From: a phage
Assembly: GCA_020773975.1 (NCBI GenBank)
Contig: GCA_020773975.1_3638.1
Length of the DNA stretch: 64,000 nucleotides
Reading direction: 5' to 3' (one strand)
Part shown: positions 1 to 64,000 of the stretch, piece after piece
How the letters are laid out: every line of letters begins with the position of its first letter
Position numbering within the stretch: the first letter of the stretch is position 1
Made by a program: the position numbers and the translations under genes
The notes under the pieces: model-generated
Database searches by the model: none
The model's input: the letters and a program-made list of their open reading frames with translations, nothing else
What the model was told of the DNA's origin: nothing

Positions 1-9
1 ATCCTAGAT

Positions 10-261
10 TTGAAAACGAATCTGATTGCAATGATTCCTGAAGCTCATCAGGTTCTTAGGGATTTGATGAAGAATGTGAATACAAAAGACAATATCAGAG
101 AAAATATCGCTCGTTATGTTATTGAGAAAGGTGAGCAGATGCTTTCTGATTACTTTGATGAGGAAAACGAAGAGTTACTCGAAAAAGATAACTCAGAAAA
201 AGCTCCTATTAAGGCAGCTAAACCATTCTCGACGGATATTGTTCAATTCAAACAAGGTTAA
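10..261 (+). CDS. hypothetical small acidic protein (83 aa)
   Basis: ORF track; ends just before the tRNA array; no recognisable motif. Confidence 0.35.
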   Translation: MKTNLIAMIPEAHQVLRDLMKNVNTKDNIRENIARYVIEKGEQMLSDYFDEENEELLEKDNSEKAPIKAAKPFSTDIVQFKQG

Positions 262-352
262 TGTGTCGTTAGACCGTAGGGGTAGCTGGGGAGACTGTAA
301 ATCTCCTGTCTCGAAAGGGACTCGGGTAGTTCGACTCTATCACGGCACACCA
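260..352 (+). tRNA. tRNA-Tyr (anticodon GTA), class II with long variable arm
   Basis: Hand fold: acceptor GTGTCGT/ACGGCAC, anticodon stem GGAGA/TCTCC with loop CTGTAAA, T-arm GGTAG-TTCGACT-CTATC, encoded CCA. Confidence 0.6.
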
Positions 353-420
353 ACTGAATCTGTACTGGCTTTGATGTGTGACGATACCCTCCAATCGTGG
401 TTGTTGGGCCAGTACAGTTT

Positions 421-496
421 GGGAGTGTAGATCAGTTAGTAGATCGCTCGACCGATAATCGAGAGGACGTAGGGGCAGAGCCTACCACTCCCACCA
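421..496 (+). tRNA. tRNA-like, anticodon GAT (Ile) with atypical C33 and non-canonical T-loop
   Basis: Hand fold: acceptor GGGAGTG/CACTCCC, D-stem GATC/GATC, anticodon stem CTCGA/TCGAG loop CCGATAA, T-stem GTAGG/CCTAC but T-loop GGCAGAG, encoded CCA. Confidence 0.4.
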
Positions 497-501
497 AATA
501 T

Positions 502-576
502 GCATCCATAGTTTAATTGGGAAAACTACAGCCTTCCAAGCTGAAGTCGAGGGTTCGATACCCTCTGGATGCTCCA
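502..576 (+). tRNA. tRNA-Gly (anticodon TCC)
   Basis: Hand fold: acceptor GCATCCA/TGGATGC, anticodon arm CAGCCTTCCAAGCTGA as in bacterial tRNA-Gly(UCC), T-loop GGTTCGATACC, encoded CCA. Confidence 0.75.
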
Positions 577-687
577 GTTAAAAGATGTCAATGAAATCCG
601 CTTGGGTCAACTGAAGACCGTAACAAATTCCATGGTGTTGTGTTTGCGGTCCAACACCAGACATCTTCTATCTATGTACAGGCTTGA

Positions 688-1251
688 GTGCGTATGAGAT
701 ACTTGAAATATTTATCGTGGATTCTGTTAGCACCTCTTGACCCAATTATGTCGGTTCTATGTGTTATTCTGGCTCCTTTTGTTGTTCCGTTCTATAATGA
801 GAAGACAGGGCATCTACCTTATATTTTCAGGTGGATGGAAACATATGATAATCCTATAGATGGTGACAGAGGACACATAGAGAGATGGGAAGAAGTCCGT
901 AAAATAGGAAGTTTTGGTGTTTACCTACAACGAGTTGCTTGGTTGTGGAGAAATAAAGCCTACAATTTTTCCTATCACGTACTTGGACGTGAAATCACAT
1001 CTGTGACAAAGTGGAAAGGAAACATCCATGTAAGCTCTGATGTGGAGGATAATCAACAAGGCTATTTGTTGATGTGGAATGACAATGCGTGGGGTGTATT
1101 CGCGTTTGTCCCGTCTTTTAGATTGTTTGGAAAACAATTTTACTGGCGAATTTATGTCGGTTGGAAACTGAAGAGTGTGGTTCCTGAAGACAGAGCTTTT
1201 TCAAGAGAGAGAGTGATGTTGGCATTTTTCATAAGTCCTTTCCGAAAATAG
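688..1251 (+). CDS. hypothetical Trp-rich protein with hydrophobic N-terminus (187 aa)
   Basis: ORF track; embedded in the tRNA array; N-terminal hydrophobic stretch; no recognisable catalytic motif. Confidence 0.4.
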   Translation: MRMRYLKYLSWILLAPLDPIMSVLCVILAPFVVPFYNEKTGHLPYIFRWMETYDNPIDGDRGHIERWEEVRKIGSFGVYLQRVAWLWRNKAYNFSYHVLGREITSVTKWKGNIHVSSDVEDNQQGYLLMWNDNAWGVFAFVPSFRLFGKQFYWRIYVGWKLKSVVPEDRAFSRERVMLAFFISPFRK

Positions 1252-1257
1252 TTTTTA

Positions 1258-1337
1258 ATGAGAGTAGCGTAACTTCACTGGGTGAAGGCTGGCCTCCAAA
1301 ACCAGTGACTAAGAGGTTCGATTCCTCACTCTCGTGC
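1258..1337 (+). tRNA. tRNA-Trp (anticodon CCA), atypical D-arm, CCA not encoded
   Basis: Hand fold: acceptor ATGAGAG/CTCTCGT, anticodon loop CTCCAAA matching bacterial tRNA-Trp, T-loop TTCGATT; D region is long and forms a CTTCAC/GTGAAG hairpin. Confidence 0.5.
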
Positions 1338-1340
1338 AAA

Positions 1341-1416
1341 AGGGGATTAGCATAGTGGCCTAATGCAACGGGCTTTGACCCCGTGATCGGTTGTTCGAAT
1401 CAACCATCCCCTGCCA
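1341..1416 (+). tRNA. tRNA-Gln (anticodon TTG)
   Basis: Hand fold: acceptor AGGGGAT/ATCCCCT, anticodon stem ACGGG/CCCGT loop CTTTGAC, T-arm GGTTGTTCGAATCAACC, encoded CCA. Confidence 0.7.
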
Positions 1417-1425
1417 AGTTAAAAC

Positions 1426-1515
1426 GGAGAAGCAAATCGATTGGCGACGAAAACACATTGGAAATGTGCTGACTGGTAAAACGGATTGAGAGTTCGATTC
1501 TCTCCTTCTCCGCCA
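1426..1515 (+). tRNA. tRNA-Ser (anticodon GGA), class II
   Basis: Hand fold: acceptor GGAGAAG/CTTCTCC, anticodon loop TTGGAAA, long variable arm, T-arm GAGAG-TTCGATT-CTCTC, G73, encoded CCA. Confidence 0.6.
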
Positions 1516-1536
1516 GTTTTTAATTACTAAGGTATT

Positions 1537-1630
1537 GGAAGATTAACCCTAATTTGGTAAGGGGTCTCCCTGCTGAGGAGATAGTAACCCAGAAATGGGT
1601 GTGACAGTTCGATTCTGTCAGCCTCCTCCA
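1537..1630 (+). tRNA. tRNA-Ser-like (anticodon GCT), class II, acceptor stem imperfect
   Basis: Hand fold: anticodon stem TCTCC/GGAGA loop CTGCTGA, long variable arm, T-arm GACAG-TTCGATT-CTGTC plus CCA; 5' acceptor pairs with two mismatches, so 5' boundary uncertain. Confidence 0.4.
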
Positions 1631-1857
1631 AGTTATCTTTAATGTAGCTTGTTATTCTTACTTTAGCAGAGTAAATCTTCGGCAAGTGGCGGTAACCACT
1701 TTACCGATACCCCAGAGCAGTCCGCTCTTTACTGGCGTAAGTCAAACACTCATGATGGTCATGTAATCGTAATCTATCATTAGTGTGCCCTCCCTAGAGG
1801 GCTGTTGCGTATAGCTAATTATGTGCGAGTAATTAGCTATTTTAAAGATAATTTAAA

Positions 1858-1934
1858 GGATCTGTAGCCAAATGGTTTAAGGCACTCGACTTTTAATCGA
1901 GGGATTGTTAGTTCGAATCTAACCAGATCCACCA
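1858..1934 (+). tRNA. tRNA-Lys (anticodon TTT)
   Basis: Hand fold: acceptor GGATCTG/CAGATCC, anticodon stem CTCGA/TCGAG loop CTTTTAA, T-loop GTTCGAATC, encoded CCA. Confidence 0.75.
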
Positions 1935-1943
1935 AAATATTCT

Positions 1944-2034
1944 GGTTCTTTGACCGAGTGGTCGATGGTGACGGCCTGTTAAGCCGTTGGGAGGAATCTC
2001 CCCACCGAAGGTTCGAATCCTTCAGGAACCGCCA
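1944..2034 (+). tRNA. class II tRNA (Ser/Tyr-like body, long variable arm, G73) with anticodon GTT
   Basis: Hand fold: acceptor GGTTCTT/AGGAACC, Ser-like D-arm ACCGAGTGGTCGATGGT, perfect anticodon stem ACGGC/GCCGT with loop CTGTTAA, variable hairpin GGGAGG..CTCCC, T-arm GAAGGTTCGAATCCTTC, encoded CCA. Confidence 0.55.
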
Positions 2035-2120
2035 ATTCTTGACTTAATCAAGTCACAGATATCACCTAGCCAGCGATACCAGTTAGTAGATTCTGGGACA
2101 ATTAAAATCTACATCTCTCT

Positions 2121-2198
2121 CTGTCCGTAGCGCAGCTTGGGTAGCGCGGGTCACTTGGGATGATCAGGTCGTTGGTTCAAATCCAACCGGACAGACCA
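2121..2198 (+). tRNA. tRNA-Pro (anticodon TGG)
   Basis: Hand fold: acceptor CTGTCCG/CGGACAG, D-arm GCGCAGCTTGGGTAGCGC, anticodon loop CTTGGGA, T-arm GTTGG-TTCAAAT-CCAAC, encoded CCA. Confidence 0.7.
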
Positions 2199-2240
2199 AC
2201 AAACATATACATATCAAAGCAGAAATGTACAGAGGATACC

Positions 2241-2432
2241 ATGTTAACAGTTAAAGTCGTATCTCCAAATGATGAACAAATTTTTTGTGGCAAAATTGTT
2301 GGGTATTGTGCTCATCAAAAGTCTATAGCTATTTCAGGTATTGACCAAAAAGTGTTTTTGTCTGAGGATCAGACAGCTTATGTTATCAATGCCAATGGGA
2401 AAACTATTTCTGTGTATCGTGGAAAACCATAA
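2241..2432 (+). CDS. hypothetical small protein (about 63 aa)
   Basis: ORF track 2160..2432 trimmed to the internal ATG (MLTVKVVSPN) so it no longer overlaps tRNA-Pro. Confidence 0.35.
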   Translation: MLTVKVVSPNDEQIFCGKIVGYCAHQKSIAISGIDQKVFLSEDQTAYVINANGKTISVYRGKP

Positions 2433-2446
2433 CTGTTGATATAAAT

Positions 2447-2523
2447 GGGCGATTGATGGAATTGGTATACATGTCAGGCTTAGAACCTGAATTTTGGGGG
2501 TTCGAGTCCCTCATCGCCTACCA
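2447..2523 (+). tRNA. class I tRNA with anticodon TAG (would read CUA/Leu) and A73
   Basis: Hand fold: acceptor GGGCGAT/ATCGCCT, anticodon stem TCAGG/CCTGA loop CTTAGAA, short variable loop, T-arm GGGGGTTCGAGTCCCTC, encoded CCA. Confidence 0.5.
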
Positions 2524-2528
2524 ATCAT

Positions 2529-2604
2529 GTGACGGTAACTCAGTTGGTAGAGTGCCTTGCTGAAGACTAGGTGGTCACAGGTTCGAACCCTGTCCGTCAC
2601 ACCA
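2529..2604 (+). tRNA. tRNA-Phe (anticodon GAA)
   Basis: Hand fold: acceptor GTGACGG/CCGTCAC, D-arm CTCAGTTGGTAGAG, anticodon loop CTGAAGA, T-arm CACAGGTTCGAACCCTGT, encoded CCA. Confidence 0.65.
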
Positions 2605-2610
2605 AATTAT

Positions 2611-2689
2611 TGCAGAGTGGTGGAAATGGATTTACCATGTTAGGTTCATACCCTGAAGATTGCAGGTTCGACTCCTGCCTCTGCATCCA
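2611..2689 (+). tRNA. tRNA-Met (anticodon CAT; Met or lysidine-Ile)
   Basis: Hand fold: acceptor TGCAGAG/CTCTGCA, anticodon stem TTAGG/CCTGA loop TTCATAC, T-arm GCAGG-TTCGACT-CCTGC, encoded CCA. Confidence 0.6.
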
Positions 2690-2707
2690 AGAATAAGAGA
2701 GAGTATT

Positions 2708-3133
2708 TTGAAAATATGTGGTTGTTGTAATAAATTAAAGGATTTCTCTGAGTTTAGTAAAAAATCAGCAGCAAAAGACGGTTATGCAAGTAAATGTAAA
2801 GAGTGCCACAATAACTATGTTAGAACTAAATGGTATCCTAGGAATAAAAAGAAGCACATCTCTTCCGTAGCTAAATATAAGAAGCTAAACCCTTATAAAA
2901 TAATTTCACATAGGTATGGTATACCAGAAGATATTGTTGAAAATATAATGTCAAAAGGTGAATGCGAGATTTGTGGCTCAACAGAAAATCTTGTTTTTGA
3001 TCATATACATCTGACAAATACTGCTAGAGGATGTCTTTGTACTCTATGTAATATAATGATTGGAAGATTGGGTGATACGAACGAAGAGATTTTAGAAAAA
3101 CTCCCTAAAATTTTAGCCTATGTAAGTAAATAA
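2708..3133 (+). CDS. HNH homing endonuclease with N-terminal Cys-rich zinc-binding region
   Basis: ORF track 2660..3133 trimmed to in-frame TTG after AAGAGAGAG RBS (track start overlaps tRNA-Met); CxxC pairs and HNH signature ...NLVFDHIHLTNTARGCLCTLCN... Confidence 0.65.
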   Translation: MKICGCCNKLKDFSEFSKKSAAKDGYASKCKECHNNYVRTKWYPRNKKKHISSVAKYKKLNPYKIISHRYGIPEDIVENIMSKGECEICGSTENLVFDHIHLTNTARGCLCTLCNIMIGRLGDTNEEILEKLPKILAYVSK

Positions 3134-3139
3134 AATTTT

Positions 3140-3172
3140 GATTGGTTCGATTCCAATACTCGCAACCAGAAT
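3140..3172 (+). pseudogene. orphan tRNA 3' fragment (T-arm, acceptor 3' strand, CCA)
   Basis: TTGG-TTCGATT-CCAA followed by ACTCGCA-A-CCA; no complementary 5' acceptor strand upstream. Confidence 0.3.
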
Positions 3173-3298
3173 TAAAGTGGACACTAAGGAAGGTCGTGGC
3201 TGAGTAAACGGTAAGACACTCTCGACATGTAAAGGTTCCTTCGCCACTTTTCTCAAATAACTATAATAATAATCCAATCAATCTCCTCTCCTATGCCT

Positions 3299-3324
3299 AA
3301 CCCCGCCTCTTGCGGGGTTTTTCT
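3299..3324 (+). terminator. rho-independent terminator
   Basis: CCCCGC-CTCTT-GCGGGG hairpin followed by TTTTT. Confidence 0.6.
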
Positions 3325-3373
3325 TTATGTGCTAGTCTTTACGCATCTTGTTTTGTACTCAAGGATAGCTAAG

Positions 3374-4711
3374 ATGTTGCATGTTTTCAAAAAAGAAGAT
3401 TTTCAAAGAGAGTACGACATTTTGTGCTCTTTTATACCAAAAGGTGTTTATGATTTATTGTCGAAGCTGGATGTTAAGATAGCTGGCGGTGCAATAACCT
3501 CTTTGTTCTCTAATAGTAAAGTCAACGATCTTGATTTGTATTTCCCATCTTGGGAAAGCCTTGAGATATTCATTGCGTACATGATGGATAAAAATCTCTT
3601 AGGTGGAAAGTATGATTTAGCCGCACAGACAAACGGATGGGGAAATCAAAAAAGAACTTTTAGGTATTTTTATAACCTTGATAATGGGCAGGGTTCTCAT
3701 TTAGGTTTCACAGATCCTTTGTCAAGATGTAAAAATCTTCATTTTGAAGATGAAGATCTTCCAAACCTTACCAGAGTTGGTGTAACCGATAAGAGTGTGA
3801 TGCTGTACTTTGGGAAAGACCCTGTATTACAGTGTGTTGCTGTGGATGTGTTCAAAACAACAGAAGATATCTTTAGCAAAGTTGATTTTACAATCAACAT
3901 GGGCGCTTTTAACTTCAAGGATGGTGTGTGGGAATTTGATAGCAATTTCTTAAAACATATTGCTCAAAGGGTTTTAGTTGTAAATCATAAGACTGAATAC
4001 CCGATTATATCACTTTTGAGATCTGAAAAATATAAATCTCGTGGTTATACAATTTCGAAAAAAGAGACAATGAAACTGGCTATGACCATTGCTAGCCTTC
4101 AGATACAAAGTTGGGAATCGGCAAAGTCACATCTTAGCGGGATGTACGGAATGAAACTGTCTGATATCTTTGATGAGACAAAGCCGTTTTCACTTGATTT
4201 TTTGGTTGAGTGTCTAGACAGATTAGAATCTGGTTGCCAGCAGATAGACAAAAATGTTACCCCTGTGCAACCGTTGCCGTTTAATGATGTGTCCCAAGTT
4301 AATATGTTCAGTATTTTCCAAAGATTAAGAAAAGCAACAGGCAGGAAATACTTTACAAAACTATATGGGGTTTGTCCTGCTGAAGTTTTCTATCTTATGA
4401 TGCCAACAAAAGATACACATTATGTTGGGCTTCACAAAGAAGATATAGCAAATAATTTTCCAACTCTCAGACTTTATGTTGATGAAACGGAGGCAAGAGG
4501 AGAGTACAAAATTCTGTGTGAGAACGGAGAGATAGATGGCTATGGGTTTACAATATATCGGCCAGGTGCAGTTCTGTTAAAGGTTTCTGTAAGCGATACG
4601 TCAAAGATCCAATACGATATAGGTTATTTTAATGATTTGTGTATTTCTGAAAACAGAAAAACAACACTGAAAATTGAAAACATTATTGAGTGTGATGGGG
4701 ATATATCATGA
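3374..4711 (+). CDS. putative tRNA nucleotidyltransferase-like (CCA-adding/poly(A) polymerase family) protein
   Basis: ORF trimmed to ATG after AAGGA RBS; head motif KIAGGAITSLF...NDLDLYF aligns with GGAVRD...DxD, and SKVDFTINMGAF aligns with RRDxTINA at matching spacing. Confidence 0.5.
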   Translation: MLHVFKKEDFQREYDILCSFIPKGVYDLLSKLDVKIAGGAITSLFSNSKVNDLDLYFPSWESLEIFIAYMMDKNLLGGKYDLAAQTNGWGNQKRTFRYFYNLDNGQGSHLGFTDPLSRCKNLHFEDEDLPNLTRVGVTDKSVMLYFGKDPVLQCVAVDVFKTTEDIFSKVDFTINMGAFNFKDGVWEFDSNFLKHIAQRVLVVNHKTEYPIISLLRSEKYKSRGYTISKKETMKLAMTIASLQIQSWESAKSHLSGMYGMKLSDIFDETKPFSLDFLVECLDRLESGCQQIDKNVTPVQPLPFNDVSQVNMFSIFQRLRKATGRKYFTKLYGVCPAEVFYLMMPTKDTHYVGLHKEDIANNFPTLRLYVDETEARGEYKILCENGEIDGYGFTIYRPGAVLLKVSVSDTSKIQYDIGYFNDLCISENRKTTLKIENIIECDGDIS

Positions 4712-5109
4712 TATGGTTTAAAACGCTGTTAACTTTCTTTTCTAAGAACATAAAACAGATAGGTGTTGTTTTGTGTTGTGTGATGCTCGTTTGGGGTGTT
4801 GTGGAGATAAAGCATTGGTATAATGACCAGTTAACATCGTCATACAACGCAGGTGTCAGCGACACTGATCTTAAATGGGAGAGGATTAACCAGCAAGTTC
4901 GGGATCATAATAACGCTTTTAAAAAACAACAGCAGGATAAGATCGATGAGTTGTCAACCATGTTGGTGAAAGAGAGAGAAATTAATAACCAACTGAAAGA
5001 AGACCTTGATAAAAAGGTTAAAAGTTATAGCAAAACACAAGCAGGAAAACAGGTTTGCCTAGATAACCAGTTTGTTGATATTTATAACGATAGTCTGGGG
5101 GTGAAATGA
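4708..5109 (+). CDS. putative i-spanin (Rz-like)
   Basis: N-terminal TM helix followed by charged coiled-coil-like periplasmic domain; overlaps next gene start. Confidence 0.5.
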   Translation: MIWFKTLLTFFSKNIKQIGVVLCCVMLVWGVVEIKHWYNDQLTSSYNAGVSDTDLKWERINQQVRDHNNAFKKQQQDKIDELSTMLVKEREINNQLKEDLDKKVKSYSKTQAGKQVCLDNQFVDIYNDSLGVK

Positions 5110-5399
5110 AAAAGTGTGTCATCATGGTTCCTTTTCTATTATTGATGTTAATAGGGTGCACTTCACCACCTGAGAGAGTTGTTCCTGTTGCAAAAGAGAT
5201 CATAATAAGCGATATCTTAGCAAGACCACCCGCTGAGGCTATGATACCACCGAAAGAACCTGAAAAATTGCCAGGTGGTCTTAGTAATGCAGATGCTATC
5301 GAGGTGATTAAGAAAAACAACATTAAGGCTGCTGAAGATCGTATGAGATTAAGAACGTTACAGCAGTATGTGAAGACAATATTTTCTTCAGATAAGTAG
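5106..5399 (+). CDS. putative o-spanin (Rz1-like), proline-rich signal-peptide protein
   Basis: Signal peptide ending LIGC then Pro-rich mature region; immediately follows the i-spanin candidate. Confidence 0.45.
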   Translation: MKKCVIMVPFLLLMLIGCTSPPERVVPVAKEIIISDILARPPAEAMIPPKEPEKLPGGLSNADAIEVIKKNNIKAAEDRMRLRTLQQYVKTIFSSDK

Positions 5400-5407
5400 T
5401 TGACAAT

Positions 5408-5440
5408 GCCCTTATTTAATGATAAGGGCTTTATTTTTAT
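5408..5440 (+). terminator. rho-independent terminator
   Basis: GCCCTTAT...ATAAGGGC hairpin followed by T-run. Confidence 0.55.
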
Positions 5441-5494
5441 CGTTATTCGTGGTAAACTACCTTCTATGGTAGGAATAGAAAATATGGAGGTCTT

Positions 5495-6841
5495 TTGAGT
5501 AAAGTATTTGGACCTGCCAGTCCTAAACAAAAAATGATTTTGGAGAGTAAAGCCCAAATTCTAATAATTGGCGGGGCCGCCGGGTGTTTGTCTAAAGACC
5601 ACGAGGTGTTGACACCATCTGGCTGGATTAAGATATCAGAATGGTCAGGGCAGGACATTCTGCAATATGATAAAGCCACTGGGGAGGCTAAATTTATCCC
5701 TCCTTTAGAGTTTGTTAAACTCCCTTGCGACAAACTTACAAGAATAGAAGGTAATGGCATTTGTCAAGAGCTATCTGACGAACATACTGTGATTTATAAA
5801 CCAGACTATAAATCACAGCCAAGAACACTTTCTTTTTCTGAAGTGGCAGAAAGACATAACAACTCTGTTAAAAAAGGTTGGACAGGTAAGTTCATAACTA
5901 CATTTAACTATGATGGGCCTGGGATAGACATGACAGAAGGGGAATTAAGGCTTCAGGTTGCTGTCATGGCTGATGGGAGAGTTGTTAAAGAAGGGAAAGA
6001 TAATTATACACAGATGCGCTTTGCTAAAAAGCGTAAATATGACCGCTTAATCGAACTTTGTAAAAAGTTTGGATTAAGATATGAAGACAGAGGATCAAAA
6101 CCCAGTGAAAGATATACCACTGGGGAACAGTACGAGGTCATTGTATGGCCTAAATATCCTGATAAAAAATTTACAGAGAAATACTATCAGTGTTCAAATG
6201 AACAACTGGAGATAATACTTGATGAGATTTTTCATTGGGATGGTTCTTTTTGTAAGCCATATGGCGGTAAAACACATAACAGCTTTACAGGTAGATATTT
6301 TACTGCTCATAAGACGAACGCTGATTTTATTCAGTTTGTAGGATCTTCTCTTGGTTATAATACCACCATAAGCCATGACACAAGAAGTGGAAAGGACAGT
6401 TATACTGTTAATATTATGGCTAGAGGAAAAGGATTAAGGTCACTGGCTAATAAAGACAGAAAAGCTGAGTTTAAAGCGTTTACACCTACGGATGGGTTTA
6501 AATACTGCTTTGTAACACAAACAGGTTTCTTTGTTACCAGACTGGAAGATTGTGTGGTTGTCACTGGGAATAGTGGAAAATCATATCTCCTACAATTGAT
6601 GCCGCTTGCTTATGTCGATGACCCGCAGACAGCATGTATAATGTTTCGTAGGACAACACCTCAATTGACAGGTGCAGGTGGACTTTTTGATACAGCGAAA
6701 AGTATTTATTTGCAACTCGATAAGGAATGGAAGCCGAAGTTCAGGGAGAAAGCTCTGGAAGCAATTTTCCCATCTGGGGCAAAGGTGTTGTGGAGACACA
6801 TGGAGTATGAGAATAACAAATTAGATCATCAGGGTGAATAG
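5495..6841 (+). CDS. terL: terminase large subunit, N-terminal coding segment (P-loop ATPase) containing an in-frame intein
   Basis: TTG start after GGAGG RBS; Walker A split as IIGGAAG-[intein]-SGKSY; lies directly upstream of portal; ORF runs to a stop inside intron-like sequence, real exon end probably 6817-6829. Confidence 0.7.
   Translation: MSKVFGPASPKQKMILESKAQILIIGGAAGCLSKDHEVLTPSGWIKISEWSGQDILQYDKATGEAKFIPPLEFVKLPCDKLTRIEGNGICQELSDEHTVIYKPDYKSQPRTLSFSEVAERHNNSVKKGWTGKFITTFNYDGPGIDMTEGELRLQVAVMADGRVVKEGKDNYTQMRFAKKRKYDRLIELCKKFGLRYEDRGSKPSERYTTGEQYEVIVWPKYPDKKFTEKYYQCSNEQLEIILDEIFHWDGSFCKPYGGKTHNSFTGRYFTAHKTNADFIQFVGSSLGYNTTISHDTRSGKDSYTVNIMARGKGLRSLANKDRKAEFKAFTPTDGFKYCFVTQTGFFVTRLEDCVVVTGNSGKSYLLQLMPLAYVDDPQTACIMFRRTTPQLTGAGGLFDTAKSIYLQLDKEWKPKFREKALEAIFPSGAKVLWRHMEYENNKLDHQGE
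5585..6571 (+). mobile_element. intein (329 aa) with LAGLIDADG-type endonuclease motifs in the terminase P-loop
   Basis: Starts with Cys (CLSKDHEVLTPSGW), ends VVVTGN followed by Ser; internal LQVAVMADG and LDEIFHWDG motifs; removal restores GGAAGSGKS. Confidence 0.7.
6809..6817 (+). repeat. 9-bp direct repeat GAGAATAAC (copy 1) flanking the terminase intervening region
   Basis: Identical 9-mer at 8778-8786; joining the copies puts exon 1 and the C-terminal segment in frame (MEYENN-PDYLAF). Confidence 0.5.
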
Positions 6842-7537
6842 CTTGCCCTTCGTGCCTATAACGGTGGAACTCCCTATGGGAAAATACCGTGCCACAGAAT
6901 ATGGAAATATAAACTCTGGGTGTAACGACTATCTCCGATGAGTGTAGGAGAGTAGAATCACAAGCGATTGGTGATCCAAACGGCACGCCAAGGATGGAAG
7001 ATATAGTCTGTTCCACATGGAAACATGTGGCGGGTGTTTTAGCACACCGCCTCAGTGTAGCGAACTGAGGGGACAATAAGTTGCAATATACCTTTATAGG
7101 TTTCGATGAGGGTAGAACAGTGTGCTCTCTATAAACCCCTTTAATTGACGGGTAACTCTTTATACATATCACCACTAAGTAGGTATGGTAACATATTTAT
7201 GGTCAACGGTAATGACGTTGAGTATAGTAACAGTGTGAATGTTTAGACAATCCGCAGCGAAGCATCCCTACGGGATGAACGTTCAACGACTATCGCTTAC
7301 GGGCGTTAGGGCCAAGCGGTGAGGGAAACCTCCGGTTGATTATCAACCGCCGAAACAGGGGGGTGTGTAATAACACACAAGATATAGTCTGATCTGCATG
7401 GTGACATGCAGCAGCACGTAGTGGTGCGGGATAAGAGTAGCGATCTTATCTGAACAAAAACGACACAATTCACATGGTCACAGATAGATTATCTGATATC
7501 TCGTCTACGTTCAAACTCTAAATATCCGAGCAGGATG
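6830..7537 (+). mobile_element. group I intron-like intervening sequence(s) in terminase, no ORF
   Basis: Conserved core elements: P-like AATTGACGGG (7143), Q AATCCGCAGC (7250), R GTTCAACGACTATC (7282), S AAGATATAGTCTGATC (7379); a second R/S-like pair at about 6926 and 7003. Confidence 0.55.
7381..7430 (+). repeat. 50-nt intron core block (S element to P9 region), copy 1
   Basis: GATATAGTCTGATCTGCATGGTGACATGCAGCAGCACGTAGTGGTGCGGG; second copy at 8674-8723 with 2 mismatches. Confidence 0.7.
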
Positions 7538-7773
7538 GTTATCTCTTGTAACCCTGATCCAGATCATAAGATCAAGGAGTTGATTTCTTGGTATTTAGAT
7601 GATGAGGGATATCCTATACCTGAACGCGATGGGGTGATTAGATGGTTTATAAGACGTGACGGGGAGTTTATCTGGGGTGAATCAGAGCAAGAATTAATTG
7701 AAAAGTATTGGGATGGCAAGGATGAGAAAAGAAAGCCTAAACCACTTTCATTTTCCTTCATTTCCGCAACCAT
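7538..7773 (+). CDS. possible internal terminase exon (or co-converted exon fragment), about 79 codons
   Basis: Open frame between intron-like regions (VISCNPDPDHKIKELISWYLDDEG...FISAT); LISWYLDDE resembles a Walker B strand; begins right after an intron-terminal ATG and ends at CCAT before a GTGG guide-like sequence; frame relation to downstream segment unresolved. Confidence 0.3.
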
Positions 7774-7902
7774 TAAAAGAATAGTGGCTTCATGCAGTAA
7801 TGCATGTCGAATAACTTCGTTAATTGCTGGGAAACCCTTTGTATAAGGGCAATCAGCAGCTATAATTACTTTTCCGAAACTGTAGTAGGGAGAATGTTTG
7901 AG

Positions 7903-8589
7903 ATGAAAAATTTAGGATTTTTAGGGTATTCCCATTATTGTGCGACGTATGATGGAAGAATTTATAGTTTGTATTCCCACAAATTTTTACATCCTAATGT
8001 CCATAAGAAAACTGGCTATGCAATGTTAACGTTGTGTGAGGATGGTAAAAAGTTTCAAGTTCTTGTCCATAGGGTTATTGCTTTTGCTTTTGTCGAGAAT
8101 GATAGCCCTGATACAAAAACTCAAGTGAACCATTTAGATGGAAACAAACTTAATAACGCAGCGTGGAATCTTGAGTGGACAACTGCAAAGGAAAACACAC
8201 ATCACGCACATGAAATAGGGCTTAAGAAGTCTTATGTAAACAGTTACAGGCCTCTTGATGATAACACTGCCCTTGAGATATGCAGATTACTTGAGCAGGG
8301 TGCTAGAGTAAAGGATATCAGTGAGATGTTTGGTATTGGGCAGACTGTGGTTAGTAGTATCAAAGCTGGGAGAGTCTACCCAGACATTTCTAAAGAGTTT
8401 AATTTCAGGATGGTTCCTTCTTCCAACAGAATTAGTGAATCCAAAGTTATAGGGATATGTGAAGATCTGAGAGACGGTATCCTAAGCATTAATAAGATAT
8501 CTAAAAAATGGGGTGTTAGTTTTAATCTTGTTAGAAGAATAAAAGATAGAAAAACTTACATCTATATCTCAAACAACTATGAATGGTAA
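7903..8589 (+). CDS. intron-encoded HNH homing endonuclease
   Basis: ATG 9 nt after GGGAGA (alternative ATG at 7894); N-terminal GYSHY..YDGRIYS NUMOD-like motif, HNH signature VNHLDGNKLNN...NLEW...ENTHHAH, C-terminal helix-turn-helix-like repeats. Confidence 0.65.
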   Translation: MKNLGFLGYSHYCATYDGRIYSLYSHKFLHPNVHKKTGYAMLTLCEDGKKFQVLVHRVIAFAFVENDSPDTKTQVNHLDGNKLNNAAWNLEWTTAKENTHHAHEIGLKKSYVNSYRPLDDNTALEICRLLEQGARVKDISEMFGIGQTVVSSIKAGRVYPDISKEFNFRMVPSSNRISESKVIGICEDLRDGILSINKISKKWGVSFNLVRRIKDRKTYIYISNNYEW

Positions 8590-8673
8590 TGTAGTTCAAC
8601 GACTATCCCGCAAGGGAGTAGATCGCAAGCTAATGGCGTTCGAAAAGCGAAGCACCCATTATGTGTGGGTGGT

Positions 8674-8723
8674 GATATAGTCTACTCTGCATGGTGACAT
8701 GCAGCAGCACGTAGTGGTGCGGG
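8674..8723 (+). repeat. 50-nt intron core block, copy 2
   Basis: GATATAGTCTACTCTGCATGGTGACATGCAGCAGCACGTAGTGGTGCGGG; near-identical to 7381-7430. Confidence 0.7.
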
Positions 8724-8771
8724 GGTTGGCGTTGCGTCCAACCTTGAATACAAGGATTCGATAATCCTCCC

Positions 8772-9557
8772 ATGCTGGAGAATAACCCAGATTATCTAGC
8801 ATTCCTTGAAGGTCTTCCAGAGGTAGAAAAAGCCCAGTTGTTGCATGGGAACTGGAACGCAAGACCTGAAGGGGCAAACTATTTCCAGAGATCTTATTTA
8901 AAAGAGGTTCCCTGCTTACCTCTCGGTGTTGTATCTGTTCGCCCGTATGATAAAGCAGGTACAGAAAGAACATCTGGAAACAGATATCCTGACTTTACAG
9001 CATCTGTTAAGGTAAGTAAAGACAATGATGGCTTTTACTACTTGTCTGGTGATTATTGTCCTGAATTTTTTGATGATGGTAGATATTCGACTCAAACGCA
9101 GGGAAGATTCTGTAAAAAAGCTGGGGAACGTGATGTTATCATTAAGAAACAGGCTTATTTTGATGGTGATGATGTCACTATAATTTTCAGTGTTGACCCA
9201 GGACAAGCAGGAATAAGTGAATTTTTAACAAGCTCTCGTGAACTAATAGCGGAAGGGTTTACAGTAGAAAAAGATCCTACACCAAGCAATAAATCAAAAT
9301 TAACACGATTCACACCGTTTGCAAAACTTGCTCAAGCAGGTATGGTGAGAATAGTTCGTGATAGTTTTGATCCTAAAACTTATGAAGCCCTTATGACAGA
9401 GCTTGAAAAGTTCAATGGGGAAAGGAGTACGACGACAAGAAAAGACGATTGGGTCGACGCCATTTCTTCTGGGATAAATTATCTTGAAAAAGAAGAAATA
9501 GTCAAACCTGTTGTTATTCCAAAAATTGTAGCTCCTACCTTGTATAAAAGAATATAA
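8772..9557 (+). CDS. terL: terminase large subunit, C-terminal coding segment (nuclease domain)
   Basis: ORF track; VTIIFSVDPGQAG and DDWVDAISSG resemble terminase nuclease acidic motifs; in frame with exon 1 across the GAGAATAAC repeats; real 5' boundary probably 8775-8790. Confidence 0.6.
   Translation: MLENNPDYLAFLEGLPEVEKAQLLHGNWNARPEGANYFQRSYLKEVPCLPLGVVSVRPYDKAGTERTSGNRYPDFTASVKVSKDNDGFYYLSGDYCPEFFDDGRYSTQTQGRFCKKAGERDVIIKKQAYFDGDDVTIIFSVDPGQAGISEFLTSSRELIAEGFTVEKDPTPSNKSKLTRFTPFAKLAQAGMVRIVRDSFDPKTYEALMTELEKFNGERSTTTRKDDWVDAISSGINYLEKEEIVKPVVIPKIVAPTLYKRI
8778..8786 (+). repeat. 9-bp direct repeat GAGAATAAC (copy 2)
   Basis: Identical to 6809-6817; see copy 1. Confidence 0.5.
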
Positions 9558-9572
9558 CAGAGGGGATAATTC

Positions 9573-11114
9573 GTGTCAACAAGATTTGCACAACAAGAAG
9601 AGATTTCTAAAGCAGGTAATGAGAGACTTGCTGTTAGTCGTCTTCGCACCGGAGAGTTAGGCTCTGGTGCTCTTTCTCAACTTAGGGCTGAATCAGAGAT
9701 TATGAAAGTTAAGGAGTTGAGATGGCCTAATTTCATCGCCACTGTTGAAGCCATGAAGCAAGACCATACAGTTTCCACAGCCCTTGATACAAAGTATGTC
9801 TTTGTAACTAAAGCATTCAATGATTTTAAAATCTTGTATAACAGAGATAGCAGAAAATCTAAGAAAGCTGCTGAGTTTGTGGAGTATGCGCTGAAGAATC
9901 TTGCTAACCAACAAACTCTACGTGACATAGCCCGAAGCGCAGCAACGTTCAATGAGTATGGGTTTTCGATATTTGAAAAAGTTTATCGTACTGAGCCAGA
10001 GACTTCAAGGTATGCTGGGTATATTACGATTGATAAAATTGCATTCAGGCCACAGTGCAGTCTTTCTAGATCAAAGCCTTGGGTATTTGATGCCGATGGT
10101 AAGACGCTGAAGGGCATTAACCAAAGCAGTTTGGCTTTCTCCAATTTACAAAACGGAATGCTGGGGGATACTTTAAACATTATCCGTAAATTGACTAATG
10201 GTGATGATGTTTTTATTCCAGTTAATAAGTTGATGATAATGAGTTTGGGGGGTACGGAATCCAACCCTGCTGGGTTATCACCTTTGGTTGGTTGTTATAG
10301 GGCATTCCGAGAGAAGATCCTTATAGAAAATTTGGAGACTATCGGAGCATCTAAAGATCTTGGTGGTATCATAGAACTTAAGATACCCTCCCAGATCCTT
10401 AATAAAGCAGCAATAGACCCAACATCACCAGAAGCTGCTATGGTGCAAGGACTAATGGCAGATGCTGCAAACGCACACGCTGGGGAACAAGCCTATTTTA
10501 TCTTACCATCTGACCTCAATAATCAAGGTGGTAAACAATATGAAATGTCCCTTAAAGGGATCGATGGCGCAGGTAAACAATACAGCACACAAGAGCTTGT
10601 TAACTCTCGCAAGAAGGCTATTCTTGATCGTTTTGGTGCGGGGTTTATTAACTTAGGTAACGATGGGCAAGGATCTTATAATCTTTCAGAATCAAAACAA
10701 ACTATTCATGGTCATTTTGTCCAGAGAGATATTGATATTATTGTTGAGGCGTTCAATAAGAACTTAATACCTCAACTTCTTGCTTTGAACGATATAAGAT
10801 TGTCTGACGAAGATATGCCAAGACTGAAACCTGGGCTTATTCAAGAAGTCGATATGGAAGGCTTCTCTAAATTTGTTCAGCGTATTGGTGCTGTTGGGTA
10901 TTTGCCTAAAACACCTACAGTTATTAATAAAATTCTTGAGGTTGGTGGCTTTGACGAAGAAATCCCTGAAGATATGGAGCTTGATGAATTGTTGCAAATT
11001 CTTGGTCAGGATGTAAGCCGTTCTGGAGATGGTATGACACCAGGATCAACAGGTAACGGAACATCAAAAATATCTACTGTCAGGGATAATTCTGTTTCTA
11101 ATTTAGAGAATTAA
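9573..11114 (+). CDS. putative portal protein (513 aa)
   Basis: GTG start after GAGGGGA; size and position immediately downstream of terminase; acidic C-terminal tail. Confidence 0.5.
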   Translation: MSTRFAQQEEISKAGNERLAVSRLRTGELGSGALSQLRAESEIMKVKELRWPNFIATVEAMKQDHTVSTALDTKYVFVTKAFNDFKILYNRDSRKSKKAAEFVEYALKNLANQQTLRDIARSAATFNEYGFSIFEKVYRTEPETSRYAGYITIDKIAFRPQCSLSRSKPWVFDADGKTLKGINQSSLAFSNLQNGMLGDTLNIIRKLTNGDDVFIPVNKLMIMSLGGTESNPAGLSPLVGCYRAFREKILIENLETIGASKDLGGIIELKIPSQILNKAAIDPTSPEAAMVQGLMADAANAHAGEQAYFILPSDLNNQGGKQYEMSLKGIDGAGKQYSTQELVNSRKKAILDRFGAGFINLGNDGQGSYNLSESKQTIHGHFVQRDIDIIVEAFNKNLIPQLLALNDIRLSDEDMPRLKPGLIQEVDMEGFSKFVQRIGAVGYLPKTPTVINKILEVGGFDEEIPEDMELDELLQILGQDVSRSGDGMTPGSTGNGTSKISTVRDNSVSNLEN

Positions 11115-11182
11115 CACTCAACCTTCTGAAATAACTTGCAAAAGAAAAAGAACGATGTTAAAATAACTGTTATGGGGAAATA

Positions 11183-11824
11183 ATGAAATTTAAAAGCATT
11201 AAAGACCTTCCTTCATCAGTATCTGATCTGTCTCTTGTTCAAAAGAGCAAGATACTGAATATCGCTAATGGCCTGATTGCTTCAGGCCATTCTCCAGAAA
11301 TTTCTGTAGAAAAGGCTTCTGAGAGAGTTTTATCTCTAAATCTTAAAAAGAGTCTTAATAAAGAAACATCTGTAGTTAATATCCAAAAAGATGCGGAACA
11401 AATGATCTCTTATGAGGTTATTTATGAGCCAAACACCAAGGATGCCCATGGAGAGTGGATGTCTCCTGAAACGATAGTAAAGGCAAAAGAATCTTACGAT
11501 AAGGCACTCGCTGCTGGTTTGGTGAAAGAAAATTTATTCCATCTTAGCGAGACTGATGCATTCACTATTGAAAAAACTTGGATTCAAGAAGAACTGGATG
11601 TTGTGGTCATTGGGACGGAACAGATAATTAAAGCAGGAACATGGGTAGCCAAGGTTAAGTATAATGATCCTGATTTGTGGAATTTGAAAAAAGCAAATGT
11701 TGTTGGTGGTTTAAGCATCCAGTGCTCTGGGCGTGTGGACACAGCAACAGGAGAAATAACAGATGTTGATTTCGGTATCGAATGTCTGGGTTATCTAGAT
11801 GAAACAGAGGAAGAGGACGAATGA
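11183..11824 (+). CDS. putative head maturation protease or prohead core protein
   Basis: Position between portal and scaffold; acidic C-terminus; call by synteny only. Confidence 0.3.
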   Translation: MKFKSIKDLPSSVSDLSLVQKSKILNIANGLIASGHSPEISVEKASERVLSLNLKKSLNKETSVVNIQKDAEQMISYEVIYEPNTKDAHGEWMSPETIVKAKESYDKALAAGLVKENLFHLSETDAFTIEKTWIQEELDVVVIGTEQIIKAGTWVAKVKYNDPDLWNLKKANVVGGLSIQCSGRVDTATGEITDVDFGIECLGYLDETEEEDE

Positions 11825-12822
11825 CAATTGTAAAGGCCAAAGCCATTAAGGAGAAGGGTATTGCACTGTGTCATGAGCTTCAAGGGTATTCTGCTAATTT
11901 AAGACCAGTATCACTTCTTATGAAGTCTGATCTTAAACCTGAGCAGCTTACTAAAGACGTTATCAAAGCCCTCCAGCAAGTAACTGTTACAATGAGCTTT
12001 GAAGAATTTCTGCGTAGATTCTTCTACATGTGGCATGATGATGCAGAACTGCTGGCAAAACTTCTTGGTTTTGAAACTGAACTTGAATACGATGCGGCGC
12101 AAAACCCTGATGATGAATTTATTGTGGCGTGGAATGCACAACATCAAGAATTTCTTGAAGAACGCGTGCAAGCAATAACAATTGCTAAAGCTGCTCACGA
12201 AGGTAAAGAATTAGATCTCGCTAAACAATATGAGTTGCTAAAATTACAACAATTGTTTGAAAAAGGTGTTGCAGAATTAGGAGTCACTTTCGTAGAGGGT
12301 GATGATAAAGATCTCCAGGTGACTGGGGTCGTCAAAGAAGCAGGTTCAAAACCTGTAGTTGATAAATCCAAGAAAAAAGAGGAGACCTCAGTGTCTAATA
12401 ATGTTGATGTGACCAAATCTCAGGAATATCTGGATCTGGTTAAAAAATTAGAAGAAGCTGAAGCCAAAGCTGCTAAAGCTGATGAAATTATCAAAGCTGC
12501 CGTTGAAGTGGAAAAGAAAGAAGCTCTGAATAAAGCAAAAACTTTCACTTTCGCTGCTGACTCTGATCATGAAGCACTGGCTAACTTTATTATCGAGAAA
12601 GCTAATGCTCCTGTGGTGACTATTCTGGAAAAAGCACAAGCTCGTATTAAGGAGCTTGAAGAAGAAGTTAAGACTGTGAAAAAAGAATTTGCTACCGCTG
12701 AACATGGTTCCGGTGCTGAAGCTACTACAGACGACATTAATAAGTCTGCTGAAGATATTCTGAAAGCCAACGTAGAAAAAGCTCGCGCCCGTGCACGCGA
12801 AGCGGCTGCAATGAACGCGTAA
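11821..12822 (+). CDS. putative scaffolding protein
   Basis: Ala/Glu/Lys-rich predicted coiled coil (EEAEAKAAKADEIIKAA...), located just upstream of major capsid gene. Confidence 0.5.
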   Translation: MTIVKAKAIKEKGIALCHELQGYSANLRPVSLLMKSDLKPEQLTKDVIKALQQVTVTMSFEEFLRRFFYMWHDDAELLAKLLGFETELEYDAAQNPDDEFIVAWNAQHQEFLEERVQAITIAKAAHEGKELDLAKQYELLKLQQLFEKGVAELGVTFVEGDDKDLQVTGVVKEAGSKPVVDKSKKKEETSVSNNVDVTKSQEYLDLVKKLEEAEAKAAKADEIIKAAVEVEKKEALNKAKTFTFAADSDHEALANFIIEKANAPVVTILEKAQARIKELEEEVKTVKKEFATAEHGSGAEATTDDINKSAEDILKANVEKARARAREAAAMNA

Positions 12823-12840
12823 TTCGAGGAGATTAAATAA

Positions 12841-13263
12841 ATGGCTAATCCAATTCAAGGTTTCTACTCTGACATTGTACTGGGTAAAGTTGATTCTTCT
12901 GACCAAGGCTATAGCTTCAAGGAAATGGAGATTCAGTACGCAGCAGGTATGAAAGCAGGTATGATCGTTAAAGAAGATGGTACTCTAGCTGCATCTGGTG
13001 ATGCTGCGCAGGCTTATGGTGTTCTGGTTGACCATGACCTTGTACCTGCATACGAACCTGTTACCCCGTTCAAAGTAGGAACTAAATATAATTTTGTTGT
13101 TGCTGTTCGTGGCCTTACTCTGAATAAGTCCAAGATTGTGTTCTCTGATGGTTCTACTGGAATTGACGAGACTGCTATTAAAGCTCTTGAGGCAAGAGGT
13201 CTGAAAATCACCGATAAATATTACGATGGTTCTGAAGATATTAAAGTAACGGCTATCAGCTAA
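12841..13263 (+). CDS. putative capsid accessory or decoration protein (140 aa)
   Basis: Strong RBS, host-optimised codon usage similar to capsid gene, position between scaffold and capsid. Confidence 0.35.
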   Translation: MANPIQGFYSDIVLGKVDSSDQGYSFKEMEIQYAAGMKAGMIVKEDGTLAASGDAAQAYGVLVDHDLVPAYEPVTPFKVGTKYNFVVAVRGLTLNKSKIVFSDGSTGIDETAIKALEARGLKITDKYYDGSEDIKVTAIS

Positions 13264-13286
13264 TTTGCATCAAGGAGAATTTATAA

Positions 13287-14300
13287 ATGGCAGCAGTACA
13301 GACTAACGACTTTCAAATCGTAAACCTTGGCGCAGCACTGGAACTTGTTCCACGTCAGTATCGCCTGATTACCAACATGGATCTGTTCACCGCTTACCAT
13401 GGTGAAACCACAATTGCTCGTGTTGAGCGTGTTGACGAAATTGTTGCGGATATTCCTGCACGTCGTCGTGGTGGAGAACGTAACTATGTGGGTAGTGAAA
13501 AAGCCCAAATCAAGAACTTCAACATTCCGTTCTTCCCTCTGGATCGTCAGATCACTGCGGCAGATGTTCAGAACTTCCGTAAATACTTCACTACGGACGC
13601 TCCGAGAACTGTTGAAGACGTAGTTGCTCGCGTAGTTAAGCGTATTCGCGTTTCTCATGAACAACTGAAAGAAAAAGCAATGGTTCAGGCAATCATGGGT
13701 AAATCATGGTCTCCACAAGATCCGACCGCACAGTACAACTACTTTACTGAGTGGGGAGTTACCCAGCATACTGCCAATATCAACTTCACAGATGTTGCAG
13801 TTGACCCGTCTGACCTGATTGAGAAAGACGCTCGTGCATACATTATCGACAATGCAGGTGATAACGGCAATAACTACAATATCATTGTTCTGGCTTCTCG
13901 TAAATGGTTCTCTGCTCTGATCGCCCATCCGCTGATCATGAACGCTTACCAGTATTACTCTTCTACCCAAGAGCCGCTGCGTCGTCGTCTGGGTATGGGT
14001 TCTGAGAATGCCAACAACCGTATGTTTGTTCATAAGAACGTAACCTACATTGAAGACATCTCTGGATATATCCCAGATGGTGAGGCGTACATCCTGCCGC
14101 AAGGTATTGATGATATGTTCCAGATCCATTACGCTCCGGCAGACGATGTTCGTGAAGCGAACACTGTAGCTGAAGAACTGTACCTGTGGTACAAATCTTC
14201 TGCATATCTGCGTGAAGAGAAAGTTGAATCTGAGACTTCCTTCTTGACGGTTAACACCCGTCCTGAACTGGTTGTACGTTCTACAGGTACTTTCGCATAA
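13287..14300 (+). CDS. putative major capsid protein (337 aa)
   Basis: Strong RBS AAGGAGA, highly biased codon usage (CGT, CTG, GGT) typical of abundant virion proteins, followed by a strong terminator; synteny. Confidence 0.6.
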   Translation: MAAVQTNDFQIVNLGAALELVPRQYRLITNMDLFTAYHGETTIARVERVDEIVADIPARRRGGERNYVGSEKAQIKNFNIPFFPLDRQITAADVQNFRKYFTTDAPRTVEDVVARVVKRIRVSHEQLKEKAMVQAIMGKSWSPQDPTAQYNYFTEWGVTQHTANINFTDVAVDPSDLIEKDARAYIIDNAGDNGNNYNIIVLASRKWFSALIAHPLIMNAYQYYSSTQEPLRRRLGMGSENANNRMFVHKNVTYIEDISGYIPDGEAYILPQGIDDMFQIHYAPADDVREANTVAEELYLWYKSSAYLREEKVESETSFLTVNTRPELVVRSTGTFA

Positions 14301-14325
14301 GATAGCTTAAATGCTACCTCTAATG

Positions 14326-14355
14326 AGGGGAGGTGATAATTCACCTCCCCTTTTT
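14326..14355 (+). terminator. rho-independent terminator after capsid gene
   Basis: AGGGGAGGTGA-TAAT-TCACCTCCCC hairpin followed by TTTTT. Confidence 0.7.
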
Positions 14356-14431
14356 CACATTCTGACTTTAATAATAACCACTTATCCTGTATTGTAAAGT
14401 GGTTTTTACTAAGGAATAAAAAGGAGAATTT

Positions 14432-14938
14432 ATGGCGAATCAAAATTATCGTATTTTCCCTAACAAAGTTGAGCTGTTTAAATTTTTCGGAGCATATGCA
14501 CCACAATTGAATGCAGCAGTATCTGCAAGACTGCCTTTGAACGGTTTGTGTGTGGGGACACAACACAAGGCATTCCGAAATACGGTTGAATTTTTCACTG
14601 CTCTTGCTGAGATGTCTGGTCTGGATGTTGATGCGCAGCATTCTACCATTCGTATGGGTTCTTATATCGTATTCTTTAATAAAGATATTCCTAATCCAAA
14701 CAGTATGGGTAAGATAGTTGATGCTAAGATTGTTACAGCACAAGAGAAGAAAGATGGAGAGCCACTTTCAGTTGAAGAGATTTTGGCTGAAGCAGAGAAG
14801 TTGAATGACGAAACTGATAAGAAAGGTAGTAAGGATAAACTGGCTGAGTTTGCACTCTCTAAAGGTGTTACATTGGCTAAGAATAAATCTTTTGAGAAGA
14901 TGATTGCTGATTTAAAATCTGAATTAGAAGTATCCTAA
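14432..14938 (+). CDS. hypothetical virion protein (168 aa)
   Basis: ORF track; RBS AAGGAGA; no recognisable motif. Confidence 0.4.
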   Translation: MANQNYRIFPNKVELFKFFGAYAPQLNAAVSARLPLNGLCVGTQHKAFRNTVEFFTALAEMSGLDVDAQHSTIRMGSYIVFFNKDIPNPNSMGKIVDAKIVTAQEKKDGEPLSVEEILAEAEKLNDETDKKGSKDKLAEFALSKGVTLAKNKSFEKMIADLKSELEVS

Positions 14939-14956
14939 TTTTTAAGGAGTTAAGCC

Positions 14957-16234
14957 ATGACAGCAACTACAGGTGTTGGCGGGTTAATTTATGGTCGTGC
15001 ATTAGTTGACCAGAAAACAGGAAAGAAAATAAATTTTGATGAGTTGGGTGGTGGGAATATCCCAGAAGATATAACAGAACTTATTGCATCTAAAGCCCCA
15101 ATAGAAAGCCCTTCATTTACAGGGAAACCTCAAGCACCAACACCATCGGATGATGCGGTAGGGAAGGAAATAACTAATGTAGAGTATGTTAAAAATCTAA
15201 TTGCAAAACTAGTTAACTCAGCACCTGAGACATTGGACACTCTCAATGAGTTGGCAAAAGCATTAGGTGATGACCCCAATTTTGCGACAACGGTCACTAA
15301 TGAACTGGCAGGTAAACAGCCGCTGAACGACGTGCTGACGGCAATCAGTGAACTGAAGCAACGGGCAGATAATCTTCTGTGCTTTAATCAGGACGGGAAT
15401 GCTTCACTGTCCCCGCTGTCAGAAAAAGCCCGGTCACTGCTGGCACTGGACACGACAGAAGCCATGCGCACGGAGCTTGAACTGAAGGCTGCCGCGACAA
15501 TGGATGTTCAGAGCGATATCCGTGACCGCACAGAAGGGCGTCTGGCCCTGCCGGGAGCATATGGTTACGGGCGTCTGTTCGCGTACGATGAGCACCTTTA
15601 CGTGAACGACGAACCCCAGGGCAGGAACTGGATAAAGAGTGCCACGCCGGGACGGTATGCGCTTACTTTTCGCGATGTCTCCTGGCTGCTTCCCGGCGTG
15701 AAAACATTTTCCGGCATTATTGATGTACTCCAGTCACCATTCACCATCAGTGATGATGAGCGTGGTGCCAAAAACATGACACTGGTCTGTTATAACCAGC
15801 GTGGTGATGGTGAAAACAGCATTCATATAGTCAGCTACAGTGTTTCCGGTGATGAGCTGAGCTTCACATCGTCCACTGTTGTCTCAGACGGTCTTTCACT
15901 GGCCCGGTTGATGTCGGTGACGACAGGAGAGGGGCCGTCATCCTGGTACAGGTATCCGGATGTTGGCGCGCCAGTTCTGGCTGTGTATCAGGGAACAGCG
16001 GCCGGAGATAACTCAGTCAAAATAGGCCTGGGAGATACGGTGCCGGGGTCACGACTTGGTCCGGTGAGTATTACCTGTACATTCAGTCAGTCTGGCATAT
16101 CGGAGTCCACACCGTCTGTAAACACAGGAGGTGCAGGTGCATACAGTTTTCCGGGGCGTTATCAGGCGCTGTCCGGGTGGAAGCAGGGAGGGTCAGCCCG
16201 TGGCTGTATCTGCCTGTTCGTGCGCATTGAGTAA
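14957..16234 (+). CDS. tail fibre protein, mosaic (phage-like N-terminus, GC-rich C-terminal receptor-binding region)
   Basis: Conserved fibre motif SPSFTGKPQAPTPSDD...LAKALGDDPNFATT; composition switches to GC-rich at about 15300. Confidence 0.6.
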   Translation: MTATTGVGGLIYGRALVDQKTGKKINFDELGGGNIPEDITELIASKAPIESPSFTGKPQAPTPSDDAVGKEITNVEYVKNLIAKLVNSAPETLDTLNELAKALGDDPNFATTVTNELAGKQPLNDVLTAISELKQRADNLLCFNQDGNASLSPLSEKARSLLALDTTEAMRTELELKAAATMDVQSDIRDRTEGRLALPGAYGYGRLFAYDEHLYVNDEPQGRNWIKSATPGRYALTFRDVSWLLPGVKTFSGIIDVLQSPFTISDDERGAKNMTLVCYNQRGDGENSIHIVSYSVSGDELSFTSSTVVSDGLSLARLMSVTTGEGPSSWYRYPDVGAPVLAVYQGTAAGDNSVKIGLGDTVPGSRLGPVSITCTFSQSGISESTPSVNTGGAGAYSFPGRYQALSGWKQGGSARGCICLFVRIE

Positions 16235-16249
16235 CGGGGTAAATAAGGC

Positions 16250-16825
16250 ATGAAAATCAGAGCGGTAAAAGGCATCAGAAACGCACATTATCTTGAAAAT
16301 GGTGCGGTTGACTGCGAGGTGTTATTTGAAGGCGAAACGGAATTCGTTCCGTATACCGCCATGCGTGACGACAGCGCCCGGACAGGGCGGTATATCTGGC
16401 GGGAGCTGCAAAGCGGCAAATGGGGTGAAGTCGCGCCGTTTACCGTCACGCCTGAACGTATCGCTGCGGCAAAAGCAGCCAAAAAACAGGAAATCGAGGC
16501 ATGGCAAACAGAGCAGGAAGCGCTGGCGTTCACGTTCGAATGGAACGGTCGAACGTGGAATGGAGGTGCGTCCTCAGTATCCCGTCTCACGCCAGCGGTG
16601 ATGACGGCAAAGTCAGAGAGTCGCGAGGAGACAGAGTGGAGTGATGCGGAAAACAGGCGGGTGAAGCTGTCGTTGCAGAAACTGGAAGAGTTGCTTACAG
16701 CGATGGTGCAGGAGCAGGTTATTCGCAACGATGAGATTTATCGCCGGCAGCGGGAGATGAAGGATGAACTGAATAACCTGGAGGATTTAAGCTCAATCAG
16801 AGCGATGACGATTAGCAGCAGTTAG
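16250..16825 (+). CDS. tail fibre assembly protein (Tfa-like chaperone)
   Basis: GC-rich; lambda Tfa-like segments (FTFEWNGRTWNGG, C-terminal DEIYRRQREMKDELNNLEDLSSI); directly downstream of the fibre gene. Confidence 0.55.
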   Translation: MKIRAVKGIRNAHYLENGAVDCEVLFEGETEFVPYTAMRDDSARTGRYIWRELQSGKWGEVAPFTVTPERIAAAKAAKKQEIEAWQTEQEALAFTFEWNGRTWNGGASSVSRLTPAVMTAKSESREETEWSDAENRRVKLSLQKLEELLTAMVQEQVIRNDEIYRRQREMKDELNNLEDLSSIRAMTISSS

Positions 16826-17192
16826 CGGTCAATTAGCCCAGAAAAAAAAACGCGAAGTTACAAAAGAGTGGAGAAAACGGGAAGAAAGCTCTACAACTAT
16901 TGTTTCCTATAATGGTGCAAGGTATGATGTTGATAATGCAACTCTTGATCGTATTTATCCAGTATTATTAGCACAAAAAGCATCCTCGGCTAGGCAAGCT
17001 GTGATTTGGAGAGATGTTGATAACAGACCTGTTGAGATGAGTAGCTCTGAATTTGAAAATCTTGTTGTAGCTATGTCTTCCGAGTTGGCAACCAAGAATG
17101 ATACAATATACACTAGGCAACGAGAGATGAAAGACCAAGTGCTTTCAGCCTCTACAGTTGAGGAATTGCAAAGTATAACAATTGGGTGGTAG
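16826..17192 (+). pseudogene. remnant 3' portion of an AT-rich tail fibre assembly gene (displaced tfa)
   Basis: Frame open from about 16809 with no start; translation is homologous to the C-terminal half of 16250..16825 (DTIYTRQREMKDQVL vs DEIYRRQREMKDELN); ORF track shows only 17001..17192. Confidence 0.45.
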
Positions 17193-17494
17193 CTACGGAT
17201 TATAAGGATAAAGTTGTCAATGCTGAAGTTATACTTCCAGATGGGCATAGTATTGGAGGATCAGGACTCCCAAACCAATCTTTTAAATTATACACAGAAG
17301 ACACCGCGACCATAAAACTTTCAGGTAATGGTGAAAAAGCAACACCACTTAAAGGTGTTGTTGTGGTGGCAGAAGATGAAAATAATGCTCTCCAAGCTGG
17401 AGATAATGGGTTAGCTGGAGTAATACCCGAAGCAGGTGCTGATGAAGCCTCACATGAATTTAATTATGTTGTTCAATATAGTTACACAAGTTAA
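17186..17494 (+). CDS. hypothetical protein (102 aa)
   Basis: ORF track. Confidence 0.3.
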   Translation: MVATDYKDKVVNAEVILPDGHSIGGSGLPNQSFKLYTEDTATIKLSGNGEKATPLKGVVVVAEDENNALQAGDNGLAGVIPEAGADEASHEFNYVVQYSYTS

Positions 17495-17505
17495 AAGGAG
17501 AAAAT

Positions 17506-17763
17506 ATGGCAACAAATGGCGTAGCAGGTAAAGTATATGCATCAAGCCTTATTGATATAAAAACTGGAAAATCTGTGAAAATCGAAGATATTGTTGCTGG
17601 AGGCTCAGATAGCTATGTTCTTCCAGCGGCTACGGAATCAGTATTAGGAGGTGTTAAGAAAGCACAAACACAAGCAGATTCTGTGGCTTCAGATGTCTCT
17701 ACGTTGGTCAACGATTTTAATGCTTTGCTTGCCAAATTGAAAGCCGCTGGTATTATGTCGTGA
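17506..17763 (+). CDS. small protein sharing the N-terminal motif of the tail fibre (85 aa)
   Basis: MATNGVAGKVYASSLIDIKTGKSVKIEDIVAGG aligns with the N-terminus of 14957..16234; RBS AAGGAGA. Confidence 0.4.
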   Translation: MATNGVAGKVYASSLIDIKTGKSVKIEDIVAGGSDSYVLPAATESVLGGVKKAQTQADSVASDVSTLVNDFNALLAKLKAAGIMS

Positions 17764-17765
17764 TA

Positions 17766-17792
17766 AAAAGACCCTTCGGGGTCTTTTATTTT
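17766..17792. terminator. bidirectional rho-independent terminator
   Basis: AGACCC-TTCG-GGGTCT hairpin flanked by A-run and T-run; sits between convergent genes. Confidence 0.65.
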
Positions 17793-18190
17793 AGGATTCC
17801 TTGCACTCCTTTATCCAAGTTTGCATTAATATACACTTCCCGCCCATCTTTGTAAAAAGTGCAGATGTATTTTCCAGTGTAAGATTGTTTTCCTGAGATA
17901 ATTGCGACATCATCAAAATATTGATATGCTTCCGCCTGTTCTGCTATCCTACCCTCGAAACCTGATGACACAACAATAACGCCTGGTTTAAATGCTTCTC
18001 TAAATCTCTTATCGCAAGATAATTGTACAATACGGCTAATTGCCTCATCTTTTTCTTCTGGCGACAACCAACTTGCCTCGACAGATTTATAATCATTAAT
18101 ATCTGGGTTCTTTTTCACATATTGGAAAGTTCCCGCTGCAATAACAGCACAGACGCACAGACCAATTGTAATTTTTAAAATATTTTTCAT
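17786..18190 (-). CDS. secreted (signal-peptide) protein of unknown function, moron-like
   Basis: Only minus-strand gene in the structural module; N-terminal signal peptide MKNILKITIGLCVCAVIAAG; GGAGG RBS; own promoter and terminator. Confidence 0.55.
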   Translation of the reverse strand: MKNILKITIGLCVCAVIAAGTFQYVKKNPDINDYKSVEASWLSPEEKDEAISRIVQLSCDKRFREAFKPGVIVVSSGFEGRIAEQAEAYQYFDDVAIISGKQSYTGKYICTFYKDGREVYINANLDKGVQGILK

Positions 18191-18216
18191 AAATCCTCCA
18201 TAGCAATTGTTGTGTT

Positions 18217-18245
18217 TATCTTACCTACGGAATTTTTCGTGTCAA
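18217..18245 (-). promoter_or_regulatory. putative sigma70-type promoter for the secreted-protein gene
   Basis: On minus strand TTGACA, 17-nt spacer, AAGATA, about 25 nt upstream of the RBS. Confidence 0.35.
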
Positions 18246-18317
18246 GCGTTTTTAATGACAAAAATTGTATTTTGTGATAATATAGTTACTGACAAGTAAC
18301 ATAAAATGGAGAGTTAG

Positions 18318-18836
18318 ATGACAGACCAAGAAATTGTTGATTACATCAGGCTCCTGCTTGGGTCAATATCCCCAGAGGCACTACCTGATGAAGTTATCAT
18401 GGCATTCCTTGAGATGGAGAAAAAAAGAGCAAACTGGCCTAACCCATCATCCACGCCTTGCGACATGTGGAAAGTGGTCTATAACACAATGGTGGCTGTA
18501 TTAAGATGGTTAATTCTTCAAGAGATAAATTCTGGCGAGGCATCCATCACAGAAAGATTGGAAAAGATAGGTGATGAGACAATACAGGTGAAAGGCGGCT
18601 CATCATACCAGAACTGGAAAGATTTTCTGGACTGGCTACTGCAAAACCCTGATTACGTCAATAGTTGTCTGAATGGTGTCTCTGGTTTGATTATTGTAGG
18701 TGGTGTGCGGCAGGATGAGTTTTGGCGTGTCAAGAACAATCCAAACTCCAGAAGCCCGTTTGATGTTTCTGGTATAGTTCCTCAAACAGGAGTCCCCGGT
18801 ATTCCTCGGAGATACCCAAAACACAGGTATTATTGA
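18318..18836 (+). CDS. hypothetical protein, possible head-tail connector component (172 aa)
   Basis: ORF track; position between fibre block and sheath; upstream ATGACA/TAATAT promoter-like sequence. Confidence 0.35.
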   Translation: MTDQEIVDYIRLLLGSISPEALPDEVIMAFLEMEKKRANWPNPSSTPCDMWKVVYNTMVAVLRWLILQEINSGEASITERLEKIGDETIQVKGGSSYQNWKDFLDWLLQNPDYVNSCLNGVSGLIIVGGVRQDEFWRVKNNPNSRSPFDVSGIVPQTGVPGIPRRYPKHRYY

Positions 18837-18901
18837 CAATCGTATTCCTAATTATTGATTTTGCTTGGATAATGTGGTAAAATACCTTAACGGGAGTTCT
18901 T

Positions 18902-19378
18902 ATGAGAACAAAATTTAAATCTCATCAAGATTTAAGTGCTTTGGAGAATTTTTATAACTCTGTACAGCAACTTGATAAAAAACAAGTCTCCTATGGTTAT
19001 TATGATGACCCACACTATTCAGGACTAAATACTGCAACTCTGGCAGCTATCCATGAACAAGGCTGGAATAATCTTCCAGCCCGTACATTCATAACTAGCG
19101 CGGCTGTGTCCTTTCAAAAGGATTTGGAGAAATTACAGAAGGAGTTATTCGGCACGTTAGCATCTGGAAGTAATAATCCAACCCCAATGCTGAAAAAAAT
19201 TGGTAAAGCAGGTGCTGAAAAAATTAAGTTTGTAATAGACTCTGGTCTTTTCCCTCATAATACTGTATCAGATGCATGGGCAGATGTCAAAGGTTTTAGC
19301 GCAGCTATGTATCATTATGGGGATTTAAGAGATTCCACAACTTATAAAATTTCGAACAGAAGAGGTTCAGGGGCGTAA
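18902..19378 (+). CDS. hypothetical virion protein (158 aa)
   Basis: ORF track; synteny. Confidence 0.35.
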   Translation: MRTKFKSHQDLSALENFYNSVQQLDKKQVSYGYYDDPHYSGLNTATLAAIHEQGWNNLPARTFITSAAVSFQKDLEKLQKELFGTLASGSNNPTPMLKKIGKAGAEKIKFVIDSGLFPHNTVSDAWADVKGFSAAMYHYGDLRDSTTYKISNRRGSGA

Positions 19379-19381
19379 ATT

Positions 19382-19816
19382 ATGGCGGGATACAAACTTA
19401 TAGGCAAGAACAAATTGATACCCAGAGTCACCATGAAAGGTAGACACAGACAGTTCAAAAAGACAGACTTAGATAATCCATTTGAAAATGGTGGGTTGGA
19501 TATTGAGTATGTTGAATTTGATGTACCTGAATGTGTCGTTCAACCTATTAGTGGTAAAGCAGCTAGGGATTATACGTCCCAATTAGTTCCTGAAGGTGGT
19601 AGGCAGTATGATTCCTTTACTGTGTATTCATCTGTGATGTTGAAAGGCCCAGTTGAAGGGTCTGATAACATGGCTGATCAGATCCTATTAATGAACTCTC
19701 GTGGTGAGATGGAGTGGTTCACAGTTATTAAATCTGATTTGTATCAGACCACAGGTGTCTCTAGGTTCAGAGCTTATGTGGTGGCAATACCAGAAGGGAC
19801 AAACGGAGGTATTTAA
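19382..19816 (+). CDS. hypothetical virion protein (144 aa)
   Basis: ORF track; tight spacing with flanking genes. Confidence 0.35.
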   Translation: MAGYKLIGKNKLIPRVTMKGRHRQFKKTDLDNPFENGGLDIEYVEFDVPECVVQPISGKAARDYTSQLVPEGGRQYDSFTVYSSVMLKGPVEGSDNMADQILLMNSRGEMEWFTVIKSDLYQTTGVSRFRAYVVAIPEGTNGGI

Positions 19817-20346
19817 TGACTGATTTTATCAGTACAGATGAAATCTTCGATGCTTTGACGAAAACAATAGGTTCTTTTTGTAAAGAAGTTACTGGTAGGA
19901 AAGTCGTGCTGGCAGGGGAAGATGAAATACCTAAAGTTGATGGTGAGTTTATTCTAGTGGATCTTACTGCTGTAGATCAGCTTGACTGGCAATCAGACGA
20001 TGGATTTACTGATGATGGTCGAGCGATGACAGTTCATAACTATGAAATTGTATATACATTGACTGCTTATCGTGGTAAAGCACCAAATGCCCTAAGTCGT
20101 ATTTTACAAGCTATGAACTTACCTTTTATATACGATAAGTATTTCCCAACTAATTCACCTTTTGCATATTCCTCCTCTTCAACAATATCTCGGTTGAGAG
20201 TTCCTTTGAATGTCCAAAAATATGAAACTCGGGCTGTAGTGCTGATAACTTTTAATGTTTGCTTTGCAGAAACAGACACTGGAGTTTTCGAAGATTTGGA
20301 AACCCTCAATGCGCAACTTTCATATCATTTTCCGAAAGAGGATTAA
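19816..20346 (+). CDS. hypothetical virion protein, possible tail completion protein (176 aa)
   Basis: ORF track; overlapping start/stop with upstream gene. Confidence 0.35.
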   Translation: MTDFISTDEIFDALTKTIGSFCKEVTGRKVVLAGEDEIPKVDGEFILVDLTAVDQLDWQSDDGFTDDGRAMTVHNYEIVYTLTAYRGKAPNALSRILQAMNLPFIYDKYFPTNSPFAYSSSSTISRLRVPLNVQKYETRAVVLITFNVCFAETDTGVFEDLETLNAQLSYHFPKED

Positions 20347-20472
20347 AAGAAATATTTTGGTTATTGATAAGCACTGGCTTATTGGTGATCACGATGTGGA
20401 GAAATAACCCACAACACAGCACAAATAAGTGCTGGTCAATAACTGTACGTACAGAAATAAAAGAGGAAATCG

Positions 20473-21885
20473 ATGGCTTATAATGACAAGGTGGTTGATG
20501 TAACAGTCACACTTGGTACTCAACCAATCGACACAAAAGGGTTTGAAACCCCACTGTTCCTTGCGATCCATAATGTCTTCCCAGAAAGAGTTCGTGCTTA
20601 TACCGAACTTAGTCAATTAGTTGATGATGGATTTGCTGTTGGAACACCTGCATATAATTATGCATCTAAGGCATTTTCTGGAACATTCCGTCCACAATAT
20701 CTGATGATTGGTCGCCAAGGCTTCACCAATACGATTGTGGATTTTACAGACCAGACAAACACAGACCCAGAAACACCTGTAGCTCTAAACTTTGTGACAG
20801 GGGCTTATCAAAAGAGCATACTTGTCAATGTAAATGCATCTTCAGAGCCTTCTACAATTGCTACATCTCTGGCTAACGCTATTAATGCGGATACAACGCT
20901 GAAGACTGTACTTACGGCAACAGCAAGCAAGGCTAAAGTAACAATTGCCCCAAAAGATAGTGGCAAGTTTAGTGTTGGTAAAGACAGCGGAAATATGGTC
21001 ATCACCAATACCTCCGATGAGACAGTTTCTTCTGTTCTTCCGCAGGTTATGACCGCAAATGAGAACTGGTATTTTGTCAGCACTGAGTCACACACAAAAA
21101 CATCTATCTTAAGTGCCGCCGCATTCGCCGCTGCAAATTACAAGATGCATGTCTACTCAACTGCGGATGAAAAATCTAAAACTGCTGATAGTGATTCCAT
21201 CGCAGATGAACTGAAAGCTCTGCAATACGACACCTCTATTGGTATGTACGATCCGCTGGCAGACAGTGCCTATCCAGAAGGAGGAATTATCGGGGCGATG
21301 GCCTCAAATGATCCTTCCTATGGGGATTCTATCCACCTGAAGACTATGGACGGGGTTGTTGCTCCAACCTTGAGTGCAACGGAACGTATGACTATCTGGG
21401 GTAAGAATCTGAACTTCTACCGCATGATTAATGGTGTAGGATCCTTCTATGAAGGCAAATGTGCTTCCGGCAATTATGTAGATGTTGTGAGATTTGGTCA
21501 CTGGCTTAAGTTCCGCACCGAAGAAAGTGTTTTCGGATATATGTCCCGCAGATCCAACATGGGACTGTCTGTTAAAATGAGTGATGATGACCTCCCTAAC
21601 CTGAAGTCTGTCATCATGAATAACCCTATCAACGTAGGTATTTCTAACGGAGCTATTTTAACAGGTTATGATGAGGTTAACAAGGTCTTCTTCGACCCTG
21701 TAATCACAATCCCTCTGCGTGGAAGCATACCTACTAACGATCTGGCAGCACGTACACTTAACAACGTGAAAGTGGAACTGGTATACAACACACCACTACA
21801 TTTTGTCAAGATCCGTATGACTGTCATGCTGGACAAAACAGGTTCAAATTCTGGTAACGCACAGACAGTAACAGCAGGAGTGTAA
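20473..21885 (+). CDS. putative tail sheath protein (470 aa)
   Basis: Size, biased codon usage, position immediately upstream of a 157-aa tube-like gene and the tape measure gene. Confidence 0.55.
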   Translation: MAYNDKVVDVTVTLGTQPIDTKGFETPLFLAIHNVFPERVRAYTELSQLVDDGFAVGTPAYNYASKAFSGTFRPQYLMIGRQGFTNTIVDFTDQTNTDPETPVALNFVTGAYQKSILVNVNASSEPSTIATSLANAINADTTLKTVLTATASKAKVTIAPKDSGKFSVGKDSGNMVITNTSDETVSSVLPQVMTANENWYFVSTESHTKTSILSAAAFAAANYKMHVYSTADEKSKTADSDSIADELKALQYDTSIGMYDPLADSAYPEGGIIGAMASNDPSYGDSIHLKTMDGVVAPTLSATERMTIWGKNLNFYRMINGVGSFYEGKCASGNYVDVVRFGHWLKFRTEESVFGYMSRRSNMGLSVKMSDDDLPNLKSVIMNNPINVGISNGAILTGYDEVNKVFFDPVITIPLRGSIPTNDLAARTLNNVKVELVYNTPLHFVKIRMTVMLDKTGSNSGNAQTVTAGV

Positions 21886-21888
21886 TAA

Positions 21889-22362
21889 ATGAATACAGCT
21901 ATTCTAACGCCGTATGCATATGACCCTAAAAAAGTAAAATTGTATCTGATGACTCAAAGAGTAACAGGATTCGCAGCGGACACGAAAATTGTTGTGTCCC
22001 GTAATGAAGACAATATCATCCCCCACATGGGGGTTGATGGTGAGCTATCTGCTGCACTGTCCCGTAACCAATCTGGTGTTATGACGGTTTCTCTTCAGAA
22101 TACAGCATCATGGAATGGTAATTTAGCAAACTGGCAAAAACAAGCATCCGTAACTGGCCTTATTTTCTTCCCTGTTCTTCTGGAAGGTTCTCAAGGTATG
22201 GGCTTGAGTACAATTGGATGGATTCAGAAACAGCCTGACCTTACTTACGGAACGGAAGTTGGTCAGATGGACTGGGAAATTGGTATTCTGGATGCTTGGT
22301 TGAGTCCTGATACTCTGTCCTCTGTTGGCTTCGGCCTCGCTGGACTTTCCGGTATTATTTAA
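21889..22362 (+). CDS. putative tail tube protein (157 aa)
   Basis: Size and position between sheath and chaperone/tape measure genes. Confidence 0.5.
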   Translation: MNTAILTPYAYDPKKVKLYLMTQRVTGFAADTKIVVSRNEDNIIPHMGVDGELSAALSRNQSGVMTVSLQNTASWNGNLANWQKQASVTGLIFFPVLLEGSQGMGLSTIGWIQKQPDLTYGTEVGQMDWEIGILDAWLSPDTLSSVGFGLAGLSGII

Positions 22363-22437
22363 TAATTTCGTGTGCCACATGGATGTGGCCTTTATACACG
22401 TAAGGATAGTTCAACTTCTAAAGACGCAGGAGCGTGC

Positions 22438-22905
22438 ATGAAAATCAGACAAACAACTGAAATTGACCTAGCGGGTCACAACTTTGTTATTACACATTGG
22501 TCCCCAACAAAAGCATTTAAAAATATTCCTAAGATAGGACGTTATATTGCTGTTCCAATGGCATCCATTTCTGGAGCACTTATGTCTGGTGGGCAGAATC
22601 TTTCGGATGCTATTCCAACAGCAGTATTATACCTATTTGACCAGATGGAGCAAGATAATATTGAAGAACTTTTTGCCTTAATTCTGGACGATGTATCTGT
22701 TGATGGTATGGCAGGTAAGGTAGACATTGATGATATTTTCCAAGGGAAGATGATGGACCTTATCAAACTCGTGGCAAAAGTGCTGGAGGTTAACTACGGC
22801 TGTTTTTTCACGAAAGACGGTTTCGCAAGCCTTCAGGATCTTCTGGGACGCCTGGGTCAGACCCATCAACTGAACACGATGGATCAGGCAGAGGAAGCGG
22901 AGTAA
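22438..22905 (+). CDS. putative tail assembly chaperone
   Basis: ORF track 22372..22905 trimmed to internal ATG (MKIRQTTEID); position upstream of tape measure gene. Confidence 0.4.
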   Translation: MKIRQTTEIDLAGHNFVITHWSPTKAFKNIPKIGRYIAVPMASISGALMSGGQNLSDAIPTAVLYLFDQMEQDNIEELFALILDDVSVDGMAGKVDIDDIFQGKMMDLIKLVAKVLEVNYGCFFTKDGFASLQDLLGRLGQTHQLNTMDQAEEAE

Positions 22906-22940
22906 CACCGTCTAATATTTCGAAAGTTGTCCTGAGAGCT

Positions 22941-23183
22941 ATGAACTATGCAAGAAAAAATAGCTCATTGACTTGGTTCGATTATTTGTGGTGTCGTGCT
23001 CTGAAGAGTTTTAAAGGTGAGTCTTATTCCTCACTTGAGTCTGCTGACATGGCCTACCTGCTTAAACTGAACGAATATCTTGATATCGAAGAGTTTATCC
23101 AAGACGTACAGGAGAGAGAGGAACAAAGTGCAGCCAATGCTGCCGCCGCTGCAAATAGGTCGCGCCGAGGTAGAAGAGGTTAA
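22941..23183 (+). CDS. hypothetical small protein, possible second tail chaperone (80 aa)
   Basis: ORF track; acidic, Arg-rich C-terminus; upstream of tape measure gene. Confidence 0.3.
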   Translation: MNYARKNSSLTWFDYLWCRALKSFKGESYSSLESADMAYLLKLNEYLDIEEFIQDVQEREEQSAANAAAAANRSRRGRRG

Positions 23184-23188
23184 TCTCA

Positions 23189-23222
23189 AGCCAGGTTCCT
23201 TCTCGGAACCTGGCTTTTTTAT
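23189..23222 (+). terminator. rho-independent terminator
   Basis: AGCCAGGTTCC-TTCTC-GGAACCTGGCT hairpin followed by TTTTTT. Confidence 0.65.
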
Positions 23223-23234
23223 TGAGGAAAATCT

Positions 23235-25619
23235 ATGGCGAATATCATAGTAACTAAAACCGTAAATGCTGTCGAGTGGTCTGTAGATCGCACCAGTTAC
23301 GGTCGTGCAATGAAAGCTATAAAATCCCTGAAGAAGGAATGGGAAAAGACTAACAGAGCTTTCACTTCTAATAAAAGTAATCCGGCAGCAATTTATAAAC
23401 GTTCTGCGCAAGAGGCTCGTCTTGTAGCTAAAAGATTACACCAAACTGAACGTGCAGAGCAAGCAAAATCTACGGCACATGCTATTGCAATGGCAAAAAA
23501 GGAAGCTCGTGCTCGTGAACAAATAGCCAAAGTTGAGAGCGCGAGAAGAAAGCAAGCAGTAGCCAGACTAACAAACAGAAGAACACCTGAAGAACAAAAA
23601 GAATATAATGCATTAAAATCAAAGTTGAAGCAGATGGAAAAAACAGGTTCTGGATATGGAACAAATCCAGAAATATCTGCTGCCCGTCAAGCAAGATTGC
23701 AGCAAGAACTTGCAGCAAGAAAGTCTTCAGGGTCTGCCTCTGGTATTGTTGGGGATCCTAATAGTCGTCACGATCCAAGTCTTGTGGCTGCCCAGAACTC
23801 TGCTATGGAACGCTATCATAAATCTATTCCGAAAGAAAAAACAGCGGATGAGATTAAGGCAGAAAAAGATGCTAATAAGAAGAAAGAAAGAGAAGCGTTA
23901 AGAGCAGAAAGGATAAAGGCTGCAAAACAATCAACAATTGCTAATGCTGCTGTAAGACTTCGTGCTAAGTATGGTGATGATTTCAGGTCTAAAATTAAAG
24001 GTTATGATGATCTGGAAAAGAGATTTATGCAAAGCCAGACTATGAGAGCTTCTAATTTCCGTGCTGAATTGGCAGCAATGGAAACAGGACTCCGCAAAGC
24101 TAAGGCAAATACACTATCTCTTGATCAAGGATTGAAAAACCTTCGTAGCACATTAATTAGTGTTTCTGCTGCATACGGAGCTTTTAATGCTGCCGCAAGT
24201 GTTGTGAAAACAGGACAATTCTTTCAAGGCATGGAAGCTACCATGTTAATGGTTTCTGATGACTCAGAAGAAGCAGCGAAAAGAATACAGTTTGTTCGGG
24301 AGCAATCTTACAGATTGGGTTTGGATTTAAAAACCGCCGCCCAAGGTTATACCCAAATGTCCATATCTGCCAAAGGTGTTTTGAGCAAGGCGCAAAATGA
24401 CGAACTGTTCAAAGGTTTCTCAGAATATGCTACTGCACTTCAGGTTGATCCTGTAAAATACCAGCGTGGTATTACCGCTATCCAACAAATGATGGGTAAA
24501 GGTCAGATCATGGCTGAAGAATTAAAACAGCAGTTAGCCGAGGGTATTCCTGGTTCTCTTGATGTATTCCTTAAAGCCACACAAGAAGCATTCAATGATT
24601 CATCTATAGACATTGCAAAATTAATGGATATGATGAAGAATGGAGAGCTAAAGGCTTCAAAAATTCTTCCTTTGGTCGCTAAGTATTATGCCGAGGCTGC
24701 AAGAAAAGGTGGTGCACTTACCAAGGCACAACAAAGCAACCGTGTTGCTATGCAGCGTTTACAACAAACATGGATGAACTTTCAAAATAAGATATTCGAG
24801 AGTGGATTCGGGGATGAATTAACTAAAACGTTTAATACTCTAGCTGACGTATTGGATACCAATGGAGAGTTAGCCACTAATCTAGGGGAATTTGTTGCAG
24901 GATTTATACAGGGGTTTAAGGATATATCCCTAACGGTGGTAGATACACTTCTGTTTATCAACTTGGCAATAAAAAATTCTATACCACAGTGGGTAAAAGA
25001 GAGTGAGACATTCCAAAAAGCGACTAACTGGGTAGGTTGGGGTCTCGGTGCTCTATTCTTCGCGACTTCCTTGGTTAGAGTATTCAGAATCTTGGCTAAA
25101 ATTGCTGGAATAACGGGAACATTGAAAGTATTGAAGGATATCTTTGGTGATGGTGACGGCTCTGGAGGTGATAAACCTAAAAATCCAAGAAAACCAAGAA
25201 TACCAAAATTCCTGAGACGCGGGAAAGGTTGGCTCGGTTTAATAGCAACAGCCGCTATAGCAGCAACAGGTTTGGATGTTGATGACTCCGAAGAACCAAG
25301 TTCTGACCAAATACCTACAAAATCAATGCAGGAAGATTTTGTTAAGAATAGGAGTGTTTCAGGCGGCCTTTCTCAATGGTGGGATAGTTTATGGGCTGGG
25401 CATATGCAGGATAAAGCCAACTATCTTCAATCCCATAATCTAATGCCCGGCGGATCTGCTACAGGTCAAACTGTAGCTCCTATGGTTATTCCTACCGAAC
25501 CTGTCAGTGGTGAAATAACAATTAAAATAGATGCTGGAGAATTACGTAATATGATTGATCAGCAAATAGAGACAGCTAACATGGATAACATTAATCTTAT
25601 TCTCGCTGTCCCTCAATAA
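23235..25619 (+). CDS. tail tape measure protein (794 aa)
   Basis: Long Ala/Lys/Glu-rich coiled-coil N-terminal half, central hydrophobic segments, Gly-rich region; position after tube and chaperones. Confidence 0.65.
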   Translation: MANIIVTKTVNAVEWSVDRTSYGRAMKAIKSLKKEWEKTNRAFTSNKSNPAAIYKRSAQEARLVAKRLHQTERAEQAKSTAHAIAMAKKEARAREQIAKVESARRKQAVARLTNRRTPEEQKEYNALKSKLKQMEKTGSGYGTNPEISAARQARLQQELAARKSSGSASGIVGDPNSRHDPSLVAAQNSAMERYHKSIPKEKTADEIKAEKDANKKKEREALRAERIKAAKQSTIANAAVRLRAKYGDDFRSKIKGYDDLEKRFMQSQTMRASNFRAELAAMETGLRKAKANTLSLDQGLKNLRSTLISVSAAYGAFNAAASVVKTGQFFQGMEATMLMVSDDSEEAAKRIQFVREQSYRLGLDLKTAAQGYTQMSISAKGVLSKAQNDELFKGFSEYATALQVDPVKYQRGITAIQQMMGKGQIMAEELKQQLAEGIPGSLDVFLKATQEAFNDSSIDIAKLMDMMKNGELKASKILPLVAKYYAEAARKGGALTKAQQSNRVAMQRLQQTWMNFQNKIFESGFGDELTKTFNTLADVLDTNGELATNLGEFVAGFIQGFKDISLTVVDTLLFINLAIKNSIPQWVKESETFQKATNWVGWGLGALFFATSLVRVFRILAKIAGITGTLKVLKDIFGDGDGSGGDKPKNPRKPRIPKFLRRGKGWLGLIATAAIAATGLDVDDSEEPSSDQIPTKSMQEDFVKNRSVSGGLSQWWDSLWAGHMQDKANYLQSHNLMPGGSATGQTVAPMVIPTEPVSGEITIKIDAGELRNMIDQQIETANMDNINLILAVPQ

Positions 25620-25622
25620 TTT

Positions 25623-25646
25623 GAAGGGGCTTTTGCCCCTTTTTGT
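25623..25646 (+). terminator. rho-independent terminator
   Basis: AAGGGGC-TTTT-GCCCCTT hairpin followed by TTTTG. Confidence 0.6.
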
Positions 25647-25698
25647 TGTTTTAATAAAATATTTATGATAAAATCATACAATAACAAGTGAGGTTTTT

Positions 25699-26550
25699 AT
25701 GGCTTCAGTTTCCAATAACCAGTCAAAACCACAGCAAGGGAAAGCTACAGCAAATGTCGAAAGAAAGGTGAGTAGTGCACAGGAAACAAGTTCCGGCATT
25801 AAGTATACACTTTTCGCAAGTGGCTTGAATTATGGTGGGCGTAATATTGAACTGAAAGATAAAAATTATACAGATGATTTAGCTATAATTTTTGATGTTG
25901 TTGAAGAACACTCCTATACAAGAACTGTGGATAAAACTTCGTATGCAGTTGAAGATAGGGTTAAGTTCAGTGACCACGGTGTAATAGGAGATGGGAAATT
26001 CTCTTTTAGTGCAAGGGTTAGCTCATCACCACTTTCAATTATTCAGTTTAATTATATAGATAAAGATACCGATAATCAGAACCCCGCTGCCTCAAAAAGA
26101 CCAGAAAAAGCTCTGGAAGTGCTTGAGCGTCTCATAGACCAACGACAAATTGTAACCCTTGTGACAGAGGATAGAATCTTAGATAATTATATCCTTACTT
26201 CAATGGAGGCATCTCGTAGCAATTCAGATGGTGCGGCATTAGTTTTTCAATTAGAGTTTACAGAGTTCCGTACATTCACATTAGGAAAGACTGTTTTAGC
26301 TACTATCTACACAGATCCTAAAAAATCAGGTAAAACAAAACAAAAAGGCGCTGTCCAGTCATCTGCTACACAACAAGAAGTTGATATCATGGTGCATAAA
26401 AGTATTTTTAATGGTCCTTGGACAAAAGATGCGTATGCACAAATGGCTAAAGATATGCATTGGGATGGTGCGACAGTATTACGCAAAGCAGGTACATACA
26501 ATCCTACAACAGGCCAATGGAAGGATTTGGATGGTAATCCTATGAAATAA
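25699..26550 (+). CDS. hypothetical tail/baseplate protein (283 aa)
   Basis: ORF track; synteny downstream of tape measure. Confidence 0.35.
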   Translation: MASVSNNQSKPQQGKATANVERKVSSAQETSSGIKYTLFASGLNYGGRNIELKDKNYTDDLAIIFDVVEEHSYTRTVDKTSYAVEDRVKFSDHGVIGDGKFSFSARVSSSPLSIIQFNYIDKDTDNQNPAASKRPEKALEVLERLIDQRQIVTLVTEDRILDNYILTSMEASRSNSDGAALVFQLEFTEFRTFTLGKTVLATIYTDPKKSGKTKQKGAVQSSATQQEVDIMVHKSIFNGPWTKDAYAQMAKDMHWDGATVLRKAGTYNPTTGQWKDLDGNPMK

Positions 26551-26572
26551 TTTTGCAAACAGGAGAATACAT

Positions 26573-26923
26573 ATGTCCAAAATAACTTTTGTGTGGGATA
26601 TAGATGGTTTTGCTGATCAAACAATGAGAGTTGTCTTGGACAGCCAAACATACGAGATGAGATTTCAATGGAATGAGAGAGATGAATCTTGGTTGGTATA
26701 TTTTGGTGATGTTGGAGCAACACCAACAATTTCTTTTAAGTTGACAACTATATTTGATATCTTCGAGCCTTTCAAGTATCTTGAAAATATTCCGTCTGGG
26801 CAATTAAGGGTCTTTTCTTTTAAACAGTCTACAAAACGTGTCGGAAGATACAATATCGGATTTCTTGCAGATCTCCAACTTCTTTATTCATCTCCTGACG
26901 AGGAGTTAACAGGTGAGGAGTAA
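26573..26923 (+). CDS. hypothetical baseplate protein (116 aa)
   Basis: ORF track; synteny. Confidence 0.35.
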   Translation: MSKITFVWDIDGFADQTMRVVLDSQTYEMRFQWNERDESWLVYFGDVGATPTISFKLTTIFDIFEPFKYLENIPSGQLRVFSFKQSTKRVGRYNIGFLADLQLLYSSPDEELTGEE

Positions 26924-26928
26924 TAATT

Positions 26929-27927
26929 ATGCCATCTTACAGAACAAGAACATATAAACTAACAATAGGTAAACCAATATACATTGGAGAGAAGCCAACG
27001 AATATTTCAGATTATACAAATCAGAATAATAAGGATGCTTATGTTGTAAGTAACGAGTACGGTTCTGCAAATATAGAATTTGAAGTTAAAAAAGACAACT
27101 CAAAAGACCCCAACAAAGGTTACGTAACAATTTACAATTTAAGTGATGAGACCGTTAGCTATCTAGATGCTAATCAGAGAGAATCTCTAGCCATAGTGTT
27201 GGAGGCTGGGTTTGATGGTGAAAACCAAATGTTATTCTCTGGGACAGTAGAGTTTGTTCAGGATAAATGGGATGGAAATACTCGCCAAACAAAAATGATC
27301 CTTGGTGATGCAACCACAAATATTATGACTGCTAAAACAGCAAGATCATATAAAAAAGGAACACCTTTAGATACTGTTCTTAATGATTTAATTTCTGATT
27401 TAAAATTACCTATCGGAAAAGTTGTTAAATTCGGGAATAAGACTCTTCAACAATCAATGGCATTCACAGGGAATGCTGCTAATAATCTTGAGAGGTTAGC
27501 TAGAAATACAGGTTCCACATTTAGTGTCCAAGACGGTGCTGTGTACTGGACAACCCAAGGTAAAAGATTTAAGAACGCTGTTTTTGAAATAAGCGCAGAA
27601 TCTGGGATGCATGATTCTCCAACCCCACAAAATCCAGAACCTGCTAAAAGAAGACTTGAGAAAGAAAGCAAAAAGAAAAAAAGGAAACCTAAACCTGGCA
27701 CGGATACAAGACCAAGTAGAGCAAGAATAAAAGAAGACGCTGGGTTGGTTGTAACCACAGAGCTTAATGGGGCAATTATTCCTGAGAGCACAATTTATTT
27801 GAAGAGTCATAAATATACAGGTTTTTATAAAGTAGTATATTTGACACACAAAGGGCAACTTGAAGGTGGAGATTGGATTTCCGAAATTGGCCTTGCTGAA
27901 GCCCGTGGTGGTGTTGTGGAGGAATAA
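26929..27927 (+). CDS. putative baseplate hub protein (332 aa)
   Basis: Synteny; Lys-rich internal linker. Confidence 0.35.
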   Translation: MPSYRTRTYKLTIGKPIYIGEKPTNISDYTNQNNKDAYVVSNEYGSANIEFEVKKDNSKDPNKGYVTIYNLSDETVSYLDANQRESLAIVLEAGFDGENQMLFSGTVEFVQDKWDGNTRQTKMILGDATTNIMTAKTARSYKKGTPLDTVLNDLISDLKLPIGKVVKFGNKTLQQSMAFTGNAANNLERLARNTGSTFSVQDGAVYWTTQGKRFKNAVFEISAESGMHDSPTPQNPEPAKRRLEKESKKKKRKPKPGTDTRPSRARIKEDAGLVVTTELNGAIIPESTIYLKSHKYTGFYKVVYLTHKGQLEGGDWISEIGLAEARGGVVEE

Positions 27928-28628
27928 TGGCAGCAATTCAAAGAATGGACGCAGCATTGAATCAGTGGTTTGCGAGACAAGCTAGAGACATCCACACAGG
28001 ATTAAGGGCGAAGGTTGTTGAGGTTGATTATAGCATACCCTCAGCAACTGTACAACCTTTAGCATCCACTAATTTCGATGACGGAACAGTAGATGCATAT
28101 CCTGCTGTTTTCGATGTGCCGCTTTCGATGCCAAGCGCAAACGGCGGTAAGGCAAGACTTACATTGCCTGTTAAACCAGGTGATATTGTCGGGTTATCTT
28201 TTTCAGAGAGAAATGAGTCAGATGCTAATGACTTAACGACACACGGTTTATTTCCTGGGTGGTCAATCATTGGTGTTCACAGTGATGGGAATGCAATGGT
28301 TATCGACCCAAACAATGTGGAATTATGGAACGACCAAGTTCATTTCTCTCTTGCCCCTGAAGGAGATTTTGTATTAAAAGGCCCAGTGGGAACATTTACT
28401 GTTGATAAAGATGGTAAAATGTCTTTTACCAACGGGTCTGCGACATTGACAGCGAAGCCTGATGGGAATATAGAGATGAATGGGGCGAAGGTTACACCAG
28501 ATGGGAATATCGTGACAGCTAGAGGTGTGAATCTAAATGATTTCTACGACTGGTTTACAAGACACACACATCACTATGTTTGGACAGACCCATCTGGTGA
28601 AAGTGACACAAATGCCCCTAACAAATGA
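27927..28628 (+). CDS. putative baseplate spike/assembly protein (233 aa)
   Basis: Synteny; size comparable to gpV-type spike proteins. Confidence 0.35.
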   Translation: MAAIQRMDAALNQWFARQARDIHTGLRAKVVEVDYSIPSATVQPLASTNFDDGTVDAYPAVFDVPLSMPSANGGKARLTLPVKPGDIVGLSFSERNESDANDLTTHGLFPGWSIIGVHSDGNAMVIDPNNVELWNDQVHFSLAPEGDFVLKGPVGTFTVDKDGKMSFTNGSATLTAKPDGNIEMNGAKVTPDGNIVTARGVNLNDFYDWFTRHTHHYVWTDPSGESDTNAPNK

Positions 28629-28637
28629 GGAGTGTAA

Positions 28638-29165
28638 ATGGCAACTCTCTATTCTGATTTATTAATGGATCCTGTTACTGGGGATCTCGATGTCTCAGAA
28701 GGTCTTAAACTGATAGAATCAAACCAAGTTAGTCTTCGTCAACGTTTGTGGCTAAGGTTTAATGTCTGGCAAGGAGACTGGTATTTCGATGAGACATTCG
28801 GATTTCCATATCGAACATATATTAGCAAGAAGGTTATGAAGACTGTACTTGATAATAAGATAAAAGAGGTAACAAGGCAGGAACCGGACGTTTTGGAAAT
28901 AACTTATTTTCATTCCACAATGGATTCAGGGACAAGAAGCTATCAAGCATATTTTGAAGTGACAACCAAAGAACAAGAGGTTGTTAGGATTGCCTTTATA
29001 GGGCAGGATGAGTATTATTATCCAGAAGCTGATGCAGGGACAACAATCCTTTGCGATGATGATGGCTGGATACTTTGGGCTAACAAACTCTATTACCTCA
29101 TTAATTTCCGTTTACCTCGTACAGGTGACGCAACTTGGTGGAATAAGTGGGCAACTAATGAATAA
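28638..29165 (+). CDS. putative baseplate wedge protein (175 aa)
   Basis: Synteny upstream of baseplate J-like gene. Confidence 0.35.
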   Translation: MATLYSDLLMDPVTGDLDVSEGLKLIESNQVSLRQRLWLRFNVWQGDWYFDETFGFPYRTYISKKVMKTVLDNKIKEVTRQEPDVLEITYFHSTMDSGTRSYQAYFEVTTKEQEVVRIAFIGQDEYYYPEADAGTTILCDDDGWILWANKLYYLINFRLPRTGDATWWNKWATNE

Positions 29166-29168
29166 TGG

Positions 29169-29194
29169 AAAGGGGCTTATGCCCCTTTATTTGT
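29169..29194 (+). terminator. rho-independent terminator
   Basis: AGGGGC-TTAT-GCCCCT hairpin followed by T-rich run. Confidence 0.5.
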
Positions 29195-29270
29195 GTTTAC
29201 TATTTATAATTAAGACATATTGTGGTAAAATAACCACATCTTATAATAATTTACAAGAGGAGGCATAATC

Positions 29271-30764
29271 GTGGCTGCTCAATTTGGATTAAATGACTAC
29301 GGTTTTTCAATTCCGTCCCTTGATGACTTGATAACAGACACTAAGCAATCCCTTATTAGAGCTTTTGGTGAAAACTTTAACACCCAAACTAACTCTGTTG
29401 TTGATAAGATCACTACTATTTTCAACGAAAGGGAATATCAATTAATTCTTTTGGCTGCATCTATTTATGCAGCACAAACGCTAGCAGGGGCAGAAGGTAT
29501 ATATCTTGACGAGATTCTTGGTCGTCGTGGCATATTCCGTAGAGGAAAAGCCAAAGGGTCCGGTACTGTTCAAATGGTAATTAATAACACAGTGCCGTAT
29601 AACATGATTTATGATACCGCAACATACAGTATTGACGGTGGAAATTTTGTGTTAACAGAAGATACCGCCGTTGCTGGCAATATCATAGCGCAGCAAATAA
29701 CCAATCAAGATTGGGTTCTTGGTAACTACACCATCCAGATAGTTAACCAGAATGATGAGACAACAAAGACACTGAACCTATCTCTGAAAAACAAAACTCC
29801 AAACAGTACCGAATTAAACTCTTTTATGATGGCTATGAAAAAGTTTATAGTCGATAATACAACTTATCTGAACGAAGATAAGATCTTTATCGAATCTTCT
29901 TCAGGAAGTATGTTTATAGGTTATGATCAAAATAAGAAAATGATTGGTCTTAATGCTCCTGTGGACTTTAGAACATCACCCCTACTTGGTCAAAGAACAA
30001 TAACCATGGATGTTATTGCTGTTGAAGCAGGAGAAATATCTAGAGAAGCAGAGACAGTTACTAACATAAGCCCGACACCAAGTGGTTTTGTTAGCTTGAC
30101 GAACAGGGAAGCATTTAGTGATGGTACAGATGTTGAGACGGATACAGAATATAAGCTGAGGGCTTCGAACACCACATCAGCGGGCGCTGCCGCAACACGA
30201 CCTGCTATTGTTTCTGCTGTTTTAAATGTGCCTGGTGTAAGTAAGGTTAAAATTTTCTCCAACAATACTGGTGTGACAAACGAGTACGGTGTTCCAGCGT
30301 ATAAGTTTGAGACAGTAGTCCATGGTGGGGCCACAGAAGATATCAGTAAGGCACTTTATAATACTATAGCACTCTCTAATGCTACTTATGGTGATGTATT
30401 CTATGATGTGACTACAGAAGATGACCAAGTAGAAAGAATTTATCATAGCAAGGCAAAAGTAAGGCAACTTGAAATTCGTGTCAGATATAAAGGTAAATTA
30501 CTATCCCTTACAGAACAGAACACGATCAGGGATTCCCTTAAAGCTGTTGTTGATCCTCTTAACATTGCAGATACGTTGTACAATATCCAACTTGTTTCTG
30601 CTGTGGGGTCATCCATCTCATCAGGCAGATTTACTCAACTTTTAGTAGATGTCAAAAACAAAGGTGAGCCAGACAGTACGTACACTAATGATGATATTGT
30701 TGCTACTATGACAGAAGTTTTCGCTGTAGAGTTAAATGACATAACTTTCCAGCAAGTTCTTTAA
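29271..30764 (+). CDS. putative baseplate J-like protein (497 aa)
   Basis: GTG start after GAGGAGG; size and position typical of gpJ/gp6-like wedge subunit. Confidence 0.45.
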   Translation: MAAQFGLNDYGFSIPSLDDLITDTKQSLIRAFGENFNTQTNSVVDKITTIFNEREYQLILLAASIYAAQTLAGAEGIYLDEILGRRGIFRRGKAKGSGTVQMVINNTVPYNMIYDTATYSIDGGNFVLTEDTAVAGNIIAQQITNQDWVLGNYTIQIVNQNDETTKTLNLSLKNKTPNSTELNSFMMAMKKFIVDNTTYLNEDKIFIESSSGSMFIGYDQNKKMIGLNAPVDFRTSPLLGQRTITMDVIAVEAGEISREAETVTNISPTPSGFVSLTNREAFSDGTDVETDTEYKLRASNTTSAGAAATRPAIVSAVLNVPGVSKVKIFSNNTGVTNEYGVPAYKFETVVHGGATEDISKALYNTIALSNATYGDVFYDVTTEDDQVERIYHSKAKVRQLEIRVRYKGKLLSLTEQNTIRDSLKAVVDPLNIADTLYNIQLVSAVGSSISSGRFTQLLVDVKNKGEPDSTYTNDDIVATMTEVFAVELNDITFQQVL

Positions 30765-30774
30765 GGATGTTATT

Positions 30775-31452
30775 ATGGCAGACTATTTAAAAGATGTAAA
30801 TCATATACACACACTGCCAGATTTCGTTGAGGGAGGTATTGATTATCTCCCTGGTGATTTTCTGAAAGAGAAAAAGAATCTTGTAAAATTTCTGACAATA
30901 TACCTTGAAAGATTGAAAGCTATTGATGAGATGCTTGTAAAGCTATCAGAAGGTAGATTATTAAGGAATGCCGCAGGGCTGAATCTTGATGAGATAGGTA
31001 ATCAGGTTGGTATTGAGAGAAACGGGCTTGATGATGCCACCTATAGGGCAATAATAATGATCTTGGCTGCTGGATCTGCAAGACACGGTACAAGACCAGA
31101 GTTTATTGAAACATTAGATCAACTGTTTGGTGTTGGAAATTTTACAACTTACAAAGGGGATAATTACCGTTTTGACGTAAACGTATCGAAAAGCTGTTTC
31201 GACTTAGCAGCAGCGATAGATGAGATACTTGACCTATTACCGTTACCAACTCACCTTAGACTAACAGAGTCTGTGGGTTTGGCGTTTGGTTTTAAGAATG
31301 ACAAACATGCACTTGGATTAGGATCTGTGGCAGAGAAATCAAGAACTGGGGATGGTGGTTTAGCCCATCTAGTTTACGTACCGGATCCACCAAGAACATC
31401 GGATGACATCCTTATTTATGTTGACAATATTTCTGTAGATGCAACAGAGTAG
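30775..31452 (+). CDS. putative baseplate/tail-fibre-associated protein (225 aa)
   Basis: Synteny (gpI-like position after the J-like gene). Confidence 0.35.
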   Translation: MADYLKDVNHIHTLPDFVEGGIDYLPGDFLKEKKNLVKFLTIYLERLKAIDEMLVKLSEGRLLRNAAGLNLDEIGNQVGIERNGLDDATYRAIIMILAAGSARHGTRPEFIETLDQLFGVGNFTTYKGDNYRFDVNVSKSCFDLAAAIDEILDLLPLPTHLRLTESVGLAFGFKNDKHALGLGSVAEKSRTGDGGLAHLVYVPDPPRTSDDILIYVDNISVDATE

Positions 31453-31464
31453 AGGAGACCACAT

Positions 31465-33528
31465 ATGGCAGAGGCTATTTTCACAGCCAGAAGAGAAGAT
31501 GACTCTGTAGCTGTCAGCTTTGACTATGAAACAATATCAAACACAGCTATTGCTGGAAGAGATTATACACCCAAAGTAGGTACGGCAACAATTCCTAAAG
31601 GGGAAAAGTCTGTACAGATACCTGTGAAGATAAAACAACATCCTAAAAACTCATTACCAAGAGAATTTACCTTAAAAATGAGTAATCCGTCTTTTGGTGC
31701 AAGGCTAGACAGGCTGGCTTCCAGATGTGTTATTAGCACCAAGGAGGATATGTCTGAGTTGGGGTGGGGAACAAAAGAAGAGAAAATGTTTCTACCTAAA
31801 TATTGGACAATTGATTCTCAACCCACAGAAAGTTGCTCTATAATATCTAATGGTAATATACTTACAGCTTATATGACTAATAGAACTGTAAGCGGTTTAG
31901 CAGGGGTTATTTGGAGCACAAAAGATAAGTATGATCATAAAGGGATCTCTTTTCAAGATCACGCAGATCTTCGAAACGCTAAACTGTGGTTCGATATAGA
32001 GTTGGGCGACGGAATGCCTGATTTCAATAATGAGAAATTGACCCCGACATTAACCCTTAAACTTTTAGATGGGGCGACCCATTATATCCCTCTGTACGCT
32101 TATGCTGAAAATATCAGCGAGGATTATAAAAGAGCCACAATCAAACTTGATTTTTCAAATTTAAAATCTGGCCCTGATGTGAACGTGCCAGTGGATACCT
32201 CTCAAGTGGATCAGTTTTTCTTTTCTATGATATCTGAGAAGTATGCAGAAGGAGAAGATGTTGTCCCTAAAGAAAATCAGAACCTTATGTTGAAAATAAC
32301 TCTTAAAAAGCCTGATACAGGCTATACAATGATGAGAGTTAATAATTTGACAATTCCTGCACATGATGTGCGTATGTGTACATCCTATGATGACATGTAT
32401 AACCTGACACCTGAACGAGTGGTGGACAACTGCTTGAAACTTGGGTACAGGGATATGATAAACCACTATAATGGTATGTCGCATTATTACGAGTTCTCTT
32501 GGGAAAGCTCTGCATGGAAACTGAACAAAGATGTCCCTGTCAATAATGCAACTCTACAATGGATGAAAAACTATTTCGCACTGACACAAGCAAATGGTTA
32601 TAAGGTTATCAATTCTATTAGTTTTGAGTTGATGAGTACTGTATGTCCGGCAGAATGGGTGCAGCATGATTGGAATGATGCATTGGCTGAAACAGGATAC
32701 ACACCACCAAGTTGGGTATTATCACCTAATATTAATGAGGGTATGCAATATATCCAAAGTGTGATAAATAAAATAGCAGCCACATGCGAACAAGTTAACC
32801 AGGTTGTTATCATTCAGATAGGGGAGCCTTGGTGGTGGTATAATACTGCTACAAATTTACCTTGTGTCTATGATTATACTACAAAAGTTCGTTTTAATGA
32901 AGAGACTGGATTGTATGCTCAAGACATGGGAACAATTTATGACTTTAAGACCGGAACACCCTATGATGAGTATGTAGATTTTCTAAGACAGTGCTTAGGG
33001 GAGCGAGTGGTAAAATTCGGTGCTGATCTTAAAAAATCTTATCCTAATGCAAAAATAACACTTTTACCGTTTTTACCATCCATTATTGGTAATGGTATTA
33101 TGGAAAAGATAAATTTCCCTAGTGGTAGTTATACACCTGAGAATTTTGATTTTTATTGCTCCGAGTGCTATGACTGGTTACTTCAAGGAAAAATGGAAAA
33201 ATCATTCCAGGCCATCACCATTCCGCGAGATGTCTTAAAATTTAAAGAAGATAAGATACATTATCTGGCAGGATTTGTTCCAGACGAAGGGCTAGCACCA
33301 TTATACGGATTTGACCCTAATTCTAATTATAGAGAATATCTTTGGAAAATGATTATAGGGAACATCGTTCTTAATGAGTTTAAGTTTCCAGGTATTTATC
33401 AATACATATGGGCGTATCCACAAGTAATGCATGATTCTATAACAGTGCACAACTCTCAATCCGCAGTCTTTCATATGGGGCATACAGCATTGAAAGGGTA
33501 TTTAAAAGATACCCCACCAGAAGTTTAA
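31465..33528 (+). CDS. putative tail fibre / receptor-binding protein with N-terminal Calx-beta-like segment (687 aa)
   Basis: N-terminal FTARREDDSVAVSFDYETISNTAIAGRDYTP resembles Calx-beta repeats; large Trp/Tyr-rich C-terminal domain; synteny. Confidence 0.4.
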   Translation: MAEAIFTARREDDSVAVSFDYETISNTAIAGRDYTPKVGTATIPKGEKSVQIPVKIKQHPKNSLPREFTLKMSNPSFGARLDRLASRCVISTKEDMSELGWGTKEEKMFLPKYWTIDSQPTESCSIISNGNILTAYMTNRTVSGLAGVIWSTKDKYDHKGISFQDHADLRNAKLWFDIELGDGMPDFNNEKLTPTLTLKLLDGATHYIPLYAYAENISEDYKRATIKLDFSNLKSGPDVNVPVDTSQVDQFFFSMISEKYAEGEDVVPKENQNLMLKITLKKPDTGYTMMRVNNLTIPAHDVRMCTSYDDMYNLTPERVVDNCLKLGYRDMINHYNGMSHYYEFSWESSAWKLNKDVPVNNATLQWMKNYFALTQANGYKVINSISFELMSTVCPAEWVQHDWNDALAETGYTPPSWVLSPNINEGMQYIQSVINKIAATCEQVNQVVIIQIGEPWWWYNTATNLPCVYDYTTKVRFNEETGLYAQDMGTIYDFKTGTPYDEYVDFLRQCLGERVVKFGADLKKSYPNAKITLLPFLPSIIGNGIMEKINFPSGSYTPENFDFYCSECYDWLLQGKMEKSFQAITIPRDVLKFKEDKIHYLAGFVPDEGLAPLYGFDPNSNYREYLWKMIIGNIVLNEFKFPGIYQYIWAYPQVMHDSITVHNSQSAVFHMGHTALKGYLKDTPPEV

Positions 33529-33543
33529 GAAGGAGATACTTTT

Positions 33544-34638
33544 ATGGCTACACCAAGTATACCAATCGAGATTTGGGCAGCGGGGGATGTAATTCTCCCT
33601 AATACTCACGGGAAGAATAAAATAAGACCTATTGACGACCTTTGGTTAAAAGGTTGGGATATGGGAGAAAAACCAGCTTGTGAAGAATTTAACTATGTTC
33701 TTCATATGATGACAAGTTGGATAAAATATGTTACAGAGGATCAAATTCCTGAATTAGATACAAGATTTTTAAGAAGAAGTGAAAATCTGTCTGATTTAGC
33801 TGACAAGGAAACATCCAGAGTCAACCTTGATGTGTGGAGCAGATCAGAGGCCGACAACCGTTACGTGAATGTAACGGGAGATACAATGACAGGAGCTTTG
33901 TCATTGCCGAGATTGAATTTTCAACCTTCTGAAACAGATACTGCGTATATTACAACTACAAATCCGGCTTCTGACTGGACGTACTGGGATTTTGTTCTTG
34001 GAGATAATCCGGGAATAGCAGGGACAAACGGTGTAGATTCTATACGTTTCCGATTCTCTCCTACAGGTAACTCTGGGATGTTCACTATGATGGAGCTTAA
34101 TGCTATTAGCTCCTCAGCGGCTTTGTGTAAAGTAACAGGAAATGTTGTTGCCACAGGAACTGTACAAGGAACAAATGTTAATGGCACAGATGCAACATTC
34201 ACCACAACAAGAACATCCTTTTTGACGGCTACAGGGCAAATTCAAGGTCAGACTGTTGTAGCAACAAGCTCATTAACAACACCATCTGCAAGAGTTAATG
34301 GAACAGCAAACGTAAATGAGTTAATTGTAAATAATAACTTTGCTACGGTTGCTGGGAGAAATATCGTAAGATCTGTTAATGGTGTAGGTGCGGATGGTAA
34401 CGGCAATGTTAATATCCAAACTGGCGGTGTTCAAGATGTTAGATTAACAGGTAACACATGGTACTGGCCTGGTAGTAACCTAGTATCTTGGAACTGGCAA
34501 GCGCCAGCGGGTGCAGTTATGACAGGTATCTGTCCTCAAGATGTTGGTAAAAACTCAGCAGACAACATTGGTGGGGTTTACTATGCGTATATCCAGAAAC
34601 AAGTAAATGGTGTCTGGCACAACGTAAGTAGAGTTTAA
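33544..34638 (+). CDS. putative tail fibre protein (364 aa)
   Basis: Fibre-type motif NVTGDTMTGALSL; Gly/Thr/Asn-rich beta-repeat region. Confidence 0.5.
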   Translation: MATPSIPIEIWAAGDVILPNTHGKNKIRPIDDLWLKGWDMGEKPACEEFNYVLHMMTSWIKYVTEDQIPELDTRFLRRSENLSDLADKETSRVNLDVWSRSEADNRYVNVTGDTMTGALSLPRLNFQPSETDTAYITTTNPASDWTYWDFVLGDNPGIAGTNGVDSIRFRFSPTGNSGMFTMMELNAISSSAALCKVTGNVVATGTVQGTNVNGTDATFTTTRTSFLTATGQIQGQTVVATSSLTTPSARVNGTANVNELIVNNNFATVAGRNIVRSVNGVGADGNGNVNIQTGGVQDVRLTGNTWYWPGSNLVSWNWQAPAGAVMTGICPQDVGKNSADNIGGVYYAYIQKQVNGVWHNVSRV

Positions 34639-34655
34639 TCATTCAGGAGAGTTGC

Positions 34656-35240
34656 ATGAACAAAATATTTGGACCATTTTTCCCTTATTCTCCACTTCCT
34701 GATAATGCAACAGGAGCTACGAAAAGATTGTTGGAAGCTAACCCTTTCGCCCCTTTTTTCTATGAAGAATCTACGGGGAAAGACTATTATGAAATAGCCG
34801 AAGAATTGAAATCCCAAACAGAGCCGGGGAAATATGCTTTTCTTTCGCTGGATCTCGACGATAGGGTTTGCTGCGTTTGCTATGAAGGTTTTGATGGGTG
34901 CACTCCTTTCAGCGGCTGGAAAATAGCGGTTGTTCCGGTAGAAAATTTGCCTAAAGGCATTGAGTATGACCTCGGTGACGTGGCATTAAAAGATGGCAAA
35001 TTTGTTTATACCTATTTCCGATCTATACAAGAGGCAAAACTTCACAAGGATAAGGAAATTGCATGGGCAAGTCAATATATTCAGACATATGAAGACTATG
35101 AGCAGGTAACAGGTAAAAAACTACCAGAGCACATGGCAGATATTCTTAAGAAATTAAAGATTTATCGTTGTGAGGTATTAAGCATTAAAACTGAGGATGC
35201 TCCTAACATAACATGGGCTATAAGACCGTCAGTTGAGTAA
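34656..35240 (+). CDS. putative tail fibre assembly chaperone (194 aa)
   Basis: Position directly downstream of a fibre gene; C-terminal APNITWAIRP resembles Tfa-family ends. Confidence 0.35.
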   Translation: MNKIFGPFFPYSPLPDNATGATKRLLEANPFAPFFYEESTGKDYYEIAEELKSQTEPGKYAFLSLDLDDRVCCVCYEGFDGCTPFSGWKIAVVPVENLPKGIEYDLGDVALKDGKFVYTYFRSIQEAKLHKDKEIAWASQYIQTYEDYEQVTGKKLPEHMADILKKLKIYRCEVLSIKTEDAPNITWAIRPSVE

Positions 35241-35252
35241 AGGAGCTAAGGA

Positions 35253-35567
35253 ATGTCTATTGACCTATTTGCTATCTTAAAAGCCGTATGGGGCGTATTG
35301 ACGTTTTTCTTAGTTGGTGTTCTGAAGCTAACATACTCAGACTATAAAAAGACACAACAACGTCTTGATGAACTTGATAGGGACATCATAAGAATTAAGG
35401 CAGAAATGGTCACTAAAGAAAAACTTGATGAGATTCTTGATAAAAAACTGAAAGCTGTCCGCGATGATGTTTCAGATTTTAGAAAAGACTTAAAAGAGGA
35501 TGTAAGCAGTTTGAGAGTTGATCTTATAGACCGGCTTAAAATTCTTATAGAGAGCCAAATGAAATGA
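35253..35567 (+). CDS. small membrane protein, N-terminal TM plus coiled coil (104 aa)
   Basis: Hydrophobic N-terminus LFAILKAVWGVLTFFLVGVL followed by charged helical region. Confidence 0.4.
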   Translation: MSIDLFAILKAVWGVLTFFLVGVLKLTYSDYKKTQQRLDELDRDIIRIKAEMVTKEKLDEILDKKLKAVRDDVSDFRKDLKEDVSSLRVDLIDRLKILIESQMK

Positions 35568-36040
35568 TAAGTTCTGCACTGTACTTTATATGCTTTGCAG
35601 TGCTACTTCTTGATAATGATAAAGGTATCCGAACCATGTCAGTACTTGGCATGGTTCATATCCTGATAGAGAATATATTGTACTGGTGGTTCAGTTCCCA
35701 TATCTACGCATTTGATTTATCACTCTACCTAACTTTTTGTTGGTTTTTGGATATATCTCTGATTTTCTTTACTGCATGTGTTTTGACAGGATGGAGAAAA
35801 AAGCTAATGCTTGCACTATCTCTACCTGTTTTGTTTTGCCAAATTTTAATTATGCAGTTCCCATTTATTTTACCGAACGCATTAGGCTTCACGATAAATT
35901 CATCATATCCAACATTTATGGAAGTTCTTTTATTATGCGCTGCATACAAAACAGGTACAATAAAAGAATTGTTTAAAACTTCTGTTGTTGTTGTTGGTTT
36001 CATAATTATAGCCAGAATTGTTCCTGGAGTAAATTATTGA
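35564..36040 (+). CDS. polytopic membrane protein (158 aa)
   Basis: At least four hydrophobic helices; overlapping start with upstream gene. Confidence 0.4.
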   Translation: MISSALYFICFAVLLLDNDKGIRTMSVLGMVHILIENILYWWFSSHIYAFDLSLYLTFCWFLDISLIFFTACVLTGWRKKLMLALSLPVLFCQILIMQFPFILPNALGFTINSSYPTFMEVLLLCAAYKTGTIKELFKTSVVVVGFIIIARIVPGVNY

Positions 36041-36055
36041 GGATTCTAATGTATT

Positions 36056-36319
36056 ATGATAAAATCAATATTGAAATTTTTAAAAGATCTTGTCAGATCC
36101 CCAGTAAATCCAGAGAAAGCCTCCCACACAAAATTTTGGAGCAATATCGGATTAGCTGCAATGACAGCAGTTTTTTTGGATTGGGGTTTCAAAGGCACAT
36201 TAACGGAGTGGTATATGTGGGTGTATGCCCCCACAGTAGCTGCCCCGCAGTTAATAAGTAAGTTAATATCTCTACGCTGGGGTGTAGAAGCACAACGTAG
36301 GGAAGAGTCAGACCAATAA
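36056..36319 (+). CDS. small membrane protein (87 aa)
   Basis: Central hydrophobic segment IGLAAMTAVFLDWGF; ORF track. Confidence 0.35.
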   Translation: MIKSILKFLKDLVRSPVNPEKASHTKFWSNIGLAAMTAVFLDWGFKGTLTEWYMWVYAPTVAAPQLISKLISLRWGVEAQRREESDQ

Positions 36320-36329
36320 GGAGATTCTT

Positions 36330-38081
36330 GTGGCGGACATGACTAAATTTGAACAGGCGGTAGATCAGGTTGTAGAAGATTCTGAACGCCTTCATAAAGT
36401 TGTCAATGGGGCAGCTACTGAAACTGTAGTTACAGAGGATGGCAGTCTGATACCTACAGTCAGAAAAGCATTTCTTGACAATTTATTCTTTAAAACACCT
36501 CCACTGCCGTGGGTTGCTGGACAACAGACGACGGTATTTAATCAGTTGTATGCCTATACAGGGGAAAGAGGTGTCCAATGGTGGTATGCACCCGGTGCGA
36601 CAGAGAGTTCGCCTGTAACACTACCTCCTAATCCAGTCAATAATGTTAACTGGAGATTATACAACGATTCAGAATCTATTTCTCAGGTATTTGCGCCTAT
36701 TGACAGCCCTATTTTTACAGGGAACCCTCAAGCACCAACACCATCAGCGGATAGTAACAGTACAACTCTGGCAACAACACAATTCGTTACTAGAGCTATT
36801 GCTACTGCTTTGGCTGGAATTGCGGGTGGCAACGGTACATTCGCGGATCTTACTGTAACAGGTTTAGCGAGTCTTAATACGCTTTCTGTTGGCGGTGTGT
36901 CAACATTTAATGGGCCTGTTAATGCTGAAAATCAAACAGGAAAATTCCAGAATCTTATCTTAACAAAAGATAATTCAAGTCTATCTTTTGCCTACAGTGA
37001 TGATTCTAACCCGACGTTTATGAAAACAAGGCTTGAAGCATACTCAGCGCAGACACATCAGTTACATACAGACATCATCATAAACGGTGTGCCAGTAGCA
37101 GACAATACAACAATGTCTTTCACAGGTCTTGGTAATAATACCTTCGACTATGTTTACATTACAGGTAACTCTAAAAAAGACCCTTCTGAAGCTCGTCTTA
37201 AAGTTTCTGGGATAACAGAACTTGAAAACTTAAAGATTACAGGTACTGTAACAGGACTTTCTTTTTCTGTCAATGGGGAAGATATCTCGCCTAATTCTGT
37301 AACAACGGCACAAGGGATTACTGTAGGTGGTGATTTACAAGTCAATGGTAACACCAATCTCAACAGTACAACATGTGAGAGCTTAGAAGTTACTAACAAC
37401 CTTGTTGTTAATGGACAAGCCAGTCTCAAAGATTTCTCCTCTACAACTGGTAATGTCACAGAGCTATTAACTTTAGGGGAGGGATTCACTGCGACTGGTG
37501 ACGGGTATGTAGGTGGTGATCTAACTGTCAACGGAACTTCAACCCTTGGTAAGATAATATCTGATGGCGATGTGACTTTAAATAGATCTTCTGGCACAAC
37601 AACAGTAAACAACCTGATTGTTAAGGGGACTGTATCTGGTATTACGGTTGATTTGACAGGACAAAACGTAAACGTAGCATCTCTTTCTGCTCAAAGCAGT
37701 GTAACGACAGATCAGTTATTTGTTAACGGCCAGACACAACTTTCTTCCACCAATGTAAGTTTCCTAACTTTACAATCGGAAGAAGTTGACGATCCGACAG
37801 CAACATGGGCACCAAGCGGCACATCCAACATTTATAATGTCACAGTAAATAAAAATCTGACAATCGGAGCATGGCCTGATCCACAGCAACCTTTCTCCGC
37901 TATGATTTATCTGACGCAGGATGCCACAGGTGGGCACAGTGTGACTCTGGATCCTAATTATGTTGTCCTTAACAGTGAAACTGTTAATACAACAGCAAAT
38001 TCAGTCACCATCCTTCAATTAACCTTTAATGGTGTTGAAGGTGGGGTTATCGACACTGTTATTGTCCGTAGACCACAATAA
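36330..38081 (+). CDS. tail fibre protein (583 aa)
   Basis: GTG start; conserved fibre motif SPIFTGNPQAPTPSADSNSTTLATTQFV; long Thr/Gly/Asn/Val-rich repeats. Confidence 0.6.
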   Translation: MADMTKFEQAVDQVVEDSERLHKVVNGAATETVVTEDGSLIPTVRKAFLDNLFFKTPPLPWVAGQQTTVFNQLYAYTGERGVQWWYAPGATESSPVTLPPNPVNNVNWRLYNDSESISQVFAPIDSPIFTGNPQAPTPSADSNSTTLATTQFVTRAIATALAGIAGGNGTFADLTVTGLASLNTLSVGGVSTFNGPVNAENQTGKFQNLILTKDNSSLSFAYSDDSNPTFMKTRLEAYSAQTHQLHTDIIINGVPVADNTTMSFTGLGNNTFDYVYITGNSKKDPSEARLKVSGITELENLKITGTVTGLSFSVNGEDISPNSVTTAQGITVGGDLQVNGNTNLNSTTCESLEVTNNLVVNGQASLKDFSSTTGNVTELLTLGEGFTATGDGYVGGDLTVNGTSTLGKIISDGDVTLNRSSGTTTVNNLIVKGTVSGITVDLTGQNVNVASLSAQSSVTTDQLFVNGQTQLSSTNVSFLTLQSEEVDDPTATWAPSGTSNIYNVTVNKNLTIGAWPDPQQPFSAMIYLTQDATGGHSVTLDPNYVVLNSETVNTTANSVTILQLTFNGVEGGVIDTVIVRRPQ

Positions 38082-38085
38082 TGTA

Positions 38086-38112
38086 AAAGGCCACAGCAGT
38101 GGCCTTTGTTTT
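38086..38112 (+). terminator. rho-independent terminator
   Basis: AGGCCAC-AGCA-GTGGCCT hairpin followed by TTGTTTT. Confidence 0.5.
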
Positions 38113-38122
38113 AGGAGGTTTA

Positions 38123-38731
38123 ATGTATCCAATTCCTTGTTTCTATAATACAATTATTAACAAGATAGCGGCACAATCCATAACTTTACAACCTATAGGT
38201 ATTGCATTAAAAGGTAGTTCTAAAAAGCTGGCGTATGCGGTTTCCCCCGAAGGGGCTGATATATATGATATAACTTTTGAAGCTAATACGCCGGATTCGG
38301 TCTCTGTTAATAAAGATGGGGAAATATCCTTTATTTCAGAAGGTTACTTCAGTATATTAATGACAGCAAAGACAGTTGGAGATATAACTTTATCCGATGT
38401 TATAATTGGAAATGTAGAAGAGTTGAGATTGGACGTTGACCCTATAGGAAATAGACCAATCGGGGACAGGTTCTGGTTTGTCTATAGAGGCGATCCTTCT
38501 TTTGATCCTGGCAACCCATCCCCTAATATGGTTGGTTTTGATGTATTCCCGCCAAAGATCATGGAAGAAGATGACTTCTTTGTCTATGGGTTTGCAGAAA
38601 CACCTAACATCATAAGCATGGCTCCTAGCGGGATATTTACATGCATATCCTCTGGTGAGGCACAATGTGGATTAAAAGGTACATACAAAGATGTTTCTGC
38701 CACCCACAAAGAAACAGTAACGGTGGTTTAA
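38123..38731 (+). CDS. putative Ig-like (BIG2-type) domain protein, fibre-associated
   Basis: ORF track 38099 trimmed to ATG 5 nt after AGGAGG; ITLQPIGIALKGSSKKLAYAVSPEGA resembles bacterial Ig-like domain. Confidence 0.4.
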   Translation: MYPIPCFYNTIINKIAAQSITLQPIGIALKGSSKKLAYAVSPEGADIYDITFEANTPDSVSVNKDGEISFISEGYFSILMTAKTVGDITLSDVIIGNVEELRLDVDPIGNRPIGDRFWFVYRGDPSFDPGNPSPNMVGFDVFPPKIMEEDDFFVYGFAETPNIISMAPSGIFTCISSGEAQCGLKGTYKDVSATHKETVTVV

Positions 38732-38875
38732 TAAAGCTCTTTTATAATTTTGTAGGACATCACTTATTTTTACAAGTAAATATTTATTACAAATAATCCA
38801 CACTTTATAGGAGTATGTAATTATCATAAGATCGCCACTGTTGTATAAATCCCTAATAAACACCTAGACTTTAAT

Positions 38876-38909
38876 CAAAAAATGGAGGGGAGATCCCCTC
38901 CATTTTTAT
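38876..38909. terminator. bidirectional terminator at the switch between late (+) and early (-) gene blocks
   Basis: ATGGAGGGGA-GATC-CCCCTCCAT hairpin flanked by A-run and T-run. Confidence 0.65.
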
Positions 38910-38916
38910 GAGGTAT

Positions 38917-40134
38917 TTACAGGATGTATACCCGATGTTTACCGTACTGTAGACCTACAGGACTGAAAGGGATATCTTCATCATAGTCAAATTCAGGTGC
39001 TGGCGATTCCATATTCGGAATATCGCTATTGGAACTGTTCAAAGGTTCCTCAGCATGCTGTTTGTTCTTTTGTTGTGTCTTCCCATCACCTTTAGATAAG
39101 AACTCGTAAAACGGCTCTGATAGTGTTAGGTAAACATCTTTGGCGGCATTCAGAATACTATCTTCTGTTATTTTATCGGTTTGATGATACAAAGCACAAG
39201 CCACTAAGATAGCATTACCCGCACTAGCGCCCACCGCATTAGATTCCACATCTTTTCCTGTTTTCTCTGCCACAAAAGCCTTCATAGCTACTGTAGCGTT
39301 GTGAACCATCTTCGCGGCAGAGAGACGATCCTCGATCTTAAAACCAGCTTTAATGAGTTCCTTCACACCGTTGATGCCGTGCCCACAAGCAACACCTAAA
39401 GCATCATAGCCGCCAGATGACTTCTTAGTCTGCCCAGCAGGACCATAGGCTTTAAATCCACTTAAGACCGTACCATCACTTAGGTTAACAATCGCAGTGA
39501 CACGACCACCTACTACAACTTGCGCCAATTGCTCATCTGTGAGGACAAGGTTTCCTTGACCATTCTTCTCATCATTAACTGTCACCACATTGCCAACGAT
39601 TGCAGCAATCTCACCATAAATTTTAGTGCCTTTAACTTGGGCATTTGCAGGTGATTGGGTCGAAGATTGCTGGCGAGGAGCACTTTGACCAACTTTACTT
39701 TCATCGAGAATGCTGAAGGTCTTTCCGTTTAAAGTGCCGTTTGTATACGTTTTATCCCCACTCTTAGTAATTTTGAGAGGGAAAGAAACAACCATCCCCG
39801 CCACAATATCTTTGTATCCAGAATCAAATTTCACCTGAATTTTGTCTGCATGGCTTGGGTGAAGTTTTTTCTCACCCATAGAAATCCACTCACCTTGGCT
39901 CTGTGGGTCAATAACGTTGTTATTATCGTCAACCTCTTGCATCAGGAAACTGATTGAGTGCGTAGCCTCAATAACTTTAGCTGGTTGCCCGTTGCGAGCA
40001 GGGATATGGGTACGCCGGATACCATCTGCGTCAGCGTTTTTCACTGGACGAATATTAACATACTTGATAAAACCTTTCGCAAAATAATCAACTTTTCCGT
40101 TGATTGGATTCTTAAATTCATTGATTACGCTCAT
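38917..40134 (-). CDS. hypothetical protein, possible DNA-binding protein (405 aa)
   Basis: ORF track; acidic C-terminal region with DEDIPF reminiscent of SSB tails but not at the extreme C-terminus. Confidence 0.3.
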   Translation of the reverse strand: MSVINEFKNPINGKVDYFAKGFIKYVNIRPVKNADADGIRRTHIPARNGQPAKVIEATHSISFLMQEVDDNNNVIDPQSQGEWISMGEKKLHPSHADKIQVKFDSGYKDIVAGMVVSFPLKITKSGDKTYTNGTLNGKTFSILDESKVGQSAPRQQSSTQSPANAQVKGTKIYGEIAAIVGNVVTVNDEKNGQGNLVLTDEQLAQVVVGGRVTAIVNLSDGTVLSGFKAYGPAGQTKKSSGGYDALGVACGHGINGVKELIKAGFKIEDRLSAAKMVHNATVAMKAFVAEKTGKDVESNAVGASAGNAILVACALYHQTDKITEDSILNAAKDVYLTLSEPFYEFLSKGDGKTQQKNKQHAEEPLNSSNSDIPNMESPAPEFDYDEDIPFSPVGLQYGKHRVYIL

Positions 40135-40148
40135 TCTCTCTCCTTTTA

Positions 40149-40490
40149 TTACTTAACGCCTTCAGCAGTTTCGTTTCCAACGCTCAACATTTTATCTACC
40201 ACTAAATCTTCAACTTGATTTAGCAGGTTCAATGCAAAAGTGGAAGCAGTATTTAATTTCAACAAATTGTTGCGGTGTCCTCGGATCCATGAAATTGCAT
40301 CCTCTACCGTTTTATAGTTACCACTTTGGATGAGCTTTAGCATCTCTTCTCGAATTTCTTTCGACCCGATTACTGTTCCCATCTGGTGACTGGCGCTGGA
40401 CAAGTATACGATTGTTCCAAACTGCCCTTCATCAAGATCAAGAAAACGGATATCCTCTTTATTTTCAGGTGTTTGTTTTTCTTTAGGCAT
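40149..40490 (-). CDS. hypothetical protein (113 aa)
   Basis: ORF track. Confidence 0.35.
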   Translation of the reverse strand: MPKEKQTPENKEDIRFLDLDEGQFGTIVYLSSASHQMGTVIGSKEIREEMLKLIQSGNYKTVEDAISWIRGHRNNLLKLNTASTFALNLLNQVEDLVVDKMLSVGNETAEGVK

Positions 40491-40550
40491 GTCTATTCCT
40501 TACAAGGTTGTTGAGTATCACATCTTACACTATGCATGCATGCATGTATG

Positions 40551-40742
40551 TCAAGATGATTTTTTGTCTTTTTCTTGGAGAAAAGACAGGACAAATGCTG
40601 TAACCGCTATAATCAAAGGGGGCATGACAACAATTGCCCATGGTAGGTATAGAGGGGCAAGAACTAACCACCAAGACCAGTCTATAATCTCACACAACTT
40701 CAACGCTATGAAGAGAATGCTTAACGCAGATAAAAATCTCAT
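40551..40742 (-). CDS. small membrane protein (63 aa)
   Basis: ORF track; two hydrophobic helices. Confidence 0.3.
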   Translation of the reverse strand: MRFLSALSILFIALKLCEIIDWSWWLVLAPLYLPWAIVVMPPLIIAVTAFVLSFLQEKDKKSS

Positions 40743-40749
40743 AAAAACC

Positions 40750-41031
40750 TCAAGAGAAAAACTCTTCTATAACTTCCCAAACCCTTTCCGAACCCCCTCC
40801 TGAAAGGATACTCCAAATAACCATATCTTGATAGCCTTTCTTACACACATCCACTTGTCGAAATGCTTTGTGGAAACCCTCTGGACAACCATATTCCACA
40901 GGGAGCATATCCACATTATCTTCGAAATATTTAAGTAGCAATTCCTCTTCCAAAGAGGGGTTGTTGCGAAGTTTCTCTTTGAGATTCTCAACAAGTTGTG
41001 CACCTGTTAACTTTTTGTTTGTCATGTCCAA
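40750..41031 (-). CDS. hypothetical protein (93 aa)
   Basis: ORF track. Confidence 0.3.
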   Translation of the reverse strand: MDMTNKKLTGAQLVENLKEKLRNNPSLEEELLLKYFEDNVDMLPVEYGCPEGFHKAFRQVDVCKKGYQDMVIWSILSGGGSERVWEVIEEFFS

Positions 41032-41378
41032 TCTCCATTTTTAATTTCCAGTATATCTACGCTCTCTGTTGGTACAAAGCCAACAACAGGCTTCATACAT
41101 TTCTCTTTTACATTATCGAAGACATACATTTCATCCAATGCTTTTTGTGTTGTGCACGATTCCCAGTTTTTTGTGTACTCTTTGTAGCCATCCTCGTAAA
41201 GGAGGAAGTAGTTAATAGTTGTTGCCCCAAGAATAACGAACATAACAAAAGAGACAACAACGTGTTTCCATGTTCCTTTATACGATAAAATGAAAGCCCA
41301 AATAGAACACAACACATAAAACGATAAAGCAGGGAACCAGTTATTATGCACCTGTACCCACTCTAAAAAAGACATCAT
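41022..41378 (-). CDS. membrane protein (118 aa)
   Basis: ORF track; hydrophobic helices. Confidence 0.3.
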   Translation of the reverse strand: MMSFLEWVQVHNNWFPALSFYVLCSIWAFILSYKGTWKHVVVSFVMFVILGATTINYFLLYEDGYKEYTKNWESCTTQKALDEMYVFDNVKEKCMKPVVGFVPTESVDILEIKNGDWT

Positions 41379-41382
41379 GTTT

Positions 41383-41676
41383 CTATCCTTTATTTATATA
41401 TCTCTTCCAGTCAGAAACAATGTTAGATGCAAGCTGGTAAGTTCCGTTGGCATGTCCATCAGTTTTTGCTGCCGCTTTTACATATGGTAGGGATTGTTCG
41501 AGAGCATCCACAATCAAGGGACACATTGCAATAGCCAAAGCTAGATTCCCGTTTTCAGCGGTACAGATTGGGGAGTAGCTCTCCATTCCGTTTCCGTATT
41601 TCTCAAGACTACCTTTAACAATAACTTGGTCTTCACCAAACAAATCCTCATGATGTTCCCACATTTCTTCGATCAT
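41383..41676 (-). CDS. hypothetical protein (97 aa)
   Basis: ORF track. Confidence 0.3.
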   Translation of the reverse strand: MIEEMWEHHEDLFGEDQVIVKGSLEKYGNGMESYSPICTAENGNLALAIAMCPLIVDALEQSLPYVKAAAKTDGHANGTYQLASNIVSDWKRYINKG

Positions 41677-41898
41677 CTAGTTGTTCCTCAATTTTGCCAT
41701 TGCATTATTAAATATTTTTTCGAGTTTCCTGTATTTAATCTTTTGTTTTATGCTTAACTTTTTTCTCTCTCCGGCAACCATTGCGCCATAATACTTAAAT
41801 AAAACAACACGTCTATTGCTTACTTTTAATACTTGGGATTCCCTTTTCCTTGGCAGGAGAAGGATTTTAGCTTTGCGATTTTTCAACTTTACCTCCAA
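41677..41898 (-). CDS. hypothetical basic protein (73 aa)
   Basis: ORF track; Lys/Arg-rich. Confidence 0.3.
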   Translation of the reverse strand: MEVKLKNRKAKILLLPRKRESQVLKVSNRRVVLFKYYGAMVAGERKKLSIKQKIKYRKLEKIFNNAMAKLRNN

Positions 41899-42310
41899 TC
41901 ATCTTATCCAGTTTTCGCCACATATCCCACACACCACCATTACCTATTGTGTTTTTCGATGGAGTCACACAGGCGATAAATTCCAGATCAGTGCCCTTAT
42001 TCATAAGATATTCAGATACCAACCCTGAAGCGATCAGTTTTATATTTTCAAGGTCTTCTTCAAGCTCCTTAATACGAGCCTGTGCTTTTTCAATTTCTTC
42101 CTTATGTCTTTTGTATTCTTGAAAAGCGTGCCAAGATTGTCCTTTATGAACACTTTCACAAATGGCCTCTACTTGCTCTTTTGAGAGCACAGTGAGTGGT
42201 TGAGATGGGAAAATCATTATTTGTCCACTATCCCAATCGAATCCTGCATGTATAGATTGAACATCAACCGAAGGTGTTGCTCCAACAGTACCTGGGGAAT
42301 GAATAACCAT
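41867..42310 (-). CDS. hypothetical protein (147 aa)
   Basis: ORF track; C-terminal coiled-coil-like region. Confidence 0.35.
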   Translation of the reverse strand: MVIHSPGTVGATPSVDVQSIHAGFDWDSGQIMIFPSQPLTVLSKEQVEAICESVHKGQSWHAFQEYKRHKEEIEKAQARIKELEEDLENIKLIASGLVSEYLMNKGTDLEFIACVTPSKNTIGNGGVWDMWRKLDKMIGGKVEKSQS

Positions 42311-42432
42311 CGTTAATTTTAATCAAAGGGAAGTCAGTAATCAAGACATGATTTAAACCAACGGCAGTAACAAGGTATTTCTGCTCTGGATCCCAAGACA
42401 ATTTAGACTTGTACAAACAACCTTGTCTAATT

Positions 42433-43068
42433 TTAAAATCTTCCACACACCCACCCTTCACAGTTGTGATCACGACATCCTTCAAAATCATATGGGCTGT
42501 ACTGCCAGGTTATTTTTCCGCAGTGCGGACAATTCCAGCGCACTTTCCCGCTTCGTGACCTCTTCCTTCTGTTCTGCTTTTTCAACCAATCAGGCATGAC
42601 CAAACCTGCGCCCTGAACCATTGTTCTGCGGTTAAAGTTATTGATATTGAACGTCCGGCGCTTTGCTGCATCAGCAATGGAAAATGGCAACCAAACTATT
42701 CCTGGTTCGTTTTTGTTGGCGACGCTAAAGATGGTCGCTTTACTGAAGTCATCTGTTGGCAATCCACCGTGTTGAAGCCAGTAAACATCGTTGCCGTTCC
42801 AGCTACCTTTTTTGTAGGCCACATACGCAGTGCAATCTGACTCAATCAGGCTTTCTGTAGGGATGTACTGGCAATCAACGTGCCACACAGCCATTGCATC
42901 CACACTATCAGCGCAAACAGGTTGATCGATATCTCGACCACAATTCCAGGCTTTTTGGGCTTCTTCCAGCGTGTAAACATGAGCGCGATCGATATCATAA
43001 CTGTAACCATTGCCGTTATGGCAATGGAATGAGGCGTTATTACCCACAGTTTCACGCAAGCACATCAT
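42433..43068 (-). CDS. hypothetical protein with C-terminal CxxC zinc ribbon (GC-rich island)
   Basis: ORF track 42433..43119 trimmed to internal Met; C-terminal WNCPHCGKITW...CEGWVCGRF; enterobacterial-like composition. Confidence 0.35.
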   Translation of the reverse strand: MMCLRETVGNNASFHCHNGNGYSYDIDRAHVYTLEEAQKAWNCGRDIDQPVCADSVDAMAVWHVDCQYIPTESLIESDCTAYVAYKKGSWNGNDVYWLQHGGLPTDDFSKATIFSVANKNEPGIVWLPFSIADAAKRRTFNINNFNRRTMVQGAGLVMPDWLKKQNRRKRSRSGKVRWNCPHCGKITWQYSPYDFEGCRDHNCEGWVCGRF

Positions 43069-43082
43069 GTAAAAACGGTTGC

Positions 43083-43532
43083 TCACTGGTTGCCTCCGTT
43101 GCGAAGCTGTTCCGCACAATGCCGCAGGGCATCCGTAGCATCTTTAAGCGTAACCATCTCGTCATCATCCAGTCCTGCTCCCCTCGCATCCATGACAAAC
43201 GCTGCGCAAAGGTCGTTAAACACTTCAGCCCGTATTTCAGCCAGAAAAGCATCGGTGGCTGGGGTTTTGATATCATAAATTTCAGGAAGAATCTCTTCCC
43301 ATGTGACGATATCACCATTCAAATGCCAATCGGCAATCCCACTGGAGTTATCAGCAACATCGTGGACAGCTTTAATCGCTCTGTGCAGGGCTATATTCTC
43401 AGCAACCAATTCTGCACAACGAGTCTCCAGTTCTGAGATTTTCTTTTTATTATGGTATCCCTTTTCTAAAAGAGTTGCGCATTTACTACCTAGGCGTTTG
43501 ATTTCATTGGTGTACACTGATTTCTCAGTCAT
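43083..43532 (-). CDS. hypothetical protein, lambdoid-prophage-like (149 aa)
   Basis: ORF track; GC-rich; N-terminal coiled coil. Confidence 0.35.
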   Translation of the reverse strand: MTEKSVYTNEIKRLGSKCATLLEKGYHNKKKISELETRCAELVAENIALHRAIKAVHDVADNSSGIADWHLNGDIVTWEEILPEIYDIKTPATDAFLAEIRAEVFNDLCAAFVMDARGAGLDDDEMVTLKDATDALRHCAEQLRNGGNQ

Positions 43533-43752
43533 GGTTGGCTACCCCTTTCTTCAACAACTTGATGTTAGTTTTAAGTTCTGCAATTTGACACATAGCGTCA
43601 ATATTTGTGTCTTCTAACTTCTTAATTTCATCAAGAAGTGTCAATACAACCTCCGGTGTTACCATACTACGATAATCCGTCACCTCTTGATAAGTACCGC
43701 CATCTCTTGCTATCTCTGCTAACTTACGTAATTCTTGGTAGTCAATTTTCAT
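43525..43752 (-). CDS. hypothetical protein (75 aa)
   Basis: ORF track; GC-rich island. Confidence 0.3.
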   Translation of the reverse strand: MKIDYQELRKLAEIARDGGTYQEVTDYRSMVTPEVVLTLLDEIKKLEDTNIDAMCQIAELKTNIKLLKKGVANHD

Positions 43753-44146
43753 AACTTGATAAGTCCTGCGTTGTTTTATTTACTACATCATATGCCTCTT
43801 TGAGCACCCAGTCAACAGCATCTTTCCATGCTCCGGTTTCGACTGGTGGATTCTCACGCTTAACCTGTTCATAGAAGCGCACTGCTTTAATCAATCCTTC
43901 TAAGGTTACAGGTGTGGTGTATAACGCCTGAATTTCGTAGTTTGGTCTGTCGTTACAATCCTCTTTTGTCGGTACATATTTCCAGTCACCAACCCACGGC
44001 TCCCCCTGAGAGTCCGTAACGCCTTTTTTCACGTAGCGATATCGCCATGCAACTGGTTGTTGGGTTGCTGCTTTAAGGCTTGGTGACGAAGATGGAAGCG
44101 CAACATTAGTCATTTCCGAGATGACAGGTTGATAACCATTGCTCAT
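43742..44146 (-). CDS. hypothetical protein (134 aa)
   Basis: ORF track; GC-rich island. Confidence 0.3.
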   Translation of the reverse strand: MSNGYQPVISEMTNVALPSSSPSLKAATQQPVAWRYRYVKKGVTDSQGEPWVGDWKYVPTKEDCNDRPNYEIQALYTTPVTLEGLIKAVRFYEQVKRENPPVETGAWKDAVDWVLKEAYDVVNKTTQDLSSYEN

Positions 44147-44321
44147 TTAAATCTCCTCCTGCCTCATATGCCACTTGTAACCAATACATAAATGTTTCAA
44201 TAGAAACACAACCACAATCCACATCAATCTGGTCATGTTGTTGTTCCAACCACTGCTGAAAACGTGATTTTTGAGTATCATTCTCTGGTTGTTCTTTTAT
44301 CATTATCACCCCCATCGGCAA
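44106..44321 (-). CDS. hypothetical protein (71 aa)
   Basis: ORF track; GC-rich island. Confidence 0.25.
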   Translation of the reverse strand: MPMGVIMIKEQPENDTQKSRFQQWLEQQHDQIDVDCGCVSIETFMYWLQVAYEAGGDLNEQWLSTCHLGND

Positions 44322-44385
44322 ACTGAGTACACTGCAAAGGCTACAGCCATTACAACCCCTACCGTTGTGAATGCTTCAGGCCAAG

Positions 44386-45048
44386 TCATTGATTCATCCC
44401 CTTCTTTTTGAGCATAGCGGCACGACAGGCATTCCAGCCATCAACATAATCAAACGTATTGCTATCGTCTGGCTCGATTTCATCTGGTACTGCCAATGTC
44501 GGCTGGGCGGCAGCATTGGCAAAGGCTGCACGCAACCCTGTCTTAATCTCCTCTACCTCATCAGCACCTAGCGATGAATCTGACAGTGCATGATGGAATG
44601 CGTATGCCATGTCGTCGTTTACTGTTATCGGTTCCACTTTCTTTACTGTAAGTGTTGGCGGTACATGATACAACGGGATTACACGACGCGGGTCTGTACC
44701 TTTACCTGGTGGGTACGGCATTATCCAGCCTAAACCAATCTGATCAACATCCCGCAACTCCTCTTCGTCCGTCCATCCCACCGGTTCTGCTCTCAACTCC
44801 ACCTGCGCATTAGGGGAGGTGTAGAGTGGGATTCCTTTCCTCCCACCAGAAAATTCATTGCGAGCGTTATACTCACGACCATCTGCGTCCTCACACATCC
44901 ATGCTACAGGCTCTGTTTCCAGCACTGCCAGAGCAATTCGAGCCAGTTCTTGCGCTTCTTCTGCTGGCAGTACAACGTTGCCACCAAGTCCGTATGTTTC
45001 GCGCCATTGCTTGATTGTCAGCAGACGTTCTTTGGTAATAGTGGTCAT
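44386..45048 (-). CDS. hypothetical protein, prophage-like (220 aa)
   Basis: ORF track; GC-rich; acidic. Confidence 0.35.
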   Translation of the reverse strand: MTTITKERLLTIKQWRETYGLGGNVVLPAEEAQELARIALAVLETEPVAWMCEDADGREYNARNEFSGGRKGIPLYTSPNAQVELRAEPVGWTDEEELRDVDQIGLGWIMPYPPGKGTDPRRVIPLYHVPPTLTVKKVEPITVNDDMAYAFHHALSDSSLGADEVEEIKTGLRAAFANAAAQPTLAVPDEIEPDDSNTFDYVDGWNACRAAMLKKKGMNQ

Positions 45049-45050
45049 AA

Positions 45051-45311
45051 CTATTTCACCTTAATCTCAACATTTCTCACATCTAGCTCTACGGGGAGTT
45101 CTGACTTTCCGGTCAGTGCTAATGCAAGATTTTCTGGGGTAACAAGGACAGTTATTGTTTTTCCTCTCTCCAGACGAATAGCCATTCTTATCTTGTCATC
45201 ATCACCTGTGTTAGGTCGAGTAATTGATATTTGTCCGTTCATATATTTATCCTTTGTTATTAATATGCCAATCCTTAACAAATAGTTATGTGAATGAAAG
45301 AAAGCAACCAA
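45051..45311 (-). CDS. hypothetical small protein
   Basis: ORF track; true start may be the internal Met (MNGQISITRP). Confidence 0.3.
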   Translation of the reverse strand: MVAFFHSHNYLLRIGILITKDKYMNGQISITRPNTGDDDKIRMAIRLERGKTITVLVTPENLALALTGKSELPVELDVRNVEIKVK

Positions 45312-45642
45312 AGAATTGACTCAATAGCTGCCCAACCAATAACTGCACAAACAACACCAAGAAACAAGAAAAAACCAGTACTGGGCAAATTATTGAACAT
45401 CCTCACTCCCTTTTTTGTTATTAACACGCTGTTGGAGGTCTTTTAGATGGTCAATATTAGAGCGAACATGCTTAAGTAGCTGCTCTTTTGTAAAGGTTTT
45501 CATGATTCCCCCTCATTGAACAGAATATCTCGTAATACAGGGACGCTTTTATCCATACTTGCTTTAAATTGTTTACTGTTCGCACTTGCCCATGTATACA
45601 CAACCATTTTAGCAGCGTCGCTCAAAGTTTCATACTTATTTC

Positions 45643-45984
45643 TTAAAGCTCCTTGAACAAATCTATGTTGTCTTGTACCCATTGCAAGCGTTCTTTGTTC
45701 TCATGGCAAGCCTTTTTAAACATTTCTCTACTATAGGGACTTGTCTGGTTGAAAGGCAATCTTTTGTCTAGCCCCGCCTTTTCGAAATCATCATGCAGCA
45801 TGTCTAGTAGGTCATCTCTGTAGCAGGACAAATGATTCACATTGCACCAATCAAATAAATTAGCGCACAAACCACAGTCACGAGAGAAAATATCAGAGTC
45901 TGGTGCTCCTCTTTTTACCCAAGCATCGTAAGAAAGGTAAAAACTTTGTAGTAAGACATGTAGCTTTGTAATATCAAAATTCAT
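45643..45984 (-). CDS. hypothetical protein (113 aa)
   Basis: ORF track. Confidence 0.3.
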   Translation of the reverse strand: MNFDITKLHVLLQSFYLSYDAWVKRGAPDSDIFSRDCGLCANLFDWCNVNHLSCYRDDLLDMLHDDFEKAGLDKRLPFNQTSPYSREMFKKACHENKERLQWVQDNIDLFKEL

Positions 45985-46442
45985 TGTTCGAAATCTCCAT
46001 TACGAAGTTGTTCTGCATAAAGAAGGGCTTGCTTTCCCGCATAGATGATGCTTTCTTCTTGCTCCTGCTCTCCGATACGGATTGTGAGCATACCGTACAT
46101 ATGAACACCTTGAGCCATCATCTCTGTAGAAAACTTCTGTGTGGCTTCCAAACCAGGCATTAAAAGTGATTGATCTGCTGGGGTATATGCATCAGAGATA
46201 TCAGATTGTTCCCCATCAAAAACATAACAACTCTCACGAATGAACTTCTTTAGGAGTGCATTTTCTGATGCTACGTCAATGAACATACCCTCCAGTTTCT
46301 TGTAGTCATCGTAAGAAACCATGTCTGTACAGAAGGAACTCCCTTGTACAGGGGGTGATAAATAGTCACTTGGTATTGCATGTATCTTTACATTTCTCAT
46401 AGAAATTCTCCACAAAGTGTCAGGTAGCGAAATGATACACAA
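45981..46442 (-). CDS. hypothetical protein (153 aa)
   Basis: ORF track; overlapping stop/start with neighbour. Confidence 0.3.
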   Translation of the reverse strand: MCIISLPDTLWRISMRNVKIHAIPSDYLSPPVQGSSFCTDMVSYDDYKKLEGMFIDVASENALLKKFIRESCYVFDGEQSDISDAYTPADQSLLMPGLEATQKFSTEMMAQGVHMYGMLTIRIGEQEQEESIIYAGKQALLYAEQLRNGDFEQ

Positions 46443-46466
46443 ACAGATTGCCTATAGCAAGTGTTC

Positions 46467-46838
46467 TTAATTAGCCAATTCAGCATCCAACGACATTATA
46501 TACTCAGGTAGCTTTCGGATGTTCTCATACAGCACAATCTCTCCGTGTGTCAATGGCCTGATTTCTTTATCCACACCAACATTATTATGGTAATCCCAAT
46601 CGGCATCAACATGGACGAAGACCAGTGTTCCTCTATTGCCAGCCTTAGCGTCCTTTCTTACGATAATCTCTCCGTCTATTGAAGGTAGGCATCTTTTGAA
46701 GAATTTGTTTAAAAGTTTTTGTTGAATTGCTTCTGCCAAGATCATTTTGTCTTGGCTATCTACGATTCTTTTGATTTCAGAGTCGTTTACTTCAACATCA
46801 ATAAGTTGTGTTGTTGTCTGGGTTCCTTTTACTTTCAT
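46467..46838 (-). CDS. hypothetical protein (123 aa)
   Basis: ORF track. Confidence 0.3.
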   Translation of the reverse strand: MKVKGTQTTTQLIDVEVNDSEIKRIVDSQDKMILAEAIQQKLLNKFFKRCLPSIDGEIIVRKDAKAGNRGTLVFVHVDADWDYHNNVGVDKEIRPLTHGEIVLYENIRKLPEYIMSLDAELAN

Positions 46839-46883
46839 GCCACCTCTTCTTTTAAAAAGGTGCTTTTCAGCACCTTACCATTT

Positions 46884-47183
46884 TTAGTGAGAATCTGCCC
46901 ATGTGTATCCACAAAGATATTCTCCTGTAATTAAAACTGGAAGCCCCATTATCTTAGATGCTTTTTCTACACATTTTGTTGCAAGCTCTCCTACTGGGCA
47001 ATGCAGTATCCTGTATTTCCCATACACATCAGGTTCAACAATAACTCTACCCGCTTTCACATAATGTCCGTCGAAACGATGACCTTTTTCAAGCATCATA
47101 TCTACATAGCTTTGTGCCGCCTCTAAGTTAGAATGCTCCGTTATTGATTTAAATCTTTCCGGTACTTGTACCTGTATCTCATC
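46884..47183 (-). CDS. DNA polymerase (family A), exon 2 (motif C to C-terminus)
   Basis: Begins DEIQVQV (motif C HDE completed by exon 1 His) and ends ...GYTWADSH like Pol I-type C-termini. Confidence 0.65.
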   Translation of the reverse strand, partial: DEIQVQVPERFKSITEHSNLEAAQSYVDMMLEKGHRFDGHYVKAGRVIVEPDVYGKYRILHCPVGELATKCVEKASKIMGLPVLITGEYLCGYTWADSH

Positions 47184-47492
47184 CATCAGTTCAGAGAGTT
47201 CGTTACGCTCTCCCGCACCATTACGTGCATAGCCACAAGATTTCTCCTGTGGGTCGGACTATCTCATCCTCCTGATATTAAGGAGGCCTCCCGTTTCGAC
47301 CGCACTTGCTGGCCTACTCTACTCGCTTTCACATTACTAGTGTGCTTTCGATAGTCTCTGAACGTTCATCCCATAGGGATGCTTCGCTGCGGATTAGCAT
47401 ATTGAACTTTTGCTACTTTTACGTATAAAAGCCAGCTTAGCCTTCCCGTCAATTAGAGAGGTTTTCGACATGCATTACTGCATGAAGCCACA
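47184..47492 (-). mobile_element. group I intron (about 309 nt, no ORF) in the DNA polymerase gene
   Basis: On coding strand: exon ends CCAT, GTGG guide-like sequence 10 nt in, P AATTGACGGGAA, Q AATCCGCAGC, R GTTCAGAGACTATC, S GAGATAGTCC, terminal G before GATGAG; splicing restores VIYYH-DEIQV. Confidence 0.6.
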
Positions 47493-49913
47493 ATGTTATT
47501 TATGGTAGTAGATAACCCTCCTGACACCTTGGTCGTACCATCCCCATTTCACCAATTCCCAATGGAACAGGACTCCCATGAGGTCAAACAATGAAGCACC
47601 ACCGTTTTGTTGGTAAGCATTCAGCAGAGAATGTTTAGAACGAGTCCAAATTTTACGCCCGTCCATGCCTGGAATATAGCGTCTCCCATTTGCCTCCCAG
47701 AATTTTTCCAACCACTCCCTACGCATTTTCAACCCGAAGTTACTATCCCAGAATGCATCTATTACAGCCTGTGCTCTATTAAGGGGGATACCCAGCATTG
47801 CGGCTATCTTAGGAGCTTGTGCTCCATACATAATTCCATACGTAACCCCCTTTCCTCCAGAGCGTGTTACCTCCTTTCCTGCTGCTATTGTGTATGCTCT
47901 TGCGTTTCGTTCATGGGCATCCTCTTCCATCATGATACGTAAATACTCACCACCATCAAACTCAAAAGCCCCTGCCGCTGCAATCATACCTTCTAAGTTA
48001 GATCCATCACAACCCATCAGGTAGTAGCCTTCAGGGACTGTCCAAAGACCCCGCATTTCTTTTCCCAACAAAACCTTCGGATCAGGCTTGGGCATGTTTG
48101 CGCAAACAGTATGCTTGCACCTGCCCGTGTTAGTGATTCCAGAAAAACGTGCTGGAAGTTTTCCGTCAATGTCTAAACGAGGGTGATTTAATAACCCTGT
48201 ATCCGTCTTATCCTCATCCATTGGGTCTAAAACAGATCGCCTGTTACGAAGTGATAGCCACTTAACAATCTGTTTTGCCATATGCACATCAATTTTCTCC
48301 AAATTTGGACACAGATGCCCAAAATTATCTTTTAATTGAGGAGATGTCGGTAACTGGCGTGCTTTACGCCGAAATTTCTTAAATATCTCTGAATAACCCC
48401 TTTCAGATGCATGGCGATGGTCAAACTTACGCTCTGAAATGTTGAATTTCTCATCTGAATCATTAAGGTAGTCAAGAATAAGAGATTTATACTCAGACTC
48501 TGCCAACTCTTCTATGTACTTCTTAACTAGTACATCAATTTCAGAATCTTCACGAGTCTTTTTAAATTGATCCTTAGTAACATCTTTTACGCGCCACAGT
48601 GTAGGTTTCCAACCAGCATCTTTGATCAAATATTTTTTAATATCATCCTGATTAGAGATTTTCATTGGAACCATTAAATCTGGCATTTTTCTGTTTCGAA
48701 GGTCTTCTTTAGCCTTCTCTAGAAGATCCGGCGGTAAAGGTTCGAGTGTGTTCTCTTTGGTTCGCTGGGAACGAATGAAATCACCGTATAAAGCCGGATC
48801 TTCAATGCCATTCTGGATGCAATATCTCTCCCCTGCTGCACTTACATCCCCATTGCTCTTAAAAGCTGTTTTTGGTGGAGCTTTAAACTCCAGAGCTTCC
48901 CTGTTAACAGGATAGCCAAGTTTATATTCCAACCAATTCCACCCATGATGAGATATATTACCCGCTGTGTCAAAAGGGTTAGCTGGGAATTTTGGTTGTT
49001 GAGATTTCGTCATCTCTTTTTTTGGAAGAAGTGGTTCTACCTCTTCTTCAATTTCTCGCATCATCTTATCTATGCGATCTCTTAATTTTTCTGCCTCCTC
49101 CCGATTAAAGTATACGCCTTGTATTTCTTGCTCTATCATCAAATAGTCTGTGAGCATTCTCCTACGTAATGCATTTTTCCAATTAATCTGGTGCATCCCG
49201 TGAGGTTTATCAGTGTACATAAACTGCTTGTCATCAGGCCATCGCGTACCATTTGACTCATCAATAAGAGCTTTCCACACAAGTTCGTTAATGATAACGT
49301 CTTCCCACACACGGTTTACATATTCCCACAATGGCTGATTACGCCAATCATCAATCTGCACTTTCTTGTTTGCTACACGATAACCCCATGCCAATAAGCC
49401 GTGTGGCCCAACCCTGTCACGTTTTCCTGTTACAGGGTTCAATACAGAATCTGGGCAGCCATTAGGCAATGGGCGATCTGGGTAAAGAACACGACTCATT
49501 GAAAGAGTGTCGTAAAGATTTACCTGTTTATTACCTATCGTCCCCATACATTTTAGGTCTTTGAACATGTCATATTCAATCCCAGAAAGTTTTTTCCACA
49601 GACGTAAATCATAGCCGAACAGGTTATGTATTGCTATCCCTCTTGGCTCGGTCTGCAACCAAGAGTAAAAATCATCATAAGAAAGGATACGTAAATTAAC
49701 ACCTTCTTTGCTGCGTGCAAAATTAACTGCACTCTGGTATTCCTTGTGAGCAGGATCGAGAAACAACACCCAGTTATTTACAGCATATTCTTTAAAAAGT
49801 GTGCAGTGATATTTAGTTGCCTCTTCTAATAATCCGTCAGCTTCGTTATCTCCGACAAAAAGCCCTTTCATACTCCTCCTATTCAAGATGGGCTTGACTG
49901 TATCGTCGCCCAT
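47493..49913 (-). CDS. DNA polymerase (family A), exon 1
   Basis: Pol I-like motif B RSGGKGVTYGIMYG and pre-motif C NAYQQNGGASLFDLMGVLF...RRVIYYH; ORF track stop lies within the intron. Confidence 0.7.
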
Positions 49914-50066
49914 CTCTTAGTTGGTTATAGATTATGTGGAAAACTACCTATTTTTGATTTATGTTTCTTTGCCAAAGGGCTTCTCTTGGCGGGAATGTAC
50001 CCCTCAAGCCCCTTGGCAACACGAATAGCTAACTCATCATATTTTACATGTATCCTCTTTTTTCTC

Positions 50067-53039
50067 TCAAAATGGAGAATCGCTATCTAAATCTTCAGGT
50101 TGCTCAATCACAACAGCAGGTTCTTGTTGAGGAACAGAAACAGCAATTTTCCCCACAGGTGTTTCAAGTTCCAGACTTTGAATCATTGATTTAGGTCTTA
50201 GCATTACCTCCCCGTTGAGTTTAAACATATTGTCTTCCCACACCCATCCTGACGCATCAGAAAACTGACCATTATCATCCATAATCAGGGTATCCGCTAT
50301 GCCTAATTTTTTGTGTGGACGGTTTTTCAAAACAACACTACGAATACGCCCACGAGATCGGTCAGGGAGTTCTTCAGGCTCGACACCTAAGACAACCCAC
50401 GATAACTGTTCGAGTGCTGCACTATTTCCTGTGACAAAAATATGTCCGTTGCGGCGTGCCACCCACATACCGGATGGTAATGTAAAGCAATACTTGCGAC
50501 CATCTGGGGAAGGTACACGTTTAATAGAAGATTTATTTTTCCCTCCTTTACGTATATGCATATACTTTGTGGCACAAACTCTTACTACATACAGAGGTTT
50601 GTGATCATATTTACCATCAAACGCACCATTGCCATTTTTTACAACAGACACAGACGTTCTATGCCCACAAGCACTGTAAGCAAATTGTAGGAAATCTGCC
50701 TCAAATTTGTTAATGGTTGATACCCTGTTTCTGTTTACAGAATCACCATCCCAATACATGACTTCATCACAGATAATCTCCAACTCGTGCTGTTTAAGAT
50801 TAAACCATTCCTTTGTCACCCCTTTATACCCACAAGGGGCTTTAAATTGGTACTCTGTTCTGCCTTCATGCTTCCCGTGCAAATCAAAACTCTTGTAAGG
50901 AGTGTTCGTCTTCTTCAGTAGCATCTCAAGGCGTTGTTTCTTACGTTCTTTTTTGATGCGTACAGCTACCCTTCCCGTTGATTCAGTAAGAACCGTCCCA
51001 TCAGCATTTACAGCTATCTGTAAACGTAGTTGATCATCAGTTAACCCTAATGAACCATCACATCCAGTGGTGAATGTAGTAGGTATTTTACCACGCATAC
51101 CTGATCGTTTATTGGTATGGTCATGAACAACCTCCTGCATAGTTTTCATACGAAAAATATCAGGCGTTCGATCGTTTACATACACAACACGATGTTCATC
51201 GCTCAACATCATGTCTACAACATGGCTATTAGAAAGATGCCACATTTCATTACAAGGTAGATTAATGTACGCCTCGGGATTTACGAAGGTCATTACACCA
51301 TTTTTATCGTGTTGTGCAACCAAATCTCCTTCTACGTATTCATCAATACGTTTCCAGCCTTGCGGGGTTAAGAACTCTGTGCTTGCATCAACACAACCAC
51401 GGAGATCCTCTTTCCGCACAGGATACCAAAACGGTAACAAATTACCTTCTTTATCTTTCGGAATTTGTATATCAACACGCTTCATATGACTGATACTGAG
51501 GATAAACACGTCATATTTTTTGCAGAAGGCAGCCAATTCCGTCATGATGTTATCTAAATCTCTTCGCTCGTTATCGGATTTTAATCCTGATATCACCATC
51601 GATAAGTGATCTAAGATAATCCATCTACACCCATCAAGGAAAACCATCTGTTTCAATTTTTGTAGTAATTGGTCAGTTGGTATTGAACCAAAGTGATCGA
51701 AAATTTTAACCTTATCTTCGGCAATCCATCGTTGGTGTATAGCTAAGTGCTGCTCATCGGTAAGGAATTGTTCTGGGTCTGCAACAAATGCTTTCGGGTC
51801 AATCTTTAGCTCCTCAGCATATAAACTGTTTACAGACTCCTCCTCATCCTCCTCTAGACGAATAATTGCAATTTTCTCGTTCTCTTTCCAACCGTCTAAT
51901 CGGGGAATATCCATGTTACGGAGGTACTCGATAATTGCATACTCAATCTTTCTTGAGAAAGTTGATTTCCCAGCTCCAGATGGGCCTGTCAGTGTCCACA
52001 ATTCTCCTGTTCGTGGGCCTCTTGTTAGTTCATACAAACGAGGAAAGCACGGCAACGGAACGCCATCTTTTTTCTTTTTACGGAGATTTTCAATAGATAT
52101 TCTCTCCAACCCAATCAATTTGTCTGGAACATATTTATCCTGCGCTTTAGCAAACATATTCCAGATATCCATCCATTTACCTTTTTTGTAAATATCCCGG
52201 ATATCTTTAACACCATTTGGGTCATTGCGCTCATTTGGGTATCGTGCAACATAGATGTTGTCAGACAGTAAAAAACCTGCGACATCATCTGTGGCTTCCT
52301 TACCTTTCTTAATTCTGTGTTCTTTTTCCCTTGCTGTGGCTTCATCATTGTCTAAGCCAAGGACAATCTTTTCATATTCCCTGATAAACTTTTCGTTGTG
52401 GGCGAATGTATCCACAGCATTGGCTGTACCACAGTTCAACCCGATAAAAGGTAATGTCGGGCAATTAGAAACCTCTTCCCCATCCTGAATTGCTTTGATG
52501 CCTTTTAAAGCATTGTTTGCCCACTCACGTACTGAACGTGACGTGTTAGGATTGCTATGAAGGAATTTAATATACTCAAACCCAGCTTGCCAGCCAGCCG
52601 TTACATCACCTTCCCCCTCAACAATAAAGATCTGTTTTTTACCAGATCCCATAGAGGCCTCATGTTGACCAAAAAATTGAGAGGAAGCCTTTACTGTGCC
52701 AACAACAGAGAAATGCCCCTTTTTCTCTTTCGGAACAGTCCAGTCTCGTTTTTTGTACCCTGTCAATTTCCCATATTTGTCATAATATGGAAGATATGTT
52801 GCCACCACTGTAGTACCGTCTTTCAAATCTGTTGCAGATCTGATCTTGAAGTACTTAGCTGCATCTAAACTAATATCCATTTGGGGGACAGCCAAGATCC
52901 TTGTACTATCTAGGACAGACTCTACAGTTTCTTCTTCTTTTTTCTGATAATTCACTTTACCACCACTTTTTGTAGGTCGGAATGCTTTTGGGTTCTCACC
53001 TTCAAAGTATGCACCAGCCCCCCATTTTGTCATCTTCAT
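50067..53039 (-). CDS. primase-helicase (TOPRIM primase plus DnaB-like helicase) containing an intein
   Basis: TOPRIM IFIVEGEGDVTAGW, Walker A TGPSGAGKST, Walker B WIILDHLSMV, motif H4 split as DLRG-[intein]-SAALEQ. Confidence 0.7.
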   Translation of the reverse strand: MKMTKWGAGAYFEGENPKAFRPTKSGGKVNYQKKEEETVESVLDSTRILAVPQMDISLDAAKYFKIRSATDLKDGTTVVATYLPYYDKYGKLTGYKKRDWTVPKEKKGHFSVVGTVKASSQFFGQHEASMGSGKKQIFIVEGEGDVTAGWQAGFEYIKFLHSNPNTSRSVREWANNALKGIKAIQDGEEVSNCPTLPFIGLNCGTANAVDTFAHNEKFIREYEKIVLGLDNDEATAREKEHRIKKGKEATDDVAGFLLSDNIYVARYPNERNDPNGVKDIRDIYKKGKWMDIWNMFAKAQDKYVPDKLIGLERISIENLRKKKKDGVPLPCFPRLYELTRGPRTGELWTLTGPSGAGKSTFSRKIEYAIIEYLRNMDIPRLDGWKENEKIAIIRLEEDEEESVNSLYAEELKIDPKAFVADPEQFLTDEQHLAIHQRWIAEDKVKIFDHFGSIPTDQLLQKLKQMVFLDGCRWIILDHLSMVISGLKSDNERRDLDNIMTELAAFCKKYDVFILSISHMKRVDIQIPKDKEGNLLPFWYPVRKEDLRGCVDASTEFLTPQGWKRIDEYVEGDLVAQHDKNGVMTFVNPEAYINLPCNEMWHLSNSHVVDMMLSDEHRVVYVNDRTPDIFRMKTMQEVVHDHTNKRSGMRGKIPTTFTTGCDGSLGLTDDQLRLQIAVNADGTVLTESTGRVAVRIKKERKKQRLEMLLKKTNTPYKSFDLHGKHEGRTEYQFKAPCGYKGVTKEWFNLKQHELEIICDEVMYWDGDSVNRNRVSTINKFEADFLQFAYSACGHRTSVSVVKNGNGAFDGKYDHKPLYVVRVCATKYMHIRKGGKNKSSIKRVPSPDGRKYCFTLPSGMWVARRNGHIFVTGNSAALEQLSWVVLGVEPEELPDRSRGRIRSVVLKNRPHKKLGIADTLIMDDNGQFSDASGWVWEDNMFKLNGEVMLRPKSMIQSLELETPVGKIAVSVPQQEPAVVIEQPEDLDSDSPF
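50424..51395 (-). mobile_element. intein (324 aa) with LAGLIDADG-type motifs in the helicase domain
   Basis: Starts CVDASTEFLTPQGW, ends HIFVTGN followed by Ser; internal LQIAVNADG and ICDEVMYWDG; end blocks closely match the terminase intein. Confidence 0.7.
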
Positions 53040-53048
53040 CTCTTCTCC

Positions 53049-53240
53049 TTAGAAGGGTTTGCTAACTACAGCCATATACCAGCCATTACACACAGATATA
53101 CCACCTGAAATACAGTAACCTTTTCTAAACCAAGTGTTTAGCTTTAATTCTAATTCTGAAATACTAGTTCCTGTGAGAATCTTGACATTTTTATCCACCA
53201 GCCCTCCTAAAATCATTATATAGGAATACAGCTTTGGCAA
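53049..53240 (-). CDS. hypothetical small protein (63 aa)
   Basis: ORF track. Confidence 0.25.
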   Translation of the reverse strand: MPKLYSYIMILGGLVDKNVKILTGTSISELELKLNTWFRKGYCISGGISVCNGWYMAVVSKPF

Positions 53241-53913
53241 ATCCTCTTGGGGTTAACGATCTTATAACCTTTGTCTTTTTTGATTTACCACCCAATTTTA
53301 GGTGCTGCTCAGAATACCCGCTTACCACGGGAACAGGTAATTTCTCAGGCATCCTAAAACCATTGCCTGTCCACAAACAAGTCCTCTTAGGGTAGGCATC
53401 TCTGGGTTTTATGTATTCTGGAAAAAACGGATGAACATCATTCTCTGATAGATACCCGCCGTACTCATAAGGATGAAATGAATGATCTGGTTTACGCCAC
53501 AGAGAAGATAGAACACTAACAGGATTTTCTATCATGTAAGGGCAGTCGTATTCATCTGCCAACCTTGCTGCCACCTTTGCTGTATTTACAGCCTTTATCT
53601 GGAATAAAGGGTCTTTTGCAGCTTTTCTTGCGAAATGCGCTGCACCACTAACAGCCATGTCAGTACATGGTGGAGATGCGAATATAATACTTGGCTTACA
53701 GATCCCTATCTCTGTTGGGTTAAACTGGTCATCTATCCAAACATTAATGTATTCTATATTTTTATGTTTTACTCGGATACTTTCATAACCGCCGTGATCA
53801 GCGCCATCATAGTTAAGGCATATTACTTTGTACCCATTCTTTGCCCACTCATAACCCATGATGCCTGATCCGTCAAACATGTACAAAACCGTATCACTCA
53901 ATACACCTCCCAT
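53191..53913 (-). CDS. putative DNA methyltransferase-like protein (cytosine-5 MTase-like motifs)
   Basis: MFDGSGIMG resembles motif I (FxGxG), FASPPCTDMAVSG resembles motif IV (PPCQ with Thr for Gln), IENPVS resembles the ENV motif; shorter than typical C5-MTases. Confidence 0.4.
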   Translation of the reverse strand: MGGVLSDTVLYMFDGSGIMGYEWAKNGYKVICLNYDGADHGGYESIRVKHKNIEYINVWIDDQFNPTEIGICKPSIIFASPPCTDMAVSGAAHFARKAAKDPLFQIKAVNTAKVAARLADEYDCPYMIENPVSVLSSLWRKPDHSFHPYEYGGYLSENDVHPFFPEYIKPRDAYPKRTCLWTGNGFRMPEKLPVPVVSGYSEQHLKLGGKSKKTKVIRSLTPRGFAKAVFLYNDFRRAGG

Positions 53914-53959
53914 ACCAGAAAACAGGCCCGTAATGTGGGCCTTTTGAGTACACTAGAAA

Positions 53960-54181
53960 TCAATGCAATGCTGTATGGACAGGAGTTCCATCTGCACCGT
54001 ATGGAATGTCTTGCACTTGGGAATGCTTTCTCACTAAAGTATACACCAGCCAACCTTCAGCTTCATGCTGTCCTGCAATGTCATAGCCATCATCAAGAAG
54101 TTCAGCCAGTTTGCTCTCTACTTCTTCTCTTTTTGTTTTGCTAATTTTGAACTCAATGAGTTTAACAGTGTTTTTAACCAT
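53960..54181 (-). CDS. hypothetical protein (73 aa)
   Basis: ORF track. Confidence 0.3.
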   Translation of the reverse strand: MVKNTVKLIEFKISKTKREEVESKLAELLDDGYDIAGQHEAEGWLVYTLVRKHSQVQDIPYGADGTPVHTALH

Positions 54182-54185
54182 AATT

Positions 54186-54470
54186 CTAGAAACCTTCTTC
54201 TCTATTGTAACACCCGTTTATCTCTAGATCTCTTAGGTATTCTCTTAAATGATGGTATAGCACATCATCTGGAATGTCAAGATAGATTTGCTTACCGTTT
54301 TTGAATACAGCGCAATATTCCAGTTCCTGAAAACCGTTGTAATCCCAGTCGCTTTCTTTACTGAAGAAGTCAGGTTTTTGAACAGAAAATAGAGCTTCGA
54401 CAACCACCAATCCGCAATCCTCATGGTCGTATTCGAACTCAATGTCTACCATAGGGGATTTGCTATTCAT
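54186..54470 (-). CDS. hypothetical acidic protein (94 aa)
   Basis: ORF track. Confidence 0.3.
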   Translation of the reverse strand: MNSKSPMVDIEFEYDHEDCGLVVVEALFSVQKPDFFSKESDWDYNGFQELEYCAVFKNGKQIYLDIPDDVLYHHLREYLRDLEINGCYNREEGF

Positions 54471-54937
54471 ACTCCCCCCAACTCTTGTTTTAACTCAATA
54501 TTTTCTTTTAACAGGGCATCCACAAAAGCTAATATGTGAACAAGAGAACTATGACAACCATTAGCATATAGTTCGGCTTCTACACGCTTTTTCAATTCTG
54601 CGCCATAGCCGCCTAAGTTGTCGAGATGCTCTTTAATTTTATCATAAGCATCTCGTTTTCCTCTTAGCTCATTAATAATGTACAGAACATTATCTGGGCT
54701 TGCGGTGGCAATGTAACTGGCATCGTAGTCATTTTGCCAGTGAGATAAATTCCCGGTTCCCTCATGTCTCTTTGCCGGACCCATTTTAGGATCTGTGATG
54801 AAAACAGTTTCTATTTTATTATCATTTTGGAATGATACCATTGCATGTCCATGGCTATCTATCCACCAGTGCCCTCTGGTGGCTTTCTTTGCCAGTTTCT
54901 CAATATCTCCGATTAAGATATCAGCTTTTGTCTGCAT
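54467..54937 (-). CDS. hypothetical protein (156 aa)
   Basis: ORF track. Confidence 0.3.
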   Translation of the reverse strand: MQTKADILIGDIEKLAKKATRGHWWIDSHGHAMVSFQNDNKIETVFITDPKMGPAKRHEGTGNLSHWQNDYDASYIATASPDNVLYIINELRGKRDAYDKIKEHLDNLGGYGAELKKRVEAELYANGCHSSLVHILAFVDALLKENIELKQELGGV

Positions 54938-55247
54938 TGATATCCTCCTTCTTCAAGACTAAACTTGCTCTTGAGATCTCAGAAGAAACATACTCTATGT
55001 GACTAATCACATATGTCGTTACTTCGCTTCCATCGCCAAAAATATTATCAAGATCTACGATAACAAGATCACCATTCTCCGGTTTTTCTACATCCTCGGA
55101 TAAGATGATAACAGCTTCTGCAACCTCACCAGATTGGTTGAGACGCAGTGTAATATCGTGACCATTACCCCTATACTTAGTAAAATCAAAAACTTTTTCT
55201 GCTTTTTGGTGTGGTGGGAAAAACCACTTAAAGAGCTTCTTCAACAT
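54921..55247 (-). CDS. hypothetical protein (108 aa)
   Basis: ORF track. Confidence 0.3.
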   Translation of the reverse strand: MLKKLFKWFFPPHQKAEKVFDFTKYRGNGHDITLRLNQSGEVAEAVIILSEDVEKPENGDLVIVDLDNIFGDGSEVTTYVISHIEYVSSEISRASLVLKKEDINADKS

Positions 55248-55410
55248 TCATTCGCTCCTTAATTTCATTTAGGATGTCTTCGTATCGCTGCCACGACTCT
55301 TCGGCAGACAACTTTGCTTCAAGAAAGTTGTCTCGTGCAACATCTCGTAATTTCAACAATTTCTCAGTTGAAACTTGACTCAAATCTGTAAAGTCTTCGA
55401 CTTTAAACAT
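55228..55410 (-). CDS. hypothetical small protein (60 aa)
   Basis: ORF track 55228..55581 trimmed to internal Met after AAGGAAA RBS to avoid overlap with upstream gene. Confidence 0.25.
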   Translation of the reverse strand: MFKVEDFTDLSQVSTEKLLKLRDVARDNFLEAKLSAEESWQRYEDILNEIKERMNVEEAL

Positions 55411-55774
55411 CTTTATTTTCCTTAAAGTAGTTAAACAGATCAGTGATCTTCTCTTCCACACCTTTATAGAAGAGATACTTTGTGTCTGCCATACGAGAAT
55501 TATATGCGTCTTGGCCTTTTTCTTGTAACCAAAAGAACGCCTGTGCAAACTCACCCTCTCTAAGGGTAGGGTCATATTCAAACCCTATTCGTTTACATGC
55601 TTGCAAACACTGAAAGATAAGAACATCCAATGAGTTTATTACATGTGCAGCTATCTCAACATCCCTTGCCATACGATGCTCTCCTTTTGCAGAGAGTTCT
55701 TTAGAAATCTCTATGAGTCTGCTGTAATTCTCTTCTGCCGCTGTCTTTGCTCTTTTGCTTGTAGATGTGCTCAT
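55403..55774 (-). CDS. hypothetical protein (123 aa)
   Basis: ORF track. Confidence 0.3.
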   Translation of the reverse strand: MSTSTSKRAKTAAEENYSRLIEISKELSAKGEHRMARDVEIAAHVINSLDVLIFQCLQACKRIGFEYDPTLREGEFAQAFFWLQEKGQDAYNSRMADTKYLFYKGVEEKITDLFNYFKENKDV

Positions 55775-55776
55775 AA

Positions 55777-56202
55777 TCAGTCCTCGAACTTAATCCAACG
55801 CTTCTGGGATTTGATCTGCCCTCGTTCACCTTTACCTTTCAAACGCTGGACAGCCACCTGTTGTACAATTTTACTCCGTAAAGCAAAGCTGATAGCGTCA
55901 GGAGCTAAAACACGAGCTTTACAAACACAATTATTATGAAGTGACACAGCATCTTCAAAAGACAGGTTTAAAGGGTGTTTTTCAGAACCCCAAACACGAT
56001 AATATCCAAAACGACCATCCTTAACATCTGGGTAGTTAGGTAGTAAACGAGGTGCATATCCTAATGCAGCCATCATTTCATCAACCGATGCCATCTGGAT
56101 ATGTGTGGTGTCTTTACCATGATGAGATTCTTTATTATCCCACCAACCCTTTAATTCAGCTTTAAATTTCTTCAAAAGTTCACTTTTTGAATATGAGGTC
56201 AT
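55777..56202 (-). CDS. hypothetical protein (141 aa)
   Basis: ORF track. Confidence 0.3.
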   Translation of the reverse strand: MTSYSKSELLKKFKAELKGWWDNKESHHGKDTTHIQMASVDEMMAALGYAPRLLPNYPDVKDGRFGYYRVWGSEKHPLNLSFEDAVSLHNNCVCKARVLAPDAISFALRSKIVQQVAVQRLKGKGERGQIKSQKRWIKFED

Positions 56203-56212
56203 CAGCTATCTC

Positions 56213-57517
56213 CTACTTACCAGGGAAAGTCTCTTCATAAAACTTAACAAGACGTTGATCAACGATAATATCTTTATCCCTGATCCTACGTAATAACCTT
56301 AATCCTTTTGCACTTGTTGCTCTGCTAAAAGCCACGTATGCCATGCCTGGTGCAAAAGTCCCATTGCCAAAGTCAACATTAACTTCCGGTAATGTTAATC
56401 CTTGTGCTTTGTGTATTGTAACAGCCCACCCAAGACGAATCGGCAAAGCCCTGTACTCACCAATGATAATCTTCTCAATTTCTTCAGTTATTGTACCATC
56501 TGGGTTTTTCACCTTTATGGGGTTATACTCAACATTTTCCCACACATAAGGTTCTACGTCAACAATATCACCATTCTCAAGGCGGACTTTAACACTGTAT
56601 TTACGTAGTTCAACAATCTCCCCACGGGAACCATTCACATAACTTGGTTCATCCAGACCTCTGGGGTCATTGACAGTAATCATCACCTGCGCCCCCTCTT
56701 TCAGATATAACTCTTCAGGTACAGGTGTCTGGTTAAATTGCCCTGTCTTTTTTGCCTTGTAAACTGTTGGGATTCCAGGTATTGCATCAAAACGTTTTTT
56801 GTTTATTTTGTCTGCTGCCGCGTTTGTTGAGGTTATTGTTATAGCATCCAAGGGTTTTCCCATGTTGTAGCAATAAGTATTCATAAACTCAACAATCTCT
56901 GGAATACGCTCTCCCTTGCGAAGGCAATTAAGAAGTGTTGAAAAATGAACACTACTTTGCCTGTATATTTTATCAAGAAATACAGGATATGGGTTCAATT
57001 CTTTCCATGTTTTAGAAAAGCAACAAAGTTCTGTGTCGTGGAACTGGTAGTAGATCTCTTTTTCTTCACCTTTCAAAACAGGTGGATTCTGTAAGAAATC
57101 CCCGAACATGCACACCTGCAAACCACCGAAAGGCTCTTTAGGTTTTTTACGTGCCAGACGACATTTCATGTCCATTTCCCAAAGTTTGTCTGCCCTGAAC
57201 ATACTTATCTCTTCAATAATAAGAATCTTCAGTGCTTTACTTTTAAGCAACTTCTTAGCCTTTGCCTTTATCTCTTCTGCATCTTTTTTAGTGGACACGC
57301 CTAATGAAAGTCCGAAAGCTCTGTGTGCCGTCATACCATCCACATTAATGGCAGCAGCCCCTGTAGGGGCCACTGTCAAGACTGAACCTGCGTATAAGGA
57401 TTGGATAGTTTTTATGGTATGGCTCTTTCCAGCACCTGCATAACCACTGATAAACACATTTTCACCGGACATTATAGCGCCAAGAGCTTCTTCAACGCCA
57501 ACCCCGTATTGAGACAT
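56213..57517 (-). CDS. SF1B DNA helicase (Dda/RecD-like)
   Basis: Walker A GYAGAGKSH, GDFLQNPPV, C-terminal AVTIHKAQGLT and YVAFSRA motifs. Confidence 0.65.
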   Translation of the reverse strand: MSQYGVGVEEALGAIMSGENVFISGYAGAGKSHTIKTIQSLYAGSVLTVAPTGAAAINVDGMTAHRAFGLSLGVSTKKDAEEIKAKAKKLLKSKALKILIIEEISMFRADKLWEMDMKCRLARKKPKEPFGGLQVCMFGDFLQNPPVLKGEEKEIYYQFHDTELCCFSKTWKELNPYPVFLDKIYRQSSVHFSTLLNCLRKGERIPEIVEFMNTYCYNMGKPLDAITITSTNAAADKINKKRFDAIPGIPTVYKAKKTGQFNQTPVPEELYLKEGAQVMITVNDPRGLDEPSYVNGSRGEIVELRKYSVKVRLENGDIVDVEPYVWENVEYNPIKVKNPDGTITEEIEKIIIGEYRALPIRLGWAVTIHKAQGLTLPEVNVDFGNGTFAPGMAYVAFSRATSAKGLRLLRRIRDKDIIVDQRLVKFYEETFPGK

Positions 57518-58530
57518 CAGTCCTCCTTAGATTCTTGTAGATAAATCTCTTCAAGAATTTTACCCTGTACACCAATGACAATAATATCTGGTGCACCTGC
57601 TGGTTTTGGTGTTCCTGTCAGAACTTCATAACGACAGCAACGGCATTTTTTCTGGTTATAGTCATAAGGGACACTGACAATATCTGCCGGATCCACAGAT
57701 ACTTCTACAAGTGCCCTTGAAGTCTTCTCAAAGGTAGCGGCATAGTCAATAGATGCAACATGCAAACCTTGGCTACATGTTCTATTGGGATTATCCTCAA
57801 CCATATTACGTGGCATGGAAATCACTTGCCCTTTATAATTAGGAACTTTACCTGTATGACAATCTCGTGGGCCATCTACAGTTATCTTAATTTTCTTGTA
57901 TGCCTTAATATTTCCGTTTTCAAGGATCTCAAGATCATTATGTTTTACAAAATCATAAAGCATTTTAACAGAAGCATACGACGGGTTGTGTAGCAACTTC
58001 TGCATGAATTTGACATATCGTTCGTCAAAGCAATCATTCTCAATATCTTTAATGATTCGTTTAGCAATACTGCTTTCCTGTTTTTGACCGTGCCAATATA
58101 AAACGTTATCTATCAATACTAAATTATCACCAAAATCAATGGTCTTTTTCTTTTCTGCTTCTTTCTCTTCCAAAATACGTTGTACAGCAGCATCTATTCC
58201 TCCTGTCCAAAGGATAACACCAACTTCTTTGAAGATGGGGCTGCTACTATTTAGAGTATATTGTTCACCATTTAACAAAGTGATATGGATATTGTCTTGG
58301 GTAACAAGGACAATTGGTTGTGCAAGAGTATGCACTGGCTTCATAATACCTACAGGATCTTCCTTAGCCTTTTTGGTTGTCGGCATTCCTTTTTTGGGTG
58401 CAACTGTCCAGCGTTTAAGAACATTTAGACCACGATCAACAACCACCATATTATTTTTCTTAGCGTATTCACGAGCTTCACGACGTGACATGAATAAAGG
58501 ATTACTCACCTTTTTCTCCTTTGCTGTCAA
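57517..58530 (-). CDS. putative rIIB-like protein
   Basis: Assigned by adjacency to and co-orientation with the rIIA-like gene, and size (337 aa); no independent motif. Confidence 0.35.
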   Translation of the reverse strand: MTAKEKKVSNPLFMSRREAREYAKKNNMVVVDRGLNVLKRWTVAPKKGMPTTKKAKEDPVGIMKPVHTLAQPIVLVTQDNIHITLLNGEQYTLNSSSPIFKEVGVILWTGGIDAAVQRILEEKEAEKKKTIDFGDNLVLIDNVLYWHGQKQESSIAKRIIKDIENDCFDERYVKFMQKLLHNPSYASVKMLYDFVKHNDLEILENGNIKAYKKIKITVDGPRDCHTGKVPNYKGQVISMPRNMVEDNPNRTCSQGLHVASIDYAATFEKTSRALVEVSVDPADIVSVPYDYNQKKCRCCRYEVLTGTPKPAGAPDIIVIGVQGKILEEIYLQESKED

Positions 58531-60514
58531 TAAATTTACGATACTCTAGCATCTCTGGAGTATTGAAATGCCTAATATTAATGTATTTTAACAATGGGTA
58601 ACGATCTTTCTTAATCTGTAGTAGCTTTTTCCCAATTCTCTTCTTGGCCTCTATCATCCTTAATGCTTTCTCACGACTATCTTCGTAGCCAGGAACTGAC
58701 CAATAACTGGGTATGTTTACCTTCATCTCCCATTTTGGGAAACTAGCTACCATCACACCAAAATAGCTAAGCTCTTTAACAATGTTATGATACTCATGAT
58801 CTTTCCCCACTTCTTGATATAAATGATATTCAAGAAGGTTAGTTTTTGCAAGAGCATGAATATCCTCCTCAGTTATAACCCGTGCCTCATCTGGCAGCCA
58901 ACTTGATCTGTTTAAAGGCACAATATATAACTTACCAGCTACACCAAGATTCTTAAGAAATGTTGGTGGTTGCTTTCTCCAAGATGTTCTAAGATTTGTT
59001 CTAAGATTGGAAACGTATCCTAACGGGCATAATCCTTTCACCTGCCCACCCCAGTAGACCATAGCCGCCTCAATATCTTCAAACTGAGCACGGGAAATGC
59101 GGGTTACATCTACGGAGCCATCTTGGTTGATTATCCAAACTTTATGACCCGGTTCGTAATAACCATAGCCACCATACTTTTTATCTGCTTTTTGCACTGG
59201 TCGTTTTTCAAGTTCAGATAACTTGAAAATCATCCCTTCAAAGAATTTATCACTGTATAAGGACAGAGCGTAATCAGCATCGGTTATAAATGATCTCTTA
59301 CCAAACTTCTCTGCGAGCCAGTTACATTTAGAGCGCACATACTTGTGATCATCATTGTAAACCAGTGGATGACCATTCATCAACTCTGCGTATGAATATC
59401 TCTCATCCTTACCACGGCGTGATCCTTCGCCACCATATGTTTCACAGTAATCTATGTAAGAACCATCAGTATAATTCTTGAACTTATTTGCAATAAAAGC
59501 AGCACCGTACTTTGTAGCGAAGTACCCGCCAATAAACTTCATATGATCAAGAACTGCTTTTAACGTTGGCAGATCGCTTAATTCTTTTGTGATTTCTTCT
59601 CCGCGAAGTCGGATAGCTTTCGTCACAAAACTTTCAAGTTTATCACGAAATCCCCCGTCATTCTTTCCTTCTACTGTCCACTCCCTGCCAGGATCTACAT
59701 TACAATCCCCAATAGGGATAGATACCGTCATCATAGGCAGTTCTTTGCGAGTAGAGAGATAATCAGAGAGATATGGTTGTTGCCCCATGATGACAACACT
59801 ATCAGCGTTTCTTGAAATGCTACTATACATCTCAAGAACCCAGCCAGTCTCCTCATCCTCATACCGATACTGAACAGGATAAGTGCGATCTTCAATCTGA
59901 GTTTTAACAAAAGGATCGTTAATAATATATGGGAATTTGGCATAACGAAGGCATTTTACAATAGCCTGTCGATAAGCTCCTGTTTCCCAAGTGTTTACGT
60001 TAAATTTAACCTCTACACCATTCTCCTCTGTTGTTTCACAACAGAATAAAGGTACAACCTCTGGTATTCCGCTGTTTTTGTGAACAGAGTATGTTGTTTT
60101 CACTCCATCTTTAACAGAAACAACTGTGAACATATCTGTTACTGCAAGAGGCGCTTTTGACCCAATACCTTTCGCGCCAATCAGATCATTACTGTTTCTT
60201 TTTGTGGACTTACCAATCATCATGAATGTACGTGTTACCATCTCATGATCCATACCTAACCCTGTATCCTTAACAGAATACCAAGGTTCCAAGTCTGTTG
60301 GTGAGTGGATGATGATGGGTTTATCAGAACACCCTGCCTCTGTATGAGCATCTACAGCGTTGAAGAGAGGCTCTCGTACTGCTGCCAAAGGTTTATCTTT
60401 ATAAATTCCATCGATAAGAATACTGAAAGTCTCAGGATTCATTGCAATTGATGCTTGGTATCTTTCTACGTTCCCAGTTACCTGAACTTTGTTGTCAGAT
60501 CTTTGAATAATCAT
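58502..60514 (-). CDS. rIIA-like protein with N-terminal GHKL-type ATPase motifs
   Basis: N box LFNAVDAHTEAG, G1 box VKDTGLGM, G2 GAKGIGSKAPLAV; 670 aa. Confidence 0.55.
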   Translation of the reverse strand: MIIQRSDNKVQVTGNVERYQASIAMNPETFSILIDGIYKDKPLAAVREPLFNAVDAHTEAGCSDKPIIIHSPTDLEPWYSVKDTGLGMDHEMVTRTFMMIGKSTKRNSNDLIGAKGIGSKAPLAVTDMFTVVSVKDGVKTTYSVHKNSGIPEVVPLFCCETTEENGVEVKFNVNTWETGAYRQAIVKCLRYAKFPYIINDPFVKTQIEDRTYPVQYRYEDEETGWVLEMYSSISRNADSVVIMGQQPYLSDYLSTRKELPMMTVSIPIGDCNVDPGREWTVEGKNDGGFRDKLESFVTKAIRLRGEEITKELSDLPTLKAVLDHMKFIGGYFATKYGAAFIANKFKNYTDGSYIDYCETYGGEGSRRGKDERYSYAELMNGHPLVYNDDHKYVRSKCNWLAEKFGKRSFITDADYALSLYSDKFFEGMIFKLSELEKRPVQKADKKYGGYGYYEPGHKVWIINQDGSVDVTRISRAQFEDIEAAMVYWGGQVKGLCPLGYVSNLRTNLRTSWRKQPPTFLKNLGVAGKLYIVPLNRSSWLPDEARVITEEDIHALAKTNLLEYHLYQEVGKDHEYHNIVKELSYFGVMVASFPKWEMKVNIPSYWSVPGYEDSREKALRMIEAKKRIGKKLLQIKKDRYPLLKYINIRHFNTPEMLEYRKFIDSKGEKGE

Positions 60515-60534
60515 TCAATACCTCTATGAACTAA

Positions 60535-61080
60535 TTATGCGTCAGGATGCTTGTAAAAAATATGATTCCCAACCTTCACTGTTTTCACCATGACTTTTGC
60601 CCAAGATGGCCTAACAGTAGTTGCATGATAGTACGTTGCTGATTTTGTGTAGTCAAGAGCCTTGTATAAACTTTTGTGGTCTTTATGCAATCTCATCAAG
60701 ATTTTAGCATAAAATTTAGCTCTTAACCACCTATCCTTTTCATAGACTTTAAAGGATTGCCCACCGAATGTCCAAGAGAATTGCCCCGGCTGGTAAACTA
60801 CTTTCTTGATAGTATGCGGGAAATTCTTGTCATCTTTTCTATTCAATGTGACAAAAGCGACACCCATCATTCCATAATCACCTTCTCCTCTTCCCTCTTT
60901 ATACAAGTTACAGGCAAGAATATTAAGCTCTGTATCATTCTTCTTGCAAATGTGAAGAACTTGGGGCTTCTTTGCACTTTCTTTGGCTAGAACAGGGGTA
61001 ATAGACAGAGAAAGTGCACAGCAAACTGCAAATAATAAAGATCTTATTTTCAAAACTAACTCCAGACAAATAAGCCCCAT
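60535..61080 (-). CDS. cell-wall hydrolase (SleB/CwlJ-like) with N-terminal signal-anchor; candidate endolysin
   Basis: ORF track 60535..61155 trimmed to internal Met (MGLICLELVL...); catalytic region ILACNLYKEGRGEGDYGMMGVAFVTLNR...VVYQPGQFSW. Confidence 0.55.
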   Translation of the reverse strand: MGLICLELVLKIRSLLFAVCCALSLSITPVLAKESAKKPQVLHICKKNDTELNILACNLYKEGRGEGDYGMMGVAFVTLNRKDDKNFPHTIKKVVYQPGQFSWTFGGQSFKVYEKDRWLRAKFYAKILMRLHKDHKSLYKALDYTKSATYYHATTVRPSWAKVMVKTVKVGNHIFYKHPDA

Positions 61081-61094
61081 AAAGGGGCTTTCTG

Positions 61095-61436
61095 TTAACG
61101 ATGGGTAATATCTCCAGATACTGTGTTTACACTTCCATGGATTGTATTTGCGCAAACATCGCCAGACACCGAAGACACATTGCCTAAGATATCTTTTTCA
61201 ACATTAATATCCCCAGATGTTGAGATCACACCATTAGAGACATTTCCATAGACATTGATACCACCTGATGTTGTACGTACCTCTTTAGCATCACCTTTGA
61301 TAATAACTGTGATGTTTTTATCGTTTGTGGTATGAACTAAATCACCATTGATATAGACATTATCACCCTTAGTGGTGATAGAGATACTACCATTGGTATA
61401 GTTTCCAGAAATTGTATTACCATTAATCGTAATCAT
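61095..61436 (-). CDS. beta-helix repeat protein (bactofilin-like repeats)
   Basis: ORF track 61095..61547 trimmed to internal Met (MITINGNTISGN); tandem degenerate G-x-[IV]-x-[VI]-x-G repeats. Confidence 0.35.
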   Translation of the reverse strand: MITINGNTISGNYTNGSISITTKGDNVYINGDLVHTTNDKNITVIIKGDAKEVRTTSGGINVYGNVSNGVISTSGDINVEKDILGNVSSVSGDVCANTIHGSVNTVSGDITHR

Positions 61437-61611
61437 TGTTTTGTTTCTCTTTAACAATAGGTGCTTTCTGAACAGAGTATACAAATGTTTTATTGTCTTC
61501 AATAAACTTTCTGCCCTGTTCTTCATCTTCAAAAATAATTGTGTCACACTTTGCCTTTAACATACCACGTTCTACAGTTGTGTGTGTCGTAGAAACAATT
61601 AAAGCCATCAA
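61423..61611 (-). CDS. hypothetical small protein (62 aa)
   Basis: ORF track. Confidence 0.3.
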   Translation of the reverse strand: MMALIVSTTHTTVERGMLKAKCDTIIFEDEEQGRKFIEDNKTFVYSVQKAPIVKEKQNNDYD

Positions 61612-62642
61612 GACACCTCGTTAAGTTGTTCCATGTACCAACTACGGGCTTTATTTGTTGTAAATTTTGCCACGTCTTTCATAGAAAGAGAATTGGCTTC
61701 TAACACATCTGCTTCTTCTTTGTTGATATCGCGGTTAACCCATGCGATAAATGCCCCCAGAGATGCGATGTCCAATCCAATTTCTTGCAACCCTTGTCGT
61801 AAACGGTTCTCAGTAACTGCATACTCCACAAAATCTTTGATAGATTGCAGTTTCACAGGATCAACAGCAGCCAGGGTTTTCACTTTAGAAACAGAATGTT
61901 TTTGCCCTTTCACTTTAAACCAAAGTGCAGAAACATGTGCCAAGTGGCGATCTTTAGGTGTCCATACCACACCCTCACCAACACCAGATACGCCAAAATA
62001 TTTACCTACTGGACACTCTTTTTCCACACCTTCGGTAATCTGTGCAATTTCTGATTGCACTGTCTCTGGCATGTTAAAAGGAATATCCAGTTCCCACTTA
62101 CCAAAAGTTAAAATATTATAAATACGTTGTTCTGGTAATCCAATGCCAAGAATATCGTTTAAAGCTAACCATTTCCGATGGTCATTCTCTTTTCCTACTG
62201 CCACACGGAAAATAGTAAAGAAAGGCATGATTTCAGATACCGCAACACCTTTCTGGATACCTTTCCCTGCAAATTCCCCAGCGATTTCTACTGGGAACTT
62301 AAATTCAATACCACGATCTTCGCAGATCTGTTTGACTTGCTCCAACAGGCCTTTAGGGTCTTTTTCAACCATAAAGGCCATAAACCCATAATTATCTTCT
62401 TCCAGAGACAAAACGCGTTCTTTGGACTGGTATACAACCTCATTTTCAGAATTAAAGACTACACGGCAATTAGTCCCGTGAATTTTAACTGTTCCTACAT
62501 AAGGAATGAGATATTGGTCTGGAGAGGCAACCTTACGCTTTATATTGCCATTCTCATCACGACCATCATAAGTCAGACGGTCATTAACCGCTCGGATAAC
62601 ATTGCGAAATTGACTAGTGCTTGGGTACTTAGTTGCTTGCAT
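61608..62642 (-). CDS. ATP-dependent RNA ligase (Rnl2-like)
   Basis: Nucleotidyltransferase motif I KIHGTN, motif III AGEFAGKGIQK, motif IV EGVVWTP, motif V WFKVKGQKH; about 344 aa. Confidence 0.6.
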   Translation of the reverse strand: MQATKYPSTSQFRNVIRAVNDRLTYDGRDENGNIKRKVASPDQYLIPYVGTVKIHGTNCRVVFNSENEVVYQSKERVLSLEEDNYGFMAFMVEKDPKGLLEQVKQICEDRGIEFKFPVEIAGEFAGKGIQKGVAVSEIMPFFTIFRVAVGKENDHRKWLALNDILGIGLPEQRIYNILTFGKWELDIPFNMPETVQSEIAQITEGVEKECPVGKYFGVSGVGEGVVWTPKDRHLAHVSALWFKVKGQKHSVSKVKTLAAVDPVKLQSIKDFVEYAVTENRLRQGLQEIGLDIASLGAFIAWVNRDINKEEADVLEANSLSMKDVAKFTTNKARSWYMEQLNEVS

Positions 62643-63015
62643 TACTATCTTCCTTATTAATAAAAGTCACACCAAGAGTTGCCTGGGCAAGAAGTTTCGT
62701 GATCTCCTGGCTCCATACAGGACTGGAGATAAAATGTTGTAATTGGAGGCTACCTAAGCGATAGGCGCTGTTCATCGTAATAGCATAGATCTCCCCATCG
62801 TGCATAATCAGACTTTCGACAACAGAAGTCCTGATATTAGAACCACTAAATCCACGCTTTTTGAGGTCATCTGCTAAGTATCCGCAGATACAACGCACAT
62901 CTTTTGTATCACCAAAACCGAAATAGGGTTCAGCACCAAACAGGATACCAGCGTATCTCTTCCCACAGACATAAGTATCTTTAGATACGCCTGTTACAGA
63001 TTTACTTTCCATCAT
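62629..63015 (-). CDS. hypothetical protein (128 aa)
   Basis: ORF track; overlaps RNA ligase start, suggesting translational coupling. Confidence 0.3.
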   Translation of the reverse strand: MMESKSVTGVSKDTYVCGKRYAGILFGAEPYFGFGDTKDVRCICGYLADDLKKRGFSGSNIRTSVVESLIMHDGEIYAITMNSAYRLGSLQLQHFISSPVWSQEITKLLAQATLGVTFINKEDSNASN

Positions 63016-63197
63016 TGTCCCTCCACATCGTCAATATCTTCCATACCATCTTGCCACAGAACTTCATAGCAAGCGTCATAAATTGCGCTCATAGCATCTT
63101 TACGATCTAACACATCTACAATTTTTGGATCAATACTTTTAATTGCTTCCGCAATTTTATCGTAAGCAATATCAGGATGCATGTTCTCTTTTGCCAT
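63012..63197 (-). CDS. hypothetical acidic protein (61 aa)
   Basis: ORF track. Confidence 0.25.
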   Translation of the reverse strand: MAKENMHPDIAYDKIAEAIKSIDPKIVDVLDRKDAMSAIYDACYEVLWQDGMEDIDDVEGQ

Positions 63198-63780
63198 CTG
63201 GGATCTCCTCTTCGTTTAAGACATAAATTGTCACATCACAATCATGGAGAACAGATTCTATCATAGTTTCTATGATTTTCCAATCCCCACCTGCTAGTCC
63301 AGCACCTATTTTTGGCAGCCCGATCTTATAATCAGACATAAAGCCATCTGTGTGCCTTTGCAAACAATCTCGCATTGCTGCTAAAGAATCGTAAAGGGCG
63401 TTATAATTCAGATCCCTCACACCCATTCTACGCCCATTATATCCGTATTGTGTGTACAGATTAAAACCCGCCAGCTTACCTTCGTTCATGACAGCCCAAG
63501 TATAACTGCCCAGTTTTGTTCGATCACCTTTCTCTGTCTTTAAATCTTCAGCATACATTTTTGGGAATGTATTCTTTATTTCTTTAGCAATTCCAGACCC
63601 CATGGTGCAAAATGTATTACAACCATGAGCTATCACATTAACATCCCTTTTAAGTGCTGCCTCTATTAAGCAACCAACTTTATACTTAAGCATTGTCTGA
63701 TACCTCTTCGCATTCGTATGGATAGATATCCAGTCTTTTCCCATTCCATTCGCAAGAGTAACACTCAAGAAAACTACCAT
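63172..63780 (-). CDS. macro-domain protein (ADP-ribose binding/processing family)
   Basis: DVNVIAHGCNTFCTMGSGIAKEI and IGLPKIGAGLAGGDWKII align with macro-domain glycine-rich motifs. Confidence 0.5.
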   Translation of the reverse strand: MVVFLSVTLANGMGKDWISIHTNAKRYQTMLKYKVGCLIEAALKRDVNVIAHGCNTFCTMGSGIAKEIKNTFPKMYAEDLKTEKGDRTKLGSYTWAVMNEGKLAGFNLYTQYGYNGRRMGVRDLNYNALYDSLAAMRDCLQRHTDGFMSDYKIGLPKIGAGLAGGDWKIIETMIESVLHDCDVTIYVLNEEEIPDGKREHAS

Positions 63781-63868
63781 TAAATATTTCTTCTCTTACT
63801 TCAAGAATATCTCCTGTTTTTGGATATCCATCAACATCCGAAAAATCAGAAATCATTTTAACCTTCAT
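63686..63868 (-). CDS. hypothetical small protein (60 aa)
   Basis: ORF track. Confidence 0.25.
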   Translation of the reverse strand: MKVKMISDFSDVDGYPKTGDILEVREEIFNGSFLECYSCEWNGKRLDIYPYECEEVSDNA

Positions 63869-64000
63869 TCACAACTCCTTTCAAGGAAGGCATTCATACT
63901 TTCCAATGCCTCGCTTTTATTTTTAGCACAAACAACAAACACACGCTTATTTTTATAGGTGTATCCTGCCATGACCATATCGGATCTTTCAACCCACCAT

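Follow-up and report, generated by a model that had tools for sequence, protein, structure and literature searches.

Transfer RNAs for leucine are filed with the long-armed class II tRNAs (PMC9976931; PMC2377443). The E. coli LeuRS, however, depends critically on the discriminator A73, but not on the anticodon or the long arm (PMC9976931; PMC2377443). The elements regarded as essential for leucine identity in E. coli are A15-U48, G18G19, A20a, G18:U55, G19:C56 and U54:A58 (PMC9976931). Variants of tRNA-Leu stripped of the anticodon arm as well as the variable arm are still active (PMC9976931; PMC2377443), and an Aquifex tRNA-Leu without its arm shows a reduced affinity for LeuRS (PMC2377443). 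The sole natural arm-less tRNA-Leu described in the identity review is the human mitochondrial one (PMC9976931).

The locus described here adds a tRNA-Leu gene of class I shape from a bacteriophage. The window, i.e. the whole stretch of 64,000 nucleotides that was analysed, belongs to an rV5-like myovirus of E. coli, has a GC content of 40.5%, and is 94-96% identical over its first 4 kb to the Escherichia phages Av-05 and vB_EcoM_TH18 (Vequintavirinae). The original prediction pointed to two unusual tRNA genes and one class II tRNA in this window, and proposed that they break canonical identity rules.

The tRNA array and its short-armed leucine tRNA

The tRNA array occupies positions 263-2689 of the window, where ARAGORN called 11 genes (the features discussed below are collected in Table 1). 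A strong hairpin followed by a T-run closes the tRNA/HNH region. The Leu, Phe and CAU tRNA genes are separated by only 5-6 nt and are probably released from a common polycistronic precursor; the order Leu-(Val)-Phe is also found in the phages PVP-SE1 and 4MG. Two elements of the region look damaged: one gene is Trp-like (1262-1333), and the other is the 3' half of a tRNA (3139-3172). The tRNA with the GUU anticodon was correctly predicted to belong to class II, as its variable arm is 18 nt long. The leucine gene, the isoleucine-like gene and the GUU gene each have conserved homologues in other phages, which rules out chance matches for all three.

Table 1. Features of the tRNA region, given as positions in the window.
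Feature	Position	Strand	Remarks
tRNA-Ile(GAU)-like gene	421..496	+	Rfam, fold, annotated homologues, C33 enrichment, A18/G55 co-variation
Long-armed tRNA, anticodon GUU (Asn), Ser-like body	1944..2034	+	91 nt, 18-nt variable arm, G73; ARAGORN and Rfam
Class I tRNA-Leu(UAG) gene, 77 nt, CCA encoded	2447..2523	+	ARAGORN tRNA-Leu(tag); Rfam; nearest neighbours; covariation
D-loop AATTGGTAT with A14, A15, G18, G19, A20a	2460..2468	+	Sequence; D-arm ATGG-AATTGGTAT-ACAT
Anticodon loop CTTAGAA, UAG at 2481-2483, A37	2479..2485	+	ARAGORN and sequence; anticodon stem TCAGG/CCTGA
Variable loop ATTTT, 5 nt, ends in U48 (pairs with A15)	2491..2495	+	Replaces the 11-15-nt class II Leu arm
Discriminator A73 (2520), then encoded CCA (2521-2523)	2520..2523	+	Sequence
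tRNA-Phe(GAA) and CAU-anticodon tRNA	2529..2689	+	ARAGORN; 5-6 nt downstream of the Leu gene
Intrinsic-terminator-like hairpin, strong, with T-run	3299..3327	+	Closes the tRNA/HNH region

The Rfam tRNA model RF00005 aligned end to end with positions 2447-2520, with a score of 60.7 bits (gathering score 29) and an E value of 7e-12 over model positions 1-71. The acceptor stem GGGCGAT/ATCGCCT begins with the pair G1-U72 and is followed by U8 and G9, while the T-arm GGGGG-TTCGAGT-CCCTC presents T54, T55, C56 and A58 in its loop. The variable region of 5 nt falls within the 4-5 nt of class I, and the class II long variable arm is absent. The short variable loop, the CTTAGAA loop with its UAG anticodon and A73 had all been predicted, and each of them can be read directly in the sequence. 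Folding software did not restore a canonical class either: ARAGORN and Infernal both returned a short-armed UAG tRNA. A hidden intron or a mis-folded long arm was considered and rejected, as only 77 nt lie between the neighbouring features. When the gene was folded alone, the minimum-free-energy structure was not a cloverleaf (thermodynamic folding, z = -1.39); the D-stem, which is weak and rich in A/U, accounts for this, and the covariation of the family described below carries more weight.

The K-12 tRNAs of all 20 isotypes, fetched by coordinate, served as the comparison set for the identity of the gene. In global alignment its best E. coli matches were Leu(gag), Leu(taa), Leu(cag) and Leu(tag). 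The 50 nearest neighbours were likewise leucine tRNAs without exception when the gene was compared with a collection of phage, mobile-array and E. coli tRNAs (about 1,850 unique sequences). Because this collection is enriched for Leu(UAG) through its selection, the ranking against E. coli is the cleaner of the two tests. The D-loop AATTGGTAT matches the E. coli Leu D-loop AATTGGTAG in length and register, and with its flanks the D-arm region reads GGAATTGGTAtAC, as against GGAATTGGTAgAC in the tRNA-Leu of E. coli. The D-arm itself is TTGATGGAATTGGTATACAT in the phage gene and GTGGCGGAATTGGTAGACGC in E. coli Leu(CAG), with the G13-A22 mismatch common to both; the other three E. coli Leu isoacceptors show 1-3 base differences from the Leu(CAG) D-arm.

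At the sequence level the gene carries U8:A14, A15:U48, G18G19, A20a, G18:U55, G19:C56, U54:A58 and A73. Every published E. coli leucine determinant is therefore present, and the short arm is a breach of the class rule rather than of an identity rule. The contrast drawn with class II bacterial leucine tRNAs is thus real, since the K-12 Leu tRNAs measure 85-87 nt and have long arms, but the claim that leucine identity rules are broken did not stand, as the arm is a class feature.

The anticodon loop shows a further departure. Position 37 is A in this gene and in all nine of the UAG-anticodon phage homologues compared, whereas it is G in the four E. coli CUN-reading Leu genes compared (UAG, CAG and GAG). 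In CUN-reading Leu tRNAs this G37 is methylated to m1G37. With A37 in place of a G37 of the m1G37 type, the fidelity of decoding may differ. The host tRNA-Leu(UAG) has the anticodon loop TTTAGGT (PMC12482277, Table 8), so that the phage loop CTTAGAA departs from it by C32, A37 and A38 in place of U32, G37 and U38.

A conserved family of class I tRNA-Leu genes

The short-armed gene is not peculiar to this one array but belongs to a large phage family. Homologues of the Leu(UAG) gene occur in about 355 phage records. The carriers include PVP-SE1, 4MG, GAP31, KB57, Vibrio phage Thalassa and Aeromonas phages, as well as T5-like phages of Salmonella, Escherichia and Yersinia. Most homologues are annotated as tRNA-Leu; the exceptions are those in phiR2-01 ('tRNA-Pseudo-TAG') and NBSal005 ('tRNA-OTHER'). 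Through labels such as 'pseudo' or 'other' on genes of this kind, errors can enter phage tRNA inventories and analyses of codon supply.

IMG/VR was searched with a pattern composed of the D-loop GGAATTGG, 13 nt, YTTAGA, 13-42 nt and GGTTCRA, which gave at least 120 matches. Among the 120 matches listed, the length of the variable region was clearly bimodal, with 5-6 nt in 69 sequences, 9-15 nt in 51 and none between. Since the pattern itself fixes bases in the D-loop, the anticodon loop and part of the T-arm, conservation there is not independent evidence, and conservation was counted at positions outside the fixed bases. In the 53 distinct class I relatives among the matches listed, U8, G9, U48 and A73 were invariant (53/53) and A20a was present in 52. 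The class I cloverleaf is also supported: in an alignment of 45 distinct Leu(UAG) relatives among the matches listed, 99.3% of the stem cells were paired, and compensatory double changes were seen in 17 of the 20 pairs. As controls for this alignment, slid versions gave only 33-47% pairing, and the covariation score was reached in none of 500 shuffles.

BLAST found no copy of the class I Leu(UAG) gene in 5,426 complete E. coli genomes, hence no host or prophage copy among them. Across 185,579 prokaryotic species, each represented by one genome, true class I Leu(UAG) genes of the same type numbered 46, and 34 of these lie in dense tRNA arrays (at least 5 tRNAs in 8 kb). One more of the 47 pattern matches in prokaryotic genomes was a chance match and was discarded. 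Given this rarity in prokaryotes and the absence from the E. coli genomes searched, the class I Leu form is characteristic of phages and mobile tRNA arrays. In the close relative TH18, whose array was followed upstream of the part corresponding to the window, 16 tRNAs were located within 14 kb, and the class I gene is the sole Leu tRNA among them. Taken together, this family is large, conserved, found mainly in phages and already labelled tRNA-Leu by the databases.

In a neighbour-joining tree of 107 cores, 57 of the 60 class I sequences had a class I nearest neighbour, and Fitch parsimony needed 15 class changes; with 69 nt the cores are too short for this tree to separate a single origin from repeated loss of the arm.

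The loss of the arm differs strongly between isotypes. For this comparison the class of each tRNA was assigned from the distance between anticodon and 3' end in the same collected phage and array loci, and Leu tRNAs with UAG, the anticodon used for selection, were excluded. The remaining Leu tRNAs comprised 76 of class I and 62 of class II, as against 5 and 159 for Ser and 2 and 76 for Tyr. In phage tRNA arrays, the arm is thus absent from about half of the Leu tRNAs and from 3% of the Ser and Tyr tRNAs, so that arm loss occurs mainly in Leu and hardly ever in Ser or Tyr. The loss in Leu fits a LeuRS that does not need the arm, and the retention in Ser fits an identity that rests mainly on it.

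A search of the literature returned no prior description of a class I phage tRNA-Leu, though the older T5 and BF23 papers and Larkin 2002 lie outside the searchable literature and may hold an earlier one. Within the searchable literature on phage tRNA arrays, no mention of Leu variable arms or loops was found. Neither the conservation of the determinant set in class I Leu nor the near-absence of arm loss in Ser and Tyr was found in the searchable literature.

The isoleucine-like gene and the possibility of decay

The Rfam tRNA model matched positions 421-493 with 53.4 bits (gathering score 29), and the minimum-free-energy fold of the whole gene is a perfect cloverleaf that accounts for 60% of the ensemble. 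ARAGORN did not call this gene. Its anticodon loop is CCGATAA, with C33 at 453 and the GAT anticodon at 454-456, and its T-loop is GGCAGAG (474-480), with no TTC motif, all as predicted. Where T54, Psi55 and A58 are near-universal, the gene has G54, G55 and G58, and the D-loop AGTTAGTA has A at the usual G18. Only the G19:C56 pair of the elbow is kept, and the gene lacks U33 and the complete T54-Psi55-C56/G18-G19 elbow that are otherwise universal.

Features of this kind raise the question of decay, in which one or both odd tRNAs, and especially the isoleucine-like one, would be remnants left in the array. The missing ARAGORN call, the loss of T54, Psi55, A58 and G18, and the presence of further damaged-looking elements in the same array all speak for it. 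For the leucine gene, however, the strong covariation among the 45 distinct sequences and its position as the only Leu tRNA found in the TH18 array argue the other way. The isoleucine-like sequence, for its part, is 100% identical in six related phage records, and its homologues in PVP-SE1 and in Klebsiella, Proteus and Erwinia phages are annotated as tRNA-Ile.

Further evidence against decay comes from the unusual nucleotides themselves. The loop CCGATAA was found in 8 of 9 reference phage tRNA-Ile(GAU) genes from six or more phage families, while T5 and TS3 have CTGATAA. Among 1,817 unique phage tRNAs, C33 occurred in 13 of 66 Ile(GAU) genes but in only 25 of the 1,751 others. On the strength of the references and this enrichment, C33 is a recurrent trait of phage Ile(GAU) and not a lesion of one copy. 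The aberrant T-loop has a narrower distribution than C33. A18 and G55 change jointly in three diverged sequences, where the D-loop AGTTAGTA is accompanied by the T-loops GGCAGAG (the window phage), AGCAAAG (PVP-SE1) and TGCAAAC (an environmental viral contig); the relatives with G18 have TTC T-loops. One T-stem pair is also compensated between the window phage and PVP-SE1, with U:A in one and C:G in the other. In the search for this D-loop and C33 pattern, five of the eight viral matches were not tRNA-like and were set aside as chance matches. The joint changes look like an exchange of one elbow contact, G18:U55, for another, A18:G55, in a sub-lineage of Ile, and not like decay.

The E. coli isoleucine determinants include GAU, A37, A38, A73, U12:A23, C29:G41 and the minor elements C4:G69 and G16 (PMC9976931). 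The phage gene keeps GAU, A37, A38, A73, U12:A23 and C29:G41, which also speaks against decay, and has A4:U69 and U16 in place of C4:G69 and G16. C33 and the variant elbow run counter to a universal conservation of structure and do not in themselves breach isoleucine identity. Judged by these patterns, the gene is probably functional, and we consider decay of either gene unlikely. The conserved C33 of phage tRNA-Ile(GAU) and the A18:G55 elbow are natural departures from near-universal tRNA nucleotides that are open to study.

Proposed function and comparison with known systems

Our preferred reading, to which we give a probability of about 0.8, is that the gene at 2447-2523 encodes a working phage tRNA-Leu(UAG) without the long arm, and that the gene at 421-496 most likely encodes a still-functional tRNA-Ile(GAU) from a phage lineage marked by C33. 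The leucine gene would share its transcript with the Phe and CAU tRNAs next to it, and host enzymes would trim the RNA, whose CCA is already encoded. The transcript would adopt the ordinary L-shape of class I, and the published biochemistry of LeuRS suggests that the host enzyme would charge it with leucine. Its expected codons are CUA and CUG, to which a modification of U34 like that in the host would probably add CUU. The E. coli Leu(UAG) counterpart carries cmo5U34, which would widen reading to CUU. CUU, CUA and CUG account for 26%, 9% and 18% of the Leu codons in the ORFs of the window, compared with 10%, 4% and 54% in a sample of 33 E. coli genes, and K-12 has a single Leu(UAG) gene. On the basis of this codon use, the simplest role is to add to the decoding of CUN codons for which the host is poorly equipped. 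Most likely, then, the gene would supply an AT-rich phage with a host-charged tRNA-Leu that reads CUA and CUG, and probably CUU. A natural arm-less Leu family that apparently works with a bacterial LeuRS would confirm by evolution the dispensability of the arm established in vitro.

A different account of the same gene is counter-defence, in which a Leu tRNA without an arm and with an altered loop was selected because it is invisible to host or prophage tRNA nucleases and would act as a resistant Leu decoder once the tRNA-Leu of the host had been destroyed. Phages and mobile arrays would then keep an arm-less lineage that covers all Leu anticodons, having shed the arm and moved to A37 because nucleases read the arm or loop of class II tRNA-Leu. 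There is a precedent in the PtuAB nucleases of Septu and retron-Eco7, which cut the variable loop of the class II tRNA-Tyr and which the T5 tRNA-Tyr resists by means of a distinctive variable loop (PMC13096335). Loop changes have also been proposed as a way for phage tRNAs to escape anticodon nucleases (PMC10264068), and the loop in the phage departs from the host's at positions 32, 37 and 38. Phages and mobile tRNA arrays carry the class I Leu form very widely, and the RNA-repair ligase gene rtcB often stands beside the arrays with this form (10 of the 46 genome loci and 2 viral loci). On the other hand, many phages retain long-armed Leu tRNAs, and the loss of the arm may be neutral once LeuRS is indifferent to it. 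As no nuclease acting on the variable arm of bacterial tRNA-Leu was found in the literature searched, we hold counter-defence to be unlikely. If it were true, the short Leu tRNA would be a resistant replacement decoder parallel to the T5 tRNA-Tyr against PtuAB, and the frequent linkage of class I Leu arrays to rtcB would be explained. The family offers in any case a clean test of whether phage tRNAs are reshaped against tRNA-targeting immunity. An analogy in which bacterial Schlafen proteins act on long-armed tRNAs as human SLFN11 does was also considered and dropped; the paper concerned describes cleavage of the anticodon arm and makes no mention of class II tRNAs.

That the gene is instead a class I body of another identity with a UAG anticodon, inserting a residue other than leucine at CUA and CUG, is highly improbable: a short variable loop is indeed the state of every bacterial tRNA other than Leu, Ser and Tyr, and tRNAscan-type annotators sometimes refuse the isotype ('Pseudo', 'OTHER'), but the body is Leu-type by its nearest neighbours, the Leu determinant set is complete, G3:U70 (Ala) is missing, the discriminator is A73 and not the G73 or U73 of several identities, the syntenic site in T5 holds a class II Leu(UAG), and UAG mismatches the anticodon-dependent synthetases, which are those for Val, Ile, Met, Lys, Arg, Phe, Thr and Pro.

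Returning to the preferred reading of a working tRNA-Leu(UAG), the closest cellular counterpart is the E. coli tRNA-Leu(UAG), leuW. It shares with the phage gene the anticodon, A73, the G13-A22 mismatch, U8, G9 and a T-loop of the TTCRAGT type. The D-arm is nearly identical as well, reading GGAATTGGTAgAC in the E. coli CAG and GAG isoacceptors and CGAAATTGGTAGAC in leuW. The E. coli Leu tRNAs have a length of 85-87 nt, a variable arm of 11-15 nt and G1-C72, whereas the phage gene has 77 nt, a 5-nt loop and G1-U72. The same synthetase would be expected to charge both.

The engineered arm-less or minimalist E. coli tRNA-Leu molecules (Asahara 1998 and Larkin 2002, summarised in PMC9976931) likewise have no arm and rely on A73 together with D/T-loop contacts. 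These are laboratory constructs, while the phage genes form a natural, conserved family that keeps its anticodon arm intact. Animal mitochondrial tRNA-Leu is both natural and arm-less, and is read through A73 and A14 (PMC9976931). It differs in genetic system, in synthetase and in its degenerate structure, and the likeness is one of architecture. Resistance has been demonstrated for the T5 tRNA-Tyr (against retron-Eco7 and Septu PtuAB) and the T5 tRNA-Lys (against PARIS). The phage Leu(UAG) similarly departs from its host counterpart in the variable region and the anticodon loop, which are the parts that could be read by a defence nuclease.

The long-armed Leu(UAG) tRNAs of other phages provide the most direct comparison. 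Those of T5 (tRNAL1), Pseudomonas phage JG004 and Aeromonas phage SW69-9 are encoded in arrays and have A37 and A73, like the gene in the window. The JG004 (85 nt) and SW69-9 (84 nt) genes even share with it the D-arm GGAAT(T)GGTATAC. All three keep a 13-nt class II arm, where the window gene has ATTTT; for JG004 and SW69-9 this is the main difference. An amber derivative of the T5 Leu(UAG) suppresses, according to the T5 GenBank record. In T5 this 85-nt class II gene directly follows tRNA-Ala, and the T5-like phage phiR2-01 has the 77-nt form at the same site. Such a swap at one site is how functional equivalents would be expected to look.

Variable-arm length in phage tRNAs

Phage tRNAs seem to possess an unusual plasticity of variable-arm length, which operates in both directions. 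In phage arrays, isotypes that are normally short-armed were found to recur as long-armed versions (loci L004, L005 and L001 together with the viral set). The long-armed Ile tRNAs numbered 27, including the 93-nt Ile(UAU) of Vibrio phage Thalassa, and long-armed forms were likewise represented by Gly(UCC) of Thalassa (87 nt), Phe(GAA) of Aeromonas phage SW69-9 (85 nt) and a 'tRNA-Lys' of phage PVP-SE1 (86 nt). Among the 84 phage Asn tRNAs in the analysed set, 10 carried a long arm.

The GUU tRNA of the window is such a long-armed molecule. Its orthologues in phages TH18, 4MG and PVP-SE1 ranked first among its neighbours, and tRNA-Ser came next, accounting for 23 of the top 50. Because AsnRS recognizes the anticodon and G73, while SerRS mainly recognizes the long arm, dual or ambiguous charging of this tRNA is conceivable, that is, insertion of Ser at Asn codons.

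Features of the window and of comparison loci (L-numbers)
Location	Feature	Details
Window 1262-1333	tRNA-Trp(CCA)-like element	no ARAGORN call
Window 1944-2034	tRNA, anticodon GUU (Asn)	G73; variable arm 18 nt
Window 2611-2689	'tRNA-Met(CAU)'	U1-A72; U73 discriminator; D-loop 11 nt
Window 2716-3133	HNH-type endonuclease ORF	directly 3' of tRNA array
Window 3139-3172	apparent tRNA 3' half	T-arm TTGG-TTCGATT-CCAA; acceptor TACTCGC, A, ACCA
Window 5560-5600	Cys-led insertion	in ORF starting near 5500; immediately past GGAAG motif
L006 2042-2116	CUA-anticodon (amber-reading) tRNA	Aeromonas phage TS3; ARAGORN label 'Pyl'
L195 870-947, 1065-2270	class I Leu(UAG), rtcB	Marinicella marina S1101
L187, L151, L159, L163, L170, L181, L188, L193, L037, L132	class I Leu(UAG), rtcB

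Other atypical elements of the window

The candidate identities of the CAU-anticodon tRNA are Met, Ile2 or another isotype; its PVP-SE1 homologue is annotated as Met in GenBank and called Ala(ggc) by ARAGORN. AUA accounts for 28% of Ile codons in the phage and for 5% in the sampled E. coli genes. The Trp-like element gave tRNA-Sec as its sole Rfam match (34 bits, sub-threshold). The D-arm hairpin of this element is unusually long, its CCA end is not encoded, and it occupies the position of the 81-nt tRNA-Trp annotated in PVP-SE1.

The tRNA-like 3' half follows the HNH ORF and lacks a corresponding 5' half. It may be a tRNA gene that was cut down by the endonuclease insertion. Further downstream, the ORF with the Cys-led insertion may be an intein-interrupted gene.

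Neighbours of the class I tRNA-Leu(UAG)

The 'Pyl' tRNA, which may be a suppressor tRNA, shares arrays with class I Leu(UAG) not only in phage TS3 but also at loci L153 and L176. Moreover, rtcB, an RNA-repair ligase gene, adjoins class I tRNA-Leu(UAG) in 10 of the 46 bacterial loci and in 2 viral loci. In Marinicella, the tRNA gene is solitary and lies 118 nt upstream of rtcB, in a context that is apparently chromosomal.

Follow-up and report, generated by a model that had tools for sequence, protein, structure and literature searches.

The best-described counterpart of the locus presented here is SegB of phage T4, a free-standing GIY-YIG homing endonuclease encoded in the T4 tRNA gene cluster (PMC2330249). 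Its 27-bp recognition site includes the T-arm motif GGTTCRANTCC of tRNA genes, and in crosses SegB is inherited at nearly 100%, along with the surrounding tRNA genes (PMC2330249). Association with tRNA genes is widespread among SegB homologs, which cause rearrangements at these sites (PMC13096335). The tRNA cluster of phage T5 also holds HNH endonucleases, according to a citation in the SegB work (PMC2330249). Phage tRNAs counter tRNA-targeting defences of the host (PMC13096335), and agents that reshuffle phage tRNAs therefore have functional consequences.

The locus analyzed here is part of a 64-kb stretch of phage DNA, hereafter the window, to which all window coordinates refer. It resembles the T4 system in several respects: a phage tRNA array harbors a free-standing nuclease gene that close relatives lack, neighboring tRNA genes are co-inherited with SegB just as a particular tRNA is linked to the gene here, and repeats drive rearrangement. 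It differs in the fold of the nuclease, which is of the endonuclease VII type (His-Me finger) instead of GIY-YIG, and in its position, since segB lies between intact tRNA genes whereas the endonuclease gene of the window abuts a truncated tRNA. Moreover, cleavage and homing by SegB have been determined experimentally, whereas here they are predicted from sequence. The likeness to the HNH-superfamily endonuclease ORFs reported among the T5 tRNA genes is one of description and not of sequence comparison. Within the literature searched, nothing on truncated tRNAs beside homing endonucleases came up.

The tRNA Array and the Orphan tRNA 3' End

ARAGORN detected 11 tRNAs at positions 263-2689 of the window. 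Two further tRNA-like genes at 421-493 and 1262-1333, which ARAGORN missed, were found by Rfam (53.4 bits with the tRNA and 34.4 bits with the tRNA-Sec model), so that the array holds at least 13 tRNA genes. The intact tRNA(CAU) in front of the endonuclease ORF, here called X type, has the acceptor stem TGCAGAG/CTCTGCA, a long D-loop, U as discriminator and an encoded CCA, and differs in sequence from the Y type described below. The features of the locus are listed in Table 1.

Table 1. Features at the end of the tRNA array of the window
Feature	Position	Strand	Basis or remark
tRNA-Phe(GAA)	2529-2604	+	ARAGORN; Rfam 66 bits
Shared mobile block, 536 bp	2605-3140	+	Segment identities with L031
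X-type tRNA(CAU), intact	2611-2689	+	ARAGORN; Rfam tRNA 52.1 bits; cloverleaf fold
GGTTCGA, left direct-repeat copy	2666-2672	+	T-arm of X tRNA
Endonuclease VII-type ORF (His-Me finger, HNH-like), 141 aa	2708-3133	+	Pfam PF02945, 1.1e-11
Junction AATTTTG, 7 nt	3134-3140	+	Between ORF stop codon and stump
3' stump of Y-type tRNA(CAU), tRNA positions 49-76	3141-3168	+	Av-05 match 27/28; motif statistics
T stem of stump, ATTGG/CCAAT	3141-3145/3153-3157	+	5 bp, perfect
GGTTCGA, right direct-repeat copy	3144-3150	+	In stump
T-loop of stump, TTCGATT	3146-3152	+	Canonical
3' acceptor strand of stump, ACTCGCA	3158-3164	+	
Discriminator A; encoded CCA	3165; 3166-3168	+	
Conserved element, 83-84 nt	3174-3257	+	After last tRNA; 11/11 loci compared
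Intrinsic terminator	3299-3319	+	8-bp stem, 6 G-C pairs, T-run

The stump, which reads ATTGG-TTCGATT-CCAAT-ACTCGCA-A-CCA, consists of a T-arm, the 3' strand of the acceptor stem, the discriminator and CCA; a 5' acceptor strand, a D-arm and an anticodon arm are missing. The initial annotation had described a perfect T-arm followed by a 7-nt acceptor strand, discriminator and CCA, and this description is correct, with a T stem that in fact comprises 5 bp. In order to judge its significance the window was searched for the complete motif (a perfect 5-bp stem enclosing TTCRANN, the second 5-nt strand, 7 nt, any nucleotide, CCA). It occurs ten times; nine copies lie within called tRNAs and the tenth is the stump. 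As 200 shuffled sequences contained a mean of only 0.005 copies, the stump is not a product of chance.

Neither ARAGORN nor Rfam at E<=10 called a tRNA at the position of the stump. When the 48-nt 5' part of its intact homolog from phage Av-05 (see below) was compared with the 64 kb, only chance matches of 9-12 nt appeared, and the two TGCGAGT heptamers on the + strand (1824 and 59746) are followed by neither a D-arm nor a tRNA-like sequence. The absence of a matching 5' half, which had been claimed from the sequence around the stump, thus extends over the entire window, and the possibility that the stump belongs to an intact tRNA that had escaped folding is removed by the ARAGORN, Rfam and 5'-half searches. 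With the stump alone as query, Rfam returned solely the T-arm of the tmRNA model, tRNA hits being suppressed by clan competition. Folded alone, the stump RNA reaches -6.3 kcal/mol, which is not significant (z -1.3), and the predicted minimum-energy structure is not the T-arm. Nor was a structured RNA comprising the stump supported by folding of positions 3134-3330, which yielded nothing better than shuffles (z -0.7).

The strong terminator downstream places the stump inside the tRNA/endonuclease transcription unit. It is probably transcribed within the tRNA operon, without a function of its own.

The Endonuclease Gene

That the sequence upstream of the stump is an endonuclease gene was borne out by the ORF found at this position. 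It starts with TTG at 2708, preceded by AAGAGAGAG, and ends with TAA at 3131-3133; non-coding gaps of merely 18 nt separate it from the X tRNA and 7 nt from the stump, which thus begins 7 nt after the stop codon. The product possesses an N-terminal zinc ribbon (CxxC...CxxC) and a C-terminal nuclease motif, FDHIH...CN. Besides Endonuclease_7, the Pfam scan gave only a sub-threshold match to DUF6510, and a GIY-YIG domain was not among the matches. The term "HNH endonuclease" used in the initial annotation is hence adequate at the level of the His-Me finger superfamily; the protein has no canonical Pfam HNH domain but belongs to PF02945. The zinc cysteines and the motif FDH(I/V)H...CN are invariant in four homologs, and the catalytic motif is intact. 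The closest solved structure is that of Hpy99I (PDB 3fc3; 3.4e-7), with which both parts align and with which the protein shares the zinc ribbon and the beta-beta-alpha-metal nuclease core. As Hpy99I is a restriction enzyme and not a mobile element, this similarity bears on fold and chemistry only.

Homologs with 30-35% identity occur here and there in T7-like, cyanobacterial, mycobacterial and other phages, and this patchy spread across unrelated phages is the pattern of a mobile gene. Such endonuclease VII-type ORFs, represented by gene 13.5 of phiYeO3-12 as annotated, belong to the same Pfam family and are likewise inserted sporadically between conserved genes. They differ from the ORF of the window in lying outside tRNA arrays; the association with tRNAs is limited to the subclade with at least 47% identity. 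The product is presumed to be a free-standing homing endonuclease: it belongs to a recognized nuclease superfamily, its gene is present in some and absent from other relatives, and the block that contains it occurs in unrelated backgrounds.

Relatives without the Endonuclease Gene

The window matches phages of the genus Avunavirus (Vequintavirinae) with 95-99% identity, and none of the six matching records contains the ORF. The gene is absent from Av-05, 18-1-2, 19-1-2, 24-2-1 and TH18, in which the flanks are 95-99% identical to those of the window. An alignment with relatives lacking the gene had been proposed as a check of the orphan, and Escherichia phage Av-05 provided a clear result. In a blastn comparison the homology stops at 2606, just past tRNA-Phe, and resumes at G3140, the counterpart of tRNA position 48; the sequence downstream is 97.5% identical. 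Between the two breakpoints Av-05 carries an ORF of 76 aa without Pfam match and then an intact tRNA(CAU) at L002:3456-3531, the last 28 nt of which (L002:3504-3531) agree with the stump at 27/28 positions. The orphan thus represents positions 49-76 of a tRNA(CAU) gene of this kind, which we refer to as Y type.

The Y tRNA of Av-05 (TGCGAGT-TT-GAAGTC-TGGT-GACTTC-G-CTGGT-CTCATAA-GCCAG-TCCAG-ATTGG-TTCGATC-CCAAT-ACTCGCA-A-CCA) folds as a cloverleaf when taken alone (-27 kcal/mol, z -3.4). It is not annotated in the Av-05 record and was missed by ARAGORN as well as by Rfam at the gathering threshold, a failure probably explained by the D stem of 6 bp and its 4-nt loop; among the Rfam models, tRNA-Sec gave the highest score (37.4 bits). 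As the gathering threshold misses this tRNA and also the chimeric gene of 18-1-2 described below, Rfam was used in E-value mode and combined with folding.

Further members of the Y type, besides that of Av-05, are located at L026:555-630, L021:1111-1186, L003:1204-1279 and L036:766-843. The D stem has 6 bp and the D-loop mostly 4 nt (3 nt in Seu621, 5 nt in L036). Compensatory changes preserve the D stem, which occurs as GAAGTC/GACTTC, GAATTC/GAATTC, GAACTC/GAGTTC and GAGTTC/GAACTC.

The last tRNA is separated from the terminator by a conserved element (AAAGTGGACACTAAGGAAGG...CCTTCGCCACTTTTCT), which makes up the flank of homology on the right-hand side; the eleven loci compared comprise three genera of Vequintavirinae and the window. 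Copies are located at L001:3296-3379, L003:1714-1796, L004:1532-1615, L026:701-784 and others, and in L036 the element is deleted. It lacks covariation because the predicted closing stems are invariant, and in the Rfam search of window positions 1-4000 no family matched it. The element may be a stable small RNA that ends the tRNA operon. Apart from chance matches, scans of IMG/VR with the pattern of this element and with the downstream protein recovered no phages other than Av-05 and PVP-SE1.

Recurrence of the Block and Its Junction

Eight contexts of the endonuclease clade were compared, with amino acid identities of 47-95%; those designated L031 to L036 are assemblies from metagenomes or read archives, whose repeated tRNA sequences might in principle have been joined wrongly. 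In six of the eight, namely the window, L031, L033, L034, L035 and Aeromonas phage APT65, a tRNA stump follows 0-7 nt after the stop codon. These six span 50-95% amino acid identity, different phage backgrounds and different tRNAs.

L031 is a read-archive contig of 144 kb which is otherwise unrelated to the window and has a different order of tRNAs; its endonuclease is 95% identical. The block, which is made up of a 6-nt spacer, the X tRNA, a second spacer with ribosome-binding site, the endonuclease ORF and the 7-nt junction, recurs there with 96-100% identity (6/6, 79/79, 18/19, 410/426 and 7/7 identical positions for the successive segments). The preceding tRNAs (Phe vs Ile) are 68% identical, the stumps agree at 22/28 positions and the next 60 nt are unrelated (about 51%). 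In the stump of L031 (ATGGG TGCGATA CCCAT AGCCGCA A CCA) one pair of the T stem is compensated relative to the window. Unrelated flanks and a differing stump around a shared block fit a stump derived from the recipient, and the presence of the block in two backgrounds, each time with a different Y-like stump cut at the same tRNA position, is predicted by repeated insertion into diverged targets.

In L033 the endonuclease, which is 72% identical to that of the window, is encoded by an ORF (299-727) between the two halves of one Y-type tRNA. A 5' half of 38 nt (TGCGAGT...CTCATAA, 234-271) ends 27 nt before the ORF, and the stump (AGTTG-TTCGATT-CAACT-ACTCGCA-T-CCA, 729-756) starts 1 nt after its stop codon. 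The acceptor strand of the stump is complementary to the upstream half and only about positions 41-48 are missing. With both halves present, the gene sits inside a tRNA gene, between anticodon arm and T arm, and there is no room for an intron ribozyme.

In L034 (71% identity) an X-type tRNA lies upstream, as in the window and in L031, so that three contexts combine the X tRNA with the endonuclease gene; the stump starts at about position 51 and ends with CTCCGCA-A-CCA. In L035 (50%) the stop codon TAG is followed by GTATT GCGGG TTCGACT CCCGC TACCGCA A CCA. In APT65 (61%) the stop codon overlaps the stump, (AA)GTG TTCGACC CACCT ATCTTCC A CCA; its relatives LAh_6 and LAh_9 possess the complete gene, a tRNA-Ser(GCT) (L029:1188-1272), of which the stump is the 3' end. 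APT65 also lacks seven further tRNA genes which in LAh_6 are found between tRNA-Asp and tRNA-Ser.

The remaining two contexts deviate from this arrangement. In LNA4, the Seu621/KpS8 group and L036 (47-49%) a Y-type tRNA lies upstream, and only the 14-nt end of an X-type tRNA (CTCACGCATCCAAA) is left; that of Seu621 occurs unchanged at the same place in the intact X-type tRNAs which PVP-SE1 and EspYZU15 possess. L032 (74%) has no recognizable stump, the ORF being followed by 14 nt and an intact tRNA-Trp. The tRNA position of the junction varies accordingly: it is ~44 in L035, 49 in the window, L031 and L033, ~49-51 in APT65 and L034, and ~65 in LNA4 and Seu621.

Loss of the Gene in the 18-1-2 Lineage

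At the place of the block, 18-1-2, 19-1-2, 24-2-1 and TH18, which are related isolates and count as one lineage, have a single tRNA-like gene composed of the 5' part of the X tRNA and the 3' part of the stump. Its 5' part equals the X tRNA of the window up to GGTTCGA with one substitution. As the two blocks of homology overlap on these 7 nt, the gene was lost by a deletion of 478 bp between the T-loop repeats. The chimera, with two mismatches each in the acceptor stem and the T stem, yields no cloverleaf on folding and scores 25.1 bits (Rfam threshold 29), whereas the intact X tRNA reaches 52.1 bits. A gene with such mismatched stems cannot be ancestral, so that the arrangement of the window must have come earlier in this lineage; the orders from Av-05-like to window-like and from window-like to 18-1-2-like are assumed and not rooted in a phylogeny. 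The stump is still recombinogenic.

Origin of the Stump

By its sequence the stump is a pseudogene scar, i.e., the 3' 28 nt (positions 49-76) of the resident Y-type tRNA(CAU) gene. It probably marks the right-hand junction of a cassette consisting of a free-standing endonuclease VII-type homing endonuclease gene and its own X tRNA. The initial annotation had suspected here the trace of an insertion into a tRNA gene mediated by the endonuclease, or of recombination at such a gene, and both the intact gene of Av-05 and the interrupted one of L033 argue for this reading. Homology, breakpoints, the recurrence of block and junction and the loss by deletion are documented by the alignments.

By analogy with T4 SegB, the nuclease would break the endonuclease-free allele in or near the DNA for the variable-loop/T-arm region of the Y-type tRNA gene, and repair would copy the tRNA-plus-endonuclease block of a donor into the end of the tRNA array. 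If the right-hand crossover took place immediately beside the insertion, T-arm, acceptor strand and CCA of the recipient would survive as the stump. The insertion would destroy the target site, and the companion X tRNA would supply a CAU tRNA. Later, recombination between the GGTTCGA repeats deleted the gene in the 18-1-2 lineage and fused the 5' part of the X tRNA to the Y stump. That the nuclease itself made the break is our inference, as are its activity, the cleavage site and the direction of events and of transfer. Junctions at about positions 44-51 in six contexts suggest that the nuclease may recognize the T-arm motif of tRNA genes. The X tRNA would then be a companion or replacement tRNA of the cassette, compensating for the lost Y tRNA. 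The left junction lies beside tRNA-Phe in the window and beside tRNA-Ile in L031, so that the left-hand recombination is not simple homologous repair.

An alternative is a truncation unrelated to the nuclease, in which the array decays by recombination of conserved T-arm and 3'-end sequences and the gene is adjacent by chance. Such decay does occur, as the tRNA-Ser(TGA) indel in the array of the window also ends in tRNA 3' sequence, a 30-nt repeat, and the deletion in 18-1-2 needs just a 7-nt repeat. We nevertheless regard chance adjacency as unlikely, for it predicts neither a truncated tRNA 0-7 nt past the stop codon in six contexts nor the position of the gene of L033 between two halves of one tRNA.

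The stump might also have been kept because it is useful, be it as an RNA hairpin for processing or stability of the endonuclease mRNA, as a decoy against tRNA-targeting defences, or as a DNA homology arm by which the cassette recombines into any tRNA array. The window, L031, L033 and L035 have perfect T-arm stems despite a protein divergence to 50% identity, the stems of window and L031 differ by a compensated pair, and the stump belongs to the operon, ahead of its terminator; moreover, the T4 segB mRNA is reportedly cut during maturation of the adjoining tRNA (PMC2330249). Each stump, however, resembles the local target tRNA and not a conserved cassette sequence. LNA4 and Seu621 retain just 14 nt and L032 nothing, the T-loop of L031 is a degenerate TGCGATA, and by itself the stump RNA does not fold significantly. 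A retained function is therefore very unlikely in our estimation.

Split and intron-containing tRNA genes exist as a general precedent, and the stump has a complete 3' end with encoded CCA, so that half of a split, permuted or intron-containing gene rejoined at the RNA level might be considered. It is hardly conceivable here, given that the 64 kb contain no 5' half, only 18 nt and 7 nt of non-coding sequence surround the ORF, and about positions 41-48 are absent from L033. A group I intron with an endonuclease ORF was rejected: no Rfam intron family matched window positions 1-4000 at E<=10, the gaps measure 18 and 7 nt, and the 5' exon is absent. Although tRNA 3' ends are common on elements that integrate, a host tRNA 3' end copied as an attachment site has next to no probability either, since 5,426 E. 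coli genomes gave no chromosomal match and only four weak plasmid matches, the homolog of the stump is a phage tRNA (Av-05), and the relatives of the window, the Vequintavirinae, are known only as virulent phages.

Implications for Phage tRNA Repertoires

Understood as the junction of a homing-endonuclease cassette, the scar is a recognizable and fairly ordinary instance of the already known traffic of homing endonucleases in phage tRNA clusters. What goes beyond this traffic is the companion tRNA and an apparently reciprocal replacement of X and Y tRNAs. In one lineage (window, L031, L034) the cassette brings an X-type tRNA and the stumps left behind are of the Y type; in the other (LNA4, Seu621, L036) the tRNA is of the Y type and the stumps are of the X type. 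X-only and Y-only genomes both occur at the terminal position within Seunavirus as well as within Mydovirus. Tentatively, and with considerable doubt, two sister endonuclease lineages could thus drive a reciprocal turnover of the X and Y tRNA(CAU) at the end of the array in Vequintavirinae. If so, each nuclease would be directed against the tRNA type missing from its own cassette, and the cassette would act as a gene drive that swaps in a resistant allele; later loss of the gene by recombination at tRNA 3' sequences would account for the coexistence of X-only and Y-only genomes in these genera and for chimeric tRNAs.

The locus offers a sequence-level example of how selfish nuclease genes may remodel phage tRNA repertoires by truncating one tRNA and importing another, while the later departure of the nuclease gene by T-loop recombination yields a chimeric tRNA. 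For annotation, a T-arm with acceptor strand and CCA right after an endonuclease VII-type ORF can serve as a diagnostic scar and should not be taken for a missed tRNA. The uncharacterized nuclease clade provides candidates for homing, with the Av-05 tRNA as predicted sensitive and the X tRNA as predicted resistant allele. Homing, if demonstrated, would carry the SegB paradigm to a second nuclease fold.

Further Observations in the Arrays Compared

A second indel in the array of the window is likewise bounded by tRNA 3' sequence. A tRNA-Ser(TGA) that is present in 18-1-2 and Av-05 is absent from the window (1601-1630 vs L001:2037-2066 and 2197-2226), and the junction lies inside the 30-nt repeat, T-arm plus acceptor end, that is common to tRNA-Ser(GCT) and tRNA-Ser(TGA). 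Moreover, 18-1-2 and Av-05 contain ~240 bp of extra sequence that is absent from the window (~673-680 vs L001:875-1115). It overlaps a small annotated ORF and is located just upstream of an ORF encoding a DUF7338 protein (window 688-1251).

In L031 a protein similar to IS605 OrfB/TnpB is encoded at 5362-5426, ~2.4 kb downstream of the tRNA array. In the locus of L033, for which ARAGORN calls no tRNAs at all, the stump is directly followed by a tRNA-like sequence with CAU anticodon (~763-836) and the odd T-loop ATCGAAA. In Seu621 (L003:1294-1755) and LNA4 (L021:1201-~1665) the endonuclease ORF has lost its stop codon and reads through the 14-nt tRNA remnant; in Seu621 the reading frame continues into the conserved downstream element, and the C-terminal extension in the KpS8/LNA4 lineage amounts to ~15-20 aa.

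Some genomes of Seunavirus encode a tRNA-like mini-RNA of ~57 nt (GGGGTATCC...ACCCCACCA) with closing stem and CCA, which follows the last tRNA(CAU) and precedes the conserved element (L026 ~635-694 in SalP219, L021 ~1621-1680 in LNA4). In NDO71 (L024 ~960-1125) and K23PH08C2 (L027 ~553-645) tRNA-Phe is separated from the terminal tRNA(CAU) by additional sequence in which no tRNA was called. It contains a T-arm-like hairpin, GCAGG TTCAAGT/TTCAACT CCTGT, that may be another tRNA relic or an unusual tRNA.

Follow-up and report, generated by a model that had tools for sequence, protein, structure and literature searches.

A stretch of phage DNA of 64,000 nucleotides (the window) carries, close behind an array of tRNA genes, a gene for a 445-residue protein with a nucleotidyltransferase-like head. 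This position raises the question of whether the protein acts on tRNA 3' ends or on another substrate. The original prediction had favoured a role in maintaining or repairing the 3' ends of tRNAs, with retargeting to another substrate as the fallback. Our analysis points to the latter, which fits by way of family membership: by sequence comparison, the product of 3374-4711 belongs to the Gad2 family (PF26128) of phage nucleotidyltransferases, and it most likely shields the phage against the Gabija system (GajA/GajB) of its host. The locus is arranged as follows.

263-2689, plus strand: upstream tRNA array of 12 genes (ARAGORN and Rfam), taken as context and not judged a functional unit with the gene
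3299-3319, plus strand: terminator-like hairpin with a T run, 5' of the gad2-like gene, ending the tRNA/EndoVII region
3374-4711, plus strand: gad2-like gene for 445 aa, stop included in the coordinates, homologous to SPbetaL7 Gad2 over its full length
4708-5399, plus strand: Rz-like (4708-5109) and Rz1-like (5106-5399) spanin genes
5408-5429, plus strand: terminator-like hairpin that ends the gad2-like/Rz/Rz1 block

The longest form of the open reading frame starts at the ATG at 3293 and encodes 472 aa on the plus strand, with the same stop at 4711. In an alignment of homologues, MLHVF forms the N-terminus, which places the start at the ATG at 3374; AAGGA lies about 10 nt 5' of this codon, and the 472-aa form would contain the terminator-like hairpin at 3299-3319. 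The predicted frame of 445 aa was thus borne out by the homologue starts and by the upstream AAGGA. The start of the Rz-like gene overlaps the gad2-like stop by ATGA, giving translational coupling, and the three-gene block was kept in 10/10 Vequintavirinae-type loci. No sigma-70 promoter for the gad2-like gene itself was recognisable. Coupling to spanin (lysis) genes is an odd location for an early anti-defence gene.

Family membership was assessed by pairwise and profile comparisons. BLASTP aligned the protein with SPbetaL7 Gad2, the product of a CDS annotated under that name, at E 3e-31 (36% identity over 170 aa), the N-terminus matching at 42% over 50 aa (E 1e-9), and comparison with the Gad2 profile by hhalign gave a probability of 100% and an E value of 9.8e-74 over 340 columns, including the C-terminal domain. 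PF26128.2 ('Gad2') was carried by 84/84 relatives, among them a protein of equal length and 94% identity (P0001); the Pfam search of the 445-aa protein itself gave 0 matches with a Pfam set that lacked the PF26128 model. A Brevibacillus laterosporus homologue (P0066), 44% identical to SPbetaL7 Gad2, matched the 445-aa protein at E 2.4e-32. Searches of NCBIfam, PADLOC and PDB sequences with the 445-aa protein returned no matches, PDB sequences compared with a profile of 39 homologues gave spurious synaptotagmin matches only, and PHROGs yielded families of 'unknown function' together with a weak 'nucleotidyltransferase' match (E 0.014).

Knockout of gad2 has been reported to render SPbetaL7 sensitive to Gabija, and co-expression of the B. 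laterosporus prophage homologue with Gabija to abolish defence; the same study predicted a nucleotidyltransferase domain in Gad2 with AlphaFold and found SPbetaL7 Gad2 to be toxic when expressed alone (bioRxiv 10.1101/2023.05.01.538930). A later preprint treats Gad2 as an established Gabija inhibitor, and gad2 has been called computationally before in Erwinia phages, in perfect co-occurrence with NARP2 (PMC13480210). The protein studied here is homologous over its full length to SPbetaL7 Gad2 and the B. laterosporus homologue, with the same architecture of head/neck and C-terminal alpha/beta domain. It has in common with SPbetaL7 Gad2 the GG, T-S, N-D-x-D-x-Y, K, Q and DFTxxM elements and, in the neck, N..T..P..S..R..KY and GMYG. 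It differs in that core identity to the validated Gad2 proteins is ~30-36%, and from SPbetaL7 Gad2 in having 75 extra residues after motif A, a C-terminal domain without the common K/S/E residues and a Gram-negative host; its gene stands after a tRNA array in an operon with spanins, whereas gad2 of SPbeta-like phages lies in an 'anti-Gabija locus'. For the proteins of the Vequintavirinae clade, an anti-Gabija role is most likely by homology to the two validated Gad2 proteins.

According to the structural model, the 445-aa protein is made of three parts, namely a class II head and neck, a helical insertion and a C-terminal domain of the ADP-ribosyltransferase (ART) fold. The following elements were delimited.

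3473-3544, plus strand: motif A region, residues 34-57, KIAGGAITSLF...NDLDLYF, with the GG turn and the metal-binding D52-x-D54
3551-3781, plus strand: mostly helical insertion, about residues 60-136 (alignment, gap in hhalign, model pLDDT 64-90)
3785-3838, plus strand: strands with T138, K140 and Q153 (87%, 90% and 97% conserved), from the model and conservation
3869-3910, plus strand: motif B equivalent, residues 166-179, IFSKVDFTINMGAF, with invariant D171
3968-4057, plus strand: neck/motif D equivalent, residues 199-228, R199...N204..T207..P210..S213..R216..K219-Y220...G224-Y225
4139-4150, plus strand: neck signature G256-M-Y258-G259, from family conservation
4301-4708, plus strand: alpha/beta domain, residues 310-445, predicted ADP-ribosyltransferase fold, variable across the family

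The proposed Pol-beta-type nucleotidyltransferase head was supported by fold searches and motif alignment, and its motifs lie where they had been placed: KIAGGAITSLF at residues 34-44, DLDL at 52-55 and SKVDFTINMGAF at 168-179. At E<=1e-3, the family comprises 5476 representatives of clusters formed at 50% identity. Residues G38, G39, D52, D54, Y56, D171, T207 and K219 are identical in 187/187 diverse members; in the same sample, conservation reaches 93% or more for T42, S43, N51, Q153, M176, N204, P210, R216, Y220 and Y258. Wherever conservation in the alignment is 90% or higher, the 445-aa protein carries the consensus residue, and all family-invariant residues are kept, including the acidic centre formed by D52-x-D54 and D171, near which about 20 more polar residues are over 90% conserved. 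This degree of motif conservation is far beyond chance.

Motif A aligned with GGAVRD...D40xD42 of the B. stearothermophilus CCA-adding enzyme, and T42-S43 (93% and 96% conserved) sit at the class II R-D position, in agreement with the RD-to-TS replacement noticed earlier. The likeness to class II enzymes had also been extended to motif spacing; it held for the motifs themselves but not for the distance between them, since motifs A and B are 133 residues apart here versus ~86 in the B. stearothermophilus enzyme (75 in SPbetaL7 Gad2), owing to the ~75-residue insertion at about residues 60-136, which is limited to this phage clade and missing from SPbetaL7 and most Gad2 proteins. The strand bearing Q153 would be the counterpart of the class II third-carboxylate strand, and Q153 may hold that position. 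K169-V170 replace the RR of class II RRDFTINA, whose RRD serves to recognise the ribose 2'-OH (family consensus x-F-D), and T207, P210 and S213, at least 95% conserved, stand at E, D and R of the EDxxR template in a low-confidence part of the alignment.

CCA-adding enzymes and poly(A) polymerases, to which the head had been likened, proved to be the closest solved structures. The head and neck fold is common to E. coli poly(A) polymerase I (3aql), the CCA-adding enzymes 3h37, 1miv and 1ou5 and the Aquifex aeolicus CC- and A-adding enzymes 3wfo and 4wby, all at 13-19% identity to the 445-aa protein, and its head and neck probably descend from Pol-beta enzymes of class II (the CCA-adding/poly(A) polymerase type). 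The protein has neither the helical body and tail with which class II enzymes grip the tRNA elbow nor an RNA-binding C-terminal extension, and T42-S43, K169-V170 and T207/P210/S213 stand in for RD, RR and EDxxR. A PolyA_pol assignment in Pfam was not obtained: PF01743 gave 0 matches at E<=10 for the 445-aa protein and no match for 8/9 relatives, the head of the ninth (P0073) reaching E 0.0054 and 17.5 bits, below the cut-off of 23. When the family was compared with one phage CCA-adding enzyme by hhalign, motif A alone was aligned (E 0.025); motifs A, B and D came into register only with a CCA profile of four sequences taken from PDB alignments (E 2e-4, probability 23-46%). TENT5/FAM46 proteins (6jyj, 8exf), which are eukaryotic mRNA poly(A) polymerases, have a different C-terminal region and no sequence similarity to the protein. 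MenT/AbiEii and other minimal nucleotidyltransferase toxins have the Pol-beta fold, take part in conflicts between phages and bacteria and act by modifying the 3' ends of tRNAs, and toxicity on overexpression is common to toxins of this type and SPbetaL7 Gad2. Charge and pI were uninformative as a test of nucleic-acid binding (family median pI 5.2), because acidity (pI 5.9) was likewise found for a true phage CCA-adding enzyme.

Residues 310-445 are modelled as an ART fold that replaces the tRNA-binding body and tail. The fold is common to BC2332-like proteins (2aua, SCOP d.166.1.6), Tpt1/KptA, Arr and the diphtheria-toxin/PARP group, none of which has sequence similarity to the domain. In the family alignment, the ART catalytic sets H-Y-E, R-S-E and R-H-R-R (Tpt1) are not conserved in this domain. 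Conservation within it goes no higher than 76%, the value of a K, followed among the polar positions by an S (69%) and an E (61%); the 445-aa protein has Q316, K329 and K403 at these three places. Such a variable domain would serve target recognition, not catalysis.

Upstream of the gene, 12 tRNA genes were found (11 by ARAGORN and the one at 421-493 by Rfam) in place of the 13 predicted, and encoded CCA follows 12/12 of them, which does away with the one said to lack it. With a threshold as loose as E<=10, positions 3080-3380 gave no tRNA-like match; all that can be seen there is the orphan 3' half of a tRNA at ~3139-3168, and neither a thirteenth tRNA nor an intron-split tRNA was found around the EndoVII ORF. 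We scanned 80 IMG/VR loci and 6 annotated loci for tRNAs. The array ends ~700 nt 5' of the gene, with the same arrangement in 10/10 Vequintavirinae-type loci, and any tRNA within 10 kb was detected at 6/70 other gad2 loci and at none of the validated Gad2 loci (SPbetaL7, Brevibacillus). The tRNA adjacency is a quirk of one phage lineage, not a family trait or a functional clue. Clustering of neighbour ORFs within 5 kb across 36 context lineages gave no conserved partner gene, which argues for a stand-alone enzyme; nothing recurred but generic genes for replication, methylases, ligases and phosphoesterases. In the Brevibacillus prophage, a true CCA-adding enzyme is encoded directly beside Gad2, so neither makes the other redundant, and RlaP and an RNA ligase are further RNA-repair neighbours there. 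The homologue of jumbo phage CBB is accompanied by Rnl1, Pnkp and HD, that of a Vibrio phage has a Thg1-like gene nearby, and RNA-ligase-like genes lie near gad2 in ~5-6 of the 36 contexts.

The above findings bear on two readings in which RNA is the substrate. We regard it as highly improbable that the protein is a bona fide poly(A) polymerase or tRNA nucleotidyltransferase (CCA- or A-adding) with the task of maturing or repairing phage or host tRNAs at their 3' ends. The nearest solved structures, the array ~700 nt upstream in every Vequintavirinae-type locus, the sub-threshold PolyA_pol match of a distant member and the weak PHROG match are all compatible with it, but PF01743 leaves the protein and most relatives unmatched, the elements for CTP/ATP selection and the template (RD, RR, EDxxR) are replaced, an ART-fold domain is predicted in place of the tRNA-holding helical body and tail, CCA is already encoded in every tRNA of the array, adjacency is bound to one lineage and the Brevibacillus prophage has its own CCA-adding enzyme beside Gad2; tRNA 3'-end maintenance or repair is on these grounds unsupported. 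It is likewise unlikely that a Gad2-type enzyme acts here on RNA (tRNA ends or fragments) and counters tRNA damage by OLD-family/Toprim nucleases, including GajA, which would make the RNA-end-enzyme fold, the Tpt1-like ART fold and the nearby RNA-repair genes meaningful. Head and neck are nearest to RNA 3'-end transferases, RNA-repair genes occur near homologues in several unrelated contexts, and SPbetaL7 Gad2 is toxic alone, as are the tRNA-modifying MenT nucleotidyltransferases. Among Toprim nucleases, P2 OLD, the founding GajA homologue, cuts tRNA anticodon arms, and AriB cleaves tRNA-Lys (PMC12445682). However, GajA is reported to be a DNA nickase and Gabija to act at phage DNA ends or circularisation, not on tRNA, the RNA-repair neighbourhood comes without a baseline control or a single conserved partner, and tRNA adjacency is confined to one lineage.

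Two further readings would do without an enzyme directed against Gabija. A catalytically dead pseudo-enzyme, blocking Gabija or another host factor stoichiometrically in the manner of Gad1, could account for the loss of the class II nucleotide-binding residues, for Q153 as a possible replacement of the third carboxylate and for a C-terminal domain that varies as fast as an arms-race binding interface would; we consider it very unlikely, as the invariance of D52, D54 and D171 and the ~20 polar residues above 90% are typical of a live active site. Least probable of all is a nucleotidyltransferase unrelated to Gabija in this clade, with a role in host takeover, superinfection exclusion or, through the Rz/Rz1 operon, lysis. 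It would suit the ATGA coupling to the spanins and the flanking terminator-like hairpins, kept in 10/10 Vequintavirinae-type loci, as well as the clade-specific insertion and altered C-terminal domain, yet homologues outside this clade never adjoin spanins (36 contexts) and the core active site is unchanged. To our knowledge, a nucleotidyltransferase in spanin function is without precedent.

If the protein is a Gad2-type inhibitor, as we favour, it would act as a catalyst that transfers nucleotidyl groups at its DxD centre, and would not cage Gabija in the way of Gad1. Given membership, our tentative preference, at somewhat less than an even chance, is for the addition of nucleotides, without a template, to the 3'-OH end of a polynucleotide; nucleic-acid ends tailed in this way would no longer be recognised by Gabija, which engages them. 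Nucleotidylylation of a Gabija subunit would come next in order, followed by synthesis of an inhibitory nucleotide. The steps beyond a nucleotidyltransferase fold with an intact DxD are those that we infer. A bolder proposal, which we hold to be rather unlikely, is that Gad2 proteins are RNA or polynucleotide-end modifiers, arisen from tRNA 3'-end transferases and a Tpt1/BC2332-like ART end-binding module, and that they alter the ends or tRNA fragments that Gabija senses or produces while leaving the Gabija proteins untouched. If true, this would link Gabija with the action on tRNA that has lately been found for its relatives P2 OLD and PARIS AriB and give meaning to the recurrent tRNA and RNA-repair neighbours of gad2.

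The advance lies at the level of annotation and not of a new type of system, the Gad2 family itself being already known. Gabija is among the commonest bacterial anti-phage systems, and a 'hypothetical protein' of public records, conserved in Vequintavirinae-type phages of E. coli, Salmonella, Klebsiella and Erwinia, therapy candidates included, is now placed in the Gad2 family. The comparison defines what Gad2 retained and what it discarded of its CCA-adding/poly(A)-polymerase ancestry, and the predicted ART fold of the C-terminal half, along with a tRNA proximity that is not a family trait, narrows the question of its substrate. The protein would thereby supply an E. coli-compatible Gad2 orthologue for genetics and biochemistry.

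The open reading frame ends at 4711 on the + strand, and its mechanical start, ATG 3293, would give a product of 472 aa. Homologues, both close and distant, all begin at the methionine of MLHVF/MIHTF, corresponding here to ATG 3374 and a protein of 445 aa. Because of these homologue starts, the AAGGA preceding ATG 3374 and a terminator-like hairpin lying inside the longer reading, the gene was kept at the extent originally proposed, 3374-4711.

Gene features (window positions) and motifs (residues of the 445-aa protein)
3299-3319, terminator-like hairpin and T run, within the longer (472-aa) reading
3374-4711, + strand, gad2-like gene
3299-5429, tight block of the gad2-like gene, Rz and Rz1, with a terminator-like hairpin on either side (3299-3319 and 5408-5429)
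Residues 34-44, KIAGGAITSLF
Residues 52-55, DLDL
Residues 168-179, SKVDFTINMGAF

The protein found no match in Pfam (a copy without PF26128), NCBIfam, PADLOC or PDB sequences, and PHROGs returned families of unknown function plus a weak 'nucleotidyltransferase' match (E 0.014). All 84 relatives from a large protein database carried a precomputed Pfam match to PF26128.2; for a Brevibacillus laterosporus prophage locus, the gene table gives this family the name Gad2. Using tblastn, 141 of 50,697 phage records were matched, including a CDS annotated 'Gad2' in SPbetaL7 (OQ921347.1) and Vequintavirinae-type Erwinia phages such as Hena1; gad2 has previously been called computationally in Erwinia phages (PMC13480210). 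BLASTP aligned the protein with SPbetaL7 Gad2 over 170 aa of the neck (E 3e-31, 36% identity) and over a second, 50-aa segment in the motif A region (E 1e-9, 42%), and a 39-sequence family profile matched SPbetaL7 Gad2 across 340 columns, C-terminal domain included (probability 100%, E 9.8e-74). Given these alignments and the PF26128.2-bearing relatives, the protein is a full-length Gad2 homologue, and the gene, as judged from sequence, a new member of Gad2, a known anti-Gabija family. Its clade differs from other Gad2 proteins by a 75-residue insertion and an altered C-terminal domain.

Gad2, 'Gabija anti-defence 2', was described by Yirmiya et al. (bioRxiv 10.1101/2023.05.01.538930): the Bacillus phage SPbetaL7 lacking gad2 is fully sensitive to Gabija, SPbetaL7 Gad2 expressed alone is toxic, and co-expression of a non-toxic B. 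laterosporus prophage homologue abolishes Gabija defence. A B. laterosporus homologue in our set was 44% identical to SPbetaL7 Gad2. The same preprint predicted a nucleotidyltransferase domain with AlphaFold2, the sole domain that it mentions for Gad2.

An alignment-based AlphaFold2 model of the protein was confident (mean pLDDT 84.3, pTM 0.84), its sole disordered stretch being the linker 287-307. With Foldseek against the PDB, the top 46 chains comprised 45 of class II enzymes (CCA-adding, CC-adding, A-adding or poly(A) polymerase) and one of FAM46A, with the Thermotoga maritima CCA-adding enzyme best (E 6.6e-7, probability 1.0) and cGAS-type enzymes following only at E>0.1. Structure comparison gave the scores below.

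Structure-comparison scores of the modelled protein
E. coli PAP I, 13.8 (3.6 Å over 194 residues, 19% identity)
T. maritima CCA-adding enzyme, 13.4
Aquifex CC-adding enzyme, 12.5
Aquifex A-adding enzyme, 12.2
Arabidopsis CCA-adding enzyme, 11.9
B. stearothermophilus CCA-adding enzyme, 10.6
FAM46B, 10.4
Human CCA-adding enzyme, 9.5
All other Pol-beta-fold transferases (LnuA, ANT(2''), MenT, Pol beta/mu, TUTases, CD-NTases, RelA/SpoT), 5.8 or less

Since class II enzymes outscored all these other transferases, the modelled head and neck are assigned specifically to the class II type, in agreement with the original prediction. The motifs on which it had been based were all present. We aligned 187 full-length sequences of the family, taken from the results of searching 1.84 billion cluster representatives; in these, G38, G39, D52, D54, Y56, D171, T207 and K219 were 100% identical, while T42, S43, N51, Q153, M176, N204, P210, S213, R216, Y220, G224, Y225, G256, Y258 and G259 were at least 93% conserved. 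Every highly conserved family residue is retained here; the motifs are not matches by chance. Their spacing, by contrast, did not match class II as had been claimed: motifs A and B are 133 residues apart, compared with about 86 in the B. stearothermophilus CCA-adding enzyme and 75 in SPbetaL7 Gad2, owing to a clade-specific insertion of about 75 residues (roughly 60-136).

We compared the Gad2 family, by hhalign, with a small CCA-enzyme profile made from PDB alignments (E 2e-4, probability 23-46%).

Correspondence of Gad2 and class II motifs
GGAITS, with class II GGAVRD
D52-x-D54, with D40-x-D42 of the Bacillus enzyme
K169-V170-D171-FTINM, with class II R-R-D-FTMNA
T207..P210..S213..R216..K219, with motif D E-D-x-x-R..R..R (lower confidence)

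In motifs A and B, Gad2 keeps the parts that bind metal and form the scaffold, whereas the elements of nucleotide binding and selection (RD, RR and the EDxxR protein template) are all replaced. As the replacing residues are themselves invariant within the family, the alignment points to a nucleotide pocket that is remodelled but living. From strand order, we infer that Q153 (97% conserved) lies on the strand of the third carboxylate, E79 in the Bacillus enzyme.

After the neck, class II enzymes hold the tRNA with helical body and tail domains, whereas our protein has a compact alpha/beta domain (residues 310-445). Modelled separately (pLDDT 90.5), this domain scored 5.2 with both the RNA 2'-phosphotransferase KptA and IcmQ, 5.1 with Arr, 4.7 with diphtheria toxin and PARP15, and lower with pertussis toxin, Tne2, ParT, MbcT and DarT. 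SCOP places BC2332-like proteins in the ADP-ribosylation superfamily as family d.166.1.6 (PMC3000352), and a resemblance of BC2332 to diphtheria-toxin-type transferases has been predicted (PMC3024214). The modelled domain thus has an ADP-ribosyltransferase (ART) fold. Its conservation across the family reaches at most 76%, and the best-conserved polar positions (K 76%, S 69%, E 61%) are Q316, K329 and K403 here, for which reasons it is probably not an ADP-ribosyltransferase in this protein; we read it as a fast-evolving recognition module. A 2026 pangenome paper reports perfect co-occurrence of gad2 with the NAD-reconstitution pathway NARP2 in Erwinia phages (PMC13480210), which is of interest beside an ART-fold, NAD-binding-type domain but may be explained by shared lineage alone. 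In the phage 4MG locus (L004, 1-920), nicotinamide phosphoribosyltransferase is encoded some 9 kb upstream of the gad2-like gene.

The gad2-like stop overlaps the i-spanin start codon (ATGA, 4708-4711), and the block with Rz and Rz1 was kept in all ten Vequintavirinae-type loci examined. No convincing sigma-70 promoter of the gene's own was found. Such coupling to lysis genes is an unexpected setting for a counter-defence gene. Escherichia phages 18-1-2, 19-1-2, 24-2-1 and TH18 share 95.5% identity with the region, and phage Av-05 (Vequintavirinae, Avunavirus) shares 89%. In Av-05, the orthologue Av05_004, annotated 'hypothetical protein', likewise has two Rz-like spanin genes and then the large terminase downstream. 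The terminase gene itself is fragmented in the window (5495-9557). In ORF 5495-6841, about 330 aa are inserted exactly within the TerL Walker A motif (IIGGAAG/CLSKDHEVL...VVTGN/SGKSYLLQL), which is uninterrupted in phage 4MG; the insertion has no Pfam match and looks intein-like from its Cys start and GN/Ser end. TerL continues in ORFs 7535-7846 and 8772-9557 (Terminase_6C), and the HNH_3 plus HTH homing endonuclease ORF between the TerL pieces (7804-8589) suggests one or more introns.

Upstream, ARAGORN and Rfam together gave 12 tRNA genes (263-2689), not 13, and an encoded CCA follows every one of them. The tRNA at 421-493 was detected by Rfam only; Tyr (263-352) and Ser (1426-1515) were called by ARAGORN and missed by Rfam at gathering score. 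A 187-aa ORF inside the array (688-1251) strongly matches DUF7338 (E 3e-65). An Endonuclease VII-type ORF (PF02945, 2660-3133) begins within tRNA-Met (2611-2689). Downstream of this ORF, at about 3139-3168, lies an orphan tRNA 3' half (T-arm plus ...CGCAACCA), which has no Rfam tRNA score and for which no matching 5' half was found. Because the 95%-identical phages span only 82% of 2600-5200, as two pieces, region 2660-3170 may have entered the array end as a recent mobile insertion.

Phage 4MG, whose protein is 50% identical, has the same order of tRNA array, gad2-like gene, Rz, Rz1 and terminase. Across 80 IMG/VR loci encoding relatives, the array ends 110-530 bp upstream in 10/10 Vequintavirinae-type loci, as against any tRNA within 10 kb in 6 of the remaining 70 (within 1.5 kb in three); when loci were grouped into context lineages by shared neighbours, 6 of 36 had a tRNA in their flanks, and the two validated Gad2 loci had none. 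The adjacency is therefore inherited synteny of one phage lineage. Clustering of neighbour ORFs within 5 kb revealed no partner conserved across lineages, recurrent neighbours being primase-helicase, Pol III alpha, DNA methylases, metallophosphoesterase, and DNA and RNA ligases; gad2-like is a stand-alone gene.

Our analysis shows that the protein belongs to Gad2, that its head and neck are of class II type and keep the DxD/D171 centre intact, that selection of nucleotides in the CCA-adding manner is lost, and that the C-terminal domain has an ART fold. Gad2 proteins inhibit Gabija in vivo by a mechanism 'yet to be elucidated' as of February 2026 (PMC12904381), unlike Gad1, which cages the Gabija complex. 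GajA is an OLD-family ATPase-Toprim DNA nickase, and Gabija acts at phage DNA ends if RecBCD is blocked, preventing genome circularisation (PMC12407980). That Gad2 acts stoichiometrically as a pseudo-enzyme is unlikely, the three acidic residues being conserved in 187/187 sequences.

The original observation thus held in large part. The prediction stood for the fold, whereas the proposed job at tRNA ends did not, given the lost selection elements, the CCA encoded by all tRNAs and the lineage-specific tRNA link. RNA-repair genes do occur near gad2 in several unrelated contexts, although with no matched baseline this is only a lead. In the Brevibacillus laterosporus CP033464.1 prophage (L002, 5939-13169), an RlaP nucleotidyltransferase and a complete CCA-adding enzyme (PolyA_pol, RNAbd and HD) precede the Gad2 homologue, while an RNA ligase (PF09414) is encoded 3 kb downstream and a DHHA1 protein further on; jumbo phage CBB has Rnl1, Pnkp and an HD protein within 4 kb, and a Vibrio phage has a Thg1-like gene nearby. 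The genuine CCA-adding enzyme encoded directly beside the Brevibacillus homologue argues against CCA addition by Gad2 itself. We consider it improbable that tRNA or RNA ends are the true substrates; if they were, Gabija would be tied to its relatives P2 OLD and PARIS AriB, which cleave tRNA (PMC12445682).

These results provide a residue-level account of Gad2 against CCA-adding enzymes and an ART-fold assignment for its C-terminal domain and show that the tRNA link of gad2 is lineage-specific, and the window gene offers an E. coli-phage Gad2 orthologue suited to work on the Gad2 mechanism.

Follow-up and report, generated by a model that had tools for sequence, protein, structure and literature searches.

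A large terminase gene of an rV5-like phage carrying one intein and three predicted group I introns

How a phage could obtain an intact packaging ATPase from a gene that repeatedly runs into stop codons is the question raised by positions 5495–9557, plus strand, of the 64,000-nt stretch of phage DNA analysed here (the window). The open reading frame that begins at 5495 is interrupted at the stop 6839–6841, the break downstream of the intein that an earlier sequence-only reading had noticed, and read-through without splicing meets stops at 6839, 7132 and 7844. The locus encodes the large terminase (TerL) of an rV5-like Avunavirus (Vequintavirinae) of E. coli. It spans 4063 nt, of which about 63% is selfish DNA. 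We consider it about 88% probable that the gene carries four selfish elements, namely one protein-splicing intein and three group I introns, whose removal would restore the protein. An unusually dense stack of selfish elements had been suspected, and four within TerL justify that description. Where two or three exons had been envisaged, there are four (5495–6835 including the intein, 7081–7113, 7463–7773 and 8756–9557), the shortest being exon 2 with 33 nt. The features are as follows.

5495–5584, plus strand: TerL exon 1, N-extein part, from the TTG start (M1–G30), ending in GGAAG of Walker A; gap-free against PVP-SE1 TerL
5585–6571, plus strand: intein of 329 aa with a LAGLIDADG homing-endonuclease domain; inserted exactly and in frame when compared with PVP-SE1 and rV5
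6572–6835, plus strand: TerL exon 1, C-extein part (S31–G118), 3' end ...CAGGGT; from the PVP-SE1 alignment and the nucleotide junction
6836–7080, plus strand: predicted group I intron A, 245 nt, ORF-less, separating codons G118 and L119; from the Av-05 empty site and RF00028
7081–7113, plus strand: TerL exon 2, a 33-nt micro-exon (L119–G129, LQYTFIGFDEG) with Walker B; colinear with PVP-SE1 LQYTFVGFDEG
7114–7462, plus strand: predicted group I intron B, 349 nt, ORF-less, separating codons G129 and T130; from RF00028 and the 18-1-2 empty site
7463–7773, plus strand: TerL exon 3, from T130 into the I233 codon, of which it includes two bases; from homologue alignment
7774–8755, plus strand: predicted group I intron C, 982 nt, interrupting the I233 codon between its second and third bases, and harbouring an ORF in the P6 region; from two RF00028 half-matches and the rV5 site
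7903–8589, plus strand: HNH homing-endonuclease ORF in intron C, 228 aa; from Pfam HNH_3 and rV5 gp066
8756–9557, plus strand: TerL exon 4, comprising the last base of the I233 codon, the codons through I499 and the TAA stop, nuclease domain; from Terminase_6C and homologue alignment

Removal of the four elements leaves 1500 nt that encode 499 aa and contain no frameshifts or stops. The sequence-only reading had proposed aligning the spliced protein with a relative that lacks the insertions, and the processed TerL indeed matches the uninterrupted 499-aa TerL of the Salmonella phage PVP-SE1 at 87% identity with zero gaps when the 3' site of intron A is placed at 7080. A tblastn search with the processed protein recovers more than 1200 phage records at coverage of at least 80%, and PVP-SE1 and about 1200 other TerL genes are without all three introns. 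Without its insertions the protein contains both Pfam domains that mark a T4-type large terminase, Terminase_6N (86 bits, residues 24–280) and Terminase_6C (32.5 bits, residues 366–474). The TTG start is preceded by the Shine-Dalgarno sequence GGAGG 4 nt upstream. Minus-strand ORFs at 5018–5557, 6741–7175 and 8659–8973 were taken as spurious, since they run across conserved TerL exons or the RNA of intron A and are of odd composition.

The claim that an intein splits the P-loop at 5585–6571 is upheld by comparison with PVP-SE1 and rV5, relative to which these 987 nt form an exact in-frame insertion between G30 and S31 of the Walker A sequence GGAAG|SGKS. The element has the expected splice residues (Cys1, a terminal Gly-Asn329 and Ser at +1), and its homologues show matching termini, GC(V/L)... 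and ...TGN|(S/C)GK. Genes that contain such homologues include TerL, PhoH, DnaB/KaiC-like, primase-helicase, RtcB and RecD-like ones, and in TerL, PhoH, DnaB/KaiC-like, primase-helicase and other, unrelated ATPases the family occupies the P-loop. Searches of Pfam (up to E=0.01) and NCBIfam (up to E=10) returned no match to the intein, and homologue context and structure prediction were therefore used. The AlphaFold model (pLDDT 90.9, pTM 0.90) retrieves the TliVMA, PhoVMA, PI-SceI and PI-PfuI inteins in Foldseek (E 3e-14 to 1e-10), as well as I-DmoI (E about 1e-5), so that the predicted structure is a Hint fold with an inserted homing-endonuclease domain. Two positions depart from the usual pattern: block B reads SDEH, keeping the His and replacing the Thr of TxxH by Ser, and the penultimate residue is Gly in place of the usual His. 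Phage class 1 inteins that splice with Gly as the penultimate residue are on record (PMC5050341), and these deviations therefore do not exclude activity. Some traits are suggestive of class 3, namely a weak best PDB sequence match to the AceL NrdHF intein (E 0.089), a conserved block F Cys (YCF) and a block G Thr. This class was rejected, since Cys1 is conserved and block B position 12 is Val/Ile rather than Trp, leaving the WCT triplet that defines class 3 (PMC5050341) incomplete.

Downstream of the intein, several sets of group I core elements had been suspected, and three are present, with a P7 5' strand resembling GTTCAACGACTATC at 6920, 7281 and 8594 and a P7 3'/P9 element (GATATAGTCT...CATGG..ACATG) at 6998, 7379 and 8672. 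At the sites of introns A, B and C the last upstream exon base is U, pairable with a guide G downstream, and the terminal intron base is G. Group I covariance models had also been proposed as a check; a search with RF00028 (Rfam, group I; gathering score 50 bits) yields matches for intron B (7086–7411) at 67.9 bits, above the gathering score, for intron A (6780–7030) at 33.9 bits with E 2.5e-6, below it, and for intron C in place at 21.4 bits (7764–7971) and 31.6 bits (8513–8704). The low values for intron C are explained by the ORF that splits its core. The ORF-less allele of this intron in Av-05 scores 71.2 bits, although the Av-05 record looks misassembled here: its TerL region holds an inverted block between two 50-nt intron repeats, and the record served solely to define the empty site of intron A and to provide the core of intron C without its ORF.

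Group I sequence thus does follow the intein, as the sequence-only reading held, but in three separate introns rather than one block of about 2 kb, and the limits of 6818 and 8786 were misplaced. Excision of such a single block, bracketed by the 9-bp repeat GAGAATAAC and fusing MEYENN to PDYLAF, with the middle segment as a third exon or as donor exon sequence brought in by homing, deserves almost no credence. Both copies of the 9-mer, at 6809 and 8778, are indeed in frame, as is the fusion; yet the repeat neither brackets the insertions nor marks a splice junction, and its recurrence is at chance level in a gene with 94 repeated 9-mers, against about 48 in shuffled sequences, an excess that reflects similarity between the introns. 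The fusion would also delete residues ~115–240, about 125 residues that are colinear and conserved in every homologue, in PVP-SE1 at 87%, and that include Walker B and the C-motif. Furthermore, sibling phages individually lack 6836–7080 or 7114–7462 and keep the intervening sequence. The middle segment is native exon 3; the open segment at 7538–7773 is real coding sequence, but just part of 7463–7773.

This exon includes both the C-motif SCNPDP (157–162) and LISWYLDDE (residues 169–177). The latter had been taken for the Walker B strand, an assignment contradicted by its position after the C-motif. The Walker B motif of TerL is FIGFDE (123–128), encoded by the 33-nt exon 2. A PDB sequence search with the spliced TerL gave no match, and this call therefore rests on motif pattern, order, spacing and conservation. 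Exon 2 is joined directly to exon 1 in Av-05, which is without exactly 6836–7080, and directly to exon 3 in phage 18-1-2 (98–99% identical), which is without exactly 7114–7462; the reading frame is intact in both.

In intron B, P1 is formed by GAGGGU/GCUCUC with a U.G pair, and the 3' end is ...AAAACG. Across four homologues of its family, 24 of 75 consensus pairs are compensatory, and helices P1, P3, P4, P6, P9 and P9.2 are recovered. The 3' 80 nt (P7' to P9.2) share about 84% identity with the td introns of T4-like phages, and by its sequence intron B is T4 td-like (IA2-like, the T4 td intron belonging to subgroup IA2). The codon at the splice site is GGT in alleles with intron B and GGA in alleles without it, placing A instead of U at position -1. 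In total, 6 of the 33 exon 2 bases differ between the two allele types, all synonymously, whereas the following 33 nt are identical, a pattern that looks like a co-conversion footprint.

Intron A is confined to four sibling phages in the searched phage collection, with near-identical copies. Its P1 (AGGGU|...GCCCU) is predicted to pair the last U of exon 1 with the G of the guide GCCCU, and its 3' end is ...AAUAAG. An alternative 3' site at 7083, with exon 2 beginning QYTF, was rejected because the product would have 498 aa and a one-residue gap relative to PVP-SE1, and because Av-05 shows 7080. It is conceivable, though unlikely, that intron A is a degenerate group I remnant whose removal needs a protein cofactor or intron B, through joint excision or obligate ordered splicing. 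Its RF00028 score of just 33.9 bits, the proximity of intron B 33 nt away and the lack of a convincing P10 pairing for this intron point in that direction. Against this, the predicted core helices can be drawn (P1 with U.G, P3–P9.2 including P4–P6, and P7.1/7.2) with a fold z-score of -3.2, and four cultured siblings carry intron A in the absence of intron B, which argues that intron A is removed independently.

Intron C has a P1 of CCAU/GUGG and a 3' end of ...CAAGG, and its 5' part aligns with a DNA-polymerase intron in the same window. The HNH endonuclease ORF recognized earlier at 7903–8589 is indeed intron-borne, placed between the P6 region and P7. It matches Pfam HNH_3 at 30.7 bits (cut-off 24.8), shows weak HTH matches, is 82% identical to rV5 gp066 and has an in-frame alternative ATG at 7894.

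Two further explanations dispense with splicing of an intact gene. In one, at least one insertion stays unspliced and TerL is assembled from separate polypeptides, as is reported for NrdA of Aeh1, whose gene is split by mobE (a case cited in PMC7344957). The GenBank records of the sibling phages, which list three separate 'terminase large subunit' CDSs, and the sub-threshold score of intron A would fit such an arrangement. It is nonetheless highly unlikely: exon 2, with its 33 nt, has neither start codon nor ribosome-binding site and yet encodes the catalytic Walker B, exon 3 starts by homology at T130 where there is no start codon, every exon boundary falls exactly at an in-frame U|...G| group I junction, and the ribozyme cores are intact and covarying. 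In the other, the locus would be a pseudogene in decay or else an artefact of assembly, from a defective phage or a metagenomic chimera, as the inverted segment of the related Av-05 record and a Logan contig that breaks within intron B might suggest. This is very improbable, given that all exons are intact and in frame, that the order is colinear with four independent isolate genomes (98.6% identity, intron B excepted) and that the succession of intein, intron A, exon 2 and the 5' part of intron B recurs at 98.7% identity in an independent Logan contig. For the four-element gene, the element boundaries, the colinear processed product, the RNA and protein folds and the presence/absence polymorphism are established.

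For this phage we infer all four splicing reactions and endonuclease activity, along the following route. The primary transcript would lose introns A, B and C by guanosine-initiated self-splicing, creating the exon junctions CAGGGU|UUGCAA, GAGGGU|ACACAA and AACCAU|AUUCGA, and the spliced mRNA would encode an 828-aa precursor. From this precursor the class-1-type intein (Cys1 ... Asn329, Ser+1) may excise itself and religate Walker A (GGAAG-SGKS), to give a 499-aa TerL of ~57 kDa. During co-infection, the LAGLIDADG domain of the intein and the HNH enzyme of intron C would copy their own elements into empty alleles, and introns A and B, which contain no ORF, probably spread through co-conversion or with the help of a nuclease acting in trans.

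By analogy with Twort orf142, where group I ribozymes perform exon skipping, one might further speculate that joining exon 1 to exon 3, which would drop exactly 11 in-frame codons and yield an ATPase-dead TerL, lets introns A and B together with the P-loop intein gate or tune the packaging motor. We regard this as a long shot. The distant phage L009 likewise has an intron, a Walker-B micro-exon and a second intron, at different insertion points. If the motor were gated in this way, the recurrence of the layout would reflect selection and not only a homing hot spot, and the micro-exon would not be just a passive consequence of two homing events.

The four-exon model corrects the annotation of this gene, given that the public sibling records contain three unrelated CDSs and lose Walker B in the intron-B allele. 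Phages that are 96–99% identical vary by single elements (intein length, intron A, intron B, HNH ORF) and form a natural homing series, which together with the exon 2 co-conversion footprint offers a convenient system for homing crosses. The analysis also exposes a widespread family of phage P-loop inteins that current Pfam and NCBIfam models miss. The understanding of intron and intein mechanisms is unchanged by these findings.

Both TerL introns (rV5, CB7, Bastillevirinae) and P-loop inteins (mycobacteriophages) have been published, and the present gene is an extreme, unusually dense case of a known phenomenon. The closest published counterpart, from the same subfamily, is rV5 TerL (ORF64ABC, HNH ORF 65), with introns at the B site (after G129) and the C site (I233 codon; Kropinski et al., 2013; PMC3606486). 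It is annotated as a three-piece join with pieces ending at residues 129|130 and 233|234, and its first intron scores 84.9 bits with RF00028. In contrast to the present gene, it has three exons and is without the intein and intron A, and hence without the micro-exon. In Pectobacterium phage CB7, also of the Vequintavirinae, splicing of a TerL group I intron has been shown by RT-PCR (PMC7344957). This intron also adjoins Walker B (at D127|E128); however, it is the only one, precedes the intron B site by two codons and contains an HNH ORF, and the CB7 TerL is without an intein. Essential phage genes with more than one group I (IA-like) intron, TerL among them, are known from the Bastillevirinae of Bacillus, whose TerL and DNA polymerase genes hold two or three (PMC11878797), and from Twort, for whose orf142 three are reported (Landthaler and Shub, 1999, as cited in PMC11878797). 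These cases differ in their unrelated lineage and insertion sites, and none is reported to combine its introns with an intein in one gene. In mycobacteriophages (Kelley et al., 2016; PMC5050341), TerL inteins likewise interrupt Walker A and have a LAGLIDADG-type homing domain; a penultimate residue other than His, namely Gly, is known among phage class 1 inteins. The mycobacteriophage inteins lie at or next to Lys|Thr of terminase_1-type proteins, whereas the intein described here, in a Terminase_6-type protein, enters the motif three residues earlier (G|SGKS) and, unlike them, belongs to a family missed by Pfam and NCBIfam models. The T4 td intron, finally, differs from intron B in its host gene, 5' half and P5 extension and in its I-TevI-type ORF, of which intron B has none, but the two are alike in the 3' 80 nt and in extra helices of the P7.1/P7.2 type.

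The large terminase gene TerL (5495–9557, + strand) is best described as four exons separated by three discrete group I introns, with an intein lying within exon 1. The open reading frame starting at TTG 5495 ends at a stop at 6839–6841, and the exons were modeled from the reading frames around the ribozyme cores and by comparison with uninterrupted homologues:

5495–6835, + strand: TerL exon 1, including the intein (5585–6571)
7081–7113, + strand: TerL exon 2, 33 nt
7463–7773, + strand: TerL exon 3
8756–9557, + strand: TerL exon 4

Joining the four exons and removing the intein yields 1500 nt encoding 499 aa, and selfish DNA occupies about 63% of the gene span. The processed protein carries the Pfam domains Terminase_6N (residues 24–280) and Terminase_6C (366–474), the Walker A motif GGAAGSGKS (26–34), the C-motif SCNPDP (157–162) and, encoded within the 33-nt exon 2, the Walker B motif FIGFDE (123–128). 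LISWYLDDE, previously noted as resembling a Walker B strand, corresponds to residues 169–177 and follows the C-motif, a position that excludes it as Walker B. In tblastn searches the processed TerL matched 1382 phage records, among them single-piece, full-length matches at 86–87% identity in Seunavirus phages such as PVP-SE1, SSE121, GAP31, and 4MG. With the 3' site of intron A (6836–7080) at 7080, there is no gap against PVP-SE1, in agreement with phage Av-05; an alternative site at 7083 was rejected because one residue (Leu119) is then missing relative to the PVP-SE1 protein of 499 aa. Unspliced read-through from the exons would meet stops at most 4, 19, and 71 nt past the splice site.

As judged from alignments, natural alleles are independent proof of the predicted element boundaries. 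Phage 18-1-2 aligns to 5400–7112 and 7463–9600 with nothing between and is without exactly 7114–7462 (intron B), while the Av-05 alignment jumps from 6835 straight to 7081, leaving out exactly 6836–7080 (intron A). The empty sites of intron B and of the intein read GATGAGGGA/ACACAA and GGCGGGGCCGCCGGG/AGTGG..., respectively (slash, junction). For rV5, the TerL annotation joins three pieces, as described by Kropinski et al. (2013; PMC3606486); these pieces (residues 1–129, 130–233, and 234–499) meet at the sites of introns B and C (7774–8755). In nucleotide alignments, exon 2 ends in GGT where intron B is present (the window and Av-05) and in GGA where it is absent (18-1-2 and PVP-SE1). Compared with 18-1-2, the window has six synonymous differences in the 33 bases of exon 2 and none in the first 33 bases of exon 3. 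This is the pattern expected from co-conversion during homing and from a requirement for U at the 5' splice site.

The sequence-only reading had wavered between two and three exons and proposed one block (6818–8786) bracketed by the 9-bp repeat GAGAATAAC, with the fusion MEYENN-PDYLAF. The repeat is indeed present exactly at 6809 and 8778, but it carries no information, because the gene holds 94 distinct repeated 9-mers as opposed to about 48 in shuffles. Reading frames, homologues and natural alleles instead give four exons and three introns, so that this specific model is wrong, although its wider claim of an intein, group I introns and an HNH gene within an essential packaging gene holds.

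A covariance search of the region identified a full group I intron (RF00028) at 7086–7411 with 67.9 bits (gathering score 50) and, at a relaxed threshold, partial matches at 6780–7030 (33.9 bits), 7764–7971 (21.4 bits), and 8513–8704 (31.6 bits). The suspected third set of core elements is real: in a repeat search, the P7 5' element (6920, 7281, and 8594) and the P7 3'/P9 element (6998, 7379, and 8672) each appeared three times. In all three introns the last base of the 5' exon is a U that can pair with a guide G 9–11 nt into the intron (P1: A, AGGGU with GCCCU; B, GAGGGU with GCUCUC; C, CCAU with GUGG), and all three end in G. In introns B (ACAC with GUGU) and C (AUUC with GAAU), a possible P10 of 4 bp with the 3' exon is seen, and none was found for intron A.

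When intron B was folded together with homologues from rV5 and two metagenomic phages, the consensus structure contained P1, P3, P4, P6, P9, and P9.2, with 24 of 75 pairs changed on both sides while pairing is kept. The 3' 80 nt of intron B share approximately 84% identity with td introns of T4-like phages. Intron C scores poorly in place because it is split by an ORF; the ORF-less copy in Av-05 reaches 71.2 bits. As noted previously, this ORF (7903–8589) encodes a predicted HNH endonuclease, with an HNH_3 domain above the Pfam cut-off and 82% identity to rV5 gp066. With 33.9 bits, intron A is the weakest case of the three. Its fold is markedly more stable than those of shuffled sequences (z = -3.2), and its minimum-energy structure contains P1, P4–P6, P7.1, and P9–P9.2. 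Four cultured sibling phages carry it without intron B, and it must therefore be removable on its own. Exon 3 is flanked by a 50-nt direct repeat (7381–7430 and 8674–8723, 96% identical) made up of the P7'/P9/P9.1 regions of introns B and C. Exon 3 would be lost if the two copies recombined, and the repeat probably also breaks short-read assemblies; one Logan contig (L010) stops within intron B.

The 329-aa insert has no match in Pfam or NCBIfam, and its sole PDB sequence match is marginal (AceL NrdHF intein, E 0.089). The insert begins with Cys, ends with Asn followed by Ser, and interrupts GGAAG/SGKS exactly. Its relatives (23 database homologues and 226 phage records by tblastn) occupy the equivalent P-loop position in unrelated proteins, including TerL, PhoH-like, DnaB/KaiC-like, primase-helicase, Snf2-like, RtcB, and RecD-like proteins. 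A confident AlphaFold model built on those homologues (pLDDT 90.9) matches solved intein-LAGLIDADG structures (TliVMA, 3e-14; PI-SceI, about 1e-11; PI-PfuI, 2e-10), and its middle domain matches I-DmoI, with two LAGLIDADG-type helices each ending in a conserved Asp (VAVMADG and FHWDG). Although Gly is unusual at the penultimate position, phage class 1 inteins that have it and are competent to splice have been described (PMC5050341). The family (the window intein and P0002–P0023) conserves the block F Cys (YCF) and the block G position 5 Thr, both part of the class 3 "WCT" triplet; the third residue, the block B Trp, is absent, and Cys1 is kept. The Av-05 version is 88 codons shorter, as would be expected of a decaying homing domain.

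The window region belongs to a Vequintavirinae (rV5-like) myovirus of the genus Avunavirus. Escherichia phages 18-1-2, 19-1-2, 24-2-1, and vB_EcoM_TH18 match 5400–9600 at 98.6% over 93% of its length, and Av-05 matches 30000–50000 at 96.5% identity. TerL lies between Rz-like spanin genes, preceded by a tRNA cluster, and a Mu-type portal gene:

421–2686, + strand: cluster of ten tRNA genes, upstream of lysis and packaging genes, as in rV5
3293–4711, + strand: 472-aa ORF upstream of the spanin genes
4708–5399: Rz-like spanin genes
9573–11114: Mu-type portal gene

A Pfam scan of the 472-aa ORF gave no match; the gene corresponding to it by position on contig L010 (3880–5217) has a precomputed match to PF26128 (Gad2). 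In the GenBank records of 18-1-2 (OK136180.1), 19-1-2, 24-2-1, and TH18, TerL is split into three "terminase large subunit" CDSs accompanied by an HNH gene, with intein and introns unmarked. The Av-05 record (NC_025830.1) is linearized inside the TerL gene and annotates one TerL fragment on the opposite strand. In it, the block between the approximately 50-nt repeats of introns B and C is inverted and without the HNH ORF, probably because the repeated intron cores led to misassembly.

The whole 4.2-kb stretch is present in no record of the phage collection. The arrangement is not unique to the window: at 98.7% identity, a Logan contig from SRR30025518 contains the intein, intron A, exon 2, and the beginning of intron B. 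In a distant phage with about 55% TerL identity (L009, 7351–8606; 77.7-kb contig ERZ26167708 in ENA), an intein occupies the same site, an HNH-bearing intron follows Leu119, and after it come a micro-exon of approximately 24 nt (QYTMIGVD) and a second group I intron (91.4 bits). The Walker B micro-exon layout is the same, with the elements inserted one to two codons away. On another rV5-like contig (L007), only the intein and intron B are present. Taken together, these arrangements make the stretch around Walker B a recurrent homing target.

A fourth group I intron lies elsewhere in the window, its boundaries inferred from reading frames and the U/...G/ rule only:

47184–47501, - strand: group I intron, 318 nt (RF00028, 81.2 bits)

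The interrupted gene encodes a family-A-like DNA polymerase, and the insertion falls between ...VIYYH and DEIQVQ..., a sequence that resembles polymerase motif C. The ORF-free parts of TerL intron C align with this polymerase intron, and its P1–P2 region is nearly identical to the 5' end of intron C.

Denser stacks are known in bacteria; the ribonucleotide reductase gene of Trichodesmium, for example, contains several inteins and group II introns. TerL introns have been published for LL-H and rV5 (PMC3606486), splicing of the CB7 TerL intron was proven by RT-PCR (PMC7344957), Bastillevirinae TerL genes contain up to three introns (PMC11878797), P-loop inteins were reported in mycobacteriophage TerL (PMC5050341), and CB7 NrdA combines an intein and an intron in one gene (PMC7344957). 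Neither all four elements together in one TerL nor the 33-nt Walker B exon was found described. The predicted mechanism combines homing with conventional self-splicing of both RNA and protein, and this TerL gene is an extreme case of a known intron and intein phenomenon.
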